From positions 23,114 to 87,113 of the forward strand of contig JABJKE010000034.1 in NCBI GenBank assembly GCA_018660505.1: a stretch of DNA of 64,000 nt. The letters are read 5' to 3'. The notes beneath the pieces were generated by a model, which ran no database searches, had not been told where the DNA came from, and saw nothing but the letters and a program-made list of their open reading frames with translations. Below, piece after piece: positions 1 to 64,000 of this stretch. Positions within the stretch are counted from its first letter, which is position 1. Each line of letters begins with the position of its first letter. The translations under genes and the position numbers were made by a program. The DNA is from Rhodobiaceae bacterium. Its GTDB lineage: Bacteria > Pseudomonadota > Alphaproteobacteria > RS24.

Positions 1-1165
1 CAATCGCCTGCATCGCCATGGCTTGTTTGAATTGTTGAAGATTGCGGGCTTTATTCATGGCCATCCATTGCATGGGCTGGCGTATTTCTTGGTGCCCGGC
101 AAAGCGCACCGCATAAGTGCCATGCGCGGTCTCTAGGGCTGGCCCGTGTTGGCTGGTCAGCAGGGTGCGCGGTATCGGCAGGTAGAAATTGCCCAAGAGT
201 TTCAGCTTCAGCCAAACCCGACGGCGCTCAAAAGGCACGCGCGCGCCATCGAGCCAATAGTCATCGCCAGCTCGTTGCAACTGATAGATATCCACAAGGT
301 CGGGCTTATTCACCGTCACGCCCCAGCCGATATCGGGGTTGAACCCTTTGGCGATAAACGGCAAGCCGGGAAAAATACCGCCATGCATGTCCCAGCCTTC
401 GTCGCTTTTCACATGCGCTTCATACCAAGCCACGGGCCCGTTTAGGGGTTGGTGCGAGTTGATGATAATGCGGGTGCTGCCATCGTCGGATTTAGCGCCA
501 TTCATCGCAAAGGCATTGGAGCCAACGGGCAGGCCCGCGGCGCCAATGTGGCGCGAGAGGGCGTTGTCGGGCGCTTGGGCCAATTCGCGTTGCGGGCTAT
601 CGGCGAATAATTCGCCAATGTGGCTTTCAAACCCATAGAACAAGAGGTGCTGTAGCGAGAAACCGACGGCCAGGTCTTTGCCGCTCATGGGGAATAATTT
701 CGGGTCGGCCTCAAACGGATGTCGGGCCGCGTAATAATTCATACCATCGGCATAGGCTTGGAGATGGGCGCGAATTTCTGGCGTTAAAACGGTTTCATAA
801 TGGGTCTCGACATAGGCCTGCACGTCTAGCCATTGCACCAGATAGTCGATGGGCAGGCCATCTATGCCAAGCTTGCGGCCCATTTGGCCACGGTAAAATG
901 GCATTAGCGATTGCATGGTTTCAAAATCATCTTCGGCTTGGGCATAGGCCAGCCCAAAGGCGACATCGGCATCGCGGGCGCCATAGATATGCGGCACGCC
1001 AAATTCATCGCGGATAACTTCTACCGAATAGGTTTGCGCCCGCGCTATGGCCGCTGTCGCGTCCCAAGCGGCGCTGCGCCAAGCCTCGATGGCCAGATTT
1101 AAGACGGCCAAAAGCGGCACCACCGCTAGGCTGAAAATCCAGATTTTACGAAGAACCCCAAACAT
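1..1165 (-). CDS. penicillin acylase / acyl-homoserine-lactone acylase family (Ntn hydrolase), N-terminal part; gene continues beyond window start
   Basis: Own minus-strand translation from ATG at 1165: MFGVLRKIWIFSLAVVPLLAV... (signal anchor). I saw no stop down to position 2. Contains ...GLPVGSNAFAMNGAKSDDGSTRIIINSHQP..., the Gly-Ser-Asn nucleophile context typical of this family. Absent from the ORF track because it is open at the window edge. Confidence 0.7.
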   Translation of the reverse strand, partial: MFGVLRKIWIFSLAVVPLLAVLNLAIEAWRSAAWDATAAIARAQTYSVEVIRDEFGVPHIYGARDADVAFGLAYAQAEDDFETMQSLMPFYRGQMGRKLGIDGLPIDYLVQWLDVQAYVETHYETVLTPEIRAHLQAYADGMNYYAARHPFEADPKLFPMSGKDLAVGFSLQHLLFYGFESHIGELFADSPQRELAQAPDNALSRHIGAAGLPVGSNAFAMNGAKSDDGSTRIIINSHQPLNGPVAWYEAHVKSDEGWDMHGGIFPGLPFIAKGFNPDIGWGVTVNKPDLVDIYQLQRAGDDYWLDGARVPFERRRVWLKLKLLGNFYLPIPRTLLTSQHGPALETAHGTYAVRFAGHQEIRQPMQWMAMNKARNLQQFKQAMAMQAI

Positions 1166-1311
1166 AAACGCCGCTCCCAAATTTCTGTTGCATGAATAGC
1201 ATATTGCAAGGCGAGGTTGAAGCGGGCTTGATGGCGCGGCTTTCCCCCGCCTTTATATTTAGGCCGATTTATTTACGTATGGCGGGCGCGCAACTCTGCT
1301 ATAAGCCGCCT

Positions 1312-2532
1312 ATGAGTGATATTCAAAGTGACGAAAAATTCGATGTAATCATCGTCGGCGCGGGCGCCGCCGGGCTGATGTGCGCCATTGAGGCGGGCAA
1401 ACGCGGCCGCAGCGTTTGGCTGATCGACCATGCCACGAAGATTGCCGAGAAAATTCGCATCTCGGGCGGGGGGCGGTGCAATTTCACCAATACGCGCACC
1501 AAGCCAGACAATTATCTGTCGAATAATCCGCATTTTTGCAAATCGGCGCTCAAGCAATATACCCAGCATGATTTCATCGCTTGGGTGGAAAGCCATAAAA
1601 TCGCCTATCACGAAAAAGCGCTGGGGCAATTATTTTGCGATGGTAGCGCGCAAGAAATTATCGACATGTTGCTCGCCGAAGCGGCCGCCGCGGGCGTGCA
1701 ACTGGATATGCAAACCGAGATTACCTCGGTACAACGCAGCCCTGAGGGCGAGGGCTTTACGCTGGTCACGCAATCGCAAAATTCTGGCGCGCCGCTGACC
1801 ACGCTTTGCGAGTCCTTGGTTATCGCTGCGGGCGGGCTGTCGATTCCGAAAATTGGCGCGACGAAATTTGGCTATGACGTGGCGCGCCAATTTGGCCTCG
1901 CCATCGTCGAGACCCGCGCCGCTCTGGTGCCGCTAACTTTCCAAGCCGATTTGCTCGACCGCTGCAAAGCCATGTCGGGCCTCTCGGTCGATGCTGTGGT
2001 CAGTTGTCAGAAAGCCAATTTCGAAGAAGCCATGCTGTTCACCCACCGCGGCCTCTCGGGCCCGTCTATCTTGCAAGTGTCGTCTTATTGGCGCGAGGGG
2101 ATGACGATTAAAGTTAATCTGGCGCCCAAGGTGGATGTGACGGCGCATCTTTTGGCGCGCAAAAACGAGGGCGTGAAGCTAGATGTCGCCAGCGTGCTGA
2201 ACGAGCTTTTGCCGAAAAAACTAGCGCAAGATATGTGCCAAAGCCAAAACCTAACGGGCCGTTTGGCCGAGGCAAGCGACGCCAAATTGGCGCAGCTGGG
2301 CGCGGCGGTAAACGATTGGGAGCTTATGCCCGCGGGCTCGGAGGGCTATCGCACGGCCGAGGTGACTTTGGGCGGCGTCGATACCGATGCGCTATCGTCA
2401 AAAACCATGCAGGCCAAAGACCATGCGGGCTTATATTTCATCGGCGAAGTGGTCGATGTGACGGGGCATTTGGGCGGCTATAATTTCCAATGGGCTTGGT
2501 CGTCTGGCTATGTCGCGGGACAAAACGCCTAG
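1312..2532 (+). CDS. NAD(P)/FAD-dependent oxidoreductase, HI0933/BaiN-like flavoprotein
   Basis: ORF 1192..2532. Internal ATG at 1312 gives MSDIQSDEKFDVIIVGAGAAGLMCA (Rossmann GxGxxG). ISGGGRCNFTN and C-terminal GGYNFQWAWSSG motifs are typical of the family. Confidence 0.8.
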   Translation: MSDIQSDEKFDVIIVGAGAAGLMCAIEAGKRGRSVWLIDHATKIAEKIRISGGGRCNFTNTRTKPDNYLSNNPHFCKSALKQYTQHDFIAWVESHKIAYHEKALGQLFCDGSAQEIIDMLLAEAAAAGVQLDMQTEITSVQRSPEGEGFTLVTQSQNSGAPLTTLCESLVIAAGGLSIPKIGATKFGYDVARQFGLAIVETRAALVPLTFQADLLDRCKAMSGLSVDAVVSCQKANFEEAMLFTHRGLSGPSILQVSSYWREGMTIKVNLAPKVDVTAHLLARKNEGVKLDVASVLNELLPKKLAQDMCQSQNLTGRLAEASDAKLAQLGAAVNDWELMPAGSEGYRTAEVTLGGVDTDALSSKTMQAKDHAGLYFIGEVVDVTGHLGGYNFQWAWSSGYVAGQNA

Positions 2533-2633
2533 CGGGGAGCGGCAAAACGCGCTACCACGCTCCCACTTCTGCTCCCACTTTTATTCCCACTCCCAAATCT
2601 CGATTTCCATACCCTTTTACAAGCGAGCCAATT

Positions 2634-4235
2634 ATGTCCTCCGCCTTTTCCAAATTGCAAAATTATATCCTCGGCGTGCCGCTCCACCAGCCGCCGCAAA
2701 GCCTCACAATCTCGCAAGTGCGGATGGATGTTTTGGCCGGCCTAACCGTCGCCTTGGCGCTGGTGCCAGAAGCGGTGGCTTTTGCTTTTGTGGCTGGCGT
2801 CGACCCGCTGGTCGGCCTTTATGCGGCCTTTCTGGTGGGCCTGATAACCGCCGCGATTGGCGGACGTCCCGGTATGATTTCCGGTGCCACGGGCGCGCTG
2901 GCTGTGGTGATGGTGGCTTTGGTGGCGCAACACGGCGTGCAATATTTATTCGCCACTGTGGTGCTGATGGGAATTTTGCAATTACTGGCAGGCGCGCTTC
3001 GTTGGGGCAAATTTATCCGCATGGTGCCGCATCCGGTGATGCTGGGGTTTGTGAATGGCCTCGCCATTGTCATCGGTCTGGCGCAATTAGAGCAGTTTAA
3101 AACCACCAATGAGATGGGCGTCAGCCAATGGATTGGCGGTTTCGAGCTGCTGGCCACAGCCGGTCTGGTGGTGGCGACAATGGCGCTGATTTATGCGACG
3201 CCCAAATTAACCAAACTCATTCCCGCGCCCTTGGCGGCCATTGGCTTGGTCACCGCCGTGGTGCTTGGATTTGATATCCAAGTGCCGCGCGTCGGCGATT
3301 TGGCCAGCCTGTCTGGCGGCCTGCCGAGTTTTGCCATTCCCATGGTGCCGTTCACGCTAGAGACTTTGGCGATTATTTTCCCTTACGCGGTTATTCTGGC
3401 GGCCATTGGGCTGATTGAAAGCCTGCTGACGCTCAACCTCGTGGGCGAGATTACCGAGCAACGCGGTGGCGCGTCGCAAGAATGTATGGCGCAAGGGGCG
3501 GCCAATTTGGCGACTGGCTTTTTTGGCGGCATGGGCGGCTGCGCGATGATTGGCCAATCGATGATCAACGTAAATTCGGGCGGGCGAACGCGTATCGGCG
3601 GCCTTGCGGCGGCTTTGTTTCTCTTGGTGTTTATCCTCTTCGCCTCGGGGCTGATTGAGCAAATCCCGATTGCAGCCCTCGTCGGCGTTATGTTCATGGT
3701 GGTCATTGGCACTTTCGCGTGGAACTCGCTGAAGACGCTTTTCAAAGTGCCGCGCGCCGATGCGCTGGTGATTATCGTGGTGACCATTGTCACTGTGGCA
3801 GAAGATTTAGCCATTGCCGTGGTGGTGGGCGTGATTATGTCGGCTCTGGTTTATGCGTGGAACGCGGCTAAACGCATTCACGCCTCCAAGCGCCCGTCGG
3901 CGCGCGAAAAGGGCGCGATTGTCTATGACATCCAAGGGCCGTTGTTTTTTGGTTCGGTAACTGGCTTTCGGCAATTATTTGATATGGCCGAGGACCCGGA
4001 CACAGTGATTATCGATTTCGCCGCCTCGCGCGTGGTCGACCAATCGGCCTTGCAAGCGATTGAGGATGTGGCGGATAAATATAACGACTTGGGCAAACGC
4101 GTCATGCTGCGGCACTTATCGCGCGATTGCCATCGCCTGCTGAGCAAAGCCGGCCAGCTGATGATAGATAGCGACGACGACCCAGACTACGGCGTGGCAG
4201 TAGATTATGACATCAACCTCGGGGCTTTCCGCTAG
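2634..4235 (+). CDS. SulP family inorganic anion (sulfate) permease with C-terminal STAS domain
   Basis: ORF 2490..4235; likely start ATG 2634 (MSSAFSKLQNY). Multi-TM core with DVLAGLTVALALVPEAVAFAFVAG motif and a soluble C-terminal STAS-like tail (VYDIQGPLFFGS...). Confidence 0.85.
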   Translation: MSSAFSKLQNYILGVPLHQPPQSLTISQVRMDVLAGLTVALALVPEAVAFAFVAGVDPLVGLYAAFLVGLITAAIGGRPGMISGATGALAVVMVALVAQHGVQYLFATVVLMGILQLLAGALRWGKFIRMVPHPVMLGFVNGLAIVIGLAQLEQFKTTNEMGVSQWIGGFELLATAGLVVATMALIYATPKLTKLIPAPLAAIGLVTAVVLGFDIQVPRVGDLASLSGGLPSFAIPMVPFTLETLAIIFPYAVILAAIGLIESLLTLNLVGEITEQRGGASQECMAQGAANLATGFFGGMGGCAMIGQSMINVNSGGRTRIGGLAAALFLLVFILFASGLIEQIPIAALVGVMFMVVIGTFAWNSLKTLFKVPRADALVIIVVTIVTVAEDLAIAVVVGVIMSALVYAWNAAKRIHASKRPSAREKGAIVYDIQGPLFFGSVTGFRQLFDMAEDPDTVIIDFAASRVVDQSALQAIEDVADKYNDLGKRVMLRHLSRDCHRLLSKAGQLMIDSDDDPDYGVAVDYDINLGAFR

Positions 4236-4313
4236 GCTTCGCGCGGCGCGCATATTGACACCTATGGCGCCAAAACCTAGGGTTTGTGACGAAAACCAGA
4301 GGGAGCGAAGAGG

Positions 4314-5252
4314 ATGAAGAAGCGCCAAACGCCAGCTGCTCGATTTGATAAATTACCCGAGTATGATTTCGCCCCGCATTTCGTCACCCTAGATGACGGC
4401 GAGGGCGGAACGCTCGATATGCATTACATCGAGGCCGGCCCCGCCGATGGGCCGCCCGTCGTGATGATACATGGAAATCCTACGTGGTCTTTCATGTGGC
4501 GCAAACTGATGCCGCGGCTGGCGGCGGCGGGATATCGGGCCATTGCCATTGATTTAATTGGCATGGGGCGCTCTGACAAGCCAACCCGTATGCGCGATTA
4601 TACGATTAAGCGACACGTCAAATGGGTCGAGCAGGCCTTGTTTGAAAAGCTAGATTTAAATGGCGTGCATTTTGTTTTGCATGATTGGGGCGGCATTATT
4701 GGCCTTCGCGCCATCGCCAACCATCAGGTTCGCGTGGCCAGCATCACCTTCTCGAATACCGGGCTTCCGGTGCGCGACCCGGCCGAGAAAATCACCAAAA
4801 TGGCCATGCCAGGAGCTGGGTTTTTACGCAGCTTTCAGCTCTATGTGCGGTTTAACCCGATGTGGCGGCATTGGAAGCTTTTGGCGCGTCTGCTGGTCAA
4901 AAAACCATCGCCCGACGTGGTGGCCGGCTATGCCGCGCCTTATCCCAATTGGCGCTATCTAACGGGCAATCGGCAATTTACCCAAATGCTGCCCACGCGG
5001 TTTGATAATCCAATGCTCATCGATAATTTTCAGGCTCGTGAAAAACTGCGCGATTTCGACAAGCCATTTTTGTGCCTGTTTTCCGATAAGGATCAAGTGG
5101 CGCCAAATGGGCATAGGTCCGTGCGCCCGTTTATCGCGGGCGCGGCGCGTCGCGAGCCGGTGATTTTAAAAGGCGGCAGTCATTTTCTGCTAGAGGATGT
5201 GCCCGAAGACTATGGCGATGCGCTGCTGTCGTTTCTCACAGAAATTCGCTAG
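4314..5252 (+). CDS. haloalkane dehalogenase-like alpha/beta hydrolase
   Basis: 312 aa. HGNPTWSFMWRKLMP and nucleophile elbow HDWGG motifs are characteristic of haloalkane dehalogenases. Confidence 0.7.
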   Translation: MKKRQTPAARFDKLPEYDFAPHFVTLDDGEGGTLDMHYIEAGPADGPPVVMIHGNPTWSFMWRKLMPRLAAAGYRAIAIDLIGMGRSDKPTRMRDYTIKRHVKWVEQALFEKLDLNGVHFVLHDWGGIIGLRAIANHQVRVASITFSNTGLPVRDPAEKITKMAMPGAGFLRSFQLYVRFNPMWRHWKLLARLLVKKPSPDVVAGYAAPYPNWRYLTGNRQFTQMLPTRFDNPMLIDNFQAREKLRDFDKPFLCLFSDKDQVAPNGHRSVRPFIAGAARREPVILKGGSHFLLEDVPEDYGDALLSFLTEIR

Positions 5253-5260
5253 CGCTTCGG

Positions 5261-6415
5261 CTAAGTTTTTGCGCCCCAAACCTCGCGGTTATCGCGCCGC
5301 TCGACGCGCCGCGTGCTGCGCGCGTGCAGGATGCGCTCTAAGCCCGTCTCGCGCAGCAGAGCCTCAACGCTGTCGCGGTCGCTGTCTTGCAGGGCATCAT
5401 AGGCATCTTGAATGCGTTGCAACATGAATATCCGATAGGGCATCACCATGGCCTTGACGGTTTTCCCGCGCCAAGCGAAGTCGCAAAAGCCAATATGGCG
5501 GGTGGTTTCTTTGCCGCCAATCATATCGCCCTCGCTGATTTGCGTATCTTGCAGGTATTGATTTTGCACGTCGACCATAGCCTCAATCTCTGGCAAATAG
5601 TCGCTGGCCACACGCCGCAAAAGCGTTTTCAGCGTATCTGGAATCTCATCTTCGGCCATCAGGCTTTCGTTGCGGCCAATAAATTCAACCATATCCGGCG
5701 ATGGGTTGCGCATCCGCTCGGTCCAGCGAAACAGCATGGGGGCTTTTTGTTGCATCAAGCGCAGCGGGTGCGGGTCGCGGCCCAAATGGGCGAACAGCGA
5801 AGCGAATAATCCATAATCGCCAATCGTCGGGGCGCCGCCCAACAGATAGGGCTGGGCTGAGAAATGCGCGTCAAATTCGGCCAATATCTCGTGATAGGCG
5901 GCTTCGATATCGGGCATGATTTCTGGCGTCACGCCAAAAGCAACGGCGGCTTTGCGCATACGGCCCGCCGCGTGTAGCGCCATGTCGCGGCGCTCGTCGG
6001 CTGGCACATGCGGCATGGCAAACAGGCCAAATTGCTGCAAAATGAAGTCCAGATTATCTTCGTCGAAATTCCAGCGGTAATGCATGGCAGGTCGCAATAG
6101 GCCTTCGCCGCCGAACATCTCCATAATCAAAGAGCTGACCAGATGACGCGGCGTTTTCGGATAGGCCGAATGTTTGGCCCTGCCGCGGCTTTCAAACCAA
6201 TCGATAATATCTGTGCCATCTTGCACAATCTCGCCATCGGGCGTCGTCATAACCGGAATAATCCAGCGGCCAAGGGCGGGCTGAACGGTGTTTTGAAAAA
6301 CCGGGTCGGCAGGGGAAATATCTTCAAAGGCAATGCCCTGCTTAATCAAATAAGCCCGCGCTTTGCCCGAATAGAGAGACACGCTCCACGAATATAATCT
6401 AAATAAATCGCTCAT
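5261..6415 (-). CDS. glutathione S-transferase-like protein (long form)
   Basis: 384 aa. N-terminal thioredoxin-like GST fold (LYSWSVSLYSGKARAYLIKQGIAFEDI). Function not resolvable further. Confidence 0.55.
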   Translation of the reverse strand: MSDLFRLYSWSVSLYSGKARAYLIKQGIAFEDISPADPVFQNTVQPALGRWIIPVMTTPDGEIVQDGTDIIDWFESRGRAKHSAYPKTPRHLVSSLIMEMFGGEGLLRPAMHYRWNFDEDNLDFILQQFGLFAMPHVPADERRDMALHAAGRMRKAAVAFGVTPEIMPDIEAAYHEILAEFDAHFSAQPYLLGGAPTIGDYGLFASLFAHLGRDPHPLRLMQQKAPMLFRWTERMRNPSPDMVEFIGRNESLMAEDEIPDTLKTLLRRVASDYLPEIEAMVDVQNQYLQDTQISEGDMIGGKETTRHIGFCDFAWRGKTVKAMVMPYRIFMLQRIQDAYDALQDSDRDSVEALLRETGLERILHARSTRRVERRDNREVWGAKT

Positions 6416-6425
6416 GGCGGGCCCC

Positions 6426-7063
6426 TTAGAAGGTCAGGTAAATCAGATGCGATAGAGAGGAAAGGCTAATCAAAACCAAAGCGAGCCAGACCCGAGGCGA
6501 GGGCATAAGGGTGGATAGCGTTTCCACTGGCAAAGCCAAAGTGCTCTCTAAGGCCAATTGCTTATAATTATGCACGTCGTAAAACTTCGGGTTGGTGATG
6601 GCCTTCATCAAATCGCGACGTGAGCGATATCGCATCAGGCCGATAATCTCCCAGCCCGGGTTGGCCTCAACCCCCCCCAATCTTCAATATAGTCGGCCTG
6701 AATGCGCGCGGTATAGGCCGGATAGCCAGCCGCTTTTAAAATCAGGCTGGCGAAAGGGCGGAAGTAGCTTTGCAAAAGCCTGGCCCCCGTGGTGGTTTCT
6801 CCGGTCGCGGGATGTTGAATATCTGCGTCGGGAAATTTTATCAGATTCAGCATGAAAAATTCGCGGCCACTATCGCTTCGCATGAAGTCTTCCAGAACCG
6901 ACATTTTACTCTCGCCTTCCTCCGTTTCTCTGGCTTTTAAAGCGGCCAAGAAGGCATCTATCTCATGCGGCTTTAAGGCGCCGCGCCAATTTTTATGCCA
7001 CGCGAGAAAGCCGATATAGAGAAGCAGGCTCAGCAACCAAAAACTTGCGGGTAATATTTCCAT
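6426..7063 (-). pseudogene. membrane-anchored hypothetical protein split by a frameshift at a G8 (plus-strand C8) tract
   Basis: ORFs 6635..7063 and 6426..6680 are adjacent on the minus strand. They overlap exactly at CCCCCCCC 6671..6678. Adding one G joins ...ADYIEDWGG to VEANPGWEIIGLMRYRSRRDLMKAITNPKF... in one frame. Confidence 0.6.
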
Positions 7064-7292
7064 GGGGGCTCCAAAGACTATTGAAAAAGGACAGGACCTA
7101 GAGCCAAAAAGCTAACAGATTGCCAAAAGGGCGTAAATACAAGCCTTTCATGCGGGCCGCAAATAAAGCTAAGGTGAGCAGGAGCGGCGGTAAAATGCAC
7201 GGCGCTTGGGTTAGCTTCCAGATTTACATGAGATATATTCATGTTATGTTGGAAACCTGACGAGTTAAAAAGTTGGTTTTGTGGAGTTTTAA

Positions 7293-7793
7293 GTGCGCGT
7301 TATTATAGCTATCTCTCTGAGTGTTCTATTGGCCTCTTGTAGCGAAATGTTTGTTTCTGAATATTTAAGAGCTGGCATTAAACTGGCCAATAATCCGGTC
7401 GAGTTGGCGGAAGACTATTACGAAAAAGTGCGCGCCGACAAGCTGCGGTTGCGCCGCCAGAAAAACCTAGAAGCCCTCAAGGCAGAGTTTGATTTGCAAG
7501 AATGCGGCGCCGTTTACTTCTGGCTGAGCGAATATTATCGGCGTCATAACGAAGGCAAGAGTTTCGACGCCGATGTGATGACCCGCAAATATACAATTAC
7601 CGGTATCGACCGAATGTTCCTCGGGCGGGTTATTCAAACGCGAATGGGCGATGGCATGGCTGTCTTGCCGCTTGGCAAAACGCCAGACGTAAACTGGCTG
7701 ATGCATAATAAGCGGCTGTGCGATGAAGTGTATAGCGATCGGGTGACGCAAAACCCCAAATTTGCCGCCCTTTTTGACCAGTCAGACTTTTAA
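7293..7793 (+). CDS. hypothetical lipoprotein
   Basis: GTG start. MRVIIAISLSVLLASCSE has a signal peptide plus lipobox (LLASC). Lies in an AT-richer stretch. I recognise no family. Confidence 0.5.
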   Translation: MRVIIAISLSVLLASCSEMFVSEYLRAGIKLANNPVELAEDYYEKVRADKLRLRRQKNLEALKAEFDLQECGAVYFWLSEYYRRHNEGKSFDADVMTRKYTITGIDRMFLGRVIQTRMGDGMAVLPLGKTPDVNWLMHNKRLCDEVYSDRVTQNPKFAALFDQSDF

Positions 7794-7810
7794 GAGAAAG
7801 GGTTGCCCCT

Positions 7811-8008
7811 ATGAATTGGGTCATTGTTTTTGTTATGATTGCCGGCACGCCAGGGGCGCCGCGCGATATCGAATATGTGCAAACCAAACAGCGGTTTTTA
7901 GAGATTGAAGTCTGTCGCGAAAAAGCGTCGGAGCTGAATGTATACGCAGAAATGCCAACCATTGATAACGGATTGCTGCATCAATATTATATGTGTGTCG
8001 CGATTTAA
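7811..8008 (+). CDS. small hypothetical protein (65 aa), N-terminal hydrophobic segment
   Basis: The ORF stop overlaps the next gene's start (TAATG at 8006..8010), suggesting translational coupling. No recognisable family. Confidence 0.3.
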   Translation: MNWVIVFVMIAGTPGAPRDIEYVQTKQRFLEIEVCREKASELNVYAEMPTIDNGLLHQYYMCVAI

Positions 8009-9021
8009 TGAACCCATCCGATAAGCCGCCCGTCGCCATTATTGGCACTGGCCTCGCGGGCTTGGCATGCGCCGATGGTCTGGGGCAAAAATTCGACGTG
8101 TCGCTGTTTGATAAATCGCGGGGTCTGTCTGGGCGATTGTCCACGCGGCGTGCGCAGGCGCACACATTCGACCATGGGGCGCAATATTTTCGGGCCGAGA
8201 GCGCCGCCTTTCAGCAATGGCTGAAGCCGTTTGAGGCGGCCGGGCATGTGCGCGACTGGCAACCGCGCCATGTCACGATTGCGGCCGATGGCAGTAAAAC
8301 CACGCGGCCGGACGGAGCCGCCAAGAAAGTCTTCGTTCCTGGCATGAGCGCGATTGGCAAGGTTTTGGTGGCGGGGCGCCCGCAGTGGAACCTCTATCTG
8401 GATTGCGGTATCGATGCGGTAGAGGGCCAAGCCGGAGCTTGGATGTTGCGCGCTGGCGAGAATAGCTTTGGCCCGTTCGAGCACCTTGTCTTCGCCATTC
8501 CGCCCGAGCAGGGGCTGGCGCTTTTGCCTGTCGAGACGCATTTTACTCCGGCTTTGGCCAAGACCCGAATGTTGGGCTGCCATACGTTAATGTTGGGCTA
8601 TGCGGCCCATGAGGCGCCCCAACTCGACTGGGCGTGCGCGCATTTTGAAGATGACGTGTTGGGCTTCGCGGCGGTAAATACCAGCAAGCCAGGGCGAGGC
8701 GAGGGGTTTTCCTTGGTGCTGCAAACGCGCCACGACTGGTCGCAGCGCCATATGGAAGATGATATAGACAGCGTAAGCGCCACCATGAAAGCGCGGTTTC
8801 AAGCCCTGACGGGTGCCTCGACCCAAGCCTCGGGCTATGACCGCATGCATCGATGGCGCTATGTTTCGGCGCAGGTTTTCGCGGCGACGCCAGAGCAGCC
8901 GTATTTGCTGGATACGCAGCTAGGGCTTTGCGCGATTGGCGATTGGTGCCTCGGCTCGAAAGTAGAGGATGCTTTTGTAAGCGGCATGTCGCTGGCGACA
9001 CGCCTTGGTGGTTTGGGGTAA
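8008..9021 (+). CDS. NAD/FAD-dependent oxidoreductase (renalase/amine-oxidase-like)
   Basis: ORF 7993..9021; ATG 8008 gives MNPSDKPPVAIIGTGLAGLACA (dinucleotide-binding GxGxxG). C-terminal GDWCLGSKVEDAFVSG motif. Confidence 0.7.
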   Translation: MNPSDKPPVAIIGTGLAGLACADGLGQKFDVSLFDKSRGLSGRLSTRRAQAHTFDHGAQYFRAESAAFQQWLKPFEAAGHVRDWQPRHVTIAADGSKTTRPDGAAKKVFVPGMSAIGKVLVAGRPQWNLYLDCGIDAVEGQAGAWMLRAGENSFGPFEHLVFAIPPEQGLALLPVETHFTPALAKTRMLGCHTLMLGYAAHEAPQLDWACAHFEDDVLGFAAVNTSKPGRGEGFSLVLQTRHDWSQRHMEDDIDSVSATMKARFQALTGASTQASGYDRMHRWRYVSAQVFAATPEQPYLLDTQLGLCAIGDWCLGSKVEDAFVSGMSLATRLGGLG

Positions 9022-9056
9022 GCTTGTAGCGCGCCTGTTTTTGGAAGGCCCTATTT

Positions 9057-9542
9057 TTGGAAGGAATGGCTGTGTCTATCGAACAAGAATTATCGCCGCC
9101 GGAGCATGCCATCTATATGGCGTCGAGTTTCTACGCCGAGCTTACGGCCAATGCGACGCCAGACGAGGCGCTTATTGACCTCATCGAAAAACTAGAGCCG
9201 CGCGCGCGCGAGGTGCATTTTGTTACCGCCTGCGGGTTAAAAACCAATTTCACGACGGTGCATGAGTTTCCGCTAGAGCTTGCGGAATATGCGGAGACGT
9301 CGATTGGTCATTTAAACGACATCGTCTATTGCCACGCGGCCTTAGTGCAAATCCTGCGGGCGCAAGAGGTTGCCTATCAGTTTTCCGACGAAATAGAACT
9401 GAGCCATAAAGTGGAGCAGGTGGTTGCAGCGATTACGACCGAGCTATTGGCTATTCTGACGCAAGAAGAGAAGGGCGAGGCGATTGGGGAAGAAGCCTTC
9501 GCGACGCGTCTCTTGGCGAAATTACATGCGGAGCCGGGCTAG
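9057..9542 (+). CDS. hypothetical acidic protein
   Basis: 161-aa ORF (TTG start; alternative ATGs at 9066 and 9117). Rich in Glu/Asp. No motif recognised. Confidence 0.4.
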   Translation: MEGMAVSIEQELSPPEHAIYMASSFYAELTANATPDEALIDLIEKLEPRAREVHFVTACGLKTNFTTVHEFPLELAEYAETSIGHLNDIVYCHAALVQILRAQEVAYQFSDEIELSHKVEQVVAAITTELLAILTQEEKGEAIGEEAFATRLLAKLHAEPG

Positions 9543-9554
9543 CCCGCGCATCAG

Positions 9555-9848
9555 CTAGATGTCGCTTCGTATCTCGAATGTGCGGAAGGCGGGTGCGGCG
9601 GCCAGCATTTCACTGACGCTATCGACCAAGCCTGTCTCGACACGCCATCCGATGTAGTTTTGCTGATGCTGTGAACTTTCCCAAATCTCAACCAGCAGAA
9701 GCGTATGGGTCTCGGGTTCATAATAGCTTTTGATATCTTGGCATCCGTCATAAGCACGGGTGTCGGGCAATATTTCTTTCATGGTCTGGATTACTGTTTC
9801 CGCCGCTTCGGGTTTCATTTTAAACTCAGCCGTTACCATTACTGTCAT
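9555..9848 (-). CDS. antibiotic-biosynthesis-monooxygenase (ABM/Dabb) domain protein
   Basis: ORF 9555..9896. ATG at 9848 is preceded by GAGGAG. About 97 aa, MTVMVTAEFKMKPEAAE...LLLVEIWESSQHQQNY pattern typical of ABM ferredoxin-like fold proteins. Confidence 0.55.
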   Translation of the reverse strand: MTVMVTAEFKMKPEAAETVIQTMKEILPDTRAYDGCQDIKSYYEPETHTLLLVEIWESSQHQQNYIGWRVETGLVDSVSEMLAAAPAFRTFEIRSDI

Positions 9849-9983
9849 GACAAACTCCTCTATCAAACTGTCTGATTGATAGTCACGGATAAGCAACCGG
9901 TAATCAATCCCCTATTACGCCGCGTCCGGTTTCTGATGCGGCGAGGGGGGAGGTTGCTTTAAGATTGTTATTTGGCGGAAATG

Positions 9984-10072
9984 AAAAAGGACGTCCCGTA
10001 GGACATCCCCTCAATGGTGTAAGTTCATACTTGTTAACCCTAGCAAGAACCACCTATTCCCAAGTAGTCAAT
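9984..10072 (-). ncRNA. tracrRNA: tracrRNA (predicted)
   Basis: - Minus strand of 10033..10065 reads ACTTGGGAATAGGTGGTTCTTGCTAGGGTTAAC, complementary to the crRNA-sense repeat GTTGCTCTAGCCCCCCCCCTATTCCCAAGT.
- Pairing is a 13-bp perfect block plus an 11-bp block with one bulge.
- Downstream on the minus strand lies the hairpin GGATGTCC-TACG-GGACGTCC followed by TTTTTCATTT (plus 9984..10010), an intrinsic terminator.
- TATAGT -10-like box on the minus strand at 10079..10084.
- Ends are approximate. Confidence 0.75.
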
Positions 10073-10127
10073 AACGTGACTATACTCCAATCTCATTAGA
10101 AAAAAAATAATAAAGTGAGATGCGACA

Positions 10128-13100
10128 ATGAAATACCGTTTGGGAATAGACGTGGGCACCAATTCTTTGGGTTGGGCCGCCTTGGGGCTGGATGACCATG
10201 AGGTGCCAATTTGCCTTGTAGATGCGGGCGCGCGCATTTTCAGCGAGGGTCGAGATGCCAAAACAAAATCAACACTCAAGGCGAGCCGAACAGAGAAGCG
10301 CTCGGCGCGTCGGCGGCGAGACCGGTTTTTGCAGCGTCAAAAGTTTTTGATATCAGAGCTGGTAGAGTTCAAGCTCTTTCCCGCCGACATAGATGAGCGC
10401 AAGCAGCTCGAGGCACAAGACCCTTATGCTTTGCGCCACCGTGGGCTTTTGGAAAAGCTCGACCTCCATCAAATTGGCAGAGCTCTTTTTCACCTCAATC
10501 AAAGGCGCGGATTTAAATCTAATCGCAAAGATAAGAGTGAGGAAAGCACCAGCGGTGTTGTATCCAAATCAGTCCGTGCCTTGTTGCAAGAAATGAAACT
10601 AATGGCTGCGGAGCTTTCCGAAGACGACTTCAAGGCTTTGTCCAAGGAAGAGAACAAAGCCCTTCGCGTTGAAGAAGCCACCAATCGGAAATTGGCAATT
10701 GAAAACCTTGCCGCGCAACCCAATGTGAGCTTTGGCTCTTTCCTGCATCAGCGTCGCCAAAAGGGGCAGACTGTGCGGGCACGTCGGCAAGCGGATGGCA
10801 AGCTTTATGATGTCTACCCGACGAGAGAATTGCTCGAGGATGAGTTTACCAAAATCTTAGCGAAACAGGCCGCGTATTATCCCGATGTGATAACGCCCGA
10901 GGTGAGGGAACGGCTTCGCATTATCATTTTCACCCAAAGAGAGCTGAAGGAACAAAAGCGAGGGCTGTGTAGTTTTTATGCCGAAGAAAAAAGAACCTTC
11001 CGCTGTATGCCGGGTTTCCAGCGTTATCGCATGGTGCAAGACCTGCACGCTTTGGAGTGGGCCGATACAAATGGCAAGCATTGCTTGCGCGACTACCCCG
11101 ATGCCCGCGATGAGATATTGGCCAAGATGGAAGGCGTAACCAGTAAAAAGGGCGAGTTTACGTTTGGCAATATGAAAAAGATTTTGAAAAAGCATGGCCT
11201 AGTGGTTGGAGATACGCGGTTTAATTTTGAAAACCCCAAGCGCAAGGGTTTTGAAGGCAATATGACTTCACGGATTATGCAACATGAGGAACTTGTGGGC
11301 GCGCAATGGTATGATTGGCCGCTAGAAAAACAAGATAGACTGATTGACATTGTTAATGATGGCACTTTGATAGACGAAGAAGTGCTGGGTTATTTGCAAA
11401 ATGAATTCGGGCTATGCGAGTTTAACGCGCAAAACACCATGAACGCCCATCTGTTTGAGGGAACGGCAAGCGTATCGCAAAAAGCCGCCCTGAAACTGTA
11501 TCATCACATGCTGGCGCATAACTGCCTGCAATCGGATGCTGTGCAAGCCTGCGCAGAAGAAGATGAAGCCTTTGCCAATCCGTTTACCAGACAAGGCAGC
11601 GGGGAGTTGCTCGACGCGCTTCCCTATTATGGAGAAGCTTTTCAAGATGGCCGCCATATTATTCCTGGCGACCGCGACCCTAAAGACAGCCATGATGCTG
11701 CGAAATATTATGGCGCCGTGTCTAATCCGACAGTGCATATTGCGCTGAATCAAATCCGTCAGGTGGTCAACGAGCTGATAGAGCGCCTTGGGCATCCCAC
11801 CTCTATCTCTATCGAGCTGGCTCGTAATTTGCCGGAGGGCGAAATAGGCCGCAAGAAGATAGAAAAAGAACAGGCGGATAACCAAGTAGCCAACGGGGAT
11901 ATCGACGAAGAGCTTGAAAAGCTGGGTCAAAACCCTTCGCGCGAAAACCGTTTACGCTTGGCACTTTGGAAGCAATTATCCACGGACCCTAATAGTCGGT
12001 TTTGCCCCTTCACGGGCGAAAAAATAACGATGAGCGACCTATTTAATGGGGCGGCCGAGATTGAACATCTTATTCCGTTCTCACAATCGTTGGACGACAG
12101 CAAAGCCAATAAGGTAATCTGCACCCGCAAAGCCAATCGGGATAAGGGCAACCAAACGCCTTTCCAAGCCTTTGGCCATAGTCCAAATGGCTATGACTGG
12201 CAGGCCATCCAAGAGCGCGCCAATGATTTGCCCCAATCCAAAAGGTGGCGCTTTCAAGAGGATGCGATGGAGATATGGCTTCGCGATCATTCTGATTTCT
12301 CTGGCCGACACCTCAATGACACGCGCTATATTGGCCGCCTAACGCGCGAGTATTTGGAAGCCGTTTGTCCTCATAATAAAATTGATGTTGTGACGGGACG
12401 CCTCACCGCCTTATTGCGCGGCCATTGGGGGCTAAACAGTATCTTGCGTGGCCATAATGCGCCCGAAACCGAAAAGAATAAAAAGCTTAGAGACGACCAC
12501 CGCCATCATGCGATTGATGCCATTGTGATTGGCATGACCACGCGGTCTATGTTGCAGCGCGTGTCCACGGCGGCGGGGCGGGCTGAAGAGCTAGATATCG
12601 CGCGACTATTCGTCACCAATGATGCAGGGCATTCGGCAATTGAGCCTTGGGATGGTTTCCGCGACGAAGTGGGCGAGAAAGTGCGGTCGGTTATTGTTTC
12701 GCACAAAGTGAAGCGCAAAACACGCGGCCATGGCGCGACTGATGGGCAGCTTCATAATGAAACAGCCTATGGCATAGTTTCTGGGCCAGATGAGGAAGGC
12801 GGGTATGAGGTAACGGTGCGCAAACCCGTTGGATATTTTGATACGAAAAAACGCATAGAAATTATTCGGGATGCAACCATTCAAGCGGCGTTTCTAGATG
12901 CATTCGAGGCCGCACCCGATGCTAAAAGTGCCAAACAGGCGGTTTTGCAGCGCGCCAGTGAGATGGGGGTGAAGTCTGTTCGTACGCTAGAAGTGAAAAA
13001 AATTGTTCCCATCGCTGATAAATCTGGCAAGGCATATAAAGCCTATGCCCCAGATGGTCATTGGGGCATGGAAATCTTTGAGTATCCTTCAGGGCATAAG

Positions 13101-13457
13101 AATGCGGGTGAGTGGGAAAGCGTTATCATCACGAGGTTTGAAGCCAACCAACCAAGCTTCAAACCCGGGGAAACCAAGCGTCCCCATCCAGCCGCAAAGC
13201 TTGTCATGCGGTTTCAAATTAACGATTTGGTCGAAGTCACGATTGACGGCGAGCCCACTATCTACCGCGTTCAAAAAATGTCTGCAGGGATGCTTGTCTG
13301 TGCGCCGCCCAATGAAGCCAATGTAGATGCACGGAAAAGAGATAAAGAAGATGCGTTCCAATATAAAGAATTCAACGCCCGTCGCTTGAAAAAACGCAAG
13401 GCGCGCAAACTTCATATCAGCCCGTCCGGCAGAATAAATTATTCTAAAGGTAAATAG
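10128..13457 (+). CDS. cas9: CRISPR-associated endonuclease Cas9, type II-C
   Basis: - 1109 aa.
- RuvC-I: MKYRLGIDVGTNSLGWA.
- Arg-rich bridge helix: RTEKRSARRRRDRFLQRQ.
- RuvC-II: ISIELARNL.
- HNH: EIEHLIPFSQSLDDSKANKVICTRKANRDKGNQTP.
- RuvC-III: DDHRHHAIDAIVIG.
- Followed directly by cas1-cas2, with no csn2 or cas4. Confidence 0.97.
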   Translation: MKYRLGIDVGTNSLGWAALGLDDHEVPICLVDAGARIFSEGRDAKTKSTLKASRTEKRSARRRRDRFLQRQKFLISELVEFKLFPADIDERKQLEAQDPYALRHRGLLEKLDLHQIGRALFHLNQRRGFKSNRKDKSEESTSGVVSKSVRALLQEMKLMAAELSEDDFKALSKEENKALRVEEATNRKLAIENLAAQPNVSFGSFLHQRRQKGQTVRARRQADGKLYDVYPTRELLEDEFTKILAKQAAYYPDVITPEVRERLRIIIFTQRELKEQKRGLCSFYAEEKRTFRCMPGFQRYRMVQDLHALEWADTNGKHCLRDYPDARDEILAKMEGVTSKKGEFTFGNMKKILKKHGLVVGDTRFNFENPKRKGFEGNMTSRIMQHEELVGAQWYDWPLEKQDRLIDIVNDGTLIDEEVLGYLQNEFGLCEFNAQNTMNAHLFEGTASVSQKAALKLYHHMLAHNCLQSDAVQACAEEDEAFANPFTRQGSGELLDALPYYGEAFQDGRHIIPGDRDPKDSHDAAKYYGAVSNPTVHIALNQIRQVVNELIERLGHPTSISIELARNLPEGEIGRKKIEKEQADNQVANGDIDEELEKLGQNPSRENRLRLALWKQLSTDPNSRFCPFTGEKITMSDLFNGAAEIEHLIPFSQSLDDSKANKVICTRKANRDKGNQTPFQAFGHSPNGYDWQAIQERANDLPQSKRWRFQEDAMEIWLRDHSDFSGRHLNDTRYIGRLTREYLEAVCPHNKIDVVTGRLTALLRGHWGLNSILRGHNAPETEKNKKLRDDHRHHAIDAIVIGMTTRSMLQRVSTAAGRAEELDIARLFVTNDAGHSAIEPWDGFRDEVGEKVRSVIVSHKVKRKTRGHGATDGQLHNETAYGIVSGPDEEGGYEVTVRKPVGYFDTKKRIEIIRDATIQAAFLDAFEAAPDAKSAKQAVLQRASEMGVKSVRTLEVKKIVPIADKSGKAYKAYAPDGHWGMEIFEYPSGHKNAGEWESVIITRFEANQPSFKPGETKRPHPAAKLVMRFQINDLVEVTIDGEPTIYRVQKMSAGMLVCAPPNEANVDARKRDKEDAFQYKEFNARRLKKRKARKLHISPSGRINYSKGK

Positions 13458-13478
13458 CCAATCAGGGCGTGTTTAACG

Positions 13479-14387
13479 ATGCCAGAGCAAATTATAGAGA
13501 TAGCCGAATCTGGACGGCGACTTTCCAAGCGCCGAGGGTTTATTGAAATCTACGAAAAAGAAAGCCTATTGGGAAAAGTATCTGTAGATGATGTGAGTTC
13601 TATTATTATCTCGACGCCGGGCTGTTCGGTAACGACAAATTTAATGGATGAATTATCCCTTGCGGGCATACCGCTTGTAATTTGTGGCAAGAACTACCTT
13701 CCGAGTTCGGTGACAATACCGCTGCAAGGGCATCAGAGACAATTTAAAATTATGCAGCAGCAAGGGCAAATAAGTGAGCCAAGGCGCAAGCGAGCTTGGC
13801 AAAAAATTATTCAAGCAAAAATTACCAATCAAATGGAAGTTTTGGAGAGAGCAGGGCAGACAAACCATAAGCTCAAACAATTGGTAAAAAGGGTTGGGTC
13901 GGGGGATCCTGAAAACATAGAGGCGCAGGCTGCCAGAATTTATTGGCAATGTCTTTTTGGCAGTGAGTTCAGAAGAGACAGAAACCAAGTTGGGCTAAAC
14001 GCAGCTTTGAATTATGCCTATACGGTTTTGCGTGCCTGTGTTGCGAGGGGCGTGTGCGCCGCAGGGCTTCACCCGTCTTTTAGTTTGCATCATAAAAGTG
14101 CGCGTAATCCTTTCAACTTGGTGGATGATTTAATTGAGCCGTTACGACCTATGGCCGATTATTTGATTTACTCAAAAGTGGAAGATTTTGTAGGGGAGCT
14201 GAATCCAGACTTGAAGCAACATTTGGCAGGTTTGTTAAGCCTTGAGGTGCAAGCAGAAAATGGTATCGGCTCTCTATCTGTCGCAACGGCAAAAATGTGT
14301 CAGGCTCTCGTCGCTTATTATTTCGGCGACCTAGATGCCGATTTTACCCTGCCAATGCCTAGCCCTTTGGCTTATCATGCATCTTAG
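13479..14387 (+). CDS. cas1: CRISPR-associated endonuclease Cas1 (type II)
   Basis: 302 aa. ENIEAQAARIYW, LNYAYTVLRA, GLHPSFSLHHKSARNPFNLVDDLIEPLRP motifs. Position between cas9 and cas2. Confidence 0.95.
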   Translation: MPEQIIEIAESGRRLSKRRGFIEIYEKESLLGKVSVDDVSSIIISTPGCSVTTNLMDELSLAGIPLVICGKNYLPSSVTIPLQGHQRQFKIMQQQGQISEPRRKRAWQKIIQAKITNQMEVLERAGQTNHKLKQLVKRVGSGDPENIEAQAARIYWQCLFGSEFRRDRNQVGLNAALNYAYTVLRACVARGVCAAGLHPSFSLHHKSARNPFNLVDDLIEPLRPMADYLIYSKVEDFVGELNPDLKQHLAGLLSLEVQAENGIGSLSVATAKMCQALVAYYFGDLDADFTLPMPSPLAYHAS

Positions 14388-14706
14388 TGCCTATAGGATA
14401 ATGTGGCTTTTCGTAATGTTTGACCTTCCGACGGGGTCTAAAAAAGAAAGAAAAGAAGCCAGCGCGTTTAGGAATGGTCTATTGGATCAAGGTTATGAGA
14501 TGTCACAATTTTCAGTTTACTTAAAATATTGCTCTAGCCCTGACCGCGCAGAGGCATTGGAAAAGAGAATAAAGGCAATTTTACCGTCGGGTGGAAAAGT
14601 AGATATTTTAAAAATAACCGATAAACAATTTGGGGCGATGAAACGTTACAAAGCTAAATACGAATCAAAAAATGAAAAAAAACCTAAACAATTACACCTA
14701 TTTTAA
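14377..14706 (+). CDS. cas2: CRISPR-associated endoribonuclease Cas2 (type II)
   Basis: ORF 14335..14706. ATG 14377 gives MHLSAYRIMWLFVMFDLPTGSKKERKEASAFRNGLLDQGYEMSQFSVY, collinear with type II Cas2 N-termini (..MRMILMFDMPTDT..ERK..). Overlaps the cas1 stop by 11 nt. Confidence 0.9.
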   Translation: MHLSAYRIMWLFVMFDLPTGSKKERKEASAFRNGLLDQGYEMSQFSVYLKYCSSPDRAEALEKRIKAILPSGGKVDILKITDKQFGAMKRYKAKYESKNEKKPKQLHLF

Positions 14707-14767
14707 TCAGTTTTGCGAACGCGAAACTATAAACCACACAACAAATTCAATACCTTACATCAACTCT

Positions 14768-14873
14768 AGCTTAGCACTTGGGAATAGGGGGGGGGCTAGA
14801 GCAACGCGGCGGCTGTCGCCTCCTCTGCTGCTTGCAGCTTAGCACTTGGGAATAGGGGGGGGGCTAGAGCAAC
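14768..14873 (-). CRISPR. minimal CRISPR array: 2 identical 38-nt repeats, 1 spacer of 30 nt
   Basis: - Repeat (plus strand) AGCTTAGCACTTGGGAATAGGGGGGGGGCTAGAGCAAC at 14768..14805 and 14836..14873.
- Spacer GCGGCGGCTGTCGCCTCCTCTGCTGCTTGC at 14806..14835.
- Minus-strand reading GTTGCTCTAGCCCCCCCCCTATTCCCAAGTGCTAAGCT has the GTTG...GCTA.. shape of type II-C repeats and matches the tracrRNA anti-repeat, so the crRNA sense is the minus strand. Confidence 0.85.
14836..14845 (-). promoter_or_regulatory. repeat-embedded extended -10-like box (TGnTAAGCT) that could drive the single crRNA
   Basis: The minus strand of the repeat's distal end reads GTGCTAAGCT. Compare the TGnTACAAT box at the same repeat position in Neisseria meningitidis II-C repeats. 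A start about 7 nt downstream would leave about 24 nt of spacer. The same box is in repeat 1 (14768..14777). Confidence 0.4.
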
Positions 14874-14875
14874 CC

Positions 14876-14950
14876 ATGCCTCGTAAGCCGCTTCGCTTTA
14901 ACCAAGCCCAAACAATAATCCATTAGGATTTTCGCCACGCCCTGCTTCCA
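14876..14950 (+). repeat. left copy of an imperfect ~75-80-nt direct repeat (partner 15871..15950)
   Basis: Blocks aligned by eye:
- ATGCCTCGTAAGCC vs ATGCCGTGAAAGCC (11/14)
- AACAATAATCCATT vs AACAAAAATCTATT (12/14)
- GGATTTTCGCCACG vs GGATTTTCGCTACG (13/14)
All are in the same order and orientation. Confidence 0.6.
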
Positions 14951-15357
14951 GCGTTACCGCTATAGCCCTTCATAAAACATCCTGATTTATCGGGCTTCGA
15001 GATGTCCACTGAAACGCGTTTTCGTATCCGTTTATTTCTATTTCGACGACACTTCACTTTTTTGAAATGAAATATCACTTTTCTTCCTAAAACAAATCTG
15101 ATTAGGTTTTACAAGGTGAGGTGGGTTTTTGCGTTTAACTAAGAACCGTTAATGTACCTTGTCTTTAAAAGTGTGCCGTTTTGGCAGTCAACTAAGGAGA
15201 ACATTAGCGGAGCTTCAGGTAAATCCAAATGGTTTTGATTTCAAGGTAGGCAAGTGATGAAAGCTTAGACCGTCCTTGAGCCTTGAAGATCAGTCGCTGA
15301 AAAGGCTTAGGGTTAAAATGGTATGTATTCATTCGTAATTATGTTGAGGAGAGTTAC

Positions 15358-15789
15358 ATGACTTTTGTAGAAACAAATATGTTTTACGCGCAAATCTATC
15401 AATTTATGGGATTAGCTTTTATCGGTTCGTCTTTTTTACTTTGGGTTGGCATGCGGGTTACTTCCGTTTTAGTGGAACGCGAAACGGACAATATCGTTGC
15501 CAAAGTATTGGCGATTATCTTTGGGATAGCGGTTAGCCTGAACTACATCACCATCAGTGCCAATTTGGCGCTCCAATTAGAGAGCCACGCATACTCGCTG
15601 AAGCAGCTAGCTGCGCAGGGCATGGACCTACCAGCTACATCGCTCGGCTTTATTGAAAGAATGGGCGGTGGCAACGCCGTTCCTGAATTTAGCCTGCTGG
15701 GAAATCCGCTGCAAGTGGTGATTGGCCTTATTGCGCTGGCCTTCTGCATCATGCCTCTTTTCGTACCAGTGAAATCTAACAATTCCTGA
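15358..15789 (+). CDS. hypothetical small integral membrane protein (about 3-4 TM)
   Basis: 143-aa ORF with GGAGAG RBS upstream of ATG 15358. Hydrophobic segments (FMGLAFIGSSFLLWVGM, VLAIIFGIAVSLNYI, VVIGLIALAFCIMPLFV). Followed by an intrinsic terminator. No family recognised. Confidence 0.55.
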   Translation: MTFVETNMFYAQIYQFMGLAFIGSSFLLWVGMRVTSVLVERETDNIVAKVLAIIFGIAVSLNYITISANLALQLESHAYSLKQLAAQGMDLPATSLGFIERMGGGNAVPEFSLLGNPLQVVIGLIALAFCIMPLFVPVKSNNS

Positions 15790-15812
15790 TTTTTGAGAGT
15801 CATACAAAACGA

Positions 15813-15841
15813 AAAACGCGGCCGAGAGGTCGCGTTTTTTT
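15813..15841 (+). terminator. intrinsic terminator after the membrane-protein ORF
   Basis: AAAACGCGGCC-GAGA-GGTCGCGTTTTTTTT: GC-rich 7-bp stem (one G:U) plus a T-run. Confidence 0.7.
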
Positions 15842-15870
15842 GTTGGAAAGTTTATTTCTTCATATCGATA

Positions 15871-15950
15871 ATGCCGTGAAAGCCAAGGGGCTATGGGAAG
15901 CTAACCCTAACAAAAATCTATTTTGGATTTTCGCTACGGCCGACTTCGGG
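15871..15950 (+). repeat. right copy of the imperfect direct repeat (partner 14876..14950)
   Basis: See left copy. The two copies bracket about 1 kb of AT-rich DNA containing ORF 15358..15789 and its terminator. Confidence 0.6.
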
Positions 15951-16041
15951 GCTGTCGCCCCTACGCTGGCACAGACAAGAAACCCTTGCCAACTTGTTGG
16001 CTTAGACTAAAAGCACTTGGCAGTTTACTGCCTTAGTGCGC

Positions 16042-16129
16042 CTTGTCCCTTCGGTGGTGCTTTGTCCCTTCGGAGGCGGGCTAAAGTCAGCTGAGCTGCC
16101 AAGCCCTTCTAGCGCCAAGCCCTTTTAGT
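16042..16129 (+). repeat. two short tandem duplications immediately next to the tRNA-Ser 3' end
   Basis: TTGTCCCTTCGG occurs at 16043..16054 and 16062..16073 (period 19). GCCAAGCCCTT occurs at 16098..16108 and 16114..16124 (period 16). The second pair ends 2 nt before the tRNA. Confidence 0.7.
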
Positions 16130-16130
16130 G

Positions 16131-16221
16131 TGGCGGAGAGGAAGGGATTCGAACCCTCGATACGGGATTACCGCATACTCCCTTAGCAGGGGAGCGCCTT
16201 CAGCCACTCGGCCACCTCTCC
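16131..16221 (-). tRNA. tRNA-Ser (anticodon GCU)
   Basis: Minus strand reads GGAGAGGTGGCCGAGTGGCTGAAGGCGCTCCCCTGCTAAGGGAGTATGCGGTAATCCCGTATCGAGGGTTCGAATCCCTTCCTCTCCGCCA. 7-bp acceptor stem, anticodon loop CUGCUAA, long variable arm, TTCGAATC T-loop, encoded CCA. Confidence 0.93.
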
Positions 16222-16395
16222 ACCGCCGTTGATAGCGAAGGGCAACGAGCTTTTCAAGCGGAATTGACCCCCAATCACAGATTTATCGCAAAAAACCCAT
16301 GCCATTTGCCCACGCTCGCCACCCCTCGCAGCCAAGCGCTCCATTGGGCTCGCGCTAAAGCCCCCAGCCAGCCGATAGAGCCCGCGGCTTCGGGG

Positions 16396-17145
16396 TTAAA
16401 AATCTTCCTTATAGGGGCGAATATCCAGCTCTTGCGTCCACGCCGTCTTGTGCTGGTCGTGCATGGCAAAATAAGCCTGCGCAATGGCGCTAATGTTCAA
16501 CCCACCTTCCGCGCCCTTGGCGTCCAGATATTCGGCGAACTGCGAGCGCACTTTCTCGCCCTCAATCATCCCATCAATCACCACATGGCCCACATGAATG
16601 CCTTGCTTGCCATATTCGCGCGCAATCGATTGCACCATCATCCGCAAAGCGCTTTTGCCAGCCGCGAAAGCCGAAAAGCCCGCTTTGCCCCGCAAAGATC
16701 CGCTGGCCCCGGTAAACAATAGGCTTTGCTTGGGTGCCGCATCTTGCTGTTTTAACATCAACCGCAGCATCGCTTGCGCGGTCACGAAACCGCCGAAGCA
16801 AATCACCCGCCACATATCCTCAAACACTTCCGGGGTGACATCTAAAAAAGCCTCCGGCCGATTGTTGCCCGCGTTATAAATCGCCAGCTCCAGCGGACGG
16901 GCATCGGCTTCCACGATGGCCAGCGCCGCTTCCACTTGTTTGGGCTGGGTTACATCTGCCAATAAAGCCGTGGCGCTGCCCCCGGCGGCCTCGATGGTTT
17001 CGACAATCGCGTCTATTTTCTCTTGCGTTCGCCCGTTCACAAAAACATGCAGGCCGCGTGCGCTGGCTTGCACGCATAGCTCTGCGCCCACCCCTTGGCG
17101 GGGGCCCACACCGAAAATAATAGCACTGCTGGTTGGTTTGGACAT
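16396..17145 (-). CDS. short-chain dehydrogenase/reductase (SDR) family protein, atypical active site
   Basis: 249 aa. N-terminal IIFGVGPRQGVG nucleotide-binding region and NAG motif. The expected YxxxK reads FAAGK. Confidence 0.7.
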   Translation of the reverse strand: MSKPTSSAIIFGVGPRQGVGAELCVQASARGLHVFVNGRTQEKIDAIVETIEAAGGSATALLADVTQPKQVEAALAIVEADARPLELAIYNAGNNRPEAFLDVTPEVFEDMWRVICFGGFVTAQAMLRLMLKQQDAAPKQSLLFTGASGSLRGKAGFSAFAAGKSALRMMVQSIAREYGKQGIHVGHVVIDGMIEGEKVRSQFAEYLDAKGAEGGLNISAIAQAYFAMHDQHKTAWTQELDIRPYKEDF

Positions 17146-17299
17146 AAGTCTTACTCCTGAAAATTAATCTCGAAAGGGCGAGCCAAACCGGACACAGCTT
17201 GCCGCCCTCAAATCTTATGCTATGTTGCCGCCAAAGCCCCCGCCTGTCTATTGATGTTTCGGGGGCGCGCGCAAGCTAGGCATACATTAGGAGTCCAAC

Positions 17300-18172
17300 A
17301 TGTTTCGAGGGTCAATCACCGCGCTCATCACGCCGTTTAAAGACGGGCGCGTCGATGAAGCGGCTTTGCGCAAGCTGGTCGATTGGCAAATCACCGAGGG
17401 CACCCATGGGCTTGTGCCCGTCGGCACCACGGGCGAGTCGCCCACGCTCAGCCATGAAGAACACGAACGCGTGGTTGAAATCGTCGTCGATGCAGGCGCT
17501 GGTCGCGTGCCGATTATCGCCGGCGCGGGCTCTAATTCCACCGCCGAAGCCATTGCCTTTACTCAGCATGCGGAACGTGCAGGCGCCGATGGCGCGCTGC
17601 ATGTGACGCCCTATTATAACAAGCCGACCCAAGACGGTTTATTCGCGCATTTCGAAGCGATTGAGAGCGCCACCGCCTTGCCTATTTTGATTTACAATAT
17701 CCCCGGTCGCTCGGTCGTCGATATGACGCCAGAAACCATGGGGCGCTTGGCCGCGCTGAAAAACATCATCGGCGTGAAAGATGCCACCGCCGACCTATCG
17801 CGCGTCGGCCAACAGGCGGGCACCTGCGGCGATGGCTTTATTCAGCTGTCGGGCGAGGATGCGACGGCGGTCGAATTTATCAAACAGGGCGGCCATGGCT
17901 GTATTTCGGTTTGTTCCAATGTTGCACCCAAATTATGCTCGGCCATGCAAGAGGCGGCGCTGACCGGAGATTTCGCGACGGCAGAAAATTTGCTGGCCAA
18001 ACTTCTGCCGCTGATGGATGCGTTATTTTGCGAAACCAGCCCGTCGCCGGTTAAATATGCGATGGCGCGGCTGGGGCTTTGCGACGAAGAAATTCGTCTA
18101 CCCATGCTGCCGGCCACGCAAAGCGCGCGCGCGCAAGTGGATGCCGCACTAAGCCAACTCGGCCTGTTGTAG
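17300..18172 (+). CDS. dapA: 4-hydroxy-tetrahydrodipicolinate synthase
   Basis: 290 aa. [13 protein letters not shown]..., [20 protein letters not shown] and IIGVKDA motifs typical of DapA. Confidence 0.93.
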
Positions 18173-18176
18173 TCTC

Positions 18177-18659
18177 ATGTCTTCGAAAAGCGGTGGCCGG
18201 AAAAAAAATAGCGCAGGGGACGGCACCATTGCAGAAAACCGCCGCGCGCGTCGAGATTTCGAAGTTACGCAAACCTTCGAGGCGGGCCTCGTGTTGCAAG
18301 GCACAGAGGTTAAATCTCTGCGCGAGGGCAAGGCTAATTTAGCCCATTCGTTCGCCACGGTGCGCGATGGCGAAGCGTTTTTGATGAATGCCGATATCCC
18401 CGAATATAGCGGCGGTAATCGGTTTAACCATAAGGCGACGCAGCCGCGCAAAGTGCTTTTGCATCGGCGCGAGATCAATAAATTAATGGCCGCCGTGCAG
18501 CGCGAGGGCATGACACTGGTGCCGCTGAAACTGTATTTTCATGAGAACGGACGGGTGAAACTATTAATCGGTCTGGCGCGCGGGCGCAAAAAAGCCGACC
18601 GCCGAGATGTTGAAAAACGCCGCGATTGGGACCGTCAAAAAGCCAGATTATTGCGCTAG
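18177..18659 (+). CDS. smpB: SsrA-binding protein
   Basis: 160 aa. [13 protein letters not shown]...GTEVKSLR...[16 protein letters not shown], typical SmpB. Confidence 0.93.
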
Positions 18660-19295
18660 TTTTTGCGTGATGAGGGCAAAGACATCTTCAAACATTTGCG
18701 GGGTTAAGCGCCGCGTATTGGTATTATAGCGCGAGCAATGATAGCTATCGATGAGCGTGATGTCGCCAATCTTGTGGCACGCGCCATGGGCGAATTTGGC
18801 TTGGCTCAGTTTCTGGCCATTGGCGCGCAGCACATTGTCATGCGATATTTTTCCCAGCGAAAGCACGATTTTTAAATTGGGCAGACTGTCGAGACGGGCT
18901 TTTAAAAATCCGCGGCAGGCATTCATCTCGGCGCCAATCGGCTTGTTTTGCGGTGGCACACAGCGCACCGCATTGGTTATCATCGTGTTGACCAGCTGCA
19001 AGCCGTCGTCTTTGTGCTGCCCATAAGTGCCGCTCGAGAGGCCAAATTTATCGAGCGTCGCGTAAAGCAAATCCCCCGCCCAATCGCCGGTAAAAGGGCG
19101 CGCCGTTCGATTGGCGCCGGTCACGCCAGGGGCCAATCCGACGATGAGTAATTCGGCGCTCTCTTGGCCAAAGCAAGGCACGGGGGCGTTGAACCAATCG
19201 GGATGTGCGGCTCGGTTTTGGTCGCGATAGGCTTTCAGGCGTGGGCATAAACCACAATCGGCATCTGGGGTGGGGGAGGGTGCATTTAAAGTCAT
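18648..19295 (-). CDS. uracil-DNA glycosylase superfamily protein (family 4/5-like)
   Basis: 215 aa. [25 protein letters not shown] motif and C-terminal HCSRYNTNT motif. Confidence 0.75.
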
Positions 19296-19419
19296 GCGGC
19301 CAAGATAACGCGATGGCGCCCGTCAATTCAACCCATGTGGCAGGCGCTGGGGAGGCGCGCGTTAAACGGACTTGTCATTCATACTTGTCATTGGCCATCG
19401 CTTGGCTTACTTCCAGCCT

Positions 19420-19920
19420 ATGATTTATTTGGCCTTCGGGAGCAATCTACGCGGCGATTTCGCCAATAGCGCGCAATTGGTGCAAGCCGCCATCGATAAC
19501 CTGCCTTTGACGGGGGCACGCGTGGTCAAACGCGCGCCGCTTTATGCCTCCACCCCCATCGGCCCGTCGGGGCAAGATGATTACATCAATACAGTGGTTG
19601 CGGTTCGCAGCGTTTTGCCGGCTCTGGCGCTGTTGCCGCGCTTGCACGCTTTGGAGGCCGCTTTTGGGCGCCATCGTGGCGCGGCAGATGCGGTGGCTTG
19701 GGGCCCCCGCACCTTGGATATTGATATGATTAGCTATCATGATGAAGTGCATCTGTTTCGGGCGCAAATTCCGCATCCAAGGGCGGCGTCGCGCGCATTT
19801 GTTCTGCGTCCTCTGGCCGATATCGCCCCCGGCTGGCGCCACCCCGAATATGGCACACCGATTGGCGCGCTATTGGCCAGCTTGCCGGCGCAGGCGCGAG
19901 TGGGGCTAAAACGCCTCTAA
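19420..19920 (+). CDS. folK: 2-amino-4-hydroxy-6-hydroxymethyldihydropteridine diphosphokinase
   Basis: ORF 19372..19920; ATG 19420 gives MIYLAFGSNL.... WGPRTLDIDMI and PHPRAASRAFVLRPL motifs. Confidence 0.9.
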   Translation: MIYLAFGSNLRGDFANSAQLVQAAIDNLPLTGARVVKRAPLYASTPIGPSGQDDYINTVVAVRSVLPALALLPRLHALEAAFGRHRGAADAVAWGPRTLDIDMISYHDEVHLFRAQIPHPRAASRAFVLRPLADIAPGWRHPEYGTPIGALLASLPAQARVGLKRL

Positions 19921-20043
19921 GGCGAATTTTAAGGCGAATTTTCGCTTCGGTTTTCGGGTTTTGCCTGTTTTTTCCTTGCGATATTCGTTTAACAGGCATA
20001 AATAAACGTAACTTGTGTCTATCAACCCTAGATTGGAATGCCC

Positions 20044-20445
20044 ATGGCTCGTGTGACCGTTGAAGATTGCGTCGATAAGGTAACAAACCGTTTCGAATTG
20101 GTGTTATTTGCCTCTCATCGGGCCCGTGGCATGTCGGCAGGTGCCGAATTGCTGGTCGAGCGCGACAATGACAAAAACACCGTCGTGGCGCTGCGCGAGA
20201 TTGCCGATGAAAAAGTCGTTCCGGCTGAAGTTCGCGAAGACCTTGTGGGATCGTTGCAAAAACAAATCGACGTCGATGAGCCAGATGAAGAAATCATCGC
20301 CGCGCCGATGTTGGGCCATGTCGAAGCCGACGGGGAAGCCGCTGGCGAAACCATGGTTGAGATGAGCGAAGATGATATTTTGGCGGCTTTGCAATCTTTG
20401 GAAGCGGCAGGCCCGAAAGATAAAGGTGATGGTTGCGCTGATTAA
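20044..20445 (+). CDS. rpoZ: DNA-directed RNA polymerase subunit omega
   Basis: [28 protein letters not shown]...; acidic C-terminal extension. ATG 20038 is an alternative start. Confidence 0.92.
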
Positions 20446-20490
20446 TCCCTCGCGCCTCGTTTTTTACCCACGCGCCGGAGGGCTTACCTC

Positions 20491-22656
20491 ATGATGCGCC
20501 AATATGAACTCGTAGACCGCGTTTCCAGCTACGACCCCCTTGCCAATGAAGACCTGTTAAACCGGGCTTATGTTTTCGCCACGCAAAAACATGGCGACCA
20601 AAAGCGCGCCTCGGGCGACCCGTATTTTTCGCATCCGGTAGAAGTGGCGGGCATCCTCACAGATTTGCACCTCGACACCGCCAGTATTGCGACGGCGCTT
20701 TTACACGACACGATTGAAGACACGGAAACAAGTTTCACCGAGATAGAAGAGCTGTTTGGGCGCGAGATTGCCGATATGGTGAACGGCGTCACCAAAATGT
20801 CTTTATTGGAACTGTCTTCGGCAGATACGGCGCAGGCCGAGAATTTCCGCAAGCTTTTGGTGGCGACGGCCAGCGACATTCGCATTCTATTGGTTAAATT
20901 GGCCGACCGGTTGCACAATATGCGGACGCTCCATTTCATTAAATCAGACGAAAAACGCCGCCGCATCGCGCAAGAGACGATGGATATTTATGCGCCTCTG
21001 GCGGGGCGTATCGGCATGCATAATTTCCGCGAGGAGTTGGAAGACCTGTCTTTCGCGGAAATTAACCAAGAGGCACGAGCGCTGGTGATGGAGCGCCTAA
21101 GCGAGCTAAACGAGCAAAGCAGCGATATGCTGGCGGAAATATCGAACACCGTCTCGTCTGAGCTTTCGGCGCACGGCTTGGAGGTTGAGGTTTACGGACG
21201 CCAGAAGCGGCCGTTCTCCATTTGGCGCAAGATGCAAAATAAGTCGATATCTCTGGAGCAGCTGTCGGATATTTTTGCTTATCGGATTGTCACCCAAAGC
21301 GAGGATGAATGCTATCGCGCGCTGGGCGTTTTGCACCGCACCTATCGGTTTGTGCCGGGGCGCTATAAAGATTTTATTTCGACGCCGAAAATCAATGGTT
21401 ATCAGTCGTTGCACACAACGGTGATTGGCCCCAACAACCAACGCGTAGAGCTGCAAATCCGCACCCGCGAAATGCACGATATCGCCAACCGAGGCATCGC
21501 CGCGCATTGGACCTATAAAGACCAGCAAGATGAGCGCCCCGATATTGCCAAAATTGAACCCTTCAATTGGCTGCAAGATATGGTGGAGCAGCTGAAGACG
21601 GGCGAGACGGCGGAAGAGTTTTTAGAAAATACCAAGCTCGAATTATTCACCGACCAAGTGTTTTGCTTCACCCCCAAAGGCCGATTGATTGCCCTGCCGC
21701 GCGGTGCGACGGCTTTGGATTTTGCCTATGCAGTGCATACGGCCATCGGCAATAGCTGCATTGGCGTGCGGATTAACGGGTTAAAATTGCCGTTCCGAAC
21801 GCTGTTGAAAAACGGCGATGAGATTGAAATCATCCGTGGCGAGACCCAAAAACCCATGGCCACTTGGGTCAACCATGTGCGAACCGGCAAGGCGCGCGCG
21901 GCCATTCGACATTCTTTGCGCGAGCGCGAGGAAGCGGAGTTTATGGCGCTGGGCAAGCAGATGATAGAAAGCCTGTTTGCCGCCGAAGGGTTGGAGGCCA
22001 AGGGCAGTTTGCTGGAGCGGGCATTGGGCGTGATGCATTATGAGAGCTTGGATTTATTGCGCCTCGATGTGGGGCGCGGCGATATTTCTGCCGCCGATGT
22101 CTTGCTGGCCGTCATGCCGAAAAAGCGCCGTCGCCGCTCGATGATTGCCGGTGCGGTGCGCGGCTTAATGGGGCGCTCGACCCATAAAGCGACGTCGCAT
22201 CCCGCCATTTTGCCGCTCAATGGCGCGCTCTATGGCACGGTGGTTAAAATCGCAGACGACCATTTCCCCTTGCCGGGCGATGAGATTGTGGGCGTGGTCA
22301 CTATGGGCCAAGGGGTGGTGGTCTATCCAGCGGCAGCGCCGGATATTTTAATCTTGGAAGATAAGCCAGAGCGTCTGGTGGCGATGAAATGGGACGAAGA
22401 AGCGGAAACCCTATTCGCCAGCCGCGTGCATATGACAGCCGTAAACCGCACCGGCTCGTTGAGCGTCATCACCCAAACCATTGCCGATTTTGATGCCAAT
22501 ATTACCAATTTGAGCTTCATTCAAGACAGCGACGACTTTTGCGAGCTGACGGTGGATGTGGAAGTGCGCGATGTCGACCATATGGAGCAAATGATGGATG
22601 CGATACGCGGAAGCCGCGTGGTCAGCGAGGCGAATCGGGTCATTTTCAAGTCCTAG
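20491..22656 (+). CDS. spoT: bifunctional (p)ppGpp synthetase/hydrolase, RelA/SpoT homologue
   Basis: 721 aa. HD domain (HPVEVAGIL...LHDTIEDT), synthetase domain (RQKRPFSIWRKM...YQSLHT), and TGS and ACT regions. Confidence 0.93.
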   Translation: MMRQYELVDRVSSYDPLANEDLLNRAYVFATQKHGDQKRASGDPYFSHPVEVAGILTDLHLDTASIATALLHDTIEDTETSFTEIEELFGREIADMVNGVTKMSLLELSSADTAQAENFRKLLVATASDIRILLVKLADRLHNMRTLHFIKSDEKRRRIAQETMDIYAPLAGRIGMHNFREELEDLSFAEINQEARALVMERLSELNEQSSDMLAEISNTVSSELSAHGLEVEVYGRQKRPFSIWRKMQNKSISLEQLSDIFAYRIVTQSEDECYRALGVLHRTYRFVPGRYKDFISTPKINGYQSLHTTVIGPNNQRVELQIRTREMHDIANRGIAAHWTYKDQQDERPDIAKIEPFNWLQDMVEQLKTGETAEEFLENTKLELFTDQVFCFTPKGRLIALPRGATALDFAYAVHTAIGNSCIGVRINGLKLPFRTLLKNGDEIEIIRGETQKPMATWVNHVRTGKARAAIRHSLREREEAEFMALGKQMIESLFAAEGLEAKGSLLERALGVMHYESLDLLRLDVGRGDISAADVLLAVMPKKRRRRSMIAGAVRGLMGRSTHKATSHPAILPLNGALYGTVVKIADDHFPLPGDEIVGVVTMGQGVVVYPAAAPDILILEDKPERLVAMKWDEEAETLFASRVHMTAVNRTGSLSVITQTIADFDANITNLSFIQDSDDFCELTVDVEVRDVDHMEQMMDAIRGSRVVSEANRVIFKS

Positions 22657-22697
22657 ATAAAACATCTCAAGAAACGCAAAACAGACGGGAAGACGAC

Positions 22698-23282
22698 ATG
22701 ACACCAGAAAAAGTGCTGCAAGAGTTTCGAAACGCGGACGCTCTTTTAGAAGGTCATTTTTTACTTTCTTCCGGCCTGCATTCGCGGGCCTATTTGCAAT
22801 GCGCCCGCGTGTTGATGCAGCCCAAACGCGCGGCGCGTCTGGCCAAAGCTTTGGCCGCCAAATTGACGGAAAATGTAAATGGCGACATTGACGCCGTGGT
22901 GGCCCCGGCCATGGGCGGATTGATTATCGGCCATGAAGTGGCCCGCGCGCTCAATGTGCCATCGATGTTTTTAGAACGCGTCGATGGCGAATTTACGCTG
23001 CGCCGTGGCTTTGCTTTAGAAAACAAACCGCGCGTGGTGATGATTGAAGATATTGTCACGACCGGGCTTTCGTCGCGCGAGGCGATACAATCTATTCGCG
23101 CGCATGGCGGCAAAGTGGTGGGCGCCGGGTGTCTCATTGACCGCTCGAACGGTAAAGCCAAAGTGGGCGTGAAGCTGGCTTCGTTAGCGCGCTTTCAAGT
23201 CGAGACTTTTGACGCCAAAAAACTGCCAGATGATTTGAAAAACACACCGGCCATCAAGCCGGGTAGCCGTGGTTTGAAATAG
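22698..23282 (+). CDS. pyrE: orotate phosphoribosyltransferase
   Basis: ORF 22539..23282; ATG 22698 gives MTPEKVLQEFRNADALLEGHFLLSSGLHS. PRPP-binding VVMIEDIVTTGLS. Confidence 0.9.
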   Translation: MTPEKVLQEFRNADALLEGHFLLSSGLHSRAYLQCARVLMQPKRAARLAKALAAKLTENVNGDIDAVVAPAMGGLIIGHEVARALNVPSMFLERVDGEFTLRRGFALENKPRVVMIEDIVTTGLSSREAIQSIRAHGGKVVGAGCLIDRSNGKAKVGVKLASLARFQVETFDAKKLPDDLKNTPAIKPGSRGLK

Positions 23283-23291
23283 GGGAGCCAG

Positions 23292-23849
23292 ATGTTCCGA
23301 CGTCGATTGCCGCAAACCTATTGGCAAAAGCTGCGGCAATTTCTTTGGCCGCGCGAGGGCTGGGTGCGGGCCACGCAATATTTATGGCGCCGCACCATTC
23401 GGCTCAGCGGCACGCCGCATAGCATCGCCTTGGGGCTAGCGATTGGTGCTTTCGTCTCGGCCAATCCCATTTTGGGAACGCATATTCTATGGGCCGCTTT
23501 TATTATTTATTTCATTGGCGGCAATTTTCTGGCGGCTATTTTGGGCACATGGGTTGGCAATCCGGTTAGTTTTCCGTTCATATGGCTGGCGACGTTTAAC
23601 CTGGGACATTTGATACTTGGCACCTCTGGCGACGTGAAAAAATTGCCCGAGCTGAGTTTGAGCCTGCTCATCGAGGCGCCGATTGGCACTTTGCTGCCGC
23701 TCATTGGCCCCATGCTATTGGGCTGGATTCCGGTCGGGCTGGTGTTGGGCGCGATGATTTATTATCCGAGCTATTGGAGCATTGAGACCTATCAGAAAAG
23801 ACGTCGGGCGCGGTTAGACAGAAAACGCGATGCAGCGGCTAAAAAATAA
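23292..23849 (+). CDS. DUF2062-like membrane protein
   Basis: 185 aa. Basic N-terminus (FRRRLPQTYWQKLRQFLWPREGW) followed by several TM segments, the pattern of the DUF2062 family. Confidence 0.6.
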   Translation: MFRRRLPQTYWQKLRQFLWPREGWVRATQYLWRRTIRLSGTPHSIALGLAIGAFVSANPILGTHILWAAFIIYFIGGNFLAAILGTWVGNPVSFPFIWLATFNLGHLILGTSGDVKKLPELSLSLLIEAPIGTLLPLIGPMLLGWIPVGLVLGAMIYYPSYWSIETYQKRRRARLDRKRDAAAKK

Positions 23850-23864
23850 TGCTAGGAATGCCTC

Positions 23865-24632
23865 ATGGCAGTATCTGAAAAACTTCGTCTAGGGGTCAAT
23901 ATCGACCACGTCGCCACCATCCGCAATGCGCGCGGCGGGCGCTTGCCCGACCCCGTGCGCGCGGCGGAAATGGCCGCCTTGGCTGGCGCCGATGGCATTA
24001 CCGCGCATTTGCGCGAAGACCGCCGCCATATCGGCGATGCGGATATTGCGCGTTTGGCAGAAGAAATCGGCTTGCCGCTAAACCTTGAAATGGCCGCCAC
24101 CGAAGAAATGTGCGCCATTGCGCTGCGTCATAAGCCCAACGCCTGCTGCCTGGTGCCCGAAAAGCGCCAAGAGGTCACCACCGAAGGGGGGCTGGATGTG
24201 CTGAGTGGCGGGGCGGCTTTGCAAGCCATTTTAGACCCCATTAAGGAGGCGGGCATTCGCATCTCGCTCTTCATTGATCCGGTAGAGGCGCAAATTGAAG
24301 CGGCGGTGAAAGCCGGCGCAGACATCGTAGAGCTGCACACGGGCGCTTATGCCCATGCCCATCAAGCTGGCGACACGAAAGCTTTTGACGCGGAATTGGC
24401 GCGGCTGCAAAAAGGCGCCGCGCTGGCCGATGAGGCGGGGCTAGAAGTCCATGCGGGCCATGGCTTATGCTATGAGACCGTGGCGCCAATTGCCGCGATT
24501 GGCCAAATTGTCGAGCTTAACATTGGCCATTTCCTTATCGGCGAAGCGATTTTTGTCGGCCTCGAAGGCGCCATTGAAAATATGCGCCGCCTGATGTTGG
24601 AAGCGCGTCGCGGCCAGGGCTCTGCCGCATGA
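23865..24632 (+). CDS. pdxJ: pyridoxine 5'-phosphate synthase
   Basis: 255 aa. [25 protein letters not shown] and ELHTG motifs. Confidence 0.93.
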
Positions 24633-25042
24633 TTTTGGGCATTGGCAATGATCTCATCGATATCCGCAGGATTGAGAAAACGCTGGCGCGTTTTGGCGAT
24701 CGGTTCATCCAACGACTGTATACGGATATCGAACAAAAGCGCTCCGAAGGGCGCCAACAGCGGGCCGCTTCTTATGCCAAACGCTTTGCCGCGAAAGAAG
24801 CTTGCTCGAAAGCGCTCGGTACGGGGCTGCGCCAAGGGGTGTTTTGGCGCGATATGGGCGTCGCCAATTTGCCATCTGGCAAACCAACCGTAAAGCTGAC
24901 CGGGGGCGCTTTGGCGCGCTTGCAAAAAATCACGCCCGAAGGCATGCAAGCGCAGATTGATTTAACCATTACCGATGATTTTCCTTTGGCGCAGGCCATC
25001 GTGATTATTTCTGCCAATCCGATAAATGAAACGCCGAGCTAG
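24629..25042 (+). CDS. acpS: holo-[acyl-carrier-protein] synthase
   Basis: 137 aa. [16 protein letters not shown]..., [14 protein letters not shown]. Confidence 0.92.
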
Positions 25043-25049
25043 GGTCATC

Positions 25050-25811
25050 ATGTCGAAAACAAAATCACAAAACAGCGACGCCAAGCCAGATGGCTTAAAA
25101 GAAAACATCCGGGTTTTCATTTTTGCGGGCATCATCGCCATCCTTATTCGCTCGTTGTTTTTCCAGCCGTTCAACATTCCGTCCAGCTCGATGAAGCCGA
25201 CTTTGCTGATTGGTGATTTTCTATTCGTATCGAAATTCAGCTATGGCTATTCGCGCCATAGTTTTCCCTTCTCCCTCCTGCCGATTAATGGGCGCACGTC
25301 CACGACCGGGCCCGAGCGCGGCGATGTGGTGGTGTTTAAATTGCCGGCCGACAATCGGACCGATTTCATCAAACGGGTCATCGGCCTGCCGGGCGACAGC
25401 ATTCAGATGGTGCGCGGGCAATTGTTTATTAACGGGCAAGGGGTGAAACGCGAGCCGATGGAAGCGTTTCTCGACCTCCAACGCGACGGCGAACCAACTC
25501 GCATCCGTCGTTTCCGCGAGACATTGCCCAGCGGGCGCAGCTATGAAATTCTCGACCAGATAGATAATGGCCCGGTCGATACCACGCCGATTTATGACGT
25601 GCCAGAAGGGCATTATTTTATGATGGGCGACAATCGCGATAATTCGACCGACAGCCGCTTTGGCCGTTATGTCGGCTATGTGCCGTTTGAAAACCTTGTG
25701 GGGCCGGCGCAAATTTTGTTTTTCTCTTTCGACGACCGCACGCGCTGGTATGAGATTTGGCGTTGGCCGATATCCATTCGCGGCACGCGGCTGCTGGATT
25801 GGGTGCGTTAA
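25050..25811 (+). CDS. lepB: signal peptidase I
   Basis: ORF 25026..25811; ATG 25050. IPSSSMKPTLLIGD (catalytic Ser), KRVIGLPGD and GDNRDNSTDSR boxes. Confidence 0.93.
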   Translation: MSKTKSQNSDAKPDGLKENIRVFIFAGIIAILIRSLFFQPFNIPSSSMKPTLLIGDFLFVSKFSYGYSRHSFPFSLLPINGRTSTTGPERGDVVVFKLPADNRTDFIKRVIGLPGDSIQMVRGQLFINGQGVKREPMEAFLDLQRDGEPTRIRRFRETLPSGRSYEILDQIDNGPVDTTPIYDVPEGHYFMMGDNRDNSTDSRFGRYVGYVPFENLVGPAQILFFSFDDRTRWYEIWRWPISIRGTRLLDWVR

Positions 25812-26509
25812 TGGCCTCGCTGTCTGCCTTTGAAAACCGTTTGGGGCATATGTTTGCCCAGGCAAAAATTCTCGAGCGCGCCCTGCGCCACGCCAGTTTG
25901 GATGTGGAAGAAGACAATGAGCAGCTGGAGTTTTTGGGCGACCGCGTTTTGGGGTTGGTGATAGCCGATTATCTTCTGGCCAACCATGGGCAAGAGAGCG
26001 AAGGCGATATGGCGCGGCGCTTGGCGCAATTGGTCAGCCGAAAAACCTGCGCCAAAGTGGCGAAAGAAATTCAATTGGTCGAGGTTTTGCGAATGGATGA
26101 AGGCATCCAAAAAAGCAAAACCATTCCGACCAATATATTGGCCGATGCCTGTGAAGCCGTCATTGGCGCGGTTTACTTAGATAGCGGGCTGGCAGCGGCC
26201 AAACGGGTGATTGAGGCGCATTGGCAGCCTCATTTTGCCGAGCAAACGGAAGCGCCGATTGACAATAAGACCGCTTTGCAAGAATGGCTGATGCAACGCG
26301 CTTTGGCCTTGCCCGTATATGAAATTATCGACCGCAGCGGGCCCGACCATGCGCCCGAATTTACCATTCGAGCCTCGGCCCATGATGGGGCGGCGCTGGG
26401 GCTTGGCCCCTCGCGCAAATTGGCCGAACAACGTGCCGCGGCCGCCCTTTTGGAAAGTTTAAAAGAAGGGGGTGCGCCAAGTGCCCCCGCACAGGAGACC
26501 GAGCTATGA
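25811..26509 (+). CDS. rnc: ribonuclease III
   Basis: ORF 25757..26509; ATG 25811 overlaps the lepB stop. NEQLEFLGDRVLGL signature and a C-terminal dsRBD. Confidence 0.93.
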   Translation: MASLSAFENRLGHMFAQAKILERALRHASLDVEEDNEQLEFLGDRVLGLVIADYLLANHGQESEGDMARRLAQLVSRKTCAKVAKEIQLVEVLRMDEGIQKSKTIPTNILADACEAVIGAVYLDSGLAAAKRVIEAHWQPHFAEQTEAPIDNKTALQEWLMQRALALPVYEIIDRSGPDHAPEFTIRASAHDGAALGLGPSRKLAEQRAAAALLESLKEGGAPSAPAQETEL

Positions 26510-27405
26510 CGTCACCCCAAAAATGCGGCTTTGTGGCTGTCATCGGCCCGCCCAATGCTGGCAAATCGACCTTGTCGAATGCCTTGGTGGGGCAGAAAGT
26601 AGCCATTGTGACGCAAAAAGCGCAGACCACCCGCATGCGGTTGCGCGCCGTGGTGATGCATCAGCAATCGCAGATTATTCTGGTCGATACCCCAGGTATT
26701 TTTGAAGCCAAACAGCGCTTCGACCGCGCCATGGTAAATGAGGCTTGGCTGGGCGTGAACGACGCCGACCAAGTGCTGGTGGTGCTTGATGCCCAACGCG
26801 CCGAGACACCGGAAGTGGACTTAATGTTAGACGGCCTCGCGCGTAGCGAAAAGCGGGTCTCCCTCGTGTTGAATAAAATCGACACAGTGCCGCATGAGAG
26901 CCTTCTGGCCTTGGTGCAAAAATTAAATGAGCGCGTGGCCTTTGCCGATACGTTTTTAATCTCGGCCCTGAAAGGCCATGGCTTGAGCGAATTGCGCGAC
27001 CAATTGGCAGCCTCTATGCCCGAAGGCCCGTGGCTCTATCCCGAAGATCAAGCGGCGGATATTCCATCCTTGCTTTTGGCGTCGGAAGTTTTGCGCGAGA
27101 AATTGTTTTTACGCTTGCACGAAGAGCTGCCGTATCATTTGACCGTGGAAACGGAAAAATGGGAGACCAAAAAAGATGGCTCCGTGCGCATCGAGCAAAC
27201 CGTCTACGTGCGCCGCGATGGGCAAAAGGCCATTGTGCTGGGCAAGGGTGGCCAGACGATGAAAGAAATTGGTTCAGAGGCGCGCCGCGAGCTGGAAGAA
27301 ATGTTCGAACGCCGCGTGCATTTATTCGTTTTTGTGAAAGTCCGCAAAAACTGGAAAGAAGACCCCGAGCGCTATCGTATGCTGGGGTTGGATTATAAGG
27401 CCTAG
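26506..27405 (+). CDS. era: GTPase Era
   Basis: 299 aa. GPPNAGKST (G1), DTPG (G3), NKID (G4) and a KH domain. Confidence 0.93.
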   Translation: MTSPQKCGFVAVIGPPNAGKSTLSNALVGQKVAIVTQKAQTTRMRLRAVVMHQQSQIILVDTPGIFEAKQRFDRAMVNEAWLGVNDADQVLVVLDAQRAETPEVDLMLDGLARSEKRVSLVLNKIDTVPHESLLALVQKLNERVAFADTFLISALKGHGLSELRDQLAASMPEGPWLYPEDQAADIPSLLLASEVLREKLFLRLHEELPYHLTVETEKWETKKDGSVRIEQTVYVRRDGQKAIVLGKGGQTMKEIGSEARRELEEMFERRVHLFVFVKVRKNWKEDPERYRMLGLDYKA

Positions 27406-27408
27406 CCG

Positions 27409-28170
27409 ATGCAGTGGGAAGCCGAAGCTCTTATTTTAGCGGCGCGTCCCCACGGCGAAACCAGCGCGATTGTCGATGTTTTCTCGCGCCAGCATGGCCG
27501 TTTTGGCGGGCTGGTGCGCGGTGGCAATAGCCGCCGTCTGCGCCCCATCTTGCAACCGGGAAACATGGTGCAGGCCACATGGCGGGCGCGCTTGTCGGAG
27601 CATTTGGGCGTGATGAGCGTCGATGCGGGGCGCGCCTATGCGGCCGAAGCGATGAGCGATGCCAGCCTTTTGGCCGGGCTTTCTTGTTTATGTGCCGCGC
27701 TGCAAGTTATCCCGGAGCGGCAAGCCTATCCGCGACTTTACGATACAGCGATGCATGTTTTAACCGCTTTGGCGCAAGCCGAAACCGGCCACAATGGCCA
27801 GACCGATACCGACGTCTGGCTGCCCTTGCTGGCACGTTTTGAGATGGCGCTGTTAGACGAGACGGGCTTTGGGCTCGACTTGTCGTGTTGCGCCGCCACG
27901 GGGGTGACGGAAGAGTTGATTTACGTGTCGCCGCGCTCGGGCCGTGCGGTGAGCCGAGAGGCGGGCGCACCCTATGCCGATAAAATGTTCGCCCTGCCGA
28001 ATTTCTTGCTCGACCCATCGGCTGAAGCGACGCCGCAAGATGTGCGCCATGCGCTCGACCTGCTGGGGCATTTTTTAGAGCGTCGGGTATATTTGCCCAA
28101 TGATGTAAAAGTGCCCGCCGCGCGCCAAAGGCTGATGGATATTATCGCCCGTCAGGCGGAAGTAAAATAA
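27409..28170 (+). CDS. recO: DNA repair protein RecO
   Basis: 253 aa. Position after era (rnc-era-recO synteny). N-terminal OB-fold-like MQWEAEALILAARPHGETSAIVDVFSRQHGR. Confidence 0.85.
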   Translation: MQWEAEALILAARPHGETSAIVDVFSRQHGRFGGLVRGGNSRRLRPILQPGNMVQATWRARLSEHLGVMSVDAGRAYAAEAMSDASLLAGLSCLCAALQVIPERQAYPRLYDTAMHVLTALAQAETGHNGQTDTDVWLPLLARFEMALLDETGFGLDLSCCAATGVTEELIYVSPRSGRAVSREAGAPYADKMFALPNFLLDPSAEATPQDVRHALDLLGHFLERRVYLPNDVKVPAARQRLMDIIARQAEVK

Positions 28171-28228
28171 ACGCCAGCGCGGCTCGGGGATTTAGCGACG
28201 AAGTTGCGAATCTGGCTATAAATTTGGC

Positions 28229-30478
28229 ATGAGCGATATTGACGAACTCCCCCCCAGCGAAACCAGCGTTTCTCTCAAGCAAGCGCTAGAGACCCGCTAT
28301 TTGGCCTATGCCCTCTCGACGATTACCAATCGGGCGCTACCGGATGTGCGCGATGGGCTCAAGCCCGTGCATCGGCGGTTGTTATTCGCCATGCGTCAGC
28401 TGCGCCTTGACCCGGAAAACGGCTTTAAAAAATCAGCCCGTGTGGTCGGCGATGTTATCGGTCGCTATCACCCGCATGGCGATCAAGCGGTTTACGATGC
28501 TCTGGTGCGTTTGGCGCAAGGCTTTGCGGTGCGTTATCCATTGGTCGATGGGCAGGGCAATTTCGGCAATATCGATGGCGATAATGCGGCCGCTATGCGT
28601 TACACCGAAGCCCGGATGACCGAAATATCGAGCCTGCTGCTGCAAGACCTCGACAGCGATACGGTAGACTTTCGCCAGACCTATGACGGCGAAGACGAAG
28701 AGCCGATTGTTCTGCCTTCGGCGTTTCCCAATCTCTTGGCCAATGGCGCCTCGGGCATTGCCGTGGGCATGGCGACCAGCATTCCGTCGCATAATGTCGA
28801 CGAATTATGCGCCGCCGCGCTGCACCTATTAAAAGCGCCCAATGCGCGCATTGAAACTTTGATGGAATACGTGCAAGGCCCCGATTTTCCAACCGGCGGC
28901 ACGTGCATTGAAACGCCAGAAGCTTTGCGCGAAGCCTATGCCACGGGGCGCGGAGCCATGCGCGTGCGGGCAAAATATGAATTGGAAGATATGGGCCGCG
29001 GCACTTGGCAAATCGTCATTACCGAAATTCCCTATCAAGTGCAAAAATCGCGGCTGATTGAAAAAATCGCCGAACTGATGAACGCCAAACAATTGCCCAT
29101 GCTCGACGATATTCGCGATGAGAGCGCGGAAGATATTCGGGTGGTGATTGAACCCAAGAGTAAAAATTTAAAGCCCGAGCAAGTGATGGCCGTGCTCTAT
29201 CGGATGACCGATTTGGAAAGCCGCTTCTCGCTGAATATGAACGTCATCGACAATCAAGGCGTGCCGCGCGTTATGGGTCTGCGCGACGTGCTGTTGCAAT
29301 GGTTGGCGCATCGCAATGATGTGCTGGTTCGCAAATCAAATTACCGGTTGAGCAAAATTCTGGCGCGCCTAGAGGTGCTCGACGGCTATCTGATTGCTTA
29401 TCTGAATTTGGACGAGGTCATCCGCATCATCCGCGAGGAAGACCATCCGCGCGATGATTTAATGGCGGCGTTTAAACTCAGCCAAGTGCAGGCCGAAGCG
29501 ATTTTAAACATGCGTCTGCGGGCTTTGCGCAAGCTAGAAGAAGACGGCATTCGCACCGAACATGGCGAGCTCTCCGAAGAAATGGCGGCTTTGCGCGAAT
29601 TGCTCGGCTCCCAAAGCCAGCAGCAGGCGGTTGTGGCGGGAGAGCTCAAAGCTTTGCGCAAACAATTCGGCCCCAAAACGGAGCTGGGGCGGCGGCGCAC
29701 GATATTTGCTCAAGTCAGCGGCGAAGAAGAGATTTCGCTGGATAGTCTCATCGAAAAAGAACCCGTCACCGTGGTGTGCTCGGCCAAGGGCTGGATACGA
29801 ACCCTCAAAGGCCACGCCGAAGATGGCAGCAAGCTGACCTATAAAGACGGCGATAAAGCCAATTTCGTGCTGCATGCAATGACGACCGACAAACTGGTGC
29901 TCTTCGCCTCGAATGGGCGTGCCTATACGTTGGAGGTTTCCAAACTGCCGGGCGGGCGGGGCAATGGCGACCCCGTGCGCTTGATGCTCGATATTGAGCC
30001 GGCCGAAGAAATTGTTGAAATCTTTGTGCATGAGCCGGCCCGCAAATTGCTGGTCGCCTCGCGCGTCGGCAATGGGTTTGTGGTGCCGGAGAGCGAGCTG
30101 ATTTCGACCCGCAAAGCGGGCAAGCAAATTTTAAATGTGAAAGCCCCCGACGAGGCCGCGATTTGCGTGCCCGCCTTTGGCGACCGCATTGCGGTTTTGG
30201 GCGAGAATAAAAAACTCTTATGTTTCGCGCTCGAAGAAGTGCCAGAGATGCCGCGCGGCAAGGGCGTTCGCTTACAACGTCATGGCGATGGCCATATGGC
30301 CGACGCGCGCTGCTATGTCGCCGCCGAAGGGCTGAAGATTACCGATAAATCGGGTCGCGAACGGGTGTTTGAAGAGCTGGAAGAATGGCAAGGTTTGCGC
30401 GCGCAGGCCGGCCGCATTCGCCCGAAAGGCTTCCCCCTAGATGGGCTTTTGGGACTGGCTTTCGCCAATCGGCTGTAA
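28229..30478 (+). CDS. parC: DNA topoisomerase IV subunit A
   Basis: 749 aa. [21 protein letters not shown] and [10 protein letters not shown] (catalytic Tyr) motifs. Size fits ParC rather than GyrA. Confidence 0.88.
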
Positions 30479-30481
30479 GGC

Positions 30482-30946
30482 TTATTCGGTCAGCTGAAAT
30501 TCGGCTTGGCCTTGGTAGTTCCAAAACTTTACCTGAATTTTATAGGCGCCGGGCCGATAGCGGGCGGTATCAAGCGGCACTTGGCGAATTTCTTCCACCA
30601 CATCGCGCTCGGCAATCGCGCCACGGGTGATCGTCTCATTGCAAACCTCGGGGCTGCGGACGGCTTGAATAAAGCTGCCATCGTCTGTGGTGATGACGTA
30701 GCGGAATAATTTGCACGGGCCATCGGCGGTCAGGGCGGCCACCGTATCGGTATTATTGACCAAGCGCAGAACAATCGGCATGGGGGTGATTTTGGCACCC
30801 GCTTGTAGCGCATGTTGAATGGGCACACCCACTTGCAAGCCAATTTCGCCATCGGCCACGCTATCGTCATCGCGCCAATAAAATCCGAGCAGACCGACGA
30901 CAAGGATAATGGCAAATGTGGTGACCATCATATTGGGCATTCTCAT
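30482..30946 (-). CDS. hypothetical exported/membrane-anchored protein
   Basis: ORF 30482..31114. An internal ATG at 30946 (MRMPNMMVTTFAIILVVGLLGFYW) avoids overlap with the upstream TRAP permease. Confidence 0.5.
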   Translation of the reverse strand: MRMPNMMVTTFAIILVVGLLGFYWRDDDSVADGEIGLQVGVPIQHALQAGAKITPMPIVLRLVNNTDTVAALTADGPCKLFRYVITTDDGSFIQAVRSPEVCNETITRGAIAERDVVEEIRQVPLDTARYRPGAYKIQVKFWNYQGQAEFQLTE

Positions 30947-30950
30947 GGCA

Positions 30951-32504
30951 TTAATCTCCAAACACGACTTCAGGCAACCAAGTCGCCAATTGCGGGAATA
31001 GCGCGAGCAGCGCCAACATAGATAATTGAATGGCCACGAATGGCAAGGCGCCTTTGTAAATTTGTCCGGTGCGAATGCTGGCAGGCGCCACGCCGCGCAA
31101 ATAGAACAGGGCAAAGCCGAACGGCGGCGTTAGGAAACTGGTTTGCAAATTAATCGCCATCATCACGCCAAGCCAAACCGGATCGACGCCCATCGATAAA
31201 AGAATAGGCCCAACGATGGGCACAACGACAAAAATAATCTCGATGAAATCGAGAAAAAAGCCGAGCAAGAACATAATTAACATAACCACGGCGACGGCAG
31301 TCCACACGCCGCCGGGCAGGTCTTCCAGCAGCGCTTGAATGGCTTCATCGCCGCCGAGACCCCGAAACACCAGCGAGAATAGCGCGGCGCCAATGAGAAT
31401 GATGAACACCATAGAGGTGGTATGGGTGGTCGAGCGAACGACACTGCCCAGCACATCGCCGCGCCAAGCCTGCGCCAAGCTGACCCAAACCGCGCCAGCC
31501 AGCAAGCCGCAAAAGCTCAAGGCCACGCCCATGGCCAGATAGTCGAGGGCGCTCAGCCCATCGCGCGCGAGGCGCAAATCCATGCTGCCGGTTTGCACAA
31601 CCAAAAGCCCCAAGGCGAGGGCGCCCAGTCGGATGAGCCGATGGCCACCGCTCAGGCGTTCGCCCGCCAATAATATCGTGCCAATGGCACCCACGGAGGC
31701 AGCTTCTGTCGGCGTGGCAATGCCGCCCAAAATCGAGCCCAAGACACCAATGATAAGGAATATCGGCGGCAAGAGCGCTTGCAAAAGAGCGCCCCATTCG
31801 ATGTCGCCTTCGGGCTCGGCGCGCGGCGCCTTATGGGGTTGCAGATAGGCAACACCGAGTTGATAGACAATATAAAGGCTGACCAAAACCAGACCGGGCA
31901 GCAAGGAGCCAGCGAATAATTCGCCGACGGAAACCGTATCGGGCGAGAATATGCCCTGTTCGAGTTGCGCTTTTTGATAGGCATTGGCAATCACATCGCC
32001 GAGCAGCACCAACACGATAGAGGGCGGAATAATTTGCCCCAAAGTGCCCGCCGCCGCGATAGAGCCCGCCGCCAAAGCCGGGTCATAGCCGCGCTTTAAC
32101 ATGGTGGGCAGAGACAAAAGACCCATGGTCACCACGGTGGCACCCACAATGCCCGTCGAGGCAGCCAAAAGCGCCCCCACGATGGAGACGGAAATGCCCA
32201 AGCCGCCGCGCAAAGTGCCAAACAGGCGGCTCATGTTCTCCAGCAAATCTTCAGCGATGCGCGCGCGCTCCAGCATGGTGCCCATGAAAACAAAGAGCGG
32301 CACCGCCATCAGCACTTCATTGGTCATGGTTCCGAAGATGCGTTGGGGCAGGGCGTAGAAAAAACTAATGTCGAAAACATCAAACGAATGGCCGATAAAG
32401 CCAAAAGCCAAAGCCACGCCCGCCAGCGTAAAGGCGACGGGAAACCCCGCCATCAACAGCGCACACGTGGTGGCAAACATAATCAGGTCGAGCGCCGGAA
32501 TCAT
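30951..32504 (-). CDS. TRAP transporter large permease subunit (DctM family)
   Basis: 517 aa, polytopic. Follows the small permease and the solute-binding protein in an operon. Confidence 0.88.
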   Translation of the reverse strand: MIPALDLIMFATTCALLMAGFPVAFTLAGVALAFGFIGHSFDVFDISFFYALPQRIFGTMTNEVLMAVPLFVFMGTMLERARIAEDLLENMSRLFGTLRGGLGISVSIVGALLAASTGIVGATVVTMGLLSLPTMLKRGYDPALAAGSIAAAGTLGQIIPPSIVLVLLGDVIANAYQKAQLEQGIFSPDTVSVGELFAGSLLPGLVLVSLYIVYQLGVAYLQPHKAPRAEPEGDIEWGALLQALLPPIFLIIGVLGSILGGIATPTEAASVGAIGTILLAGERLSGGHRLIRLGALALGLLVVQTGSMDLRLARDGLSALDYLAMGVALSFCGLLAGAVWVSLAQAWRGDVLGSVVRSTTHTTSMVFIILIGAALFSLVFRGLGGDEAIQALLEDLPGGVWTAVAVVMLIMFLLGFFLDFIEIIFVVVPIVGPILLSMGVDPVWLGVMMAINLQTSFLTPPFGFALFYLRGVAPASIRTGQIYKGALPFVAIQLSMLALLALFPQLATWLPEVVFGD

Positions 32505-33040
32505 TGGCCCACCGCCTTGGGTTTAGCGAAAACCAGCGTGGCGTTTTTAAAAATGCCGGAGAGCGCCTGCAATCCCATTTGCACGGCGAAGACTAAAATC
32601 ACCGATTTCAAAAGATACACCCCTTGAATGCCGCTGGTCTCGCGCGAACCTTCGCGCACCGACCAAGAAAGGGAGACATAATCTAGCGAGACGGCAAAAA
32701 GCAGAATGCAAAAAGGCAAAATCAGGCAGAGGCAGCCCAGCATATCGATGAGGGCTTTGCGTTTTTGCGACGCTTGCGCGTAAAAAATATCGACCCGCAC
32801 ATGCGCGTCTTGCAAAAACGTATCGGCCGCCGCCATCATGAATAAGACGCCATGCATGTAGAGGATCGATTCCTGCAGCAAAATGGAGCCAATGCCAAAC
32901 ACATAGCGCAGCACCACAACACTGAATTGCACCAGCACCATGGCCAGCGCCAGCCAAGCGGCGGTGCGGCCGATTTTGTGATTGAGCGTATCAATCCACG
33001 CGCTTATTTGCGCCAAAGCGAGCCTCCAATTGGCAGTCAT
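32501..33040 (-). CDS. TRAP transporter small permease subunit (DctQ family)
   Basis: 179 aa, 4 TM. Overlapping stop/start with the DctM-like gene. Confidence 0.82.
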   Translation of the reverse strand: MTANWRLALAQISAWIDTLNHKIGRTAAWLALAMVLVQFSVVVLRYVFGIGSILLQESILYMHGVLFMMAAADTFLQDAHVRVDIFYAQASQKRKALIDMLGCLCLILPFCILLFAVSLDYVSLSWSVREGSRETSGIQGVYLLKSVILVFAVQMGLQALSGIFKNATLVFAKPKAVGQ

Positions 33041-33052
33041 GGTTTCCTCGGA

Positions 33053-34135
33053 TTAAACGCTGCGGCGCGATTTCATATAGGCTTCTTCGCTCAGCTCGCC
33101 CCACCGCATGGAGTTGTCGAGCGAGGCTTTGAAGCTTTTGTAAACTTTGGCGGTGAACGCATCTTTGGCCGCCGCATCGTCGAGCACTTGGGTGGAGGTG
33201 GCTTTAATGGCTTTCATAATCTCTGGCGAGAAGCTGCGCACTTGCACTTTGTGTTTCGAGACCAATGTGTCGAGCGCGGCGGCATTTTTATAATTATACT
33301 CGCTCATCGTCAGGTCGTTTTCGGCGGCAAAAGCAGAGCGCAAAATCGCTTGATGCGATGGGCTTAGCGAGTTCCATACCTCAAGGTTCACGCCCGTCGA
33401 GAGCCCGGCGCCGGGTTCGTGAAAGCCCGGGCAATAGTAAAATTTGGCCACTTGATGGAAACCAAAGGCCATATCATTCCACGGGCCCACCCATTCGCTG
33501 GCGTCAATGGCGCCGCTTTTCATCGACGGAAAAATCTCGCCGCCAGGCAGCGCAACCGCCGCCGCGCCAAGCCGACGCATAACCTCGCCACCGAGGCCCG
33601 GCATGCGAATTTTAAGCCCTTTAAAATCTTCCAGCGAGGTAATCTCTTTGTTAAACCAGCCGCCCATTTGCACGCCCGTATTGGCCGATTGAAAGGCAAT
33701 GACATTAAACTTGGCCGATAGCTCGTGCCACAGCTGCTGTCCGCCCCCGAAATTAATCCAAGCGTTCAGCTCTTGCGCGGTCATGCCAAAAGGCACGGCG
33801 GTGAAAAAGTTAAAGGCGGTTGATTTGCCCTGCCAATAATATTCCGCGCCATTATACATATCGGCCGTGCCCGTGGAGACGGCGTCGAAACTATCGAAAG
33901 CGCCGACCAATTCACCGGCGGCGTAAATTTTAATATCGATTTGCCCATCGGTCATCTCGCGCACCCGTTTGGCGATGTTTTCGGGCGCGGTGCCAAGGCC
34001 GGGGAAGTTTTTTGGCCAAGTGGTTACCATTTTCAAACGACGTTTGCCTTGCGCATAGGCTGGCGCCGCGACCGTGGCGGCAGCGGTGCCTGTGAGCAAT
34101 CCACCCAATAATTTACGACGACCTAATTTCGACAT
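33053..34135 (-). CDS. TRAP transporter substrate-binding protein (DctP family), Tat-like signal
   Basis: 360 aa. MSKLGRRKLLGGLLTGTAAATVAAPAYAQ signal peptide. First gene of the three-gene TRAP operon. Confidence 0.85.
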   Translation of the reverse strand: MSKLGRRKLLGGLLTGTAAATVAAPAYAQGKRRLKMVTTWPKNFPGLGTAPENIAKRVREMTDGQIDIKIYAAGELVGAFDSFDAVSTGTADMYNGAEYYWQGKSTAFNFFTAVPFGMTAQELNAWINFGGGQQLWHELSAKFNVIAFQSANTGVQMGGWFNKEITSLEDFKGLKIRMPGLGGEVMRRLGAAAVALPGGEIFPSMKSGAIDASEWVGPWNDMAFGFHQVAKFYYCPGFHEPGAGLSTGVNLEVWNSLSPSHQAILRSAFAAENDLTMSEYNYKNAAALDTLVSKHKVQVRSFSPEIMKAIKATSTQVLDDAAAKDAFTAKVYKSFKASLDNSMRWGELSEEAYMKSRRSV

Positions 34136-34141
34136 GTTCTT

Positions 34142-34867
34142 CTACTCCCCCTTTTCCGCATAGTCTCGCCACCCCGTTGAGCCCAAAACCTGTAGCGGCG
34201 TGAAGCGTTTCTTGTAAGACATTTTTGAGCAATTTTCTATTAAATAGCCGAGATAAACATAAGGCAATCGGCGCGCCTGAGCGGTGGCGATTTGGTCGAG
34301 AATGAGAAAACTGCCCAAACTGGGGCGCGCGCTATGCGGGTCGAAAAACGAATAGACCAGCGATAGACCATCGCTCATCGTGTCGCGCAAGAGACAGGCA
34401 ATCAACGTGCCTTGCGGGTCGCGATATTCGACGATATGGGTTTGCACGCAGGTTTCCTCCACCATGGCCATATAATCCATCGGCGTCATATCGCTCATGC
34501 CGCCGTCGGCATGGCGGCTTTCTAGGTAGCGGCGCAAGAGGTCGTATTGTTCGGGGCTCGCATCGGGCGGGCAATCTTGCGAGATTAAATCCTCATTGCG
34601 GTTGCGGGCACGGCGAAAATTTTTCGACACGCGAAATTGTTTCGCTTTCACTCGCACCGACCGACAGGCCGAACAGCCATCGCAGGCCGGCCGATAGGCA
34701 ATGCTTTGGCTCCGGCGAAAGCCCGCGTGCGTCAGGTTGTTATTTATCTCATCCGCGCGCTCGCCCGCTAAATGGGTGAACAGCTTGCGCTCCATCTGCC
34801 CGTCCAAATAGGGGCAGGGCATCGGCTCGGTGATGAAAAACGAGGGCAGGTCGCTAGATTGTTTCAT
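34142..34867 (-). CDS. bpt: arginyltransferase / aspartate-glutamate leucyltransferase (Bpt, N-end rule)
   Basis: 241 aa. CPYLDGQMERKLFT, GFRRSQSIAYRPACDGCSAC and YVYLGYLIENCSKMSYK motifs. Confidence 0.85.
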   Translation of the reverse strand: MKQSSDLPSFFITEPMPCPYLDGQMERKLFTHLAGERADEINNNLTHAGFRRSQSIAYRPACDGCSACRSVRVKAKQFRVSKNFRRARNRNEDLISQDCPPDASPEQYDLLRRYLESRHADGGMSDMTPMDYMAMVEETCVQTHIVEYRDPQGTLIACLLRDTMSDGLSLVYSFFDPHSARPSLGSFLILDQIATAQARRLPYVYLGYLIENCSKMSYKKRFTPLQVLGSTGWRDYAEKGE

Positions 34868-34879
34868 CTCTCCTCCCCT

Positions 34880-36715
34880 CTAAAGGCCAAAATACCAAGG
34901 CGCAAATAGCGAGTAGGTAAGCCATAAAAGGACAATCAACGGAATGCCCGCGCGCATGAAATCGGTGAAGCGGAAATTGCCCGGCGTCATAACCAAAAGG
35001 TTGGTTTGATAGGCAATCGGCGTTGCGAAACTGCAATTGGCCGCGAAAATAACCGCCAGAATAAACGCCATTGGGTCGACGTTTAACGTGGTCGATAGGC
35101 TGATGGCCAAAGGCGTAAATAAAACCGCCGTGGCATTATTGGACAAAATATTGGTGATGACGGCACATAATAAAAAGAACGCCGAAAGAATGACAGCCGG
35201 CGCGGCCCCCTCAAAGAGCGCCAGAAAATGATCGGCCACAAACCCAGCACCGCCCGTCACCAGCATCGCCTGCGCCATGGCCAGCGCGGCGGTGACCACC
35301 ACGTAAATGCGCAAATCAAAGCCGCGTGTGGCTTGGCGTACATTTAAAACGCCGCTCATCACCATAGCCACCGCGCCCACCAAAGCGGCCACGACAATCG
35401 GCACGACGTTAAATACCGCGGCCAATACGGTGGCGATAAAAATCAAACGGGCGAGGCCAGCTTTTTCAAACCGAGGCAGCTCGCGAGCCGACCATTGCAG
35501 CAACAGCGTATCGCGATTATGGCGCAGGCCTTCGATGGCGCTTTGCTGCCCCATGACCAAAAGCACATCGCCCGCCACCAGACGCACATCGCTCATTTCA
35601 TGGCGCAACATGCGCGAGCGTCTTTGCAGCCCGATAATCAAACAATCGGTGGTATGGGTGAAACCGGTTTGCCCAATGGCTCGGCCAGTGATGCGCGAGC
35701 CCGGCGCGATGACCAATTCGGCGAGCATTAAATCTTCGTCGCCGTCTTCCGCACCGGGAACTTGGCGCAGCAAATGCTGGCGCAAGGGATGTTCTTTGAG
35801 GGCCAGCGCATCGCCAATTTCGCGGCGGGTGGCAGCAATAAACAATGTGTCGCCCGCTTTCAAAGTATGGTCATCAAACGGCGGCAAGAGTTTTTGACTG
35901 CCGGTTTCAACGATTTGCAAGGTCATGCCAGACAGCGCGGGCAAAAACCCAGCCGCCATTTCGGCGCCCACCAGAGGGTCGCCTTGGCGCAAGCGAAGTT
36001 CGATGATGAATTGCCGACCCGAGTCTGTGTCTTGTTTGGCTTCGCCGTCGTCGCGCACGCCCAAAACACGCGGCAGGACGAATAAAACATAAAGGCTGCC
36101 GACCGCCATCATCACCAAACCGGGCAGGGTTTGGTCGAAAAACTGTAAGGGCTGCATGCCGAAACGGGCAGCCGTATCGGCGACCAGCAAATTGGTTGAC
36201 GAGCCGATGAGCGTCAACATGCCGCCCAAGATTGTGATGAAGCTCAAGCTCATCATATAGGGCCCCGCCTTCATATTGGCGCGCGCCGCCATGGCCACTA
36301 AAATCGGGATGGTCATCAGCACCACAGGCGTATTATTGAGAAAAGCGGAAGACAGCATGGCGCCGATAAGAAGCACGATAATGGCAATATCGGCACGCCG
36401 TGTGGCGCGCCGCGAAGCCTGCTCGATAATTCTCTCCAGCGCCCCAGATTGAAACAAGCCTTGCGCCATAACCAAAAGCGCCATGATGGTAATCAGCGCC
36501 GGATTGCCAAAGCCTGCCAAAATATCGCCACTGTCGAGCAGCCGCGTGCCCTCGGCGTCGAGATAGGGGATGAGGCTGAATAAGAGCAGCAGCGCGACAA
36601 GCACCAAAAGAGAGGTAATCTCTATGGAAATGCGTTCGGTGGCATAGGCCGCCATCGCGAAAAAAATGACCAGAAAACTGGCCCACATATGAAATTGGTC
36701 TATCATCGCAGGCAT
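34880..36715 (-). CDS. SLC13/DASS-type permease with central TrkA-C domains
   Basis: 611 aa. Two polytopic halves flank a soluble region with a RCK-C-like pattern (LRLRQGDPLVG..., AELVIAPGSRITGRAIG...). Confidence 0.75.
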   Translation of the reverse strand: MPAMIDQFHMWASFLVIFFAMAAYATERISIEITSLLVLVALLLLFSLIPYLDAEGTRLLDSGDILAGFGNPALITIMALLVMAQGLFQSGALERIIEQASRRATRRADIAIIVLLIGAMLSSAFLNNTPVVLMTIPILVAMAARANMKAGPYMMSLSFITILGGMLTLIGSSTNLLVADTAARFGMQPLQFFDQTLPGLVMMAVGSLYVLFVLPRVLGVRDDGEAKQDTDSGRQFIIELRLRQGDPLVGAEMAAGFLPALSGMTLQIVETGSQKLLPPFDDHTLKAGDTLFIAATRREIGDALALKEHPLRQHLLRQVPGAEDGDEDLMLAELVIAPGSRITGRAIGQTGFTHTTDCLIIGLQRRSRMLRHEMSDVRLVAGDVLLVMGQQSAIEGLRHNRDTLLLQWSARELPRFEKAGLARLIFIATVLAAVFNVVPIVVAALVGAVAMVMSGVLNVRQATRGFDLRIYVVVTAALAMAQAMLVTGGAGFVADHFLALFEGAAPAVILSAFFLLCAVITNILSNNATAVLFTPLAISLSTTLNVDPMAFILAVIFAANCSFATPIAYQTNLLVMTPGNFRFTDFMRAGIPLIVLLWLTYSLFAPWYFGL

Positions 36716-36834
36716 CCTAGCGCTTATTCGCGGTTTTCTCTAGGCACCGAACTATAGATTTGCACGACTTAATGGGGCATAAGACTTTAAATCGGTGGGG
36801 TTTTCTGCCAACACTGCCTTCTATTGGAGTTTTT

Positions 36835-37335
36835 ATGTCGTCTGAAATGTTACAGCAAAAAGCTTTGCGCCAGGCCTTCGGTAATTTTGGCACGGGCGTC
36901 GCGCTGATTGGGGTGCATGACGCGAACCAAAAAGCTGTGGGTCTGACCATTAATAGTTTCGCTTCCGTGTCGTTAGAGCCCGCGCTTTTGTCTTGGTGTT
37001 TGGCCAAAGACAGCCAATTATTTGCGCCCATCACCGATGCCGACAGATTTAGCGTCAACATTCTGGCGGCCGACCAAACCGAGCTGTCCAATCGCATGGC
37101 CATGCCGGGCGAGCATCTTTTTCAAGCCGACGAATGGACGGCCAGTGCCTCGGGCGGTATTTTTGTGAACGGCGCTTTGGCGCAATTCGATTGCCGCCTG
37201 CACCAAACCATTGAGGCGGGCGACCATGTGGTTTTTCTGGGCGCCATTGAAGAAGCTTGGGCGTGCGATCAAGCGCGCGACCCGCTGGTTTATTTCCGCG
37301 GCGGCTATCGGCAATTATTGGGAGATGGCGCATGA
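36835..37335 (+). CDS. flavin reductase family protein
   Basis: ORF 36760..37335; ATG 36835. FRQAFGNFGTGVALIG..NSFASVSLEPALLSWCL pattern of the flavin reductase-like domain. Confidence 0.8.
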   Translation: MSSEMLQQKALRQAFGNFGTGVALIGVHDANQKAVGLTINSFASVSLEPALLSWCLAKDSQLFAPITDADRFSVNILAADQTELSNRMAMPGEHLFQADEWTASASGGIFVNGALAQFDCRLHQTIEAGDHVVFLGAIEEAWACDQARDPLVYFRGGYRQLLGDGA

Positions 37336-38201
37336 CCAAATGCGCGTTTATCGGATTGGGCGTCATGGGGTTTCCCATGGCGGGGCATTTGGCGAAAGCG
37401 GGCCTGCGGGTCACGGTTTTCAACCGCAATCGTGCCAAAGCCGATAGCTGGTGCGCGGCCTATGACGGGCAAAAAGCCGATAGCCCACGCGCGGCGGCAC
37501 AAGGGGCTGATTTTGTTTTCACCTGCGTCGGCAATGACGATGATTTGCGCGCGGTAGTATTGGGCGAAGATGGGGTTTTGGCGGGCTTGAAACCCGGCGC
37601 GGTTTTAATCGACCACACCACCACATCGGCCGAAGTTGCGCGCGAGATATCCGCCGCCTGTTTGGCCCAAAACAACGCTATGTTAGACGCCCCCGTATCT
37701 GGCGGCGAGGCGGGCGCGGTGAACGGCGCGCTTACGGTTATGGTTGGCGGCGCGCCAGAAACATTTGCCAAAGCCGAACCGATACTGGCGCATTTTGCCC
37801 GCGCCAGTAAATTATTGGGGCGTGCGGGGGCTGGACAATTGACCAAAATGGTCAATCAAATTTGCATCGGCGGCCTGGTGCAAGGTCTGGCGGAAGGGTT
37901 GAATTTTGCCGAAAAAGCAGGGCTTGACGGCCGCGCGGTCATCGAGACGATTTCCAAAGGCGCAGCGCAAAGCTGGCAGATGGAAAATCGCTATGAGACG
38001 ATGATAGACGGCGCCTATGACTTTGGTTTCGCCGTCGATTGGATGGTCAAAGATTTAACCATCTGCCTCGACGAAGCGGCCCGCAATGGCGCGCCTTTGC
38101 CGGTCACCGAGCTGGTGAAGAGCTATTATGAAGAGCTGCAAACCATGGACGGTGGGCGGTGGGATACCTCTAGTCTGCTAAAGAGATTACAATCTCTTTA
38201 A
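37332..38201 (+). CDS. NAD(P)-dependent oxidoreductase, 3-hydroxyisobutyrate/6-phosphogluconate dehydrogenase-like
   Basis: ATG 37332 overlaps the previous stop (ATGA). MTKCAFIGLGVMGFPMAGHL Rossmann motif and DAPVSGGEAGA motif. Confidence 0.82.
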   Translation: MTKCAFIGLGVMGFPMAGHLAKAGLRVTVFNRNRAKADSWCAAYDGQKADSPRAAAQGADFVFTCVGNDDDLRAVVLGEDGVLAGLKPGAVLIDHTTTSAEVAREISAACLAQNNAMLDAPVSGGEAGAVNGALTVMVGGAPETFAKAEPILAHFARASKLLGRAGAGQLTKMVNQICIGGLVQGLAEGLNFAEKAGLDGRAVIETISKGAAQSWQMENRYETMIDGAYDFGFAVDWMVKDLTICLDEAARNGAPLPVTELVKSYYEELQTMDGGRWDTSSLLKRLQSL

Positions 38202-38315
38202 GTAAATAAATTAAATAAAAGAATAAAATTTCTAACAAAACAGTTTTTGTGTGTCCTTCTTATCGTTAAATTAGACGATGGGACCATGACTTCTGGATAG
38301 AAGTTAGACATATTC

Positions 38316-40034
38316 GTGCGTAAAACCAAAGCTCAAGCGGGCTCAAAAACAGCTAAATCAATTCCCCTTTGGCCGCGGTCATGGTCGCAGTCATGGTCGC
38401 GGTCAGCTTCGGCGTCATGTTCGGCGTCAGTGGCGGTTCGATACGAGCGCCAATTTCGGGGGCTTTTGTTGGCGGGGGCCGTGCCCTTGCTGCTGGCTTT
38501 GGCGGCCTGTGGCGGCGGCAAATCAAAACCCGCAGGCGCCAGCGTGCCAGAGCCGCCCGCCGCCAGCGACGTGGAAGTGCATCTGCCTGCCGTGCCCGTT
38601 GGCTGGCAAACCGATAGATCGGTTTGGGCGGCACATTCTGAGTATCAAGGGCAGGCGGGTCTGGCGACGCTTCATGCCGATTATGCTTACGCCAAGGCCA
38701 TCACCGGCCAAGGCATCACCATCGGCTTTATCGATACCGGGTTGGACGCGACGCATTCTGAGTTCAGCGATAAAACCATCGCGCTGAACGACCGCTCGGG
38801 GCTGGAGAGTGCCAATCAAGCGCAGTTGAAACATGGCACCGCCGTGGCCTCGGTTGCTTTGGGCGCGCGCGGCCATGGCAGCGGTATGCACGGCGTGGCT
38901 TTTGACGCCAATCCCGCCATGTGGAGCTTGCACTTGGAGGATGGCTTTTTAACCATTCATGACACGGTTTTGACCAAAGCCACCAAGGCCTTGGAGGGGG
39001 TCGGCGCGCGCATTATCAACCAGAGTTGGGGGTATAATAGCACGCTAAACCCAGACCTTATCGACAGCCAACGGGCTTTCCTGCGCCAAAGCTATGGCAA
39101 TTTTTTGACCCAGATGCGGCAGGGCAAGGCCATACATGTTTGGGCGGCGGGCAATGAAGCCGCGGCGCAAGTTTCTGTTTCTGCCGCTTGGCCGATTATC
39201 TTTCCAGAGCTTGCGGGCTATGCCATTGCCGTTGCCGCGCTGGATGGCGATGGCACGATAGGTCGCCAAACCAATCATTGCGGCGCGGCCCGCAATCATT
39301 GTCTTGCAGCCCCGGGCGGGGTCGCCGCCGGTGCCAGCGCATATACGCGTGTCGCGCGCGCCGGCGGCGGATACCGCTTTGGCTATGGCACCAGCTATGC
39401 CGCACCATTTGTCTCCGGCGTGCTGGCGCTGATGATGCAGGCCTATGGCGACCAACTCAGTTTGCCCGAATATACGGCGCGCCTTTTGGGCACAGCAAAT
39501 AAGACAGGCATTTATGCCGATGCGTCGATTTACGGCCAAGGGCTGGTGGATGTCCAAGCCGCTTTGGCGCCCTATGGGGAGACGCATATTCCGCTGCCTG
39601 CCGGTGGGGTGGCGGGGCCTTCGGAAACCAAAATCACCGATGGCGATTTGCCGCGCGAGATGTTGGATCGCTTGCGGCAAGAAAAGATCATCATTATCGA
39701 CGCTTTGGATACGCCGTTTGAAACCTCGCTTATCAGCCCCCAATCGGCGCTCTCACAAATGACAGCAGCGCGCTGGTTGCCCCCACAAGCGGCCAGCGCA
39801 GAGCCGGCTCAACATCCTTTTCTGGCCCGTCTCATGGCCCCGAATGGCGATATCGTCTCGTCGGCCTCCTGGCAGGTTTTGCCTTGGCAGCCATCGCGCG
39901 AGAAAGGTCGGCCTGCGCCCTCTGCCATTGGCTTTGCGGCTCGGCGCCCTTTGGCCCATCAGGCAGGGCATCTCCAGCTCGCTTGGGTTGCCGAGCAAGA
40001 GAGTTTGCTGGCGTCAGCGGGTGAGGGGGGGTGA
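38316..40034 (+). CDS. S8 (subtilisin) family serine peptidase, predicted lipoprotein; probably truncated by a frameshift at its 3' end
   Basis: - Catalytic triad contexts: GFIDTGLDATHSEF (Asp), HGTAVASVALG (His), GTSYAAPFVSGVLALM (Ser).
- Lipoprotein signal RQFRGLLLAGAVPLLLALAAC.
- The real start is probably the in-frame GTG at 38430 rather than 38316.
- The ORF ends inside a G7 tract at 40025..40031. Confidence 0.85.
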   Translation: MRKTKAQAGSKTAKSIPLWPRSWSQSWSRSASASCSASVAVRYERQFRGLLLAGAVPLLLALAACGGGKSKPAGASVPEPPAASDVEVHLPAVPVGWQTDRSVWAAHSEYQGQAGLATLHADYAYAKAITGQGITIGFIDTGLDATHSEFSDKTIALNDRSGLESANQAQLKHGTAVASVALGARGHGSGMHGVAFDANPAMWSLHLEDGFLTIHDTVLTKATKALEGVGARIINQSWGYNSTLNPDLIDSQRAFLRQSYGNFLTQMRQGKAIHVWAAGNEAAAQVSVSAAWPIIFPELAGYAIAVAALDGDGTIGRQTNHCGAARNHCLAAPGGVAAGASAYTRVARAGGGYRFGYGTSYAAPFVSGVLALMMQAYGDQLSLPEYTARLLGTANKTGIYADASIYGQGLVDVQAALAPYGETHIPLPAGGVAGPSETKITDGDLPREMLDRLRQEKIIIIDALDTPFETSLISPQSALSQMTAARWLPPQAASAEPAQHPFLARLMAPNGDIVSSASWQVLPWQPSREKGRPAPSAIGFAARRPLAHQAGHLQLAWVAEQESLLASAGEGG

Positions 40035-40462
40035 AATTTGGCCCCGCCTTTAGCGGTTTGTTTTCGCTGCATCGCAAAATAGCTTTTGGTCAAAATATTC
40101 TGCGCCTCGATGCGCATTTGAGCCTCAGTCAATTGCACGGCGCGCGCGATAGTTTGTTGATGGGCAGCACGCGGGCGGTGGCGACTTCGTTGAGCTTGGC
40201 TTGGGAGCGCGCGTCATTGCGCTTTTTGCTTCGCCAGCCCACGTATTTTGAAACTGGAGAGCTGCAATTATCTCTGCCCTATAAGCGGGTGGCGGGCGGC
40301 GGTGTTTTGTTTCGCGATAAACCGTTTTCCATGCAAGCGCCGCAACGCCCGTTTGAAATGGCGATTTTGCGGGTCACCGACCGCCATCAATTTGGGCTGC
40401 GCTTAGAAAAACAAGCGGGCCTGCCAAAGCAGATAAGCTTGGGGGTGATAAGGCGGTTTTAA
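40031..40462 (+). CDS. C-terminal beta-barrel-like fragment, probably the 3' part of the S8 peptidase gene
   Basis: 143 aa with alternating hydrophobic strands (LRLDAHLSLSQL, ATSLSLAWERASLRFLL, EMAILRVTDRHQFGLRLE) and terminal ..GVIRRF (C-terminal Phe as in outer-membrane barrels). One extra G in the 40025..40031 tract puts it in frame with the upstream ORF. Confidence 0.55.
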   Translation: MKFGPAFSGLFSLHRKIAFGQNILRLDAHLSLSQLHGARDSLLMGSTRAVATSLSLAWERASLRFLLRQPTYFETGELQLSLPYKRVAGGGVLFRDKPFSMQAPQRPFEMAILRVTDRHQFGLRLEKQAGLPKQISLGVIRRF

Positions 40463-41451
40463 TCGTTCAGCAATTTGGCGGCCTCAAAGGCGAAATAGCT
40501 CAGCACGCCATCGGCGCCCGCGCGTTTAAACGACATCAGGCTTTCCAAAATAACCCGATCGCGGTCGAGCCAATCGCGCTCGATGGCGCCCGCCAACATG
40601 GCGTATTCGCCAGACACTTGATAGGCAAAGGTCGGCACGGCGAATTGTTTTTTGCACGCCGCCACAATATCGAGATAGGGCATCCCCGGTTTGACCATCA
40701 CCATATCGGCGCCCTCGGAAATATCGAGGGCAATCTCTTGCATGGCTTCTTGCGCATTGGCGGGGTCCATTTGATAGGTTTTCTTGTCGCCCTTCAGGCG
40801 GTCGCCTGAGCCGACGGCCTCGCGAAACGGCCCGTAAAACGCCGACGCATATTTGGCGCTATAGGCCATAATCAGTGTGTTCTGATGGCCGCTTGATTCT
40901 AACTCGCGGCGGATGGCGCCAATGCGTCCGTCCATCATGTCCGACGGCGCGATGATATCGCAGCCGGCCGCCACTTGGTTGAGCGTTTGGCCCACCAAAA
41001 TATCGACGGTGGCATCGTTTAAAATTGTCTCTCCGTCCAACAAGCCGTCATGGCCGTGGTCGGTATAGGGGTCGAGGGCGACGTCGCATAAAATGCCAAT
41101 TTCAGGCACGGCGTCTTTAATGGCGCGCGTCGCACGGCAGACTAAATTGTCGGGGTTTAAGGCCTCATGGCCGTCGTCGGTGCGCGCGCTGGCCGGGGTG
41201 TTGGGGAACAGCGCAATGACCGGAATACCAAGACTGGCGGCCTGTTTGGCGGCATCGACCGCAAGGTCAATGCTCATCCGCAAAACACCGGGCATAGAGG
41301 CCACGGCTTGTGTTTCCTGTTCGCCTTCGATGATGAAAATCGGCCAAATTAAATCCGCCACGCTGAGGCTGGTTTCACCGACCAAACGGCGCGACCAATC
41401 GGCTTGGCGCAAACGGCGCATGCGGGTGGCGGGAAATTGGCGTTGTGTCAT
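40459..41451 (-). CDS. hemB: porphobilinogen synthase (delta-aminolevulinate dehydratase)
   Basis: 330 aa. RMRRLR near the N-terminus, VMVKPGMPYLDIV (Schiff-base Lys) and YQVSGEYAM motifs. Confidence 0.93.
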   Translation of the reverse strand: MTQRQFPATRMRRLRQADWSRRLVGETSLSVADLIWPIFIIEGEQETQAVASMPGVLRMSIDLAVDAAKQAASLGIPVIALFPNTPASARTDDGHEALNPDNLVCRATRAIKDAVPEIGILCDVALDPYTDHGHDGLLDGETILNDATVDILVGQTLNQVAAGCDIIAPSDMMDGRIGAIRRELESSGHQNTLIMAYSAKYASAFYGPFREAVGSGDRLKGDKKTYQMDPANAQEAMQEIALDISEGADMVMVKPGMPYLDIVAACKKQFAVPTFAYQVSGEYAMLAGAIERDWLDRDRVILESLMSFKRAGADGVLSYFAFEAAKLLND

Positions 41452-41574
41452 AAGCGGGCCCTTCGAACTTGTGTTTCTTTACATAGCCTGACTATAGCCT
41501 TGGAGCAAGATTAGCCTTATCTTGTGTCAGCTTATAAAAAGCGGCATAACGTCAGTCTGTGTGGGAGGGAAAAC

Positions 41575-42702
41575 ATGTTGGACGAACAGCAAATTGCGAT
41601 TCAAGATATGGCACGCGGATTTGCCGCTGAACAATTGGCGCCCTTTGCCAAACAATGGGACGAAGAAAAACATTTCCCCGTCGATACATTGCGCGAGATG
41701 GCGCAGCTTGGTTTTGCGGGCATTTATTTACAAGAAGAACACGGCGGCTCTGGCTTATCGCGCTTTGAAGCGGCGCTGATTTTCGAAGCGCTATCGGGCG
41801 GCTGCACCTCCACGGCGGCCTTTATGACCATTCACAATATGGCCAGCTGGATGGTCGATAGTTTCGGCAATGAAGCGCAGCGCGCCAAATATGTGCCGCA
41901 GCTGACCTCCATGGAAAAAATTGCCAGCTATTGCCTCACCGAGCCGGGCTCTGGCTCCGATGCGGGCGCCATGCGCAGCCGCGCCGTGCGCGATGGCGAT
42001 GACTATATCTTGAACGGCTCTAAGGCGTTTATCTCGGGCGCTGGGGTTTCGGATATCTATGTGGCCATGGTGCGCACAGGCGACGATGGCCCCAAAGGGG
42101 TTTCGTGTTTTATTATCGAAAAAGACACGCCCGGGCTTTCCTTCGGTGCCAATGAAAAGAAAATGGGCTGGCACAGTCAGCCGACCGCGCAAGTGATTTT
42201 CGAAGATTGCCGCGTGCCAGTTGAAAACCGCATTGGCGAAGAGGGCGAGGGCTTTAAATTCGCCATGATGGGGCTAGACGGCGGCCGCCTCAACATCGCT
42301 GCTTGTTCGCTCGGCACGGCGCAAAGCGCTTATGAAAAGGCAGTGGACTATGCCAAAGACCGCGAGCAATTTGGCCACTCGATTGCCGAGTTTCAAGCCA
42401 TTCAATTTAAACTGGCCGACATGGCCACCGACCTAGAGGCGGCGCGTCTGATGCTCTATCACGCGGCCAAAAACCTCGATGCGGGCGACCCGAGCAAAAC
42501 CCGCAAGTCAGCCATGGCCAAACGTTTTGTCACCGATAGCTGCTTTCAAGTGGCCAATGAAGCGCTGCAAATTCATGGCGGTTATGGCTATTTGGCTGAC
42601 TATGAAATTGAACGCATGGTGCGCGATTTGCGGGTTCATCAAATCCTCGAAGGCACCAATGAAATCATGCGCGTTATCATTGCGCGCGATATTTTAAAGT
42701 AG
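41575..42702 (+). CDS. acyl-CoA dehydrogenase (isobutyryl-CoA dehydrogenase-like)
   Basis: ORF 41524..42702; ATG 41575 after GGGAGGGA. CLTEPGSGSD, QIHGGYGY and ILEGTNEI motifs. Clustered with valine-catabolism genes. Confidence 0.88.
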   Translation: MLDEQQIAIQDMARGFAAEQLAPFAKQWDEEKHFPVDTLREMAQLGFAGIYLQEEHGGSGLSRFEAALIFEALSGGCTSTAAFMTIHNMASWMVDSFGNEAQRAKYVPQLTSMEKIASYCLTEPGSGSDAGAMRSRAVRDGDDYILNGSKAFISGAGVSDIYVAMVRTGDDGPKGVSCFIIEKDTPGLSFGANEKKMGWHSQPTAQVIFEDCRVPVENRIGEEGEGFKFAMMGLDGGRLNIAACSLGTAQSAYEKAVDYAKDREQFGHSIAEFQAIQFKLADMATDLEAARLMLYHAAKNLDAGDPSKTRKSAMAKRFVTDSCFQVANEALQIHGGYGYLADYEIERMVRDLRVHQILEGTNEIMRVIIARDILK

Positions 42703-42706
42703 ACCT

Positions 42707-43738
42707 ATGACCCCTGAAGTTATTTTTGAAACGCGCGGCAAAAGCGGCCTCATCACGCTCAATCGGCCCGAGGCGTTGAATGCGCTCACCTTAACCATGG
42801 TGCGCGAGATAAGCCCCGTATTGGCCGCCTGGGCGCAAGACGAGGCGATTGAAAACATCGTCATCGAAGGGGCGGGCGAAAAAGGTTTTTGCGCGGGCGG
42901 CGATATTCGCGCCTTGCACGATTGGGGAAAATCGGGCGCACCCGAGGCGACCGGATTTTACCGCGAGGAATATCAGCTCAACCATAGAATTAAGCATTTT
43001 CCCAAACCCTATATTGCGCTCATCGATGGCATTACCATGGGCGGCGGCGTGGGGGTTTCGGTGCATGGGCGCTATCGGGTGGCGACGCCGCGCACGTTAT
43101 TTGCCATGCCGGAAAGCGGCATCGGCCTATTGCCAGACGTAGGGGGTACGTATTTTCTGCCGCGTTTAGCCGGCGAGACCGGCGCTTGGTTGGTGCTCAC
43201 GGGCGCGCGCTTGCGCGGCGGCGATGCTTTCGCGGCCGGCGTGGCGACGCATTATATGGCTTCCGAGGGGTTGGAAAACCTGAAAGCCAATTTGGCCGAG
43301 GGCGGCGACGTGAAAGCTATTTTGGACGCGCACCATCAAGCTCCGGAGGGTCTGTCTTTGCCAGAACAACAAGGCGATATCGACCGCTTGTTTCAAGGCC
43401 AGAGCGTGGTGGAAATTTTGGCGGCACTCGACGCCGATGCCAGCCCATGGGCAAAAAAACAAAGCGAAGCTGTGCGCGCCAAATCGCCGATCAGCGCGGC
43501 GGTGGCTTTGCGCCAAATGCGCGAAGGGCGCCATGCCGATTTCGAGGCCTGTCTTCGTATGGAAATGCGCGCCGTCACGCGCATGATGGCTTTGCCTGAT
43601 TTTTACGAGGGCGTGCGGGCCACGATTATTGAAAAAACCGGCGCGCCCGTCTGGTCGCCGGCCACCCATGAGGCGGTTACAGCGCAACAAATAGACGCTA
43701 TTTTTGCGCCTCTGGGCGAGGATGAATTGCAGTTTTAA
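42707..43738 (+). CDS. enoyl-CoA hydratase family protein, 3-hydroxyisobutyryl-CoA hydrolase-like
   Basis: 343 aa. GEKGFCAGGDIRAL and ALIDGITMGGGVG crotonase motifs, with the long C-terminal extension typical of HIBCH. Confidence 0.82.
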   Translation: MTPEVIFETRGKSGLITLNRPEALNALTLTMVREISPVLAAWAQDEAIENIVIEGAGEKGFCAGGDIRALHDWGKSGAPEATGFYREEYQLNHRIKHFPKPYIALIDGITMGGGVGVSVHGRYRVATPRTLFAMPESGIGLLPDVGGTYFLPRLAGETGAWLVLTGARLRGGDAFAAGVATHYMASEGLENLKANLAEGGDVKAILDAHHQAPEGLSLPEQQGDIDRLFQGQSVVEILAALDADASPWAKKQSEAVRAKSPISAAVALRQMREGRHADFEACLRMEMRAVTRMMALPDFYEGVRATIIEKTGAPVWSPATHEAVTAQQIDAIFAPLGEDELQF

Positions 43739-43753
43739 AATAAGGAAAAGACT

Positions 43754-44641
43754 ATGAGCACTATCGGATTTATCGGGCTGGGCAATATGGGGCTTCCCAT
43801 GGCCATTAATCTCACCGCCAACCATAGCGTCACGGGCTTTGATTTATCGGCCGACGCGAAAGCCGCTTTAGTGGCCGCGGGCGGCTCGGCGGCCGAGACC
43901 ATTGAACAAGCGGTCGCCCGTGCCGATGTCGTGGTATCCATGTTGCCCGCGGGCAAACATGTCGAGAGCGTCTATTTGGCGGAAACGGGGGTTCTGGCTC
44001 ATGCCAAGGCGGGCACGCTGCTGATCGACAGCTCGACGATTGACGTCGATACGGCGCGTAAAACCTCTGCCGCCGCCGCGCAGGCTGGATTCACCATGGT
44101 CGATGCGCCTGTTTCGGGCGGCGTGGGCGGTGCCAGTGCGGGCACGCTGACTTTCATGGTGGGCGGTGCGCCAGAGGGCTTTGCGGGGGCCAAACCCTAT
44201 TTGGAAATAATGGGAAAAAACATTTTCCACGCGGGCGGTCCCGGCAATGGGCAAGTAGCGAAAATTTGCAATAATATGCTGCTGGGCATTTCCATGGTCG
44301 GCACGGCAGAGGCTTTTATGTTGGGCGAGAAACTGGGGCTCGATGCGCAAACCTTGTTTGATATTTCCGCCACCGCCTCTGGCCAATGCTGGTCGATGAC
44401 CAGCTATTGTCCGGTGCCCGGCCCGGTGCCGACGAGCCCGGCCAATCATGATTATAAAGCAGGCTTTGCAGCGGCCATGATGTTAAAAGATTTAGGGCTG
44501 GCGCAAGAGGCCTCGAGCAGTGCCGAGTGCGAAACCCCCATGGGCCAACGCGCCATGCAGCTATATTCGCAAATGGCAGAGAAAGGCGAGGGCGAGCTCG
44601 ACTTCTCTGGCATTATTAAAATGTTACGCGGGGATTTCTAG
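43754..44641 (+). CDS. mmsB: 3-hydroxyisobutyrate dehydrogenase
   Basis: 295 aa. MSTIGFIGLGNMGLPMA, DAPVSGGVGGA and GNGQVAKICNNM motifs. Confidence 0.88.
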   Translation: MSTIGFIGLGNMGLPMAINLTANHSVTGFDLSADAKAALVAAGGSAAETIEQAVARADVVVSMLPAGKHVESVYLAETGVLAHAKAGTLLIDSSTIDVDTARKTSAAAAQAGFTMVDAPVSGGVGGASAGTLTFMVGGAPEGFAGAKPYLEIMGKNIFHAGGPGNGQVAKICNNMLLGISMVGTAEAFMLGEKLGLDAQTLFDISATASGQCWSMTSYCPVPGPVPTSPANHDYKAGFAAAMMLKDLGLAQEASSSAECETPMGQRAMQLYSQMAEKGEGELDFSGIIKMLRGDF

Positions 44642-45429
44642 CCGAATATTTTTGGCACGAAGCGATTGGTGCGCTGCATATAGTCGGTGTAGCCCGGTTT
44701 CTTTTTCAAACGATATTCGAGCAAATCTGCGCCCGACACTTTGACCAAAAGATAGTTCATCGTCAGCGGCGCAAAAATCGTCCAAATGGCTTCTGGCGTG
44801 GCCGCCACAACGGCGCCATAAATGCCCCACCAAAATAGCGCGTCGCCAAAGTAATTTGGATGGCGCGTGCGTTTCCACCAGCCGCTATCCAGCAGTTCGC
44901 CTTTTTTGGCCGTGGCGCGAAATTGGGTCAGCTGAATATCGGCCATGGTTTCCATGTAAAGCCCGCCCAGCGCAAGGACCAAAAACACAATAGTCAGTCC
45001 TGGCAAAGCGGCGGGGCCAGCAAAATAAAATGCCGCCATGAAGGGCATGGAAACCAGCCACATCAGCAGGCCTTGGAATAAAAATACCGTGAAAATACTG
45101 CGCCACCAAAAATGGTCGCCATGTTTCTTGCGCATGTTTTGATAGCGGTAATCTTCTTCTGGTTCTTTGCGCCAACGGATCAGCAAATGGGTGAACAGAC
45201 GCACCCCCCAAGCCATCACGGCAAGCCCCGTGGCCACAGCCAGCGGGCTTAAATTCTCGCTCGACAGTAGCGTCGTCAGGGCGATGAGCGCATAGCCCAA
45301 GCCCCAAAACATATCAATAATACCAGCATCTCGAAGCACGAGGCTGGCCACCCAAACGCAAGTCAGCATTACAACTATCGTCGCGGCGCCCATCAAAAAG
45401 GGACTTGCAGTAATCATTTCTATCATCAT
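44638..45429 (-). CDS. DUF1295 / steroid 5-alpha-reductase-like membrane protein
   Basis: 263 aa, polytopic. SGWWKRTRHPNYFGDALFWWG motif. Confidence 0.72.
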   Translation of the reverse strand: MMIEMITASPFLMGAATIVVMLTCVWVASLVLRDAGIIDMFWGLGYALIALTTLLSSENLSPLAVATGLAVMAWGVRLFTHLLIRWRKEPEEDYRYQNMRKKHGDHFWWRSIFTVFLFQGLLMWLVSMPFMAAFYFAGPAALPGLTIVFLVLALGGLYMETMADIQLTQFRATAKKGELLDSGWWKRTRHPNYFGDALFWWGIYGAVVAATPEAIWTIFAPLTMNYLLVKVSGADLLEYRLKKKPGYTDYMQRTNRFVPKIFG

Positions 45430-45485
45430 GCTAGGAGCCTAATCTGAATTCTGTGTGCTGTCAGTAAATTTGTAGGAGGTGTCTT

Positions 45486-46256
45486 ATGCGGCCCAAAGCG
45501 GACTATGCCTATCTAGAGCATGACGGCGTTTTGGCCTTTGCGCATCGCGGTGGCGACCGGCGCGCGCCCGAAAACACTCTGGCGGCGTTTCAAGATGCGG
45601 TTGACCAAGGCTACACCTATTTAGAAACCGATGTTCATGCCTCTACCGATGGCGTGGTCTATGCGTTTCATGATGATGACTTGCAGCGCATGGTCGGCGA
45701 ACCCGTGGCCATTAGCACGCTGACCGCCAGCCAAATCGATAAGCTGCGCGTCGAGGGCGGCCATGCCATCCCGCGCATGGCCGATTTATTCGACGCGTTT
45801 CCCAATGCTAAATTTAACATTGATGCGAAAGCTTGGCCGGTGGTCGAACCGCTGTGCGATTTGGTGCAACAGATGCAAACCCATGAGCGCATTTGCATCG
45901 GCTCGTTTTCCGATGGCCGAATTGAAAAAATAGTGCGGCGCTTGGGCAAAGTTTGCCATAGCTTAGGGCCCAAAGGCGCGTTGCGGTTTCGCACGGCGGC
46001 GCTGGTGGGGCGGCGGGTGTCGTTCACGGCAGGGGCGGCGCAATTGCCGGTGCGGCAAGCGGGCGTGCCCATGGTCACCAAAGCCTCTGTGGCCTATGCC
46101 CATAAATGCGGATTGCAGGTGCATGTTTGGACGATTAATTGCGAATCAACCATGCATGAATTGCTCGATATGGGCGTCGATGGCCTGATGACCGATGACT
46201 GCGCGCTGCTGAAAAGCGTTTTGGTGAGCCGCAATCTGTGGGGCGCTGGCCAGTAA
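45486..46256 (+). CDS. glycerophosphodiester phosphodiesterase family protein
   Basis: 256 aa. AHRGG..APENTLAAFQDAVDQGYTYLETDVH..DGV.V.FHD pattern of GDPD enzymes. Confidence 0.82.
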   Translation: MRPKADYAYLEHDGVLAFAHRGGDRRAPENTLAAFQDAVDQGYTYLETDVHASTDGVVYAFHDDDLQRMVGEPVAISTLTASQIDKLRVEGGHAIPRMADLFDAFPNAKFNIDAKAWPVVEPLCDLVQQMQTHERICIGSFSDGRIEKIVRRLGKVCHSLGPKGALRFRTAALVGRRVSFTAGAAQLPVRQAGVPMVTKASVAYAHKCGLQVHVWTINCESTMHELLDMGVDGLMTDDCALLKSVLVSRNLWGAGQ

Positions 46257-46399
46257 ACCTCTGATTTTTGGACAGAACTTGTGCGCGACATAAGACTGCG
46301 GCGAGATGGCCCCTCTCGCGTGTTGGTTCGCTTTGTCGATTGTGCTACATCAGTCGCATCGAGAGTGTCATGCAGCCCCGTTACGAAAGAGGAAGACAG

Positions 46400-47698
46400 A
46401 TGTCGGAATCCAGCAAAATTGAAGTCACAGATAATCCTTTTTTCTCGCAAGATGTCGCCACCAGCGACCCGGCCATTGCCAAAGTCATCGGCCTGGAAAT
46501 GGGGCGCCAGAGAAGCCAAATCGAATTGATTGCGTCGGAAAATATTGCCTCGCGCGCAGTGTTGGAAACGCAAGGCTCTGTGCTGACCAATAAATATGCC
46601 GAGGGCTATCCAGGACGGCGGTATTATGGCGGTTGCGAACATGTCGACATCGCCGAAGCGCTGGCCATCGAGCGGGTGAAAAAACTCTATGATTGCGCTT
46701 ACGCCAATGTACAGCCGAACTCGGGCTCGCAAGCCAACCAAGCGGTCATGCAAGCGCTAATTAAACCCGGCGATACGATTTTGGGCATGAGCTTGGCCGC
46801 AGGCGGTCACTTGACCCATGGCGCCAAGCCCAATCAATCGGGTAAATGGTTCAATGCGGTGCAATATGGCGTGCGCGAAGACAACCATCTTATCGATTAT
46901 GACGAAGTCGCGGCCTTGGCCGAAGAACATAAGCCGCAGCTGATTATTGCTGGTGGCTCGGCCTATCCGCGAGTCATTGATTTCAAACGCTTCCGCGAGA
47001 TTGCCGATAGCGTCGGGGCTTATTTACTGGTTGATATGGCGCATATTTCTGGCCTCGTGGCGGGCGGGGCGCATCCGAGCCCCTTGGCTCATGCCCATGC
47101 GGTGACCACCACCACGCATAAAACCTTGCGCGGACCACGTGGCGGCCTGATTTTGACCAATGATGAAGCGCTGGGCAAAAAGTTTAACTCGGCAATTTTC
47201 CCGGGCATCCAAGGCGGGCCTTTGATGCATGTGATTGCCGCCAAAGCGGTGGCTTTCGGCGAAGCGCTGGAGCCCGACTTTAAGCTATATATTCAGCAAG
47301 TGGTGGCCAATGCCAAAGCGCTGGCCGACAGTCTGATGAGCCATGGTTTTGATATTGTTTCGGGCGGCACAGACAATCATCTGGTGCTGGTTGATTTGCG
47401 CCCCAAAGGTTTAACCGGCAATGTGGCCGAAGAAGCCATGGAGCGGGCGTTTATTACCTGCAATAAAAACGGCATTCCGTTTGACCCGCAACCGCCTGCG
47501 ATCACCTCGGGGGTGCGCCTTGGCACGCCGGCGGGCACGACGCGCGGTTTTGGCGTGGCTGAATTTAAATTGGTGGGCGATTTAATCGCGCGGGTTCTGG
47601 AAGCCGTGGCGGCCAATGGCGGCGAAGCGGCTCCGGAAGAAGAGCAGGCGGTGCGGGCGGAAGTCGAAGCTCTATGCGCCCGCTTCCCGATTTACTAA
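46400..47698 (+). CDS. glyA: serine hydroxymethyltransferase
   Basis: ORF 46268..47698; ATG 46400 after [28 protein letters not shown] and [15 protein letters not shown] (PLP Lys) motifs. Confidence 0.94.
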
Positions 47699-47722
47699 AG
47701 CGCAAACCTAGAGGAACCCCCT

Positions 47723-48190
47723 ATGCGTTGTCCCTATTGCATGAACGCGGACACACAAGTCAAAGACAGCCGTCCGACGGAAGATAATTCGGTCATTCGG
47801 CGGCGCCGTGTCTGTGCCGATTGTGGGGGGCGCTTTACCACTTTTGAGCGCATTCAATTGCGCGAGCTGACCATTGTCAAAAACACTGGGCGAAAAGTGC
47901 CATTTGAGCGCGATAAGCTTATGCGGTCTGTGCAAATCGCTCTGCGAAAACGCCCCGTTGAGGCCGAACGAATTGAGCGTATGGTTTCTGGGATTGTGCG
48001 GCGTCTAGAGAACCTAGGCGAGACGGAAATCCCGGCTAAAATGGTTGGTGAGTTGGTGATGGAAGGTCTATTCGCGCTCGATCAAGTGGCTTATGTGCGG
48101 TTTGCTTCGGTGTATCGAAACTTCCGCGAAGCCAAAGATTTTGAAGAATTCCTCGGGGAAATGTCGGGCCTGCCGGATGGCGACCTCTAG
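47723..48190 (+). CDS. nrdR: transcriptional repressor NrdR
   Basis: 155 aa. MRCPYC...[18 protein letters not shown] zinc ribbon plus an ATP-cone. Confidence 0.93.
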
Positions 48191-48212
48191 CTTCCTCGGT
48201 TAAGAGGCAGCG

Positions 48213-49301
48213 GTGACGACACAAGATATCCATTTTATGCAGCAGGCGCTTCGCCTCGCCCGCTTTGGCTGGGGCCAAGTGGCGCCCAATCCGGCCGTCG
48301 GCTGTGTGGTGGTGGATGCGGCAGGCCATGTGGTGGGCACAGGCTGGACGCAAAACACGGGCCGTCCGCATGCTGAAACCGTGGCCTTGGCCGAAGCGGG
48401 CAAACGCGCGCGCGGCGGCACTGCCTATGTGACGCTCGAGCCCTGCGCCCATACGGGCAAAACACCGCCTTGCGCGCAAGCCCTGATAGAGGCGGGTATC
48501 GCGCGTGTGGTATATGCCATTGGCGACCCCGACGCGCGGGTCAATGGCGCTGGCGCGGCCATGTTGGCGGCGGCAGGTATACAAGTCGAAACCGGTTTAT
48601 GCGCCGCCCAAGCCGAGACGGACCAGCGTGGCTTTTTGTTGAGCCAGTCTGACAAGCGGGCGATGGTGACCCTCAAAATAGCGATCAGCGCCGATGGGTT
48701 TATGCGCACGCCCGAAGGTCAATCGCCCTGGATTACTGGCGTTTTGGCGCGCCAAAAAGGGCATATGTTGCGCGCCCAGCACGATGCGATTATCACCGGC
48801 GCAGGCACTTTAGCAGCCGATGACCCTTCGTTGGATTGTCGTTTGCCAGGTCTGGCCGACGCCTCACCCCTGCCTGTTATGATGAGCCGCGGCGGAAAAA
48901 TATCGCCCAAGTGCAAATTAGCCCAACGCGCCAAACACGAGGCCGTGTTGCTTTACACGCAGACCGATAGCGATTTCGCGGGCGAGACATGCGTGCTGAA
49001 ACAGCTTACGCCAGAAGCGGTTCTGGCCGATTTAGCGGCGCGCGGCATCACCCGCGTGTTGCTGGAATGCGGGCCCAAGCTGGCGCTGGCATTTGCGCAA
49101 GCGCGCTGCCTCGATGAAGTGGCTGTGTTTATTTCGTCCAAACCAGTCGACTTGGGCGGAAAAAGCGATATATCCACTCTCATGTCGCCCGAAGGGTTGG
49201 ACTTAACCCAGTTTAGCGAGGGCGACACGCAACAATTTGGACAAGACACCTATATCCATTATACCCGTCATGCGAATTGGCAAGAAGGAGCTTCGGCCTA
49301 A
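48213..49301 (+). CDS. ribD: bifunctional diaminohydroxyphosphoribosylaminopyrimidine deaminase / 5-amino-6-(5-phosphoribosylamino)uracil reductase
   Basis: 362 aa, GTG start. NPAVGCVVV, HAETVAL and TLEPCAH..KTPPC deaminase motifs, plus a reductase half. Confidence 0.92.
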   Translation: MTTQDIHFMQQALRLARFGWGQVAPNPAVGCVVVDAAGHVVGTGWTQNTGRPHAETVALAEAGKRARGGTAYVTLEPCAHTGKTPPCAQALIEAGIARVVYAIGDPDARVNGAGAAMLAAAGIQVETGLCAAQAETDQRGFLLSQSDKRAMVTLKIAISADGFMRTPEGQSPWITGVLARQKGHMLRAQHDAIITGAGTLAADDPSLDCRLPGLADASPLPVMMSRGGKISPKCKLAQRAKHEAVLLYTQTDSDFAGETCVLKQLTPEAVLADLAARGITRVLLECGPKLALAFAQARCLDEVAVFISSKPVDLGGKSDISTLMSPEGLDLTQFSEGDTQQFGQDTYIHYTRHANWQEGASA

Positions 49302-49921
49302 TGTTTACTGGAATTATTACCGATATTGGCACGATTATCGAAATTACGCAGGCCGGAGACACGCGCTTTCGGGTGCAGACCGCCTATGCGCCAGACGATA
49401 TTGCGATGGGCGCTTCGATTGCCCATTCCGGCGTGTGCCTGACGGTTATCGAAAAAGGCAGCGATGCAGCGGGCCATTGGTTCGATGTGGAAGCGTCGAA
49501 AGAAACGCTGGATGTTACCTCGGCGGGCACATGGCAAGTGGGCACGAAGCTCAACCTTGAGCGCGCCTTGAAAATGGGCGATGAGCTGGGCGGACATATT
49601 GTGTCGGGTCATGTCGATGGGTTGGCACGCATTCACTCGATTACGCCAGAGGGCGACAGCCAGCGCTATACGTTTGAAACCACGCGCGCGTTAATGCCGT
49701 TTATTGCGCCGAAAGGCTCGGTGACTTTAGATGGCACCTCGCTGACGGTAAATGAAGTCGAGGGGCTCACCTTCGGCATTAATCTTATTCCGCATACCCA
49801 ACAAGTCACCACATGGGGACTGTCTAAAGTGGGGGATATTATCAATCTAGAGATTGATGTTCTGGCACGCTATGTTGCGCGCCTGAAGCAAGCAGAAGAA
49901 CAATTAGGAGCTTCGTCATGA
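49301..49921 (+). CDS. ribE: riboflavin synthase (alpha chain)
   Basis: ATG 49301 overlaps the ribD stop (TAATG). MFTGIITDIG..., GDELGGHIVSGHVDG, SLTVNEV. Confidence 0.92.
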   Translation: MFTGIITDIGTIIEITQAGDTRFRVQTAYAPDDIAMGASIAHSGVCLTVIEKGSDAAGHWFDVEASKETLDVTSAGTWQVGTKLNLERALKMGDELGGHIVSGHVDGLARIHSITPEGDSQRYTFETTRALMPFIAPKGSVTLDGTSLTVNEVEGLTFGINLIPHTQQVTTWGLSKVGDIINLEIDVLARYVARLKQAEEQLGASS

Positions 49922-51024
49922 GCGAATTTAGTCAATATATCTCAACCCCGGAAGAAATTATCGAAGATGCCCGCAACGGCAAAATGATTGTTCTGGTAGA
50001 CGCGGAAGACCGCGAGAACGAGGGGGATTTGATTATCCCCGCGCAAATGGCGACACCCGATGCGGTTAATTTCATGGCCAAATTTGGCCGCGGCCTGATT
50101 TGCCTGACGATGACCAGCGAACGCTCTGACCAACTGGGGCTCGAGTTCATGTCGCAAAACAATCGCTCGCAACATCAAACGGCGTTTACCGTGTCCATTG
50201 AGGCGCGCGAGGGCATCACCACAGGGATTTCGGCGCATGACCGCTCGCAAACTATTTCGGTGGCCATCGACCCGACCAAAGGGATGACCGATATTGTCTC
50301 GCCGGGCCATGTGTTTCCCTTGGTGGCGCGCGATGGCGGCGTGCTGATGCGGGCTGGCCATACCGAAGCCTCGGTCGATTTATCGCGTTTGGCAGGGCTT
50401 TATCCGGCGGGCGTGATTTGCGAGATTATGAATGATGATGGCACCATGGCGCGACTGCCAGATTTGGTACAATTCGCGCAACTCCATGGGCTGAAACTGG
50501 GCACGATTGCCGACCTCATTGCCTATCGTCGCAAGAAAGATACTTTGATGAAGCGCATCCATGAAGATGTGTTCACATTGGCCAATGGCAGCGAAATGGC
50601 CGCCCATGTCTATCTCAATACGGTGACCAATGAAGAGCATATTGCTTTGGTGAAAGGCGATATCAGTGGGCCCGAGCCCGTGCTGACGCGGTTTCATGCC
50701 GAGAACTTGGTGGCCGATATTGCTGGCAGTGGTATGCCGCGCGCGGGCGTGTTTGAAAATGCGCTCAATATTATTGATGCGGAAGGGCGCGGCGTGGTGG
50801 TGATTATCCGCAATACGTCGCCAACGCCTTTCACCGATAGTATGAACCCGCAAACCAGCGGCGACCCGATGCCAACGCGTCTGCTCGACTATGGTGTGGG
50901 CGCGCAAATTGTGGCCGATTTGGGCTTGCATGAAATTGAATTGCTGTCCGATACGCCGCGCACGGTGGTGGCTTTGGAAGGCTATGATTTGAAAATCGTT
51001 GGCCAGCGTCCGATTAACGCTTAA
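49918..51024 (+). CDS. ribB: 3,4-dihydroxy-2-butanone-4-phosphate synthase fused to a degenerate GTP-cyclohydrolase-II-like domain (RibBX type)
   Basis: 368 aa. N-terminal DHBPS motifs (DAEDRENEGDLI, GLICL, HTEAS). The C-terminal half aligns with RibA (EGRGVVVII, DYGVGAQIVADLG, LEGYDLKIV) but contains no Cys at all, so the Zn ligands are missing. Confidence 0.85.
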   Translation: MSEFSQYISTPEEIIEDARNGKMIVLVDAEDRENEGDLIIPAQMATPDAVNFMAKFGRGLICLTMTSERSDQLGLEFMSQNNRSQHQTAFTVSIEAREGITTGISAHDRSQTISVAIDPTKGMTDIVSPGHVFPLVARDGGVLMRAGHTEASVDLSRLAGLYPAGVICEIMNDDGTMARLPDLVQFAQLHGLKLGTIADLIAYRRKKDTLMKRIHEDVFTLANGSEMAAHVYLNTVTNEEHIALVKGDISGPEPVLTRFHAENLVADIAGSGMPRAGVFENALNIIDAEGRGVVVIIRNTSPTPFTDSMNPQTSGDPMPTRLLDYGVGAQIVADLGLHEIELLSDTPRTVVALEGYDLKIVGQRPINA

Positions 51025-51038
51025 GCGGAGATAACCCT

Positions 51039-51464
51039 ATGTCGAAGAAAATTCTGATTGTCGAAGCTCGGTTTTACGAAGATATGGCCGATGCGCTGGC
51101 CGAAGGCGCCATTGCTGTTTTGGCGGCCGCTGGCTTGGACTATGAGCGCGTGGCCGTGCCGGGCGTTTTGGAAGTACCGGTGGCGATTAAATATGCTGCG
51201 GCCTCGGGGGCTTACGATGGTTATGTGGCTTTGGGCGTGGTCATTCGTGGCGAGACCAGTCATTACGATATTGTTTGCGGCGAGAGCGCGCGCGGGCTGA
51301 TGGAGCTGGGCATTAAACAAGACCTGTCGATTGGCAATGGCATTCAGACGGTAGAAGATGAAGCGCAAGCTTGGGCGCGGTGCAAAATATCCGACAAAGA
51401 TAAGGGCGGTGGTGCGGCAAAAGCGATGCTTGCGTTACGGGACTTGCGTCGTCAGTGGCTTTAA
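51039..51464 (+). CDS. ribH: 6,7-dimethyl-8-ribityllumazine synthase
   Basis: 141 aa. ILIVEARFYEDMADAL, VPGVLEVP and VIRGETSHYD motifs. Confidence 0.92.
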   Translation: MSKKILIVEARFYEDMADALAEGAIAVLAAAGLDYERVAVPGVLEVPVAIKYAAASGAYDGYVALGVVIRGETSHYDIVCGESARGLMELGIKQDLSIGNGIQTVEDEAQAWARCKISDKDKGGGAAKAMLALRDLRRQWL

Positions 51465-51479
51465 GAGTAAACCCTGTTT

Positions 51480-51947
51480 ATGACTGGTGATACTTATGAC
51501 GCGCGATCGAGCGCCCGACTCCTCGCCGTGCAGGCTTTGTATCAAATGGATATCGCCCGTACGCCCTTGGAAGTGATTATTCGCGAATTCAGCGAGCACC
51601 GCCTCGAGGCAAAGCTCGATGACGTAGACCTGCCAGCCGCCGACCCGGTGCATTTCGAGTTTTTGCTGCGCGGCGTGATGGACCATCAAACTTTGATTGA
51701 TCGCACCATCGATAAACGCCTCGCCGAGAACTGGCGCTTGGGTCGTTTGGACAGCACTTTGCGGGCGATTTTGCGCTGCGGCGTGCAAGAGCTCCTCAAC
51801 GCAGACCATGTGCCCGCCAAAGTGGCGGTGTCGCAATATGCCGATATCGCCCATTCGTTTTTCGATAGCGCCGAAGGCGGCATGGCCAACGCCTTGCTCG
51901 ACCGCGTGGGCAAAGACGTCGCGAGCGGCGACATAAGTAAATTCTAG
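51480..51947 (+). CDS. nusB: transcription antitermination factor NusB
   Basis: 155 aa. ARLLAVQALYQMD... and LRAILRCGVQELL motifs. ribH-nusB-thiL synteny. Confidence 0.9.
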   Translation: MTGDTYDARSSARLLAVQALYQMDIARTPLEVIIREFSEHRLEAKLDDVDLPAADPVHFEFLLRGVMDHQTLIDRTIDKRLAENWRLGRLDSTLRAILRCGVQELLNADHVPAKVAVSQYADIAHSFFDSAEGGMANALLDRVGKDVASGDISKF

Positions 51948-51960
51948 CCGCGGGTTTTAG

Positions 51961-52962
51961 ATGACAGATAAGCCTCCATATAATTCGGTTTCCAAAAATC
52001 TGGGAGGCGAATTTGAAATGATACGCGCGCTATTGGCGCCTTTGGCCCAAAACCCGAGCGCTCTAGGCTTGCAAGATGATGCCGCGCTTGTCGCGCCACC
52101 CCCCGGCATGGATATGGTCATCAGCAGCGATGCTTTGGTTTCGGGGGTGCATTTTCCAGTCCAAGCCGAGGCCAGTTTGGTGGCCAATCGCGCCTTGGCC
52201 TGCAATATCTCCGACCTTGCCGCCAAAGGCGCTGCGCCCGCGGGCTGCACATTGAGCTTGGGTCTCAGCGAGGCTTGGGACGAGGCTTATATTGGTCAGC
52301 TGATAACGGCTTTTGGCCGCGGTTTGCAGGCGTGGGCGCTTGAGCTTTGGGGCGGCGATACGGTTCGTGCGCCCACGGGTTTTTTATCTTTGACCGTGCA
52401 TGGCTGGGTGCCGCATCAAAAAATGCTGACCCGGAAGGGCGCGCAAATCGGCGATGATGTCTATGTCACGGGTGTTCTTGGCGATGGCTGGCTGGGCTTG
52501 CAGCATGTCTTGGGCGCGCCGAATAGCTTTGCGGACGCCCAGCTCGCCTATAGCGACCCGCAGCCGCCTTTAGCCTTTGGCCAAAAACTGCGCGATATCG
52601 CCACCAGTGCGTTGGATGTTTCGGATGGGCTAATGGCTGATTTAGACCATTTATGCGCCGCAAGCGCGGTTGGCATGGAGATTGACGCGGCTGATATTCC
52701 CTATTCTGAGGCGGGGCAGGCCTATTTAGCGGCGGGCGGTCAGCTGGAAAACCTGCTTGGCGGGGGCGATGATTTACAAATCGCTTTCACCGCCCCGCCC
52801 GAAACCGAGGCGGCGCTAACAGCGCTGGGGCAGGGCACACAAACCCAAGTGACCAAGATAGGCCGCGTGCGTGCAACAATTTCGGGCCAGCCATCGGCGG
52901 TTTTACGCGCGCCAAATGGCGCCGAGATAGCGCTGGCGACGCGCGGTTACCGTCATTTTTGA
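51961..52962 (+). CDS. thiL: thiamine-monophosphate kinase
   Basis: 333 aa. GEFEMIRAL, DDAALV, ISDLAAKGA, GGDT and DVSDGL motifs. Confidence 0.88.
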   Translation: MTDKPPYNSVSKNLGGEFEMIRALLAPLAQNPSALGLQDDAALVAPPPGMDMVISSDALVSGVHFPVQAEASLVANRALACNISDLAAKGAAPAGCTLSLGLSEAWDEAYIGQLITAFGRGLQAWALELWGGDTVRAPTGFLSLTVHGWVPHQKMLTRKGAQIGDDVYVTGVLGDGWLGLQHVLGAPNSFADAQLAYSDPQPPLAFGQKLRDIATSALDVSDGLMADLDHLCAASAVGMEIDAADIPYSEAGQAYLAAGGQLENLLGGGDDLQIAFTAPPETEAALTALGQGTQTQVTKIGRVRATISGQPSAVLRAPNGAEIALATRGYRHF

Positions 52963-53112
52963 CATTTTTGCGAAATAATCGGTCAAAAAGCCGGAATCTG
53001 TATGCTTTTTCTTGCGTTGCCGAACGATATTTGGCATGTTCGCCGCACTTAATCAGGGGGAGGTTCAGGTGCATTTCGTGCCGCCTATTCCCATAAACGA
53101 AGAGGTTATAAT

Positions 53113-55224
53113 ATGAGCAACTTGATGTGGCTTATCATCGGTTCTGGTCTGCTTGCCATTGTATATGGTATCTGGACTGCCCGAAGCATTATGCAGGCAG
53201 ATGCCGGCAATGAGCGGATGCAAGAAATTGCATCGGCTATTCAAGAAGGCGCTGGTGCCTATTTGAACCGTCAATATCGCACCATCGCCATGGTTGGTGT
53301 CGTTATCGCGATTTTGGTTTACTTCCTACTTGGCGCAAAAGTGTCCATCGGCTTTATCGTCGGCGCGACTTTGTCGGGAGCGGCGGGCTATGTTGGCATG
53401 CTGGTTTCGGTTCGCGCCAATGTGCGGACCACGCAAGCGGCTTCGGAAAGCCTTGCGGCTGGCCTCTCGTTGGCGTTCCGCTCGGGCGCTGTGACGGGTA
53501 TGTTGGTTGCGGGTCTGGCGTTGCTATCGGTTGCGGTTTATTTCGCGGTTCTGGTCAATGGCTTCGGCTTGGCACCGGATGGTCGCGAAGTGATTGACGC
53601 TTTGGTGGCTCTGGGCTTTGGGGCCTCGCTTATTTCTATCTTCGCGCGTCTCGGCGGCGGTATCTTCACCAAGGGTGCAGATGTTGGCGGTGACCTTGTG
53701 GGTAAAGTAGAAGCTGGCATCCCCGAAGATGACCCTCGCAACCCAGCCACAATCGCCGATAATGTTGGCGATAACGTCGGCGATTGCGCTGGCATGGCAG
53801 CTGACTTGTTCGAAACCTATGCGGTAACGATTGTGGCCACCATGGTGTTGAGTGCGATTTTCTTCACCAATGACGCTTTGGCGATGATGATGTACCCGCT
53901 GGCCATTGGCGCCACGTGCATCGTGACCTCCATCATCGGCACGTTCTTTGTCCGTCTGGGCAAAAACAACTCGATTATGGGTGCGCTCTACAAAGGCTTT
54001 ATCGCCTCTGCCGTGTTGAGCCTTGTGGCTTTATATTTCGTGACCGATGCGACCATCGGCCTGGATACGCAGCGGATTTATGAAGGCATTACCATCACCG
54101 GTATGGATCTTTATATCTGTGGCGTTTTGGGTCTGATTATCACCGGTCTGATTATTTGGATTACCGAATATTATACGGGCGTGAACTATCGTCCGGTTAA
54201 ATCTGTGGCTGCGGCTTCGGAAACCGGTCATGGCACCAATGTTATTCAGGGTCTGGCTGTTTCCATGGAATCAACCGCTCTGCCAGCGATTGTGATTGTT
54301 GTCGGCATTATCGCCACGCATAACATCGCCGGTCTGTTTGGCATTGCCATTGCGGTGAGCACCATGTTGGCGCTGGCTGGCATGGTTGTGGCGCTCGATG
54401 CTTTCGGTCCTGTGACCGATAACGCGGGCGGCATTGCGGAGATGGCAGAACTGCCAGAAAGCGTGCGCAACACCACCGATGCACTCGACGCCGTGGGCAA
54501 CACCACGAAAGCGGTCACCAAAGGCTACGCCATTGGGTCTGCGGGTCTTGGCGCTTTGGTGCTATTTGCCGCTTACACGCAAGACTTGCGTTTCTTCGCA
54601 GAAAACGCCGAGCAGTATCCTTACTTCGCTGGCGTTTCGGTCGACTTCTCTTTGTCCAACCCCTATGTGGTCTCTGGCCTGTTTATTGGCGGTCTATTGC
54701 CGTTCCTATTCGGTTCGATGGGCATGATGGCGGTGGGCCGTGCGGCGGGTTCCATTGTGGAAGAAGTGCGTCGTCAGTTCAAAGAGAAGCCAGGCATTAT
54801 GAAGGGCACCGAGAAGCCAGATTACACGGCTGCGGTTGACCTTTTGACCCGTGCGGCGATTAAAGAAATGATCGTGCCGTCGATGTTGCCGGTTCTCTCC
54901 CCGATTGCTTTCTACTTCATCATTGAGCAAGTCGCGGGCCGTTCGGCTGCTTTCTCGGCTCTGGGCGCTATGTTGCTCGGTGTCATCGTAACCGGCTTGT
55001 TCGTGGCTTTGTCCATGACAGCAGGTGGCGGTGCTTGGGATAATGCCAAGAAATACATCGAAGATGGCAATCACGGTGGCAAGGGCTCGGAAGCTCACAA
55101 AGCCGCTGTTACTGGCGACACGGTTGGCGACCCGTATAAAGATACGGCGGGCCCTGCGGTGAACCCAATGATTAAAATCACCAATATTGTTGCGCTTCTG
55201 CTACTGGCCGTTCTGGCTCACTAG
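53113..55224 (+). CDS. hppA: membrane-bound H+-translocating pyrophosphatase
   Basis: 703 aa. [51 protein letters not shown] and [11 protein letters not shown] motifs. Confidence 0.95.
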
Positions 55225-55246
55225 TCTAGAGCAACAATGAAGTTAT

Positions 55247-55377
55247 AAGCCCGGGGCCTTCTATCGAAGGCCCCGGGTTTTTTTATGGGCACCATGCGGC
55301 CTTCTATCGAAAGCCCCGGGTTTTTGATGGGCACCACGCGGCCTTCTATCGAAAGCCCCGGGTTTTTTATGGGCGAC
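55247..55377 (+). repeat. three tandem copies (about 42-45 nt) of a terminator-like hairpin unit
   Basis: Units ..CCCGGGGCCTTCTATCGAAGGCCCCGGGTTTTTTTATGGGCACC / ATGCGGCCTTCTATCGAAAGCCCCGGGTTTTTGATGGGCACC / ACGCGGCCTTCTATCGAAAGCCCCGGGTTTTTTATGGGCGAC. Confidence 0.85.
55250..55284 (+). terminator. strong intrinsic terminator of hppA (first repeat unit)
   Basis: Perfect 12-bp stem CCCGGGGCCTTC / GAAGGCCCCGGG, loop TATC, followed by T7. Confidence 0.85.
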
Positions 55378-55446
55378 ACGGGCCTCTTTGCATTAACGAA
55401 TCCTTTATGCTTGGATGCGATAAATAATAAAAACAAGGAGCGCCCA

Positions 55447-55977
55447 ATGCAGGCCTATTTTGAGTATGCGTCGAAAACCAGCAGTTTAATTTTCACCTTC
55501 GTCCTGACCTATTTGTTTATATCGGTGATTTTTCCGTATTTTGCGGGCGATATGGCCAGTCTGGATGTGCGCACGGGGGGCTATACCCACGCCGAGGTCA
55601 TGGCAGCCATGCAGGGCTATGGAGACGCAGGGCGATTGCGCTATGCGTGGATTAGCCCGACTTTGGATACGCTGTTTCCGCTAATCTATGCGAGCTTTTA
55701 CGTCGGCATCCTATATCGTTTCGCGCCGATGACGCGGCTTCAGGGGCTGGTCTATATTCCCATTCTTGGCGGGGTTATCGACTTGGCCGAGAACGCGCAA
55801 ATTGTAGCTATGCTATTGCAATATCCAGATATCTCTGTCGCGCAAGTGGAATGGGCCAATCGGTTTACTTTGACCAAATTTATTTTCACGCGGTTATCGA
55901 TGTTAATGGCCGTCATCGTGCTGGCCTTTGCTGCACTTCAGGCCATTCATATACGTTGGCAAAAACGCCAGTCGTAA
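55447..55977 (+). CDS. hypothetical integral membrane protein
   Basis: ORF 55285..55977. The upstream part is just the translated terminator repeats. ATG 55447 (after AAGGAG) gives MQAYFEYASKTSSLIFTFVLTYLFISVIF..., about 4 TM. Confidence 0.55.
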   Translation: MQAYFEYASKTSSLIFTFVLTYLFISVIFPYFAGDMASLDVRTGGYTHAEVMAAMQGYGDAGRLRYAWISPTLDTLFPLIYASFYVGILYRFAPMTRLQGLVYIPILGGVIDLAENAQIVAMLLQYPDISVAQVEWANRFTLTKFIFTRLSMLMAVIVLAFAALQAIHIRWQKRQS

Positions 55978-55980
55978 CGC

Positions 55981-56451
55981 TTAAAAATCGCTGCCAGGCG
56001 CATTGTCGCCAAAGCGGCCGAGGTTGCCGAATATTTGCCCAAGCACCGAAAGTTCCTGCCCTTGGGTCTGGGTGGTGCGCTCTATGATGGGCACAATAAT
56101 GCCATCGTCCAGCCCGTAGACGGCGTAATCTCTTATCGTGTCATTGGCCGCGAAATAAATCGCCAGCACTTTGCGGTCGACTTCTTTGGGCGCGCGATAG
56201 CTCTCGGTCACAAAGCGCGAGTGGATGTAATAAAACGCACTGCCGTTTAATTTGGTCTGTGTCGATGGCGACCCAAAGTTATTTTGGACAGCCTGTTTTG
56301 TGGTACTGCCTTTTTTCAACCCATCGATTTGGCGCTGGTCGAAAATATAGCCTCGATTATCAATCACCGGCGCACACGCCTGCAAGGGCATGAGCAGGGC
56401 GGCCATCACCAGCGCGCATAGGCTTGCGCGCCCGAATAGGGGGTGTGACAT
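55981..56451 (-). CDS. bamE: outer membrane protein assembly factor BamE (SmpA/OmlA lipoprotein)
   Basis: ORF 55981..56487; ATG 56451. Lipobox LLMPLQAC. GYIFDQRQIDGLKKGSTTKQAVQNNFGSPS is typical of BamE. Confidence 0.78.
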   Translation of the reverse strand: MSHPLFGRASLCALVMAALLMPLQACAPVIDNRGYIFDQRQIDGLKKGSTTKQAVQNNFGSPSTQTKLNGSAFYYIHSRFVTESYRAPKEVDRKVLAIYFAANDTIRDYAVYGLDDGIIVPIIERTTQTQGQELSVLGQIFGNLGRFGDNAPGSDF

Positions 56452-56633
56452 TGTTTGTCTAATCTTTGCTTGTTCAATCAATCGCATGATTTATAACCTA
56501 TCTCAGATGGCTTGAATGATTTGGGTAGCCAATCGCACGCCTGCTGGCAACCTAAAATATGCCGACCCCCAGAGTTTCCGCCGCAGGAGGCGAAGAGACC
56601 AAAGTTTTTGCCGCGTGAGGCGAGGAGAAGAGT

Positions 56634-57191
56634 ATGGGATTATTAGATTTTCTATCGTTGCGCCGCAAGGCGCCCGATGTTTTGCCCGCCTATACCGCCA
56701 TTATGGCGCAAGCGCGTCGGCCAGATTATTATGGCGCCGGAAAAGTGCCCGATAGTTTTGACGGGCGGTTTGATTTTCTGTCGGCCCATGTCCATCTCGT
56801 CCTGCGCCGATTGCGCACCGATGGCGTGGCGCGCGAGGAAGTGGGCCAAGCGCTCTTCGATGTGTTTTTCCGCGATATGGACCAAGCGATGCGCGAATCC
56901 GGTGTGGGGGATTTGGGCGTCGGCAAAAGAATTCGCAAAATGGCGCAGGCGTTTTATGGCCGCGCCAGCGCCTATGATGAGGCGCTGGGCAAAGCCGCGC
57001 CGGCCCGGGCCACCAAGGCCGTCAAAGCGCGTCTGGTGGAAGTGCTGACCCGCAATCTCTATCCAGAGACGCCAGCCCTGGCCGATGCGGCGGGCATGGC
57101 AGATTTGGCGGCGCATCTCTTGGATTTAGAAAAGCAATTGGCCAAGAAATCCCTCGAGGATATTCTGGCTGGCCACGTGTTTGACGTTTAA
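56634..57191 (+). CDS. ubiquinol-cytochrome c chaperone domain protein
   Basis: 185 aa. PDSFDGRFDFLSAHVHLVLRRL...LFDVFFRDMDQAMRESGVGDLGVGKRIRKM pattern of the Ubiq_cyt_C_chap family. Confidence 0.7.
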   Translation: MGLLDFLSLRRKAPDVLPAYTAIMAQARRPDYYGAGKVPDSFDGRFDFLSAHVHLVLRRLRTDGVAREEVGQALFDVFFRDMDQAMRESGVGDLGVGKRIRKMAQAFYGRASAYDEALGKAAPARATKAVKARLVEVLTRNLYPETPALADAAGMADLAAHLLDLEKQLAKKSLEDILAGHVFDV

Positions 57192-57209
57192 GGTTTAAAG
57201 GCTCTCCCC

Positions 57210-57809
57210 ATGACCAAACTCCCAGACGATAATGAGATAGATTTTGAATTGCCCTTTGGCGAAGCCGAGATGAGCCTCTTGGTGCGCCAAGACGGCGTGC
57301 CGCCCTCTGGCAAAACGGTGAAACACACGGCCGATGCCGAGACGCTTATCGCCATGGCCGCCCGCTTGCAAGTCGAAGCGGTGGCCGATTTAAGCTTTCA
57401 AGCCCTGCTGACGCCGCTCGATAAATCTTGCTTGGTCGCCACGGGAAAACTAACCGCCAAGCTGCGTCAATTGTGCGGGGTCACGCTAGAGCCGCTGTGG
57501 ACCGAGATTGAACAGAGTTTCACCATCGAGTTTCAGCCTGCCGAACGGGTGGCGCAATATATGGTTCCCGAAGATGATTTCGACACTGATTTGCCTGAAG
57601 CCATGCACAATGGCGAAGCCGATATTGGCGAGGCGGTGACGCAAATTCTGGCGATGGAAGTGCCGGCCTATCCGCGCGCGCCAGGGGTTTCTTTTGACGG
57701 CTATGGTCAAAGCGAAGACGAGATGGCCGCCGAAGACAAACGTCCATCGCCTTTCGCAGGCTTGGCGGATTTGAAGTCGAAGCTGGAGAGCGACGGCGAC
57801 GAAACTTGA
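57210..57809 (+). CDS. yceD: YceD/DUF177 family protein
   Basis: 199 aa, acidic. Position immediately upstream of plsX-fabH. C-terminal PSPFAGLADLK motif. Confidence 0.7.
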   Translation: MTKLPDDNEIDFELPFGEAEMSLLVRQDGVPPSGKTVKHTADAETLIAMAARLQVEAVADLSFQALLTPLDKSCLVATGKLTAKLRQLCGVTLEPLWTEIEQSFTIEFQPAERVAQYMVPEDDFDTDLPEAMHNGEADIGEAVTQILAMEVPAYPRAPGVSFDGYGQSEDEMAAEDKRPSPFAGLADLKSKLESDGDET

Positions 57810-57881
57810 AGTTTTCTGCGAATTGGCGCATATAAAGCGCTGATTACGGATGTAGCGTAAAGCCAATTTTGAGGGGCTCTG

Positions 57882-58925
57882 GTGAAAAAAACCATTATAG
57901 CGATTGATGCCATGGGCGGCGATATTGGCCCTGCGGTAACCATTAAGGGGCTGGTGCGAACCAAGCTAGAGCGCCCCAATACGAGCTTTTTAGTGTTCGG
58001 CGATAGCGATAAAATAACCGCAGAATTGAACCGACATAAAGACCTGCAAGATATTTGCACTGTCGTGCATTGCGAAAAAGAAGTGGCCATGGAGGCAAAG
58101 CCATCTGTGGCGCTGCGCCAAGGCCGCAAAGTATCTGGCATGTGGCGCGCCATTGACGCGGTGAAACAAGGCGAGGCGCATGCTTGTGTCTCGGCTGGCA
58201 ATACGGGCGCTTTAATGGCCATGGGCAAAGTGGTTTTACGCACGCTGCCCGGTATCGAGCGCCCCGCTATGGCGGCCATTTGGCCAACCGTGCGCGGCGA
58301 AAGCGTGGTCTTGGATGTGGGGGCAAATATTGGCGGCACGGCGGCGCATTACGCGCAATTCGCCGTTATGGGCGCTGCCTATGCCCGCACGGTATTTGGC
58401 CTATCGCAGCCAGAAATCGGCTTGTTGAACATCGGCGTTGAGGAAGTCAAAGGCACCGATGAAGTCAAGGAAGCGGCAGAGCTATTGACCTTGTCAGAGT
58501 TAAACTTCAAAGGTTTTGTCGAAGGCGACGGCATTGGTCGTGGCGATGTGGATGTTGTGGTGACCGATGGGTTTACCGGCAATATTGCGCTTAAAACCGC
58601 CGAAGGCACGGCCCGTCAAATCGGCGAATATTTGCGCCAAGCCATGGGCAGTTCGCTGCTGTCGAAAATTGGCTATGTTTTTGCCATGGGGGCGTTCAAG
58701 GCGCTGCGCAAGCGTATGGACCCGAATGCGGCCAATGGCGGCATGTTGTTGGGCTTAAATGGGGTGGTGGTAAAAAGCCATGGCGGCGCCGATGCCGATG
58801 GTTTCGCCACCGCTGTGGAAGTAGCCATTGAGGCAGCAGAGGCCGATATTCTGGGCGCGATTAGCTCGGACATAGAAACCATGCAAGCCTTGCTAGATGA
58901 TGCATGGGCGGAATCGTTAACATAA
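57882..58925 (+). CDS. plsX: phosphate acyltransferase PlsX
   Basis: 347 aa, GTG start. [30 protein letters not shown] and VVKSHG motifs. Confidence 0.93.
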
Positions 58926-58950
58926 GTCTTGATTAAAAAAACAGGGGGGC

Positions 58951-59931
58951 GTGGTGAAAAAATCAAAAATAATTGGCATTGGCTCTTATTTGCCAGAACA
59001 AATTATCAGCAATGATGACCTCGCCAAAATTCTGGACACGAGCGACGAATGGATTCAAAGCCGCTCGGGCATTAAGGCGCGCCATCGCGCGGCGGAAGGC
59101 GAGACGACTTCCGATTTAGCTTTTCAGGCAGCGCAAGCGGCTTTGACGCATGCCAAACGAACGCCCGACGACATTGACTTAATTATCGTCGCGACCACGA
59201 CGCCCGATTTAACTTTTCCGGCGACGGCGGCTTTGGTGCAGAAAAAACTCGGCATTCGCCACGGCGCGGCTTTTGACGTGCAGGCGGTATGTTCGGGCTT
59301 CGTCTATGGATTGAGCGTGGCCAGCGCTATGGTCGAGACTGGACAGGCCAAATGCGCTTTGCTCATCGGCGCGGAAACCATGACCCGCCTATTGGATATG
59401 CAAGACCGTGCCACCGCCGTTTTATTTGGCGATGGGGCGGGCGCCATTGTGTTAGAGGCCAGCGAGGTGGGGCGCGAAGATATCGACACGGCCAGCCATG
59501 TGATGGGCTCTTATTTGCGTTCCGATGGGGCGCTGTCGGATATTCTTTATGTCGACGGCGGGCCTTCGACCACGGGCACGACGGGGCATTTGCGAATGCA
59601 GGGCCGCGAGGTCTATCGCCATGCGGTGGGCAATATTTCCGACGCGATTAATACTTTATTGCAGCGCACCGATATGAGCATCGAGGATGTCGATTGGTTT
59701 GTGCCGCATCAGGCCAATAAACGCATCATCGATGGGGTGGCCAAGAAAATTGGCCTGCCGATAGAAAAGACTGTGGTGACCATTCACCAGCACGCCAATA
59801 CCTCGGCGGCATCGATCCCCTTAGCGCTGTGCGAGATTGTGCAACAGGGCAAAGTAAAGCGCGGCGACATTATTATGCTCGAGGCCATGGGCGGCGGGCT
59901 GACGTGGGGCGCCAATCTCCTTCGTTGGTAA
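58951..59931 (+). CDS. fabH: beta-ketoacyl-ACP synthase III
   Basis: 326 aa, GTG start. DTSDEWI, AVCSGFVYGL (Cys), VPHQANKRI (His) and GNTSAASIPLAL (Asn) motifs. Confidence 0.94.
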   Translation: MVKKSKIIGIGSYLPEQIISNDDLAKILDTSDEWIQSRSGIKARHRAAEGETTSDLAFQAAQAALTHAKRTPDDIDLIIVATTTPDLTFPATAALVQKKLGIRHGAAFDVQAVCSGFVYGLSVASAMVETGQAKCALLIGAETMTRLLDMQDRATAVLFGDGAGAIVLEASEVGREDIDTASHVMGSYLRSDGALSDILYVDGGPSTTGTTGHLRMQGREVYRHAVGNISDAINTLLQRTDMSIEDVDWFVPHQANKRIIDGVAKKIGLPIEKTVVTIHQHANTSAASIPLALCEIVQQGKVKRGDIIMLEAMGGGLTWGANLLRW

Positions 59932-60009
59932 CAATCTTCTTTAAGGGTTTGTTTTTGCTTGCATGATTAAAATGCCATGTGCTTAAATTATGGTCTTAAA
60001 AGGAGTTTC

Positions 60010-60315
60010 ATGGTGGGTAAAACAATTACACGAGCTGATTTAAGTGAGGTTGTTTATAATACGGTTGGCCTATCGCGAAGCGAGTCAGCGGATATTGTGG
60101 AGACGGTTCTCGAGCTTGTGTCGGAAGCTTTGGTGCAAGGCGACGATGTCAAACTTTCCTCCTTTGGTTCTTTTTTGGTGCGTCATAAAAACGGACGCGT
60201 GGGGCGCAACCCGAAAACCGGCGAAGAAGTGCCGATTGACCCGCGCCGCGTTTTGAGTTTTCGCGCCAGTCATGTTTTGAAAAATAAAATCAACAAAATG
60301 GCAGGTCTCGACTAG
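60010..60315 (+). CDS. ihfA: integration host factor subunit alpha
   Basis: ORF 59977..60315; ATG 60010 after [17 protein letters not shown]... and [12 protein letters not shown] motifs. Confidence 0.92.
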
Positions 60316-60324
60316 GTCAAGTGG

Positions 60325-60726
60325 ATGAGTGACACGAAATCAGAAACAGCCTTTCGGACGATCAGTGAGGTTGCCCAAGCTCTCGCGCTCAAACCGCATG
60401 TGCTGCGTTTTTGGGAGAGTAAGTTTGAGCAAATTCAGCCGATGAAACGCGCCAATGGGCGGCGCTATTATCGGCCTGAAGATGTGGCGTTGATCTCCAG
60501 CATTCAGCATTTATTACACGAGCAGGGCATGACCATAAAGGGCGTACAAAAGCTCATCAAAGACGAAGGCATTGCCAGCCTGCGGGCGGCGCGCGCCAAT
60601 ATGAAGGCGGGCCCGCAAAAACCAACGGAGCAAGCCGCCTTGACGCCAGCCCAGCGCAGCCAGTTGGAGGCGGCGCGTCAAAGCTTGCGGCAGGCGCGGC
60701 TTTTGCTGGCAGATGACGAAACCTAG
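60325..60726 (+). CDS. MerR family transcriptional regulator
   Basis: 133 aa. [25 protein letters not shown]...[14 protein letters not shown] pattern. Conserved position after ihfA. Confidence 0.82.
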
Positions 60727-60777
60727 TTGCGCTTGGCTTGCCTTTTGCCTCGAAAGCTTTTAGAAAACCCATGAAGT

Positions 60778-60854
60778 CGGAGCGTAGCGCAGCCCGGTAG
60801 CGCACTTGTCTGGGGGACAAGGGGTCGTGGGTTCGAATCCCGCCGCTCCGACCA
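60778..60854 (+). tRNA. tRNA-Pro (anticodon GGG)
   Basis: CGGAGCGTAGCGCAGCCCGGTAGCGCACTTGTCTGGGGGACAAGGGGTCGTGGGTTCGAATCCCGCCGCTCCGACCA. Cloverleaf stems pair. Anticodon loop is CUGGGGG. Confidence 0.92.
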
Positions 60855-60895
60855 ATTCGAATTTGTAAGTGGCCCCCGCTTACTTGGAGAGAAAA

Positions 60896-60976
60896 ATGAC
60901 GTCTATCCTACCTATTGTGATTTTTATCGCGGCGATTTTTGTTTTGAACATTATTCAATTCGGTCGCCCCGACTAA
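60896..60976 (+). CDS. possible 26-aa hydrophobic micro-protein
   Basis: GGAGAG RBS 4 nt upstream of [29 protein letters not shown]. Followed by an intrinsic terminator. Below the ORF-track size cut-off. Confidence 0.35.
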
Positions 60977-61007
60977 GCCTATCGTCTCTTGTTATGGGAG
61001 ATAGAAT

Positions 61008-61040
61008 AAAGCCGCTTCCCTTGGGGAGGCGGCTTTTATT
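61008..61040. terminator. bidirectional intrinsic terminator between convergent genes
   Basis: AAAGCCGCTTCC-CTTGG-GGAGGCGGCTTT with T/A runs on both sides. Confidence 0.7.
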
Positions 61041-61045
61041 TGGGC

Positions 61046-61303
61046 TTATTCTTCTTCATCAGGGCGTTGCATCCAATAAATAATCGCGCCCGCCGGCAGC
61101 ACCCAGGCAATGCCGGTAATCAGATAAAAGAAAAACTCAATCCACTTATTGTCCGGCACGCTGGTCGTCACCGCCACGGTCATTACCAATAGGGCATAAA
61201 AAACAATCAACACGAGCATGGCCACAAGGCCGATAAGCTTGCGCAAGCGCATCGGTAGCCACGGTTTACGGAATGGTCTGGAAGCGGTTTGTTTATCTGT
61301 CAT
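61046..61303 (-). CDS. DUF2842-like small membrane protein
   Basis: ORF 61046..61339; ATG 61303. Two TM segments, basic N-terminus RPFRKPWLPMRLRKL. Common neighbour of ctaA in alphaproteobacteria. Confidence 0.55.
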   Translation of the reverse strand: MTDKQTASRPFRKPWLPMRLRKLIGLVAMLVLIVFYALLVMTVAVTTSVPDNKWIEFFFYLITGIAWVLPAGAIIYWMQRPDEEE

Positions 61304-61405
61304 GGCCCTTGGGTAGCATGAAAGCGGGGCGCCTTCCAAAAGCTAAAGCGCGCTCGCGATGTTTGGTCGCAAGGCGAGGGCGCCGAAACGCGGTATAAGC
61401 GGCGC

Positions 61406-62467
61406 ATGAACTCGCAAACGCAAATCGATATCGCCCATCGCGCCGACCGACAAATCGCCATCTGGCTATTCACGCTGGCTGGTTTTGTGGTGCTTATGGT
61501 GCTGGTCGGGGGGCTGACGCGGCTCACCGATAGCGGTCTGTCGATTACCGAATGGGCGCCGATACGCGGAGCCATTCCGCCGCTTTCGCAGGCCGATTGG
61601 ATGAGCGAGTTCAACAAATACCGACAGATTTCCGAATATTTGCTGGTCAATGCGGGCATGAGCTTGGCCGAGTTTAAGTTCATTTATTGGTGGGAGTGGG
61701 GGCATCGCTTCTTGGGCCGTGTGGTTGGCCTGGTCTTTTTGCTGCCGTTTTTGGTGTTTCTCGCGCAAGGCAAAATCAGCCGCGCCCGCCTGCCGGCTTT
61801 GCTGGGGCTATTTGTCTTGGGCGGACTGCAAGGCTTTATGGGCTGGTATATGGTCGCCAGCGGCCTGACCGAGCGGGTGGACGTCAGCCAATATCGCTTG
61901 GCCATGCATTTGGGCCTAGCGCTGATTATTTTCTGTTGCAGCATCTGGTTGGCCTTGGGCTATTGGCGCGGCGTCAAAACCGCCAACCCGCCCTCGACCG
62001 GGATGTTGGTGGCGGGCGCGATTGTTGGCGTGGTGCTTGTGCAATCTTTGCTTGGCGCCTTGGTGGCCGGGCTCGATGCGGGCACGACCTATACCGATTG
62101 GCCGTGGATGGATGGCGAATTCATTCCCACGGGGCTTTTGGCGCAACAACCGCTGTGGCGCAATTTCTTTGAGAATATTCTCACCGTGCAATTCGACCAC
62201 CGCATGGCCGCCTATGCCATCACCGGATTGGTGGGCTGGCACATTTATAAGGTGTTCACCACGCAAAAAAACCCGCAGGTGCGCGCCACCGCCATGGTTT
62301 TGGCCGCCACCGTCAGCGTGCAAGTCGTCCTCGGCATTGTGGCGCTGGTCTATGCCGCCCCCATGGGGTTGGCGGCGGCGCACCAAATAGGGGCCGTAGC
62401 GGTTTTGGGAGCGGCGGTCACGCATTTGCACCTATTGCGCTTTTCGGCGAGCGAAAACAAGGCGTAA
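61406..62467 (+). CDS. ctaA: heme A synthase (COX15/CtaA)
   Basis: 353 aa, 8 TM. GGLTRLTDSGLSITEW, WEWGHR and FDHRMAAY His-containing motifs. Confidence 0.9.
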   Translation: MNSQTQIDIAHRADRQIAIWLFTLAGFVVLMVLVGGLTRLTDSGLSITEWAPIRGAIPPLSQADWMSEFNKYRQISEYLLVNAGMSLAEFKFIYWWEWGHRFLGRVVGLVFLLPFLVFLAQGKISRARLPALLGLFVLGGLQGFMGWYMVASGLTERVDVSQYRLAMHLGLALIIFCCSIWLALGYWRGVKTANPPSTGMLVAGAIVGVVLVQSLLGALVAGLDAGTTYTDWPWMDGEFIPTGLLAQQPLWRNFFENILTVQFDHRMAAYAITGLVGWHIYKVFTTQKNPQVRATAMVLAATVSVQVVLGIVALVYAAPMGLAAAHQIGAVAVLGAAVTHLHLLRFSASENKA

Positions 62468-62617
62468 CCATACGGTAAATAAATACCAAAATGGCAAGCC
62501 CTTGTTTTTGCTTATTAAAAACTATCAAAACATCCTTGCATTGTGCGTTACGCCCACGTAAAACACAGCAACATCTCATAAGGGGCCTAATGTTGGGCTT
62601 TTGGATAGGACATAGTT

Positions 62618-63079
62618 ATGAAGACTTATTCTGCGAAACCTTCGGATATTGAGAAAAAGTGGATTCTCATTGATGCCGAAAACTTGGTTGTGGGTCGCCT
62701 AGCGGCGGTTATTGCAACGCGCCTGCGTGGCAAACACCTGCCGACGTTCACACCGCATATGGATACGGGCGATCACGTGATTGTTATCAATGCGGATAAA
62801 GTGAAATTCACGGGCAAGAAATTGTCGGACAAGAAATATTATCGCCACACGGGTTATCCGGGCGGCATTAAAGAGACGACCCCGGAAAAAGTGCTGGAAG
62901 GCAAGTTTCCCGAGCGTCTTGTTGAAATGGCGGTAAAGCGGATGTTGCCTCGTGGCCCTATGGCGCGCAAGCAGTTCAGCAATTTGAAAGTCTATGCCGG
63001 CAGTGAGCATCCCCATGTTGCTCAGTCTCCAGAAGTTTTGGATGTCGCGTCGATGAACACTAAGAATGTGAGGGCATAG
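62618..63079 (+). CDS. rplM: 50S ribosomal protein L13
   Basis: 153 aa. [27 protein letters not shown]..., [10 protein letters not shown]. Confidence 0.96.
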
Positions 63080-63081
63080 CT

Positions 63082-63612
63082 ATGTCGGATACAGTAGAAA
63101 CACCGGTAGAAAACACCGATACAGCGCTCAGCTCCGCCCTAGAAGGCGCGGCCAGCTCCAGCGATAGCGTAACCGGAGAAACCGTGGCAGCGCCTGCCGC
63201 TCCGGTTGAGCCACAAATCGACGCGCAAGGCCGTGCTTATGCAACGGGCAAGCGTAAAAACGCGATTGCACGGGTCTGGATTAAGCCTGGCACGGGCGTG
63301 ATTACGGTCAATGGAAAAACCGAAGAAGTTTTCTTCGCCCGCCCTGTGCTGCGCATGATTTTGCGTCAACCGCTTATCGCAGCCGAGCGCAATGGCCAAT
63401 TTGATGTGGTCGCAACCGTCAGTGGTGGCGGTTTGTCGGGTCAGGCTGGCGCGGTGCGTCATGGTATTTCCAAGTCGCTGACCTATTACGAACCCGGCCT
63501 TCGCGGGGTTCTGAAAAGCGGTGGCTTCCTGACACGCGATAGCCGTGTTGTAGAACGTAAGAAATATGGCCGTGCCAAAGCGCGTCGTAGCTTCCAGTTC
63601 TCTAAACGCTAG
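63082..63612 (+). CDS. rpsI: 30S ribosomal protein S9 (with acidic/Ala-Pro-rich N-terminal extension)
   Basis: 176 aa. [34 protein letters not shown], and C-terminal [18 protein letters not shown]. Confidence 0.96.
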
Positions 63613-63635
63613 GTCTTTTGCCTTTTACGAAAAGA

Positions 63636-63663
63636 AAAAGGGACCTTTTGGTCCCTTTTTTTG
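63636..63663 (+). terminator. intrinsic terminator after rplM-rpsI
   Basis: AAAAAGGGACC-TTTT-GGTCCCTTTTTTTT. Confidence 0.8.
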
Positions 63664-63697
63664 TTATGTAGAAGAGAGATGAAACAAGAGAGATTCG

Positions 63698-64000
63698 ATG
63701 ACTGATAAAATTCCTGGAAGTAGTGTGACGATTACGGAAATCATGGATTTCCTGCCGCATCGGTACCCGTTTTTGTTGGTAGACCGGGTTGTGGAAATGG
63801 ATGGCGAAAAATCGGGCGTCGGCATTAAAAATGTCACGGCGTCGGAGCCTTGGTTTACCGGGCATTTTCCGAGCAATCCGGTGTTCCCAGGCGTCTTGAT
63901 TATCGAGGCCATTGCGCAAGTTTCGGCCATTCTGGTGATGCAAAACGCCAAGGATGAAGGCAATCCGATGGTGACCAAAACGATTTATTTCATGACGGTC
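63698..64000 (+). CDS. fabZ: 3-hydroxyacyl-ACP dehydratase FabZ, N-terminal part (runs off window end)
   Basis: Own translation from ATG 63698: [74 protein letters not shown]..., the canonical FabZ motifs. Open at the window edge. Confidence 0.92.

Follow-up and report, generated by a model that had tools for sequence, protein, structure and literature searches.

A probably functional type II-C CRISPR-Cas9 locus with a single spacer, carried by a marine Parvibaculaceae-like alphaproteobacterium in a variable segment at tRNA-Ser(GCU)

The 64-kb stretch of DNA analysed in this study (the window) contains, between positions 9984 and 14873, a minus-strand tracrRNA, the genes cas9, cas1 and cas2 and an array of two repeats and one spacer that is read from the minus strand (Table 1). 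The initial annotation had placed all of these elements at or near the same positions, and profile searches have recovered Cas9, a type II Cas1 and Cas2 with scores far above the cut-offs of the respective models (TIGR01865, TIGR03639, TIGR01573 and PADLOC). The block had also been described as lying next to tRNA-Ser, which is correct with respect to its vicinity but not in the sense of abutting, since a segment of about 1.25 kb (14874-16130), harbouring relics of a mobile element and the gene of a small membrane protein, is located in between.

Table 1. Positions of the features of the CRISPR-Cas block and its flank in the window
Feature	Position	Strand	Description
-10-like TATAGT box of tracrRNA	10084-10079	-	
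tracrRNA	about 10072-9984	-	about 89 nt; predicted from repeat complementarity and conservation, with putative ends
tracrRNA anti-repeat	10066-10033	-	complementary to CRISPR repeat
tracrRNA nexus-like hairpin	10032-10021	-	
tracrRNA terminator hairpin and T-run	about 10012-9984	-	8-bp G+C hairpin followed by TTTTT
cas9, type II-C	10128-13457	+	1109 aa; TIGR01865, Pfam HNH_4 and RuvC_III, PADLOC Cas9 models
cas1, type II	13479-14387	+	302 aa; TIGR03639, PADLOC Cas1_II
cas2	14401-14706 (likely start 14401)	+	101 aa; TIGR01573, PADLOC Cas2_II
CRISPR mini-array	14768-14873	-	two exact 38-nt repeats and a 30-nt spacer
Repeat (upstream)	14873-14836	-	
Spacer	14835-14806	-	
Repeat (downstream)	14805-14768	-	
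Mobile-element gene relic	14941-14991	-	N-terminal fragment of a DUF5681/small-terminase-like protein
Small membrane-protein gene, non-cas	15358-15789	+	143 aa
tRNA-Ser(GCU)	16131-16221	-	ARAGORN; Rfam 58.9 bits; 3' end faces the block

The protein encoded by cas9, whose length had been correctly noted before, matches TIGR01865 from end to end (594 bits at a cut-off of 100, residues 3-1102) and contains the Pfam domains HNH_4 (residues 626-679) and RuvC_III (722-864), thus displaying the split RuvC nuclease with an inserted HNH domain that defines a type II effector. The catalytic residues of RuvC (D8, E563, H794 and D797) and of HNH (H647, N661 and N670) are all present and the corresponding columns are invariant in an alignment of 15 sequences of the clade, which bears out the earlier reading of the motifs as intact. 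Throughout this clade, the catalytic His is preceded by a Glu (E646), at a position where a Geobacillus-like chain contains an Asp. In a sequence search against solved structures, the top 14 matches, with E-values from 7e-55 to 8e-44, are chains that we take to be II-C Cas9s (Geobacillus-like, Neisseria and Haemophilus). The next group of chains, at 1e-30 to 1e-24, presumably comprises the II-A proteins SaCas9 and St1Cas9, the chains assumed to be SpCas9 score at 2e-6, and none of the matches was recognised as a II-B Cas9. By the scores of these matches, the predicted protein groups with II-C and not with II-A or II-B.

Subtype II-C is defined by an operon of cas9, cas1 and cas2 that contains neither the csn2 of II-A nor the cas4 of II-B (PMC3737331). 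The operon in the window consists of this minimal set and lacks a fourth gene. No match to Csn2 or Cas4 was found with Pfam, NCBIfam and PADLOC among open reading frames of at least 50 aa in the region 9897-16130, and the gap of only 61 nt between cas2 and the array would not accommodate either gene. The assignment to II-C, which had been proposed at the outset, thus follows from the minimal operon in combination with the II-C identity assumed for the best solved-structure matches. Cas1 scores with 252 bits against TIGR03639 (cut-off 120) and with E = 2.5e-95 against PADLOC Cas1_II, and its length is identical in four related loci (L083, L084, L086 and L087). The open reading frame of cas2 already opens at 14335, where it overlaps cas1; translation likely starts with the ATG of position 14401, preceded by an AGGA 6 nt upstream, and the Pfam match in the long frame begins only at residue 23. 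Cas2 reaches 70 bits with TIGR01573 and E = 2e-36 with PADLOC Cas2_II (14416-14706). All three Cas proteins are equal in length to their homologues.

The array is composed of two identical copies of a 38-nt repeat (GTTGCTCTAGCCCCCCCCCTATTCCCAAGTGCTAAGCT) that enclose the 30-nt spacer 5'-GCAAGCAGCAGAGGAGGCGACAGCCGCCGC-3'. None of 100 shuffled sequences contained a match comparable to this pair, with zero expected by chance. The spacer length is as initially annotated, and the repeat, for which about 36-38 nt had been estimated, measures exactly 38 nt. It is homologous to the 36-nt repeats of Candidatus Micropelagos thuwalensis (L082; GCA_000469155.1, AWXE01000003.1; about 13 repeats) and of a related metagenome contig (L086; 9 repeats), both of which have 30-nt spacers, and a run of nine C accounts for the two extra nucleotides in the window. 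At its 3' end, the repeat carries TGCTAAGCT, a sequence similar to an extended -10 box; at the equivalent place, L087 has TGTATAAT. The minus-strand orientation of the array follows from its complementarity to the tracrRNA, confirming the annotated direction opposite to the cas operon, an arrangement shared with N. meningitidis and C. jejuni (PMC3737331).

The annotated minus-strand tracrRNA is supported by its anti-repeat, by co-folding and by homologues that occupy the equivalent place and strand in five further loci (L082, L083, L084/L085, L086 and L087), whose terminator stem covaries with compensatory changes at three pairs. In the predicted co-fold of repeat and tracrRNA (-57.8 kcal/mol), a lower stem of 11 bp, an internal loop and an upper stem of 16 bp are followed by the nexus hairpin and the terminator, and the resulting interrupted duplex of 27 bp between repeat and anti-repeat is what would be expected for a type II tracrRNA. 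Opposite to the C9 run of the repeat, the tracrRNA contains the sequence GGTGG, a partial adjustment by which pairing is kept. In light of these features and by analogy to the known workings of II-C systems, both tracrRNA and crRNA would be transcribed from the minus strand. In type II-C systems, crRNAs start at promoters embedded in the repeats, as documented for Neisseria (PMC12477760), and in the window transcription would probably start in the same way at TGCTAAGCT inside the upstream repeat. The crRNA would then comprise most of the 30-nt spacer and the downstream repeat, which would pair with the anti-repeat of the tracrRNA to form a duplex that is loaded into Cas9, whose HNH and RuvC sites would cut matching DNA flanked by a PAM, whereas new spacers would be added by Cas1 and Cas2.

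Collectively, these results describe a complete and intact-looking, ordinary type II-C CRISPR-Cas9 locus with a single spacer, which contains a new Cas9 orthologue and not a new kind of system. Its designation as active is our reading of the sequence and has to be weighed against the possibility of a decaying relic, whose use in immunity would have ended, whose array would have collapsed to one spacer and whose genes would be drifting towards loss. The arrays of relatives hold 8 to about 40 spacers compared to one in the window, and such a single-spacer array would either be recently arrived or collapsed, although II-C systems are known to exist physiologically with short arrays (PMC12477760). 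Cas1 and Cas2 are full-length with scores over the cut-offs, next to an array with only one spacer; no additional strain was found whose array differs, with the near-identical contig L001 ending before the array and a scan of metagenomes returning one chance match. The comparison of cas9 with L001 has revealed six nonsynonymous and one synonymous differences, very small numbers that are compatible with relaxed or diversifying selection and would also fit decay, but the Cas1 and Cas2 proteins of the two strains are 100% identical. In the Micropelagos relative, cas1 and cas2 have already disappeared, and searches of the window, IMG/VR, GenBank phages and PLSDB plasmids did not reveal a protospacer matching the spacer. 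Conversely, the three reading frames of the window are full-length and free of frameshifts and stops, the catalytic residues match clade-invariant columns and pairing of the tracrRNA is retained, including its partial adjustment to the C9 run. We thus consider decay unlikely.

A single fixed spacer would also be the expected appearance of a domesticated guide, with Cas9 and a single crRNA controlling a host gene by binding or cutting a target in the chromosome, and in Francisella and Neisseria, RNAs associated with Cas9 are known to have regulatory roles (cited in PMC12477760; PMC13431127). The spacer has no other match with up to three mismatches in the 64-kb window and both nuclease sites are intact, so that self-targeting would be lethal, which makes such a regulatory function the least probable of the readings considered here.

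The block is distinguished from its surroundings by its composition. With a G+C content of 0.482 (9897-14873) compared to 0.546 for the entire window and 0.554 on the right, it coincides with the window-wide minimum of 5-kb G+C at 10501, and GC3 values of 0.53 for cas9, 0.43 for cas1 and 0.36 for cas2 contrast with 0.60-0.68 in flanking genes. The previously suspected drop is thus borne out by computation, and the 'AT-rich islet' is indeed the region of lowest G+C in the window, although at 48% it is AT-rich only in relative terms. On its right, the variable segment is bounded by tRNA-Ser(GCU), where synteny with the nearest species recovered, a MAG of the Parvibaculaceae (L002; DapA 92% identical), begins exactly at 16130 in a blastn comparison and extends over 12 kb at 82% nucleotide identity; on the left, the ABM gene is 89% identical. 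L002 is the sole close species available for comparison. Despite this synteny, its tRNA-Ser site lacks cas genes, and we conclude that the block is accessory, the flank being free of it in a relative as foreseen for such a case. Instead, the site of L002 holds two copies of tRNA-Ser, two decayed N-terminal remnants of integrases and a DUF5681 gene. In L001, a Logan contig of 99.8% identity, the block occurs and shares its left junction with the window.

In the window, the intervening segment bears traces of related elements. The relic at 14941-14991 is 82% identical over 17 aa to an open reading frame of L002 (8207-8605, tblastn) that matches DUF5681 and a small-terminase PHROG; its DNA is 82-83% identical to two copies in L002, and a second degenerate copy resides near 15905-15950. 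The 143-aa membrane protein has no match in Pfam, NCBIfam, PADLOC and PHROG. In relatives, its gene recurs in the vicinity of tRNA-Ser, with homologues in L003 and L004 (61-63% aa identity) and L002 (34%), all in opposite orientation.

These observations bear on whether the locus might be vertically inherited core DNA, lost in the relatives examined, whose composition merely reflects the usual appearance of cas genes, which often lie below the G+C of their host. Such inheritance gains from the comparison with only one close species, but L002 contains different, mobile-element-derived DNA at the site and not a clean deletion, and no cas genes were found near tRNA-Ser in L003 and L004 either. 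Moreover, the named Cas9 relatives carry Alphaproteobacteria (64% identity), Nitrospira and Pseudohongiellaceae (52-57%) labels, a pattern that suggests horizontal spread, and a homologous module is found on an integrase island in Micropelagos. Vertical descent is thus very improbable. At a probability of about 85%, judged from sequence comparisons, we regard the locus as a bona fide type II-C CRISPR-Cas9 system that is probably functional and that occupies an accessory, variable segment at tRNA-Ser(GCU) in a marine Parvibaculaceae-like alphaproteobacterium.

How the block arrived had been left unexplained by the initial annotation, which had correctly observed that integrase and transposase genes are absent from the window. 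A partial answer is now provided by the relatives, where the tRNA-Ser flank is an integration hotspot and where the integrase island of Micropelagos, with its homologous Cas9, offers a plausible route. Most likely, the block would have come as cargo of an integrative island targeting tRNA-Ser(GCU), whose mobility genes would have been lost since. The mobile past of the site is reflected in the DUF5681 relic of the window and the integrase remnants of L002. Of the hallmarks of tRNA islands, the block in the window has an atypical composition and is missing from L002, but integrase and direct repeats are not found, whereas in L082 integrase, direct repeats, composition and absence from relatives are all observed. 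Searches of the window revealed neither a phrog_4756 homologue nor a second tRNA copy, tRNA-derived repeats or direct repeats flanking the block, and the proposed route thus draws on relatives only. The geometry also differs, with the Micropelagos island located 5' of its tRNA-Ser and the window block 3' of the tRNA, and the clade members L084 and L087 adjoin no tRNA.

Among characterised systems, the locus resembles that of Neisseria meningitidis (Nme1Cas9) in its minimal cas9-cas1-cas2 operon, the tracrRNA beside cas9, the array opposite to the operon, the 30-nt spacers, a Cas9 of about 1100 aa and a repeat with GTTG at its start and an extended -10-like box at its end. The best solved-structure matches include chains presumed to be Nme1Cas9 (6jdq and relatives), with E-values of about 1e-50. 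However, similarity is local, confined to the N-terminal RuvC part (about 1-160) and the HNH/RuvC-III region (about 530-850), and the 38-nt repeat with its C9 run and the single spacer contrast with 36 nt and about 25 spacers in N. meningitidis. The top match, 9ar4 (E = 7e-55), which from its N-terminal sequence we take to be the II-C protein ThermoCas9/GeoCas9 of Geobacillus, aligns in its RuvC-I, bridge-helix, HNH and RuvC-III motifs but covers only about half of the window protein, with the REC and PAM-interacting regions not alignable by phmmer, and it originates from a different host and habitat.

Considerably closer is Candidatus Micropelagos thuwalensis, whose Cas9 shows a full-length identity of 62% and which shares a near-identical tracrRNA at the same place, a homologous repeat, 30-nt spacers and the location beside tRNA-Ser(GCU). 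In one source, this Cas9 is mislabelled as 'NAD-dependent epimerase-dehydratase'. Unlike the window, L082 lacks cas1 and cas2 and contains about 13 repeats of 36 nt. Its module of tracrRNA, cas9 and array resides on an 11.6-kb segment that also encodes a tyrosine integrase and a protein of phrog_4756; direct repeats of 149 nt (97% identical) enclose this segment and consist of 71 nt of upstream sequence and about 70-78 nt of tRNA-Ser(GCU). In both L082 and L086, the module is in addition flanked by 68-nt direct repeats, which the window does not contain. CRISPR-Cas systems on tRNA-integrated genomic islands are a general phenomenon, observed for example in Vibrio. The window shares with them a low-G+C accessory block by a tRNA, and further features of such islands are found beyond it, as integrase relics in the sister species and, in a relative, as an island whose integrase is intact. 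It differs by the absence of an integrase, an att repeat and a second tRNA copy, and its membership in such an island is thus putative. The locus adds a new Cas9 orthologue to the known type II-C.

Subtype II-C is defined by a minimal cas9-cas1-cas2 operon that is devoid of csn2 or cas4 (PMC3737331). Such an operon is found at the investigated locus, whose three genes were recognized as in the initial annotation by profile matches above the respective cut-offs (see table), and no open reading frame of at least 50 amino acids in 9897-16130 matches csn2 or cas4 families, with no room left for a fourth gene. The start of cas2 was placed just past the stop codon of cas1, since the Pfam match opens at residue 23 of the long open reading frame and an AGGA motif precedes the ATG. 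The solved structures closest by sequence are Cas9 chains at E-values of 7e-55 to 8e-44, followed by one group at 1e-30 to 1e-24 and another at 2e-6. The output of this search names the chains merely 'Cas9'; we take the top chains to be II-C proteins, namely Geobacillus/ThermoCas9-like (by N-terminal sequence) and then Neisseria and Haemophilus Cas9, and presume the second group to be of subtype II-A (SaCas9, St1Cas9) and the last to be SpCas9. With the minimal operon, the lack of csn2 and cas4 and nearest structures that are taken as II-C, the proposed subtype is upheld and, judged from its sequence, the locus carries the tested features of II-C membership.

Features of the CRISPR-Cas locus and the neighboring tRNA gene (window coordinates)
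Feature	Position	Strand	Remarks
tracrRNA terminator	ends near 9984	-	8-bp G+C hairpin, then TTTTT
Small nexus-like hairpin	10032-10021	-	AAGU-AUGA-ACUU
tracrRNA anti-repeat	10066-10033	-	
-10-like box	10084-10079	-	TATAGT
cas9	10128-13457	+	1109 aa; TIGR01865, 594 bits (cut-off 100), end-to-end match
cas1	13479-14387	+	302 aa, type II Cas1; TIGR03639, 252 bits (cut-off 120); PADLOC Cas1_II, E = 2.5e-95
cas2	ORF 14335-14706, start placed at 14401	+	TIGR01573, 70 bits; PADLOC Cas2_II, E = 2e-36
CRISPR repeats	14768-14805 and 14836-14873	-	two identical 38-nt copies around a 30-nt spacer
tRNA-Ser(GCU)	16131-16221	-	ARAGORN and Rfam

The integrity of the nuclease is reflected in its catalytic residues, which comprise D8 (RuvC-I), E563 (RuvC-II), H647, N661 and N670 (HNH) and H794 and D797 (RuvC-III), all of them located in invariant columns of an alignment of 15 sequences of the clade, in agreement with the intact motifs noticed initially. 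The Pfam domains HNH_4 and RuvC_III extend over residues 626-679 and 722-864, respectively. Residue 646, which precedes the catalytic histidine of the HNH domain, is a glutamate (EIEH) in this protein and in most members of the clade, with EIDH found in one member and an aspartate at the equivalent position of the Geobacillus-like chain, and we regard this glutamate as a conservative trait of the clade and not as a lesion. The length of Cas9 compares to 1110-1111 residues in homologues, and that of Cas1 is the same in every locus. In a near-identical Logan contig (L001), which is 99.8% identical over window 9819-14683, seven of nine differences are confined to cas9 (L001 310-3639), six of which are nonsynonymous (N176K, A312T, H556N, G674R, H978N and R1090S), and the Cas1 and Cas2 proteins are identical. 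This excess in cas9 fits relaxed or diversifying selection, with a count that is too small to weigh. G674 is part of the HNH stretch RDKGN, which is variable across the clade. An exact-sequence look-up of the window Cas9 returned no record of the protein itself and only the 99.5%-identical variant encoded on L001 (P0001).

The complementarity of an anti-repeat to the CRISPR repeat places the predicted tracrRNA in front of cas9, on the minus strand. In a co-fold of both RNAs (-57.8 kcal/mol), an 11-bp lower stem, an internal loop and a 16-bp upper stem are followed by the nexus-like hairpin and the terminator. A homologue resides at the same place and on the same strand in five related loci, including that of Candidatus Micropelagos thuwalensis (L082, AWXE01000003.1), a related metagenome contig (L086) and three further loci (L083, L084/L085 and L087). 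An alignment of six sequences contains three pairs in the terminator stem where both sides changed and pairing was kept, and the anti-repeat tracks the repeat of its own locus. Rfam, searched over 9000-17000, yielded no match to a tracrRNA family, the tRNA being the sole RNA family detected. The assignment of a minus-strand tracrRNA and a minus-sense mini-array thus finds support in the anti-repeat pairing and in the position conserved among relatives.

The array lies 61 nt past cas2 and its repeat, which was matched in none of 100 shuffles, reads GTTGCTCTAGCCCCCCCCCTATTCCCAAGTGCTAAGCT in the minus-strand sense. A minus-strand run of nine cytosines in this repeat, where relatives contain CCCTACC, accounts for its length of 38 instead of 36 nt, and a GGTGG in the tracrRNA opposite part of this run constitutes a partial compensating change. 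With the tracrRNA read from the minus strand, transcription of the crRNA has to use this strand too, which sets the orientation of the array opposite to that of the cas operon, as proposed. In II-C systems, promoters embedded in the repeats start crRNAs a few nucleotides inside each spacer (PMC12477760). The 3' end of the repeat, TGCTAAGCT, with the counterpart TGTATAAT in L087, resembles an extended -10 box, and transcription from such a repeat-embedded promoter would generate a predicted crRNA that contains most of the spacer followed by the repeat part GUUGCUCUAGCCCCCCCCCUAUUCCCAAG...

The single spacer, 5'-GCAAGCAGCAGAGGAGGCGACAGCCGCCGC-3', is 30 nt long with a G+C content of 70%. Its search revealed no protospacer with up to three mismatches in the window, no exact match in IMG/VR and no significant match in GenBank phages and PLSDB plasmids, where the best E-values range from 0.7 to 7. 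The spacers of the L082 array did not match phages either, and a marginal hit of the L086 array to Pelagibacter phage HTVC106P (E = 0.05) was rejected as evidence. The 3' half of the repeat found no match in IMG/VR and, as query for array variants or longer arrays in JGI metagenomes, only one single-copy chance match (L088). An array of one spacer is compatible with a recent arrival as well as with a contraction; as context, short arrays in Neisseria represent a state where apoCas9 boosts acquisition (PMC12477760).

The accessory nature of the block is illustrated by its composition and by the comparison with a sister species. The G+C content of 9897-14873 is 0.482 compared to 0.546 for the window, whose lowest 5-kb value falls inside the block, and GC3 amounts to 0.53 in cas9, 0.43 in cas1 and 0.36 in cas2 compared to 0.60-0.68 in flanking genes, so that the suspected shift is borne out by computation. 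With DapA as probe of the GTDB representative set, the closest species is a Parvibaculaceae MAG (L002, OZ244774.1; DapA 92% identical), which is collinear with the window for 12 kb from 16130, the exact 3' end of the tRNA, at 82% nucleotide identity. To the left of the block, it shares only an ABM-domain gene at 9553-9914 (89% nucleotide identity), and the 3.8 kb between both anchors contain no cas genes, which were also not found near tRNA-Ser in two more distant relatives (L003, L004). The shared anchors delimit a variable segment of 9915-16129, essentially the interval described initially. Further left, window 1-9553 does not resemble the 4.6 kb found on that side of the ABM gene in L002; the tRNA thus marks a wider break in synteny, and the variable region may extend beyond the CRISPR block. 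The identity of the ABM gene is higher than that of the syntenic core right of the tRNA and its G+C content is low (0.48).

Between the array and the tRNA, a 143-aa membrane protein without family match (15358-15789) recurs beside tRNA-Ser in L002, L003 and L004 (34-63% identity, the L002 homologue being 34% identical), in each of which its gene has the opposite orientation to that in the window. A DUF5681 gene fragment is found at 14991-14941 (17 aa, 82% identical to L002) and a degenerate second copy near 15905-15950, two copies thus flanking the 143-aa gene. The same gene is surrounded by imperfect direct repeats, each about 45 nt long (14905-14950 and 15905-15950; 81% over 26 aligned nt), which derive from the start of the DUF5681 gene. 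Short tandem repeats adjoin the 3' end of the tRNA (GCCAAGCCCTTCTAGC x1.9 at 16098-16128), with a near-repeat CTTGTCCCTTCGGTGGTG / CTTTGTCCCTTCGGAGGCG at about 16041-16078; the repeats at 16041-16128 could be terminator or att debris.

The initial annotation had left the arrival of the block unexplained, and relatives provide part of an answer. L002 contains two complete copies of tRNA-Ser(GCU) (6905-6995 and 8879-8969), with a duplicated block that includes about 21 nt on the upstream side of the tRNA and 4 nt on its downstream side. The same region harbors two remnants of an integrase N-terminus, of which one lies at 8812-8714 (E = 5e-8; 58% identity with the integrase of Micropelagos) and the other inside the open reading frame 5030-5998 (E = 1e-5), and a DUF5681/small-terminase-like open reading frame whose 5' end is found in direct repeats of about 150 nt. 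The region 5030-8969 looks like a series of tandem, decayed integrations. Homology of the open reading frame 5030-5998 to a 468-aa Micropelagos protein, both of which match phrog_4756, was not supported by direct comparison, where only a C-terminal integrase-like fragment is significant.

Among named relatives, Micropelagos has the Cas9 of highest similarity (62%), a protein that one source mis-annotates as 'NAD-dependent epimerase-dehydratase'. Its locus L082 contains, in this order, the tracrRNA on the minus strand, cas9, an array in which about 13 repeats of 36 nt alternate with 30-nt spacers, the 468-aa phrog_4756 protein, a tyrosine integrase and tRNA-Ser(GCU), with cas1 and cas2 absent. 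The island (1380-13105, 11.6 kb) is bounded by 149-nt direct repeats that are 97% identical, start 71 nt ahead of the tRNA and continue through its 5' part into the T-arm. The homologous Cas9 module of Micropelagos, as apparent from this arrangement, travels on an integrase island, and together with the remnants in L002, this island identifies the tRNA-Ser(GCU) flank as an integration hotspot in the group. L086, whose cas9 is 91% identical to that of L082 at the nucleotide level, contains the full tracrRNA-cas9-cas1-cas2-array module; compared to it, L082 has lost cas1 and cas2, and a gained stretch of about 4 kb with small paralogous open reading frames, which apparently encode signal peptides, separates its tracrRNA from the left one of the direct repeats described next. 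In both loci, the whole module is bracketed by 68-nt direct repeats (L086 297-363 and 5874-5941; L082 1790-1857 and 10234-10301) that are 94-100% identical and contain the hairpin GCGGATC-CCAA-GATCCGC; this repeat was not found in the window.

It is conceivable, though we consider it rather doubtful, that the module is a portable cassette circulating among marine Parvibaculales-like alphaproteobacteria on small integrative elements that target tRNA-Ser(GCU) and encode a tyrosine integrase and the phrog_4756 protein, and that the window represents an end state where the cassette was kept and its vehicle eroded. In this reading, the 68-nt direct repeats around the module of the Micropelagos lineage hint at a second, cassette-level mechanism of insertion. 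The geometry is different as well, the Micropelagos island being found 5' of its tRNA and the window block 3' of tRNA-Ser, and the clade members L084 and L087 do not adjoin any tRNA. In the window, tblastn with the Micropelagos proteins (E up to 1) detected no remnants of integrase or phrog_4756, a second copy of the 3' part of tRNA-Ser is absent as att site, and no direct repeats are shared between the left junction and the segment 14874-16135. The island route is thus inferred from relatives, the window itself containing no integrase, no phrog_4756 remnant and neither tRNA-derived nor flanking repeats. The original statement that no integrase is present holds; what has changed is that relatives display a hotspot at tRNA-Ser and an integrase island.

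Collectively, our analysis supports the overall reading of an accessory II-C locus beside tRNA-Ser. Its Cas9 adds a new orthologue to a large clade that is known mostly from metagenomes, as illustrated by 2521 matches, with at least 120 protein clusters showing 51% identity or more and few named ones, labelled Alphaproteobacteria, Nitrospira and Pseudohongiellaceae. A protein query and the 15-sequence alignment found no relatives in IMG/VR and no sign of a phage-borne clade, and the Cas9s encoded on plasmids do not exceed 38% identity. The locus clearly exemplifies a minimal II-C system that occupies an integration hotspot at tRNA-Ser and whose homologue in a related genus is borne by an integrase island, which bears on the spread of Cas9 systems in streamlined marine bacteria. 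It also provides a fully specified new orthologue, whose protein, crRNA repeat and tracrRNA can be read from the sequence, with the RNA parts backed by comparison with relatives. Since these parts are fully specified and the protein can only be aligned locally to structurally characterized Cas9s, it lends itself to direct testing of its PAM and editing properties. The current understanding of type II systems remains unchallenged by this locus, which shares the orientation of its array opposite to the cas operon with N. meningitidis and C. jejuni (PMC3737331) and is predicted to work like a Neisseria-type II-C system.

Follow-up and report, generated by a model that had tools for sequence, protein, structure and literature searches.

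Every Cas9 system needs, and is expected to have, a tracrRNA, and the analyzed window (the whole 64-kb stretch of DNA) contains a cas9 gene. A reading made from the letters alone, referred to here as the sequence-only reading, had placed the gene divergently, immediately upstream of cas9. The follow-up analysis supports this placement by a match to a covariance model of relatives (R1), covariation, a strand test, the position of a promoter, and minus-strand metatranscriptome contigs. The minus strand of 9984..10072 very probably encodes the tracrRNA of a type II-C CRISPR-Cas9 locus (probability about 0.93). At the sequence level, the element falls within the definition of a tracrRNA, with a location in a cas9 locus, an anti-repeat to the locus's own repeat, and a structured 3' part with a terminator.

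The cas9 gene (10128..13457, plus strand) encodes a 1109-aa protein whose RuvC and HNH motifs fall in conserved columns of the alignment (TIGR01865, E = 6e-178; Pfam HNH_4 and RuvC_III). Conserved columns include D8, E563, H647, N670, H791, and D797, presumably the catalytic residues of the two nuclease domains. The best PDB sequence matches were Cas9 chains (E about 1e-51 to 1e-55), with 6JDQ, presumably the Neisseria meningitidis Cas9, among the top ones; the similarity was weak and restricted to the nuclease core, the best stretch covering about query residues 530-850. Downstream of cas9 lie cas1 of type II, NMENI subtype (13479..14387, plus strand; TIGR03639, E = 4.5e-75), and cas2 (14416..14706, plus strand; TIGR01573, E = 1.2e-19). 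The cas2 ORF is open from 14335, and the start at 14416 was taken from the gene call on a near-identical contig, L003. Domain and family searches of the locus found neither csn2 nor cas4, the operon consisting of cas9-cas1-cas2 only, and by this gene content the locus is assigned to type II-C CRISPR-Cas.

A mini CRISPR array (14768..14873, crRNA sense on the minus strand) begins 61 nt past the end of cas2 at 14706. Two identical repeats of 38 nt, at 14768-14805 and 14836-14873, flank its only spacer, which is 30 nt long (14806-14835) and whose PAM-proximal 20-mer had no exact match in viral contigs. Type II repeats typically start with GTTG. In its minus-strand sense, the repeat has the sequence GTTGCTCTAGCCCCCCCCCTATTCCCAAGTGCTAAGCT and starts with GTTG, which indicates a type II-C layout in which array and cas genes are read in opposite directions. 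More than 20 metagenome runs of seawater or marine origin contained the DNA of the window, and the host of the locus is an abundant free-living marine bacterium.

The anti-repeat was located at 10033..10065 (minus strand) by duplex modelling and by covariation with the repeat across 41 loci. The plus strand of this interval reads GTTAACCCTAGCAAGAACCACCTATTCCCAAGT, exactly the repeat mimic given in the sequence-only reading, with the minus-strand transcript as the anti-repeat, and the 13-mer CCTATTCCCAAGT within it was the sole 13-mer common to the repeat and the remaining 64-kb window. In both RNAduplex and two-strand cofold, repeat nt 1-11 pair with GCUAGGGUUAAC (10033-10044) in 11 bp, some of them G·U, with a single bulged U. 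Next come an internal loop (10045-10049) opposite the C-run, two C:G pairs (10050-10051), a C·U mismatch, and a block of 13-14 bp in which 10053-10065 pair with repeat nt 18-30 (13 bp). The cofolded repeat:tracrRNA dimer had a free energy of -57.5 kcal/mol. The architecture drawn earlier was thereby recovered from end to end, including the bulged 11-bp block, the internal loop at the C9 tract, the two C:G pairs with one mismatch, and the perfect 13-bp block.

Duplex energy alone is not decisive for picking the anti-repeat site. In an energy scan of the window, a G-rich site at 16300-16344 (minus strand) scored -39.6 compared to -38.9 for the candidate, because the C9 tract of the repeat pairs with any G-run. 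This site was rejected as an anti-repeat, since its pairing was irregular and the model built from relatives only had no match there. The 12-mer TTGCTCTAGCCC in cas2 (14529) was also rejected, as the match does not extend and about 0.2 such matches are expected by chance according to our estimate.

The predicted primary tracrRNA of about 89 nt (9984..10072, minus strand) was delimited by the R1 match, the promoter position, and the terminator. The putative promoter contains a -10-like box, TATAGT (10079..10084, minus strand), which matches the consensus and, as claimed from the sequence, was found upstream of the element with a -10-like hexamer at the same position in relatives. From the position of this box, transcription would start near 10072, 56 nt before the start codon of cas9 (ATG at 10128), and the RNA of ~89 nt is predicted to end within the U-run 9984-9988. 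Among relatives, TAnnnT hexamers are concentrated 11-19 nt before the position at which the aligned tracrRNA begins, and many of these loci have a TTGACA-like -35 about 17 nt above the hexamer. A plus-strand TATACT (10081-10086) overlaps the TATAGT box and may serve cas9.

In the 3' part of the tracrRNA, AA precedes stem-loop 1 (10019..10030, minus strand), a nexus-like helix formed by G10030-U-A and U-A-C10019 around the loop UGAACU; in relatives, a fourth pair, A-U, extends the helix, and the loop is GAAU. The following single-stranded linker ACCAUUGA (10011..10018, minus strand) corresponds to nearly invariant columns in alignments A2 and A3, with the family consensus AACAUUC/G. The element ends with an intrinsic terminator (9984..10010, minus strand) composed of an 8-bp core GGAUGUCC/GGACGUCC (10008-9989), a UACG tetraloop of the UNCG type, and U5 at 9988-9984. 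Two further G·U pairs lie beyond the 8-bp core, and the fold had z = -3.8, in agreement with the hairpin and U-run proposed previously. A promoter/terminator pattern scan did not list this hairpin, apparently because greedy G·U extension used part of the U-run, and its only promoter-like match at the element was on the plus strand.

Conservation of the element was analyzed in related cas9 loci. The Cas9 relatives from a protein search were 99%, 66%, 62%, or less identical, and the closest of those with a name was that of Candidatus Micropelagos thuwalensis; the name "Micropelagos thuwalensis" gave no match in a literature search. In the contigs of three relatives, a conserved block occupies the corresponding position upstream of cas9, with terminator, ATCAATGGTG…TTGTTAACCCTAGC core, and ACCTATTCCCAA block all as in the window. 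A genome scan with a Cas9 alignment added 80 more loci, compared to none with a single-Cas9 query, and these came mostly from marine or sponge-associated metagenome-assembled genomes of Parvibaculaceae, Nitrospirales, Arenicellales, Poriferihabitaceae, and others. With the window element as the query, nhmmer found homologues by cas9 in 45 other loci (E < 0.01), almost all of them opposite in strand to cas9 and 50-250 nt upstream of it. Six loci have an inverted module, one has the element beyond the array, and one has two copies.

The covariance model R1 was built from 45 relatives, with the window and the near-identical contig left out. It matched the window at 9980-10069 (minus strand) end to end with 82.4 bits (E about 2e-18). 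The window contained just one further match, with E = 0.17, which was aligned mainly over a hairpin plus T-run. R1 matched 69 of the 83 related cas9 loci (E < 1e-3), including some with Cas9 only 35-40% identical, and the match was nearly always just upstream of cas9 and divergent. The comparison with covariance models proposed in the sequence-only reading was thus positive for the relatives-only model and negative for Rfam: a cmscan of 9000-16500 against Rfam release 15 with E up to 10 gave no match in 9900-10100. This is expected, because tracrRNAs are diverse in sequence, too much so for cross-clade models (PMC3737331). A literature search for the family motif (G)AUUAACAAG gave, among the matches listed, only unrelated papers, evidently by chance.

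Repeats were detected per locus, and for 41 loci the repeat, a GAAA linker, and the tracrRNA were joined into alignment A2. Standard pairs accounted for 91.9% of 1837 cells, compared to 38-45% with the partners slid by 1-3 columns; the structure was drawn from the window duplex, so that percentages of paired cells lean its way, while counts of compensatory changes are unaffected. Compensatory changes on both sides were found in 35 of 45 pairs, and the observed measures were reached by 0 of 500 shuffles. Within the repeat:anti-repeat duplex, 23 of 31 pairs had such changes, distributed between the lower stem (95% of cells paired, 5 of 11 pairs covarying) and the upper stem (85%, 18 of 20). The values were 98.5% and 9 of 10 for the terminator, and 98.8% and 3 of 4 for stem-loop 1, in which U-A↔C-G and A-U↔G-C exchanges were observed. 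As examples from the family, CCUAAACCC pairs with GGGUUUAGG in locus L014, and CUAAUUGCUGAA pairs with UUCAGCAAUUAG in locus L016.

The alignment also decided the register of the small hairpin that had been described as AAGU-AUGA-ACUU. A hairpin is present and the described one can be drawn in the sequence, but its AAGU/ACUU register is wrong and was rejected, being 69.9% paired without covariation in comparison to the values above for GUA/UAC; the true helix lies two positions on. The window's own cofold minimum free energy structure selects the same GUA/UAC helix as the family alignment.

Evidence for the RNA itself came from contigs assembled from mixed seawater communities in three metatranscriptome runs (X25 to X27). 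The contigs span 9553-10053 in X25, 9491-10053 in X26, and 9892-10054 in X27, and the contigs of these runs included none over 10055-10072 and none over 10096-11000. The X25 contig end at 10053 is followed by AGATCGGAAGAGCACACGTCTGA, the Illumina read-1 adapter, and is therefore a real fragment end. For calibration, the strongly expressed plus-strand mRNA of ORF 15358-15789 in the same run was used, whose 5' end (15133) carries the read-1 adapter and whose 3' side (15751) carries the read-2 adapter; 10053 is accordingly the 5' end of a minus-strand RNA. A minus-strand transcript of the element, one of the checks set by the sequence-only reading, is thus indicated by contig ends in the three runs and by adapter orientation.

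The observed RNA 5' end (10053..10054, minus strand) falls within the anti-repeat, roughly 19 nt downstream of the predicted start, at that end of the 13-bp block which faces the loop. The sequence contains no promoter-like hexamer at the right distance upstream of 10053/10054. The upper stem covaries with the repeat and must therefore be transcribed. In the simplest reading, 10053/10054 is probably the RNase III-processed 5' end of the tracrRNA, and a cut at this site would give an RNA of about 70 nt that retains 21-22 nt of anti-repeat. A small RNA of its own, under its own promoter, and co-processing with pre-crRNA by RNase III inside the duplex are both indicated tentatively; the contigs run on past the terminator into the next gene, and species of crRNA size were not seen among them. 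The earlier proposal of a ~90-nt RNA with II-C architecture is supported, the length being that predicted for the primary RNA, but the sole RNA end in the contigs is this one and not the predicted start.

Several features of the repeat bear on whether the system is still active in this strain. Repeats in 72 related loci are 32-37 nt long, mostly 36 nt, compared to 38 nt in the window. The C9 tract arose in this lineage as an expansion of the 36-nt repeat by 2 nt; it creates the C·U mismatch and makes the internal loop 2 nt longer than in relatives. In the column opposite U10052 (17-59), the window has C·U where nearly all relatives have A-U or G-C. Cofold with a CCACC repeat gave -60.9 kcal/mol, compared to the -57.5 kcal/mol of the native C9 repeat; the GGUGG of the tracrRNA still fits the ancestral CCACC, so that the homopolymer looks recent and uncompensated. 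Given the C·U mismatch, the longer loop, and the single spacer, activity in this strain is not assured. The element could then be a genuine tracrRNA by descent in a decaying system, with an RNA that no longer supports immunity, and the array of only two repeats, with a one-repeat, spacerless form in one metagenome run, would agree with such decay. We consider this very unlikely, since the ORFs of cas9, cas1, and cas2 are unbroken, score strongly against their families, and keep the conserved catalytic columns, the family model gives the tracrRNA 82 bits, and RNA ends lie where processing would be expected. The lower stem is also intact; it is the part that contacts Cas9 after processing, and in Campylobacter jejuni the first ~15 nt of the repeat interacts with Cas9 after processing (PMC12080349). 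Moreover, repeat depth in the metagenomes was about 3.5 times that of the flank, and the window spacer reached about 15-25% of flank depth. These differences indicate that arrays differ between cells of the population, which is expected of an active system and argues for a live one.

The C-run itself varied. In metagenome contigs, both repeats also occurred with C8 or C7, each at ~20% of depth, and this length-variable C-run is the most unusual by-product of the analysis. It is conceivable, though quite unlikely, that the C-run is a slippage-prone tract which alters the size of the duplex internal loop and makes this a phase-variable CRISPR repeat. If that were true, C-run length could tune or switch processing and Cas9 loading.

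The metatranscriptome contigs allow a second explanation, in which the minus-strand RNA is nothing but an extended 5' leader belonging to the downstream gene for an ABM-domain monooxygenase (ORF 9555-9896, minus strand) and the likeness to the repeat is functionless. The X25 and X26 contigs run unbroken from 10053 through the terminator hairpin into this gene. However, the element is conserved by cas9 in the R1-matched loci, while tblastn found the ABM gene in the fetched stretch of no relative; the element travels with cas9 without it, and the leader explanation was rejected. Unlike a leader RNA, the 5' part also covaries with each locus's own CRISPR repeat, and the hairpin plus U-run is a covarying terminator. 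We regard the leader explanation as highly improbable.

Which strand is functional was assessed from wobble pairs. Across the family, 127 cells were G·U and 28 were A·C. The G·U and A·C counts were 55 and 4 for the lower stem, 10 and 0 for stem-loop 1, and 34 and 0 for the terminator, giving 99 against 4 in these three parts combined. The G4·U wobble is almost invariant and would read as a C·A mismatch on the other strand. The excess of G·U over A·C indicates that the functional RNA is the minus strand in the window and that crRNAs have the GTTG… sense. In nearly all relatives, as here, this sense of the repeat runs opposite to cas9. The repeat 3' end carries TGCTAAGCT, an extended -10-like motif, and TGnTAnnnT was found at the 3' end of 33 of 42 family repeats, which fits the repeat-borne promoters described for II-C systems (PMC12080349). 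That the plus strand acts instead, as a repeat-like cas9 promoter or leader sequence transcribed with cas9 and pairing with plus-strand pre-crRNA, has a negligible chance of being right: although Watson-Crick complementarity is symmetric between strands, a promoter-like TTCCCA-18-TATACT (10057-10086) overlaps the element, and the element is co-directional with cas9 in 6 relatives, the G4·U and terminator G·U pairs would become mismatches, the U-run terminator and -10 boxes fit the minus strand only, the GTTG sense and extended -10-like motif of the repeat lie on the minus strand, adapter orientation indicates minus-strand RNA, and the co-directional relatives have the whole module inverted and so keep the same RNA strand.

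For the tracrRNA gene proposed here, the following course of events would apply. A sigma-70-type promoter with TATAGT at 10084-10079 would start transcription near 10072, and the 33 nt at 10065-10033 in the 5' part of the RNA would serve as the anti-repeat, pairing with minus-strand crRNA repeats from the array 14768-14873. The duplex would consist of an 11-bp lower stem with a bulged U, an internal loop, and an upper stem of about 16 bp. Judging from the contig ends, RNase III would cut the upper stem and leave a ~70-nt RNA with 21-22 nt of anti-repeat. By analogy with solved Cas9-sgRNA complexes, AA, stem-loop 1, the linker, and the UNCG-capped terminator would form the handle bound by Cas9. 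The crRNA:tracrRNA pair would then presumably guide Cas9 to cut DNA.

The tracrRNA of Streptococcus pyogenes is processed from 89 to 75 nt, and that of N. meningitidis is trimmed by roughly 16 nt; the putative processed end found here resembles both steps. In S. pyogenes, RNase III co-processing reportedly leaves roughly 22 nt of anti-repeat, a result attributed to Deltcheva et al. in 2011, and the 10053/10054 end would likewise leave 21-22 nt. A tracrRNA and crRNA system of the N. meningitidis type II-C kind is said to have been described by Zhang et al. in 2013. In C. jejuni, the tracrRNA gene lies between cas2 and the array, not upstream of cas9, the Cas9 is smaller, and the scaffold is different.

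Anti-repeats are mostly upstream of cas9 in II-A and II-C loci, with divergent upstream placement the commonest, and experiments on N. meningitidis and C. jejuni have shown that array and cas genes are transcribed in opposite directions (PMC3737331). The locus resembles N. meningitidis II-C (Chylinski et al. 2013, PMC3737331) in its minimal cas9-cas1-cas2 operon with the array predicted to be transcribed opposite to it, in the 36-nt GTTG repeats (in the relatives here) ending in an extended -10-like TGnTAnnnT, and in the order of the RNA, where the anti-repeat is followed by AAG and a stem-loop, a linker, and a terminator hairpin. In comparison to N. meningitidis, the primary tracrRNA is shorter, at about 89 nt versus about 110 nt (PMC3737331), and stem-loop 1 has only 3-4 bp. 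The window Cas9 also stands apart from solved Cas9s, including presumably that of N. meningitidis in 6JDQ, which it matches weakly and in the nuclease core only. The predicted promoter in each repeat and the probable RNase III cleavage of the repeat:anti-repeat duplex would be shared with C. jejuni II-C (Dugar et al. 2013, as cited in PMC12080349). A divergent tracrRNA gene upstream of cas9 is also found in S. pyogenes II-A (Deltcheva et al. 2011), which differs in having csn2, an array co-directional with the cas genes, processing-dependent crRNA maturation, and an unrelated tracrRNA sequence.

The tracrRNA described here is an expected component of a II-C locus and no new biology. With it, the annotation of the type II-C locus of this abundant marine bacterium is complete, and it provides a guide-RNA scaffold, that is, a candidate sgRNA made of the lower stem, a loop, a 3-4 bp stem-loop, an 8-nt linker, and a UNCG-capped terminator. 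The loci matched by R1 span Alpha- and Gammaproteobacteria, Nitrospirales, and sponge-symbiont genomes, and since the model matches loci across these taxa, it is usable to annotate the whole Cas9 clade.

The content of the CRISPR array was followed in seawater and marine metagenome runs that hold DNA of the window. In one run (X1), a contig omitted exactly one repeat-spacer unit (window 14767-14836), leaving a spacerless array of a single repeat. In other metagenome runs, the depth of the CRISPR repeat was approximately 3.5 times that of the flanks, and the depth of the window's own spacer was about 15 to 25% of flank depth. The spacerless form in X1 and these repeat and spacer depths together show that array content differs from cell to cell in this population.

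Each of the two repeats carries a run of nine identical bases, G9/C9, at 14786-14794 and 14854-14862, and the length of this C-run differed among seawater metagenome contigs, with forms shorter by one base and by two bases each accounting for approximately 20% of depth in both repeats. The repeats detected in 72 related loci were 32 to 37 nt long, mostly 36 nt, and those that were aligned with their own tracrRNA showed mixed sequence, e.g., CCCTACC or CACCACC, at the position of the window's C-run.

In four metagenome runs, a stretch of 44 nt just past the array (14948-14991) was covered 5 to 12 times as deeply as the sequence flanking it. Its sequence occurs once within the 64-kb window. This stretch looks like a multi-copy element, because the contigs that contain it run on into unrelated sequence at both sides. 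Two loosely similar 26-mers were also noted at 14923-14948 and 15922-15947.

Beyond the array, RNA contigs revealed a strongly expressed plus-strand mRNA (15133-15802), with a contig depth of up to about 290 compared to about 10 over the tracrRNA region. Its 5' end is sharp, at 15133, and a leader of 225 nt, which matched no Rfam family, precedes an ORF of 143 amino acids (15358-15789); the product had no match in Pfam or NCBIfam and was judged by eye to be hydrophobic. A minus-strand tRNA with a long variable arm (16134-16221; Rfam tRNA model, 58.9 bits) lies approximately 1.3 kb past the array; its anticodon, as read from the alignment, is GCU (serine), and RNA contigs of other organisms stack on it in number. 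A 42-nt unit repeated in tandem (3.1 copies; 91% matches) lies at 55255-55385.

Among the related cas9 loci, the tracrRNA module was inverted in L058, L017, L021, L018, and L046 (about 3300-3405, plus strand) and thus runs in the same direction as cas9. An additional mini-hairpin was present on the internal-loop side of the anti-repeat, namely, GCUUCGGC in L058, L017, L021, and L018, and GCUUAGGC in L046. Locus L013 carries two nearly identical tracrRNA copies in tandem (1609-1698 and 1858-1947; 103 and 104 bits) upstream of a single cas9. In L002, from Ca. Micropelagos thuwalensis, a 13-repeat array (6330-7170) directly follows cas9, gene calls gave no cas1 or cas2 between the two or beyond, and about 1.7 kb past the array there is a gene for a phage integrase.

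On the other side of cas9 in the window, RNA contigs (9491-10053) extend from the tracrRNA across its terminator and into the minus-strand gene for an ABM-domain monooxygenase (ORF 9555-9896). Since these contigs cross the terminator into the gene, read-through from the tracrRNA promoter may partly drive expression of the monooxygenase.

Follow-up and report, generated by a model that had tools for sequence, protein, structure and literature searches.

[quoted passage not shown] The behaviour of short arrays has been described in Neisseria meningitidis, where no crRNA is made from a lone repeat and only weak crRNA from arrays of one to three spacers. When arrays of this species shrink, the common routes are collapse by repeat recombination and cas9 inactivation, and crRNA-poor cells acquire spacers faster, as short arrays boost acquisition via apoCas9 (PMC12477760). 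The Nme1Cas9 locus contains cas9, cas1 and cas2 only, with the array downstream of cas2 and read towards the cas genes. Its repeat starts with GTTG and ends with TGnTAnnnT, and its spacers are 30 nt long. All of these features are shared by the locus described here, which lies in a 64-kb stretch of DNA that was analysed as a whole (the window). The array of this locus holds a single spacer, S1. We compared it with the arrays of closely related loci, and this comparison makes it likely that the S1 array is a real, ordinary adaptive array, representing one allele of a small adaptive array that turns over and is probably eroding, and not a fixed guide.

CRISPR–Cas is rare in uncultured marine alphaproteobacteria, and the host of the window is such a bacterium, probably Parvibaculales-like by its gene sequences. 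Its SpoT homologue shares 78% identity with a 'Parvibaculales bacterium' MAG, and the closest named Cas9, with 62% identity, belongs to the marine Candidatus Micropelagos thuwalensis; together, these two matches point to an uncultured marine alphaproteobacterium. The GC content of the host backbone is ~55–56%, compared with 44–49% in the cas region.

The CRISPR–Cas cassette and its mini-array

Judged by its sequence, the locus is a complete type II-C cassette, composed of tracrRNA, cas9, cas1, cas2, a 61-nt leader and the array. The whole cassette spans ~4.9 kb (9948..14890), from the tracrRNA to 17 nt beyond the array, an extent given by presence/absence haplotypes. First, a putative tracrRNA, recognized as an anti-repeat with a terminator, is located on the minus strand at ~10068–9984. 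The anti-repeat (10068–10033, minus strand, ACTACTTGGGAATAGGTGGTTCTTGCTAGGGTTAAC) is complementary to the minus-strand repeat transcript, and the terminator is a predicted GC-rich hairpin with a T-run (GGGGATGTCCTACGGGACGTCCTTTTT, 10010–9984, minus). The predicted cofold of the anti-repeat with the crRNA-sense repeat has a value of −56 kcal/mol and shows an internal loop opposite the poly-C tract of the repeat. Rfam searches at the gathering threshold and at E values up to 5 gave no match to a CRISPR-DR or tracrRNA family. The cas9 gene (10128..13457, plus strand) is intact in the window and encodes a protein of 1109 aa that matches TIGR01865 (E = 6e-178). Alignment to solved structures of type II-C Cas9 proteins shows its RuvC-I motif GIDVGTNSLGWA and HNH motif EIEHLIPFS, and the nearest non-conspecific Cas9 relatives are 66% and 62% identical; the contig that carries the 66%-identical Cas9 ends exactly in the first repeat of its array. 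The cas1 gene (13479..14387, plus) belongs to the type II (NMENI) family (TIGR03639, E = 4.5e-75). The cas2 gene (14416..14706, plus) has 96 aa as called in related contigs; the longest ORF begins at 14335, and TIGR01573 matches residues 23–115 of this long ORF (E = 1.2e-19). The adaptation module therefore consists of cas1 and cas2 only, without the csn2 of type II-A or the cas4 of type II-B, and cas9, cas1, cas2 and the array are contiguous. The next ORF (15358–15789), outside the cassette boundary, has no NCBIfam match. This 143-aa ORF just past the array is extremely conserved, with 1 SNP in 23 loci, and is also kept in cassette-less haplotypes.

The cassette is a presence/absence polymorphism in a variable spot near tRNA-Ser (16131–16221, minus). 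In haplotype L033, window positions 9948–14890 are replaced by 442 unrelated nt (L033:54–495), and in haplotype L032 (GCA_029242115.1), positions 9914–14941 are replaced by 1.17 kb (L032:917–2084). As read from these haplotypes, the cassette is dispensable and horizontally mobile. The cassette-less haplotypes carry unrelated short inserts with small unassigned ORFs. Many contigs among L047–L053 stop 100–200 nt past the cas-distal repeat, at about window 14980–15075; this is probably where the assembly graph is split, as cassette-plus and cassette-minus haplotypes come together again (boundaries 14891 and 14942). At the left end of the cassette, GTTGCTTTAAG at 9952 was considered as an inverted degenerate repeat and rejected as a chance resemblance, with six contiguous matches and a few scattered ones by eye.

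The array itself is composed of two repeats and one spacer, all assigned to the minus strand from the complementarity of the anti-repeat. R1 (14768–14805) is the cas2-proximal, last-transcribed repeat and would supply the tracrRNA-pairing part of the only crRNA, and R2 (14836–14873) is the cas-distal, first-transcribed 'extra' repeat. The spacer S1 between them is 30 nt long (14806–14835) and reads GCAAGCAGCAGAGGAGGCGACAGCCGCCGC in crRNA sense. An earlier reading of the window, made from the sequence only, had described two identical 38-nt repeats with one 30-nt spacer, and this description holds exactly. The repeat AGCTTAGCACTTGGGAATAGGGGGGGGGCTAGAGCAAC (GTTGCTCTAGCCCCCCCCCTATTCCCAAGTGCTAAGCT in crRNA sense, minus strand) is 38 nt long and 100% identical between R1 and R2, with a period of 68 nt. 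With up to three mismatches, it is found in the 64-kb window at R1 and R2 only, and it is absent from window shuffles, where 0 occurrences are expected. The same reading had seen no degenerate third repeat, and our alignments agree: the ungapped identity is 12/38 at −68 and 8/38 at +68, near the background (mean 9.8, 95th percentile 14), and gapped local alignment of the repeat to the array flanks gives best scores of 5 and 7.

The canonical repeat of this array's family is 36 nt, and the 38-nt length in the window is due to a G9 homopolymer, a run whose length in related copies ranges from G6 to G9. This G-run (window 14787–14795 and 14855–14863), which becomes poly-C in the crRNA, differs between strains as well as within single arrays, as in L007 (G8/G7/G9) and L010 (G9/G7); this variation may reflect true slippage or homopolymer sequencing error. 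The repeats of relatives have GGTAGGG or GGTATGG at the position of the G-run instead.

The orientation of the anti-repeat places the crRNA sense on the minus strand, so the array is read towards cas2, the direction known from type II-C loci elsewhere. The AT-rich interval of 61 nt between cas2 and the array (14707..14767, minus) lies at the transcription-distal end and is a putative leader for spacer integration by analogy with type II-C loci (PMC12080349; PMC12477760); it is invariant except for one or two SNPs across all related contigs. The 3′ end of R2 in crRNA sense, TGCTAAGCT, forms a candidate extended −10 element and parallels the repeat element GTTGTAGCTCCCTTTCTCATTTCGCAGTGCTACAAT / TGCTACAAT of N. 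meningitidis (PMC12477760). The candidate −10 hexamer is TAAGCT in the window, compared with TACAAT in N. meningitidis. Outside the central segment, three related repeat variants differ only at the 'n' of TGnTAAGCT, which is C, T or G, and the TG and TAAGCT parts are invariant among them. This conservation supports, without proving, an extended −10 promoter embedded in the repeat. The cassette ends 17 nt past the cas-distal repeat and thus carries no external array promoter, which also fits promoters inside the repeats. A generic sigma-70 promoter and terminator scan returned no site in the array and none for the tracrRNA. By analogy with N. meningitidis, transcription most likely runs on the minus strand from the TGCTAAGCT element of R2 and starts a few nucleotides into S1. 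The product would be a single crRNA, with a guide of ~24–25 nt followed by the cas2-proximal repeat, which would pair with the tracrRNA and load Cas9. Transcription entering R2 from upstream would yield an 'extraneous' crRNA with the guide GGTTAAAGCGAAGCGGCTTACGAGGCATGG (window 14874–14903, minus), and strains with a lone repeat would make no other crRNA-like product. By eye, no terminator is seen upstream of R2, and a small AAGC/GCTT hairpin is present there.

Array alleles and cas9 variation in the population

We compared the window with 36 independent metagenome contigs (ENA, JGI and Logan), which were recovered by exact-protein look-up with Cas1, Cas2 and the downstream ORF; an exact look-up with the Cas9 protein of the window returned no contig. 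Over 4.9 kb, the cas locus of the recovered contigs is 99.6–99.96% identical to that of the window. The two flanks that border the array of the window abut a lone repeat in 28 contigs. S1 is the only spacer in two contigs (L005 and L010), and one more (L003) has the order cas2-R-S1-R-S2-R and ends in the array. Spacer S3 is found in three contigs (L004, L006 and L008), S5 only in one (L015) and cas2-R-S4-R-S5-R in one (L007). The population therefore contains five different spacers (S1–S5), with the lone repeat as the commonest allele, and none of the 36 contigs has more than two complete spacers; these allele frequencies are rough, since exact-protein look-ups are biased towards long contigs and certain protein alleles, and arrays that are long and heterogeneous could be under-represented in metagenome assemblies (both L003 and L004 end inside arrays). 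Constant repeats with five different spacers, at loci that are at least 99.6% identical, identify an adaptive array. The sequence-only reading had considered that sister strains might carry long arrays and the spacer match phages in the ordinary way, in which case the single spacer would mean simple array loss; within the species, we find 0–2 spacers in the 36 contigs, and the long array is that of a related species, with 12 spacers. Two of the S3 arrays have a degenerate cas2-proximal repeat (35 nt, GGGGGGATAGAGCAAC; L004:436–470 and L006:5290–5324), with an extra A>G in L006, and the S3 spacer of L008 has a normal repeat. By analogy with other type II-C arrays, the degenerate repeat would be the expected integration site and the source of the crRNA handle.

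The alleles with 0, 1 and 2+ spacers most likely arise from gains of spacers and by losses through repeat–repeat recombination. The pairs S1 / S1+S2 and S5 / S4+S5 require at least one gain and at least one loss, under either insertion polarity. If new spacers enter at the cas2-proximal repeat, as known from Neisseria and Campylobacter, the order in L003 would make S1 the newest spacer and favours contraction as the source of the S1-only allele. In this contraction, the older S2 unit would be lost from an array such as that of L003, cas2-R-S1-R-S2-R. By this analogy, loss of S2 is the most likely origin of the S1-only allele, and direct acquisition onto a lone repeat is possible. Recent acquisition and array collapse had both been proposed from the sequence, as two of three explanations among which no choice was made; the allele pairs show that both are real in the population.

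The lone repeat could, on the other hand, be not only the commonest but also the ancestral state, in which the cassette arrived or to which it was reduced, with S1 as a fresh single acquisition that was perhaps stimulated by crRNA-free Cas9. We consider such array neogenesis a serious but less likely alternative. The lone repeat far outnumbers all other alleles and occurs on diverse cas9 haplotypes, and the window and L005 differ at 2 sites in 4.9 kb and have intact cas9, as in a young clone. The step from S5 to S4+S5 fits stepwise addition at the cas2-proximal end, and the mechanism has a precedent in Neisseria (PMC12477760). However, under type II-C polarity S1 in L003 would be the newest spacer with S2 behind it, so an S1-only allele implies that S2 was lost or that the identical spacer was acquired twice. 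The widespread knock-outs and relaxed constraint of cas9 described below are also unlike a newly useful, expanding system. One consideration against the preferred reading, an ordinary adaptive array that turns over, is that 'super-adaptation' by apoCas9, if it operates here, should refill lone repeats quickly, yet lone repeats dominate.

A longer array collapsed to one spacer by assembly, which the sequence-only reading had also raised, is scarcely credible. Assemblies classically break at CRISPR arrays; the contigs L003, L004 and L056 stop within an array or at its edge, and many contigs end 100–200 nt past the repeat. Nevertheless, R-S1-R with both unique flanks is present in three independent assemblies, which give an identical S1 array, and it is reproduced across assemblers (SPAdes for L005 and megahit for L010). 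The mini-array measures 104–106 nt, and in one k=141 contig, a single k-mer spans the array and its flanks. Alleles with 0, 1 and 2 spacers are all cleanly resolved by the same pipelines in assemblies with a final k of 141, and lone-repeat and one-spacer alleles co-occur in the k=141 megahit contigs of one project. A k of 141 that exceeds the length of the mini-array, together with the three independent assemblies, makes collapse unlikely.

The cas9 gene is intact in the window, and three independent knock-outs are found in the population. These are a 1-bp deletion at nt 1039 (L006), the nonsense mutation E417* (L007 and L018) and an inserted A at nt 2206, which is found in seven aligned loci and, by split gene calls, in seven more. 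The knock-out loci include L006, L007, L012, L015, L018–L020, L023, L024, L047–L051, L053 and L054, and knock-outs are found both with and without spacers. The 21 distinct SNPs of cas9 comprise 2 synonymous and 19 nonsynonymous changes, compared with 5 synonymous and 3 nonsynonymous changes in the flanking orf143, SDR and dapA genes (Fisher p = 0.008). These patterns suggest that cas9 is under relaxed constraint and that the system is probably eroding; the nonsynonymous excess could reflect diversifying selection instead of decay. Many of the cas9 SNPs are C>A or G>T, and the alleles A312 and H978 of the window cas9 are found in no other contig. The change H556N was considered as a catalytic knock-out of cas9 and rejected, since alignment to Cas9 structures identifies the HNH histidine as H647.

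Composition, targets and role of the spacer

In crRNA sense, the base counts of S1 are A8, C10, G12 and T0, which reproduces the earlier count of 22/30 G/C (73% GC) with no T. The spacer is also more GC-rich than the cas genes, as had been remarked, with 73% against 44–49% in the cas region. Among the 30-mers of the window, 5.1% reach 22 G/C or more, 0.47% lack A or T and 0.16% show both properties, and the spacers S2–S5 have a GC content of 52–60%. With 5.1% of the window 30-mers as GC-rich as S1 and the other spacers at 52–60%, S1 is compatible with DNA of host-like GC. Its GC content is unremarkable for the host; the missing T is rarer but was singled out post hoc. The suggestion that S1 resembles host-type or GC-rich-replicon DNA more than AT-rich phage DNA carries little weight, as the host itself has ~55% GC. 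Phages of a ~55% GC host are expected to be GC-rich as well.

Host DNA (here 296 kb), phages, plasmids and metagenomes, where the sequence-only reading had suggested looking for the origin of the 30-mer, yielded no target and hence no flanks from which to read a PAM. No target of S1 is present within the 64-kb window, and no match with up to six mismatches occurs in 296 kb of conspecific DNA, which represents part of the host genome only. IMG/VR contains neither the exact 30-mer nor the PAM-proximal 20-mer, and the blastn hits among GenBank phages and PLSDB plasmids are all at chance level (E ≥ 0.1). The exact 24-mer of S1 is found in none of the 185,579 GTDB species-representative genomes and in none of the JGI metagenome contigs, and 22-mers of each of S2–S5 have no match in IMG/VR. 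The genome and metagenome collections used for the S1 24-mer (GTDB and JGI) also lack the repeat core, so the S1 negatives there are weak, and all target negatives for S1–S5 are to be read against collections that barely cover this organism. If a foreign origin is assumed, S1 most likely derives from a phage, a plasmid or a foreign chromosome that has so far escaped sampling and whose GC content is close to that of the host.

The sequence-only reading had further proposed a fixed guide with a regulatory or self-directed role. S1 would then be kept for the repression or targeting of a host or prophage sequence by Cas9 with this crRNA, in the manner of the Francisella or Neisseria scaRNA or of a self-targeting spacer. 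We regard this role as highly improbable. S1 is unchanged in four independent samples, namely in the window and in L003, L005 and L010, which come from three other samples. In addition, cas9 is intact in both full-length S1 cases, and the composition of a guide without U is unusual (0.47% of host 30-mers). A fixed guide, however, predicts conservation of both S1 and cas9, and neither is seen, so this role is not supported. S1 is present in 3/36 related contigs; most conspecific loci lack it, many being spacerless and others carrying different spacers. The whole cassette is dispensable, and cas9 has been inactivated repeatedly, in three ways. The 296 kb of conspecific DNA hold no S1 match with up to six mismatches, and the exact 24-mer is absent from the 185,579 species-representative genomes. 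Moreover, S1 is placed in a normal repeat–spacer–repeat unit, not in a degenerate scaRNA-like unit. We also think it very unlikely that the lone U-free, GC-rich guide has a non-immune self or prophage role within the S1 sub-lineage, whose cas9, tracrRNA, cas1 and cas2 are intact, or that slippage in the hypervariable poly-C tract acts as a switch that would tune crRNA:tracrRNA pairing or the repeat promoter.

Comparison with known systems

The locus reveals no new mechanism: it is a type II-C array of minimal size, and the cassette around it is dispensable and in part decaying. It gives a natural population snapshot of the laboratory findings in Neisseria, with arrays down to one or zero spacers, inactivated cas9 and occasional re-acquisition, and it could be used as a field test of whether short arrays refill or belong to systems that are being lost. 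Common CRISPR finders set thresholds that arrays with one spacer or a lone repeat do not reach, and loci like that of the window get reported as 'cas genes without an array'.

The scaRNA of Francisella novicida and N. meningitidis resembles the unit described here in being a single Cas9-associated guide-like RNA beside a type II locus, and it is the model on which the fixed-guide proposal builds (PMC13431127). The window unit differs in that it is a canonical repeat–spacer–repeat with perfect repeats; its spacer is not conserved among conspecifics, and no host target was found for it.

Candidatus Micropelagos thuwalensis (GCA_000469155.1, locus L055) has an array whose 36-nt repeat (AGCTTACCACTTGGGAATAGGTAGGGCTAGAGCAAC) is of the same family as that of the window, with 30-nt spacers and a Cas9 of 62% identity. 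Unlike the window, this locus has 13 repeats and 12 spacers directly after cas9, with no cas1 or cas2 called, and the centre of its repeat is GGTAGGG and not a homopolymer. Its neighbourhood also differs from that of the window and contains small phage-like ORFs and an integrase. In L055:65–10874 (AWXE01000003.1), eight small minus-strand ORFs without Pfam matches lie upstream, and a phage-integrase gene lies downstream; this Cas9 array may be carried on a mobile element. One spacer of the array, CCTGTTCATGGAGTGCCCACTTGAACCTTT, occurs twice (7371 and 7767).

Finally, beyond the shared layout, the window Cas9 is distant from Nme1Cas9 and is alignable with it mainly over the RuvC and HNH regions. 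Unlike that of N. meningitidis, the window tracrRNA is located upstream of cas9 and is divergent from it, and the window repeat contains the variable G6–G9 tract (poly-C in the RNA). The arrays also differ in size, with 0–2 spacers in this species and about 25 in N. meningitidis strain 8013. Short and lone-repeat arrays and cas9 inactivation, which are observed here, and recombination collapse, which is proposed here, are all documented in N. meningitidis (PMC12477760).
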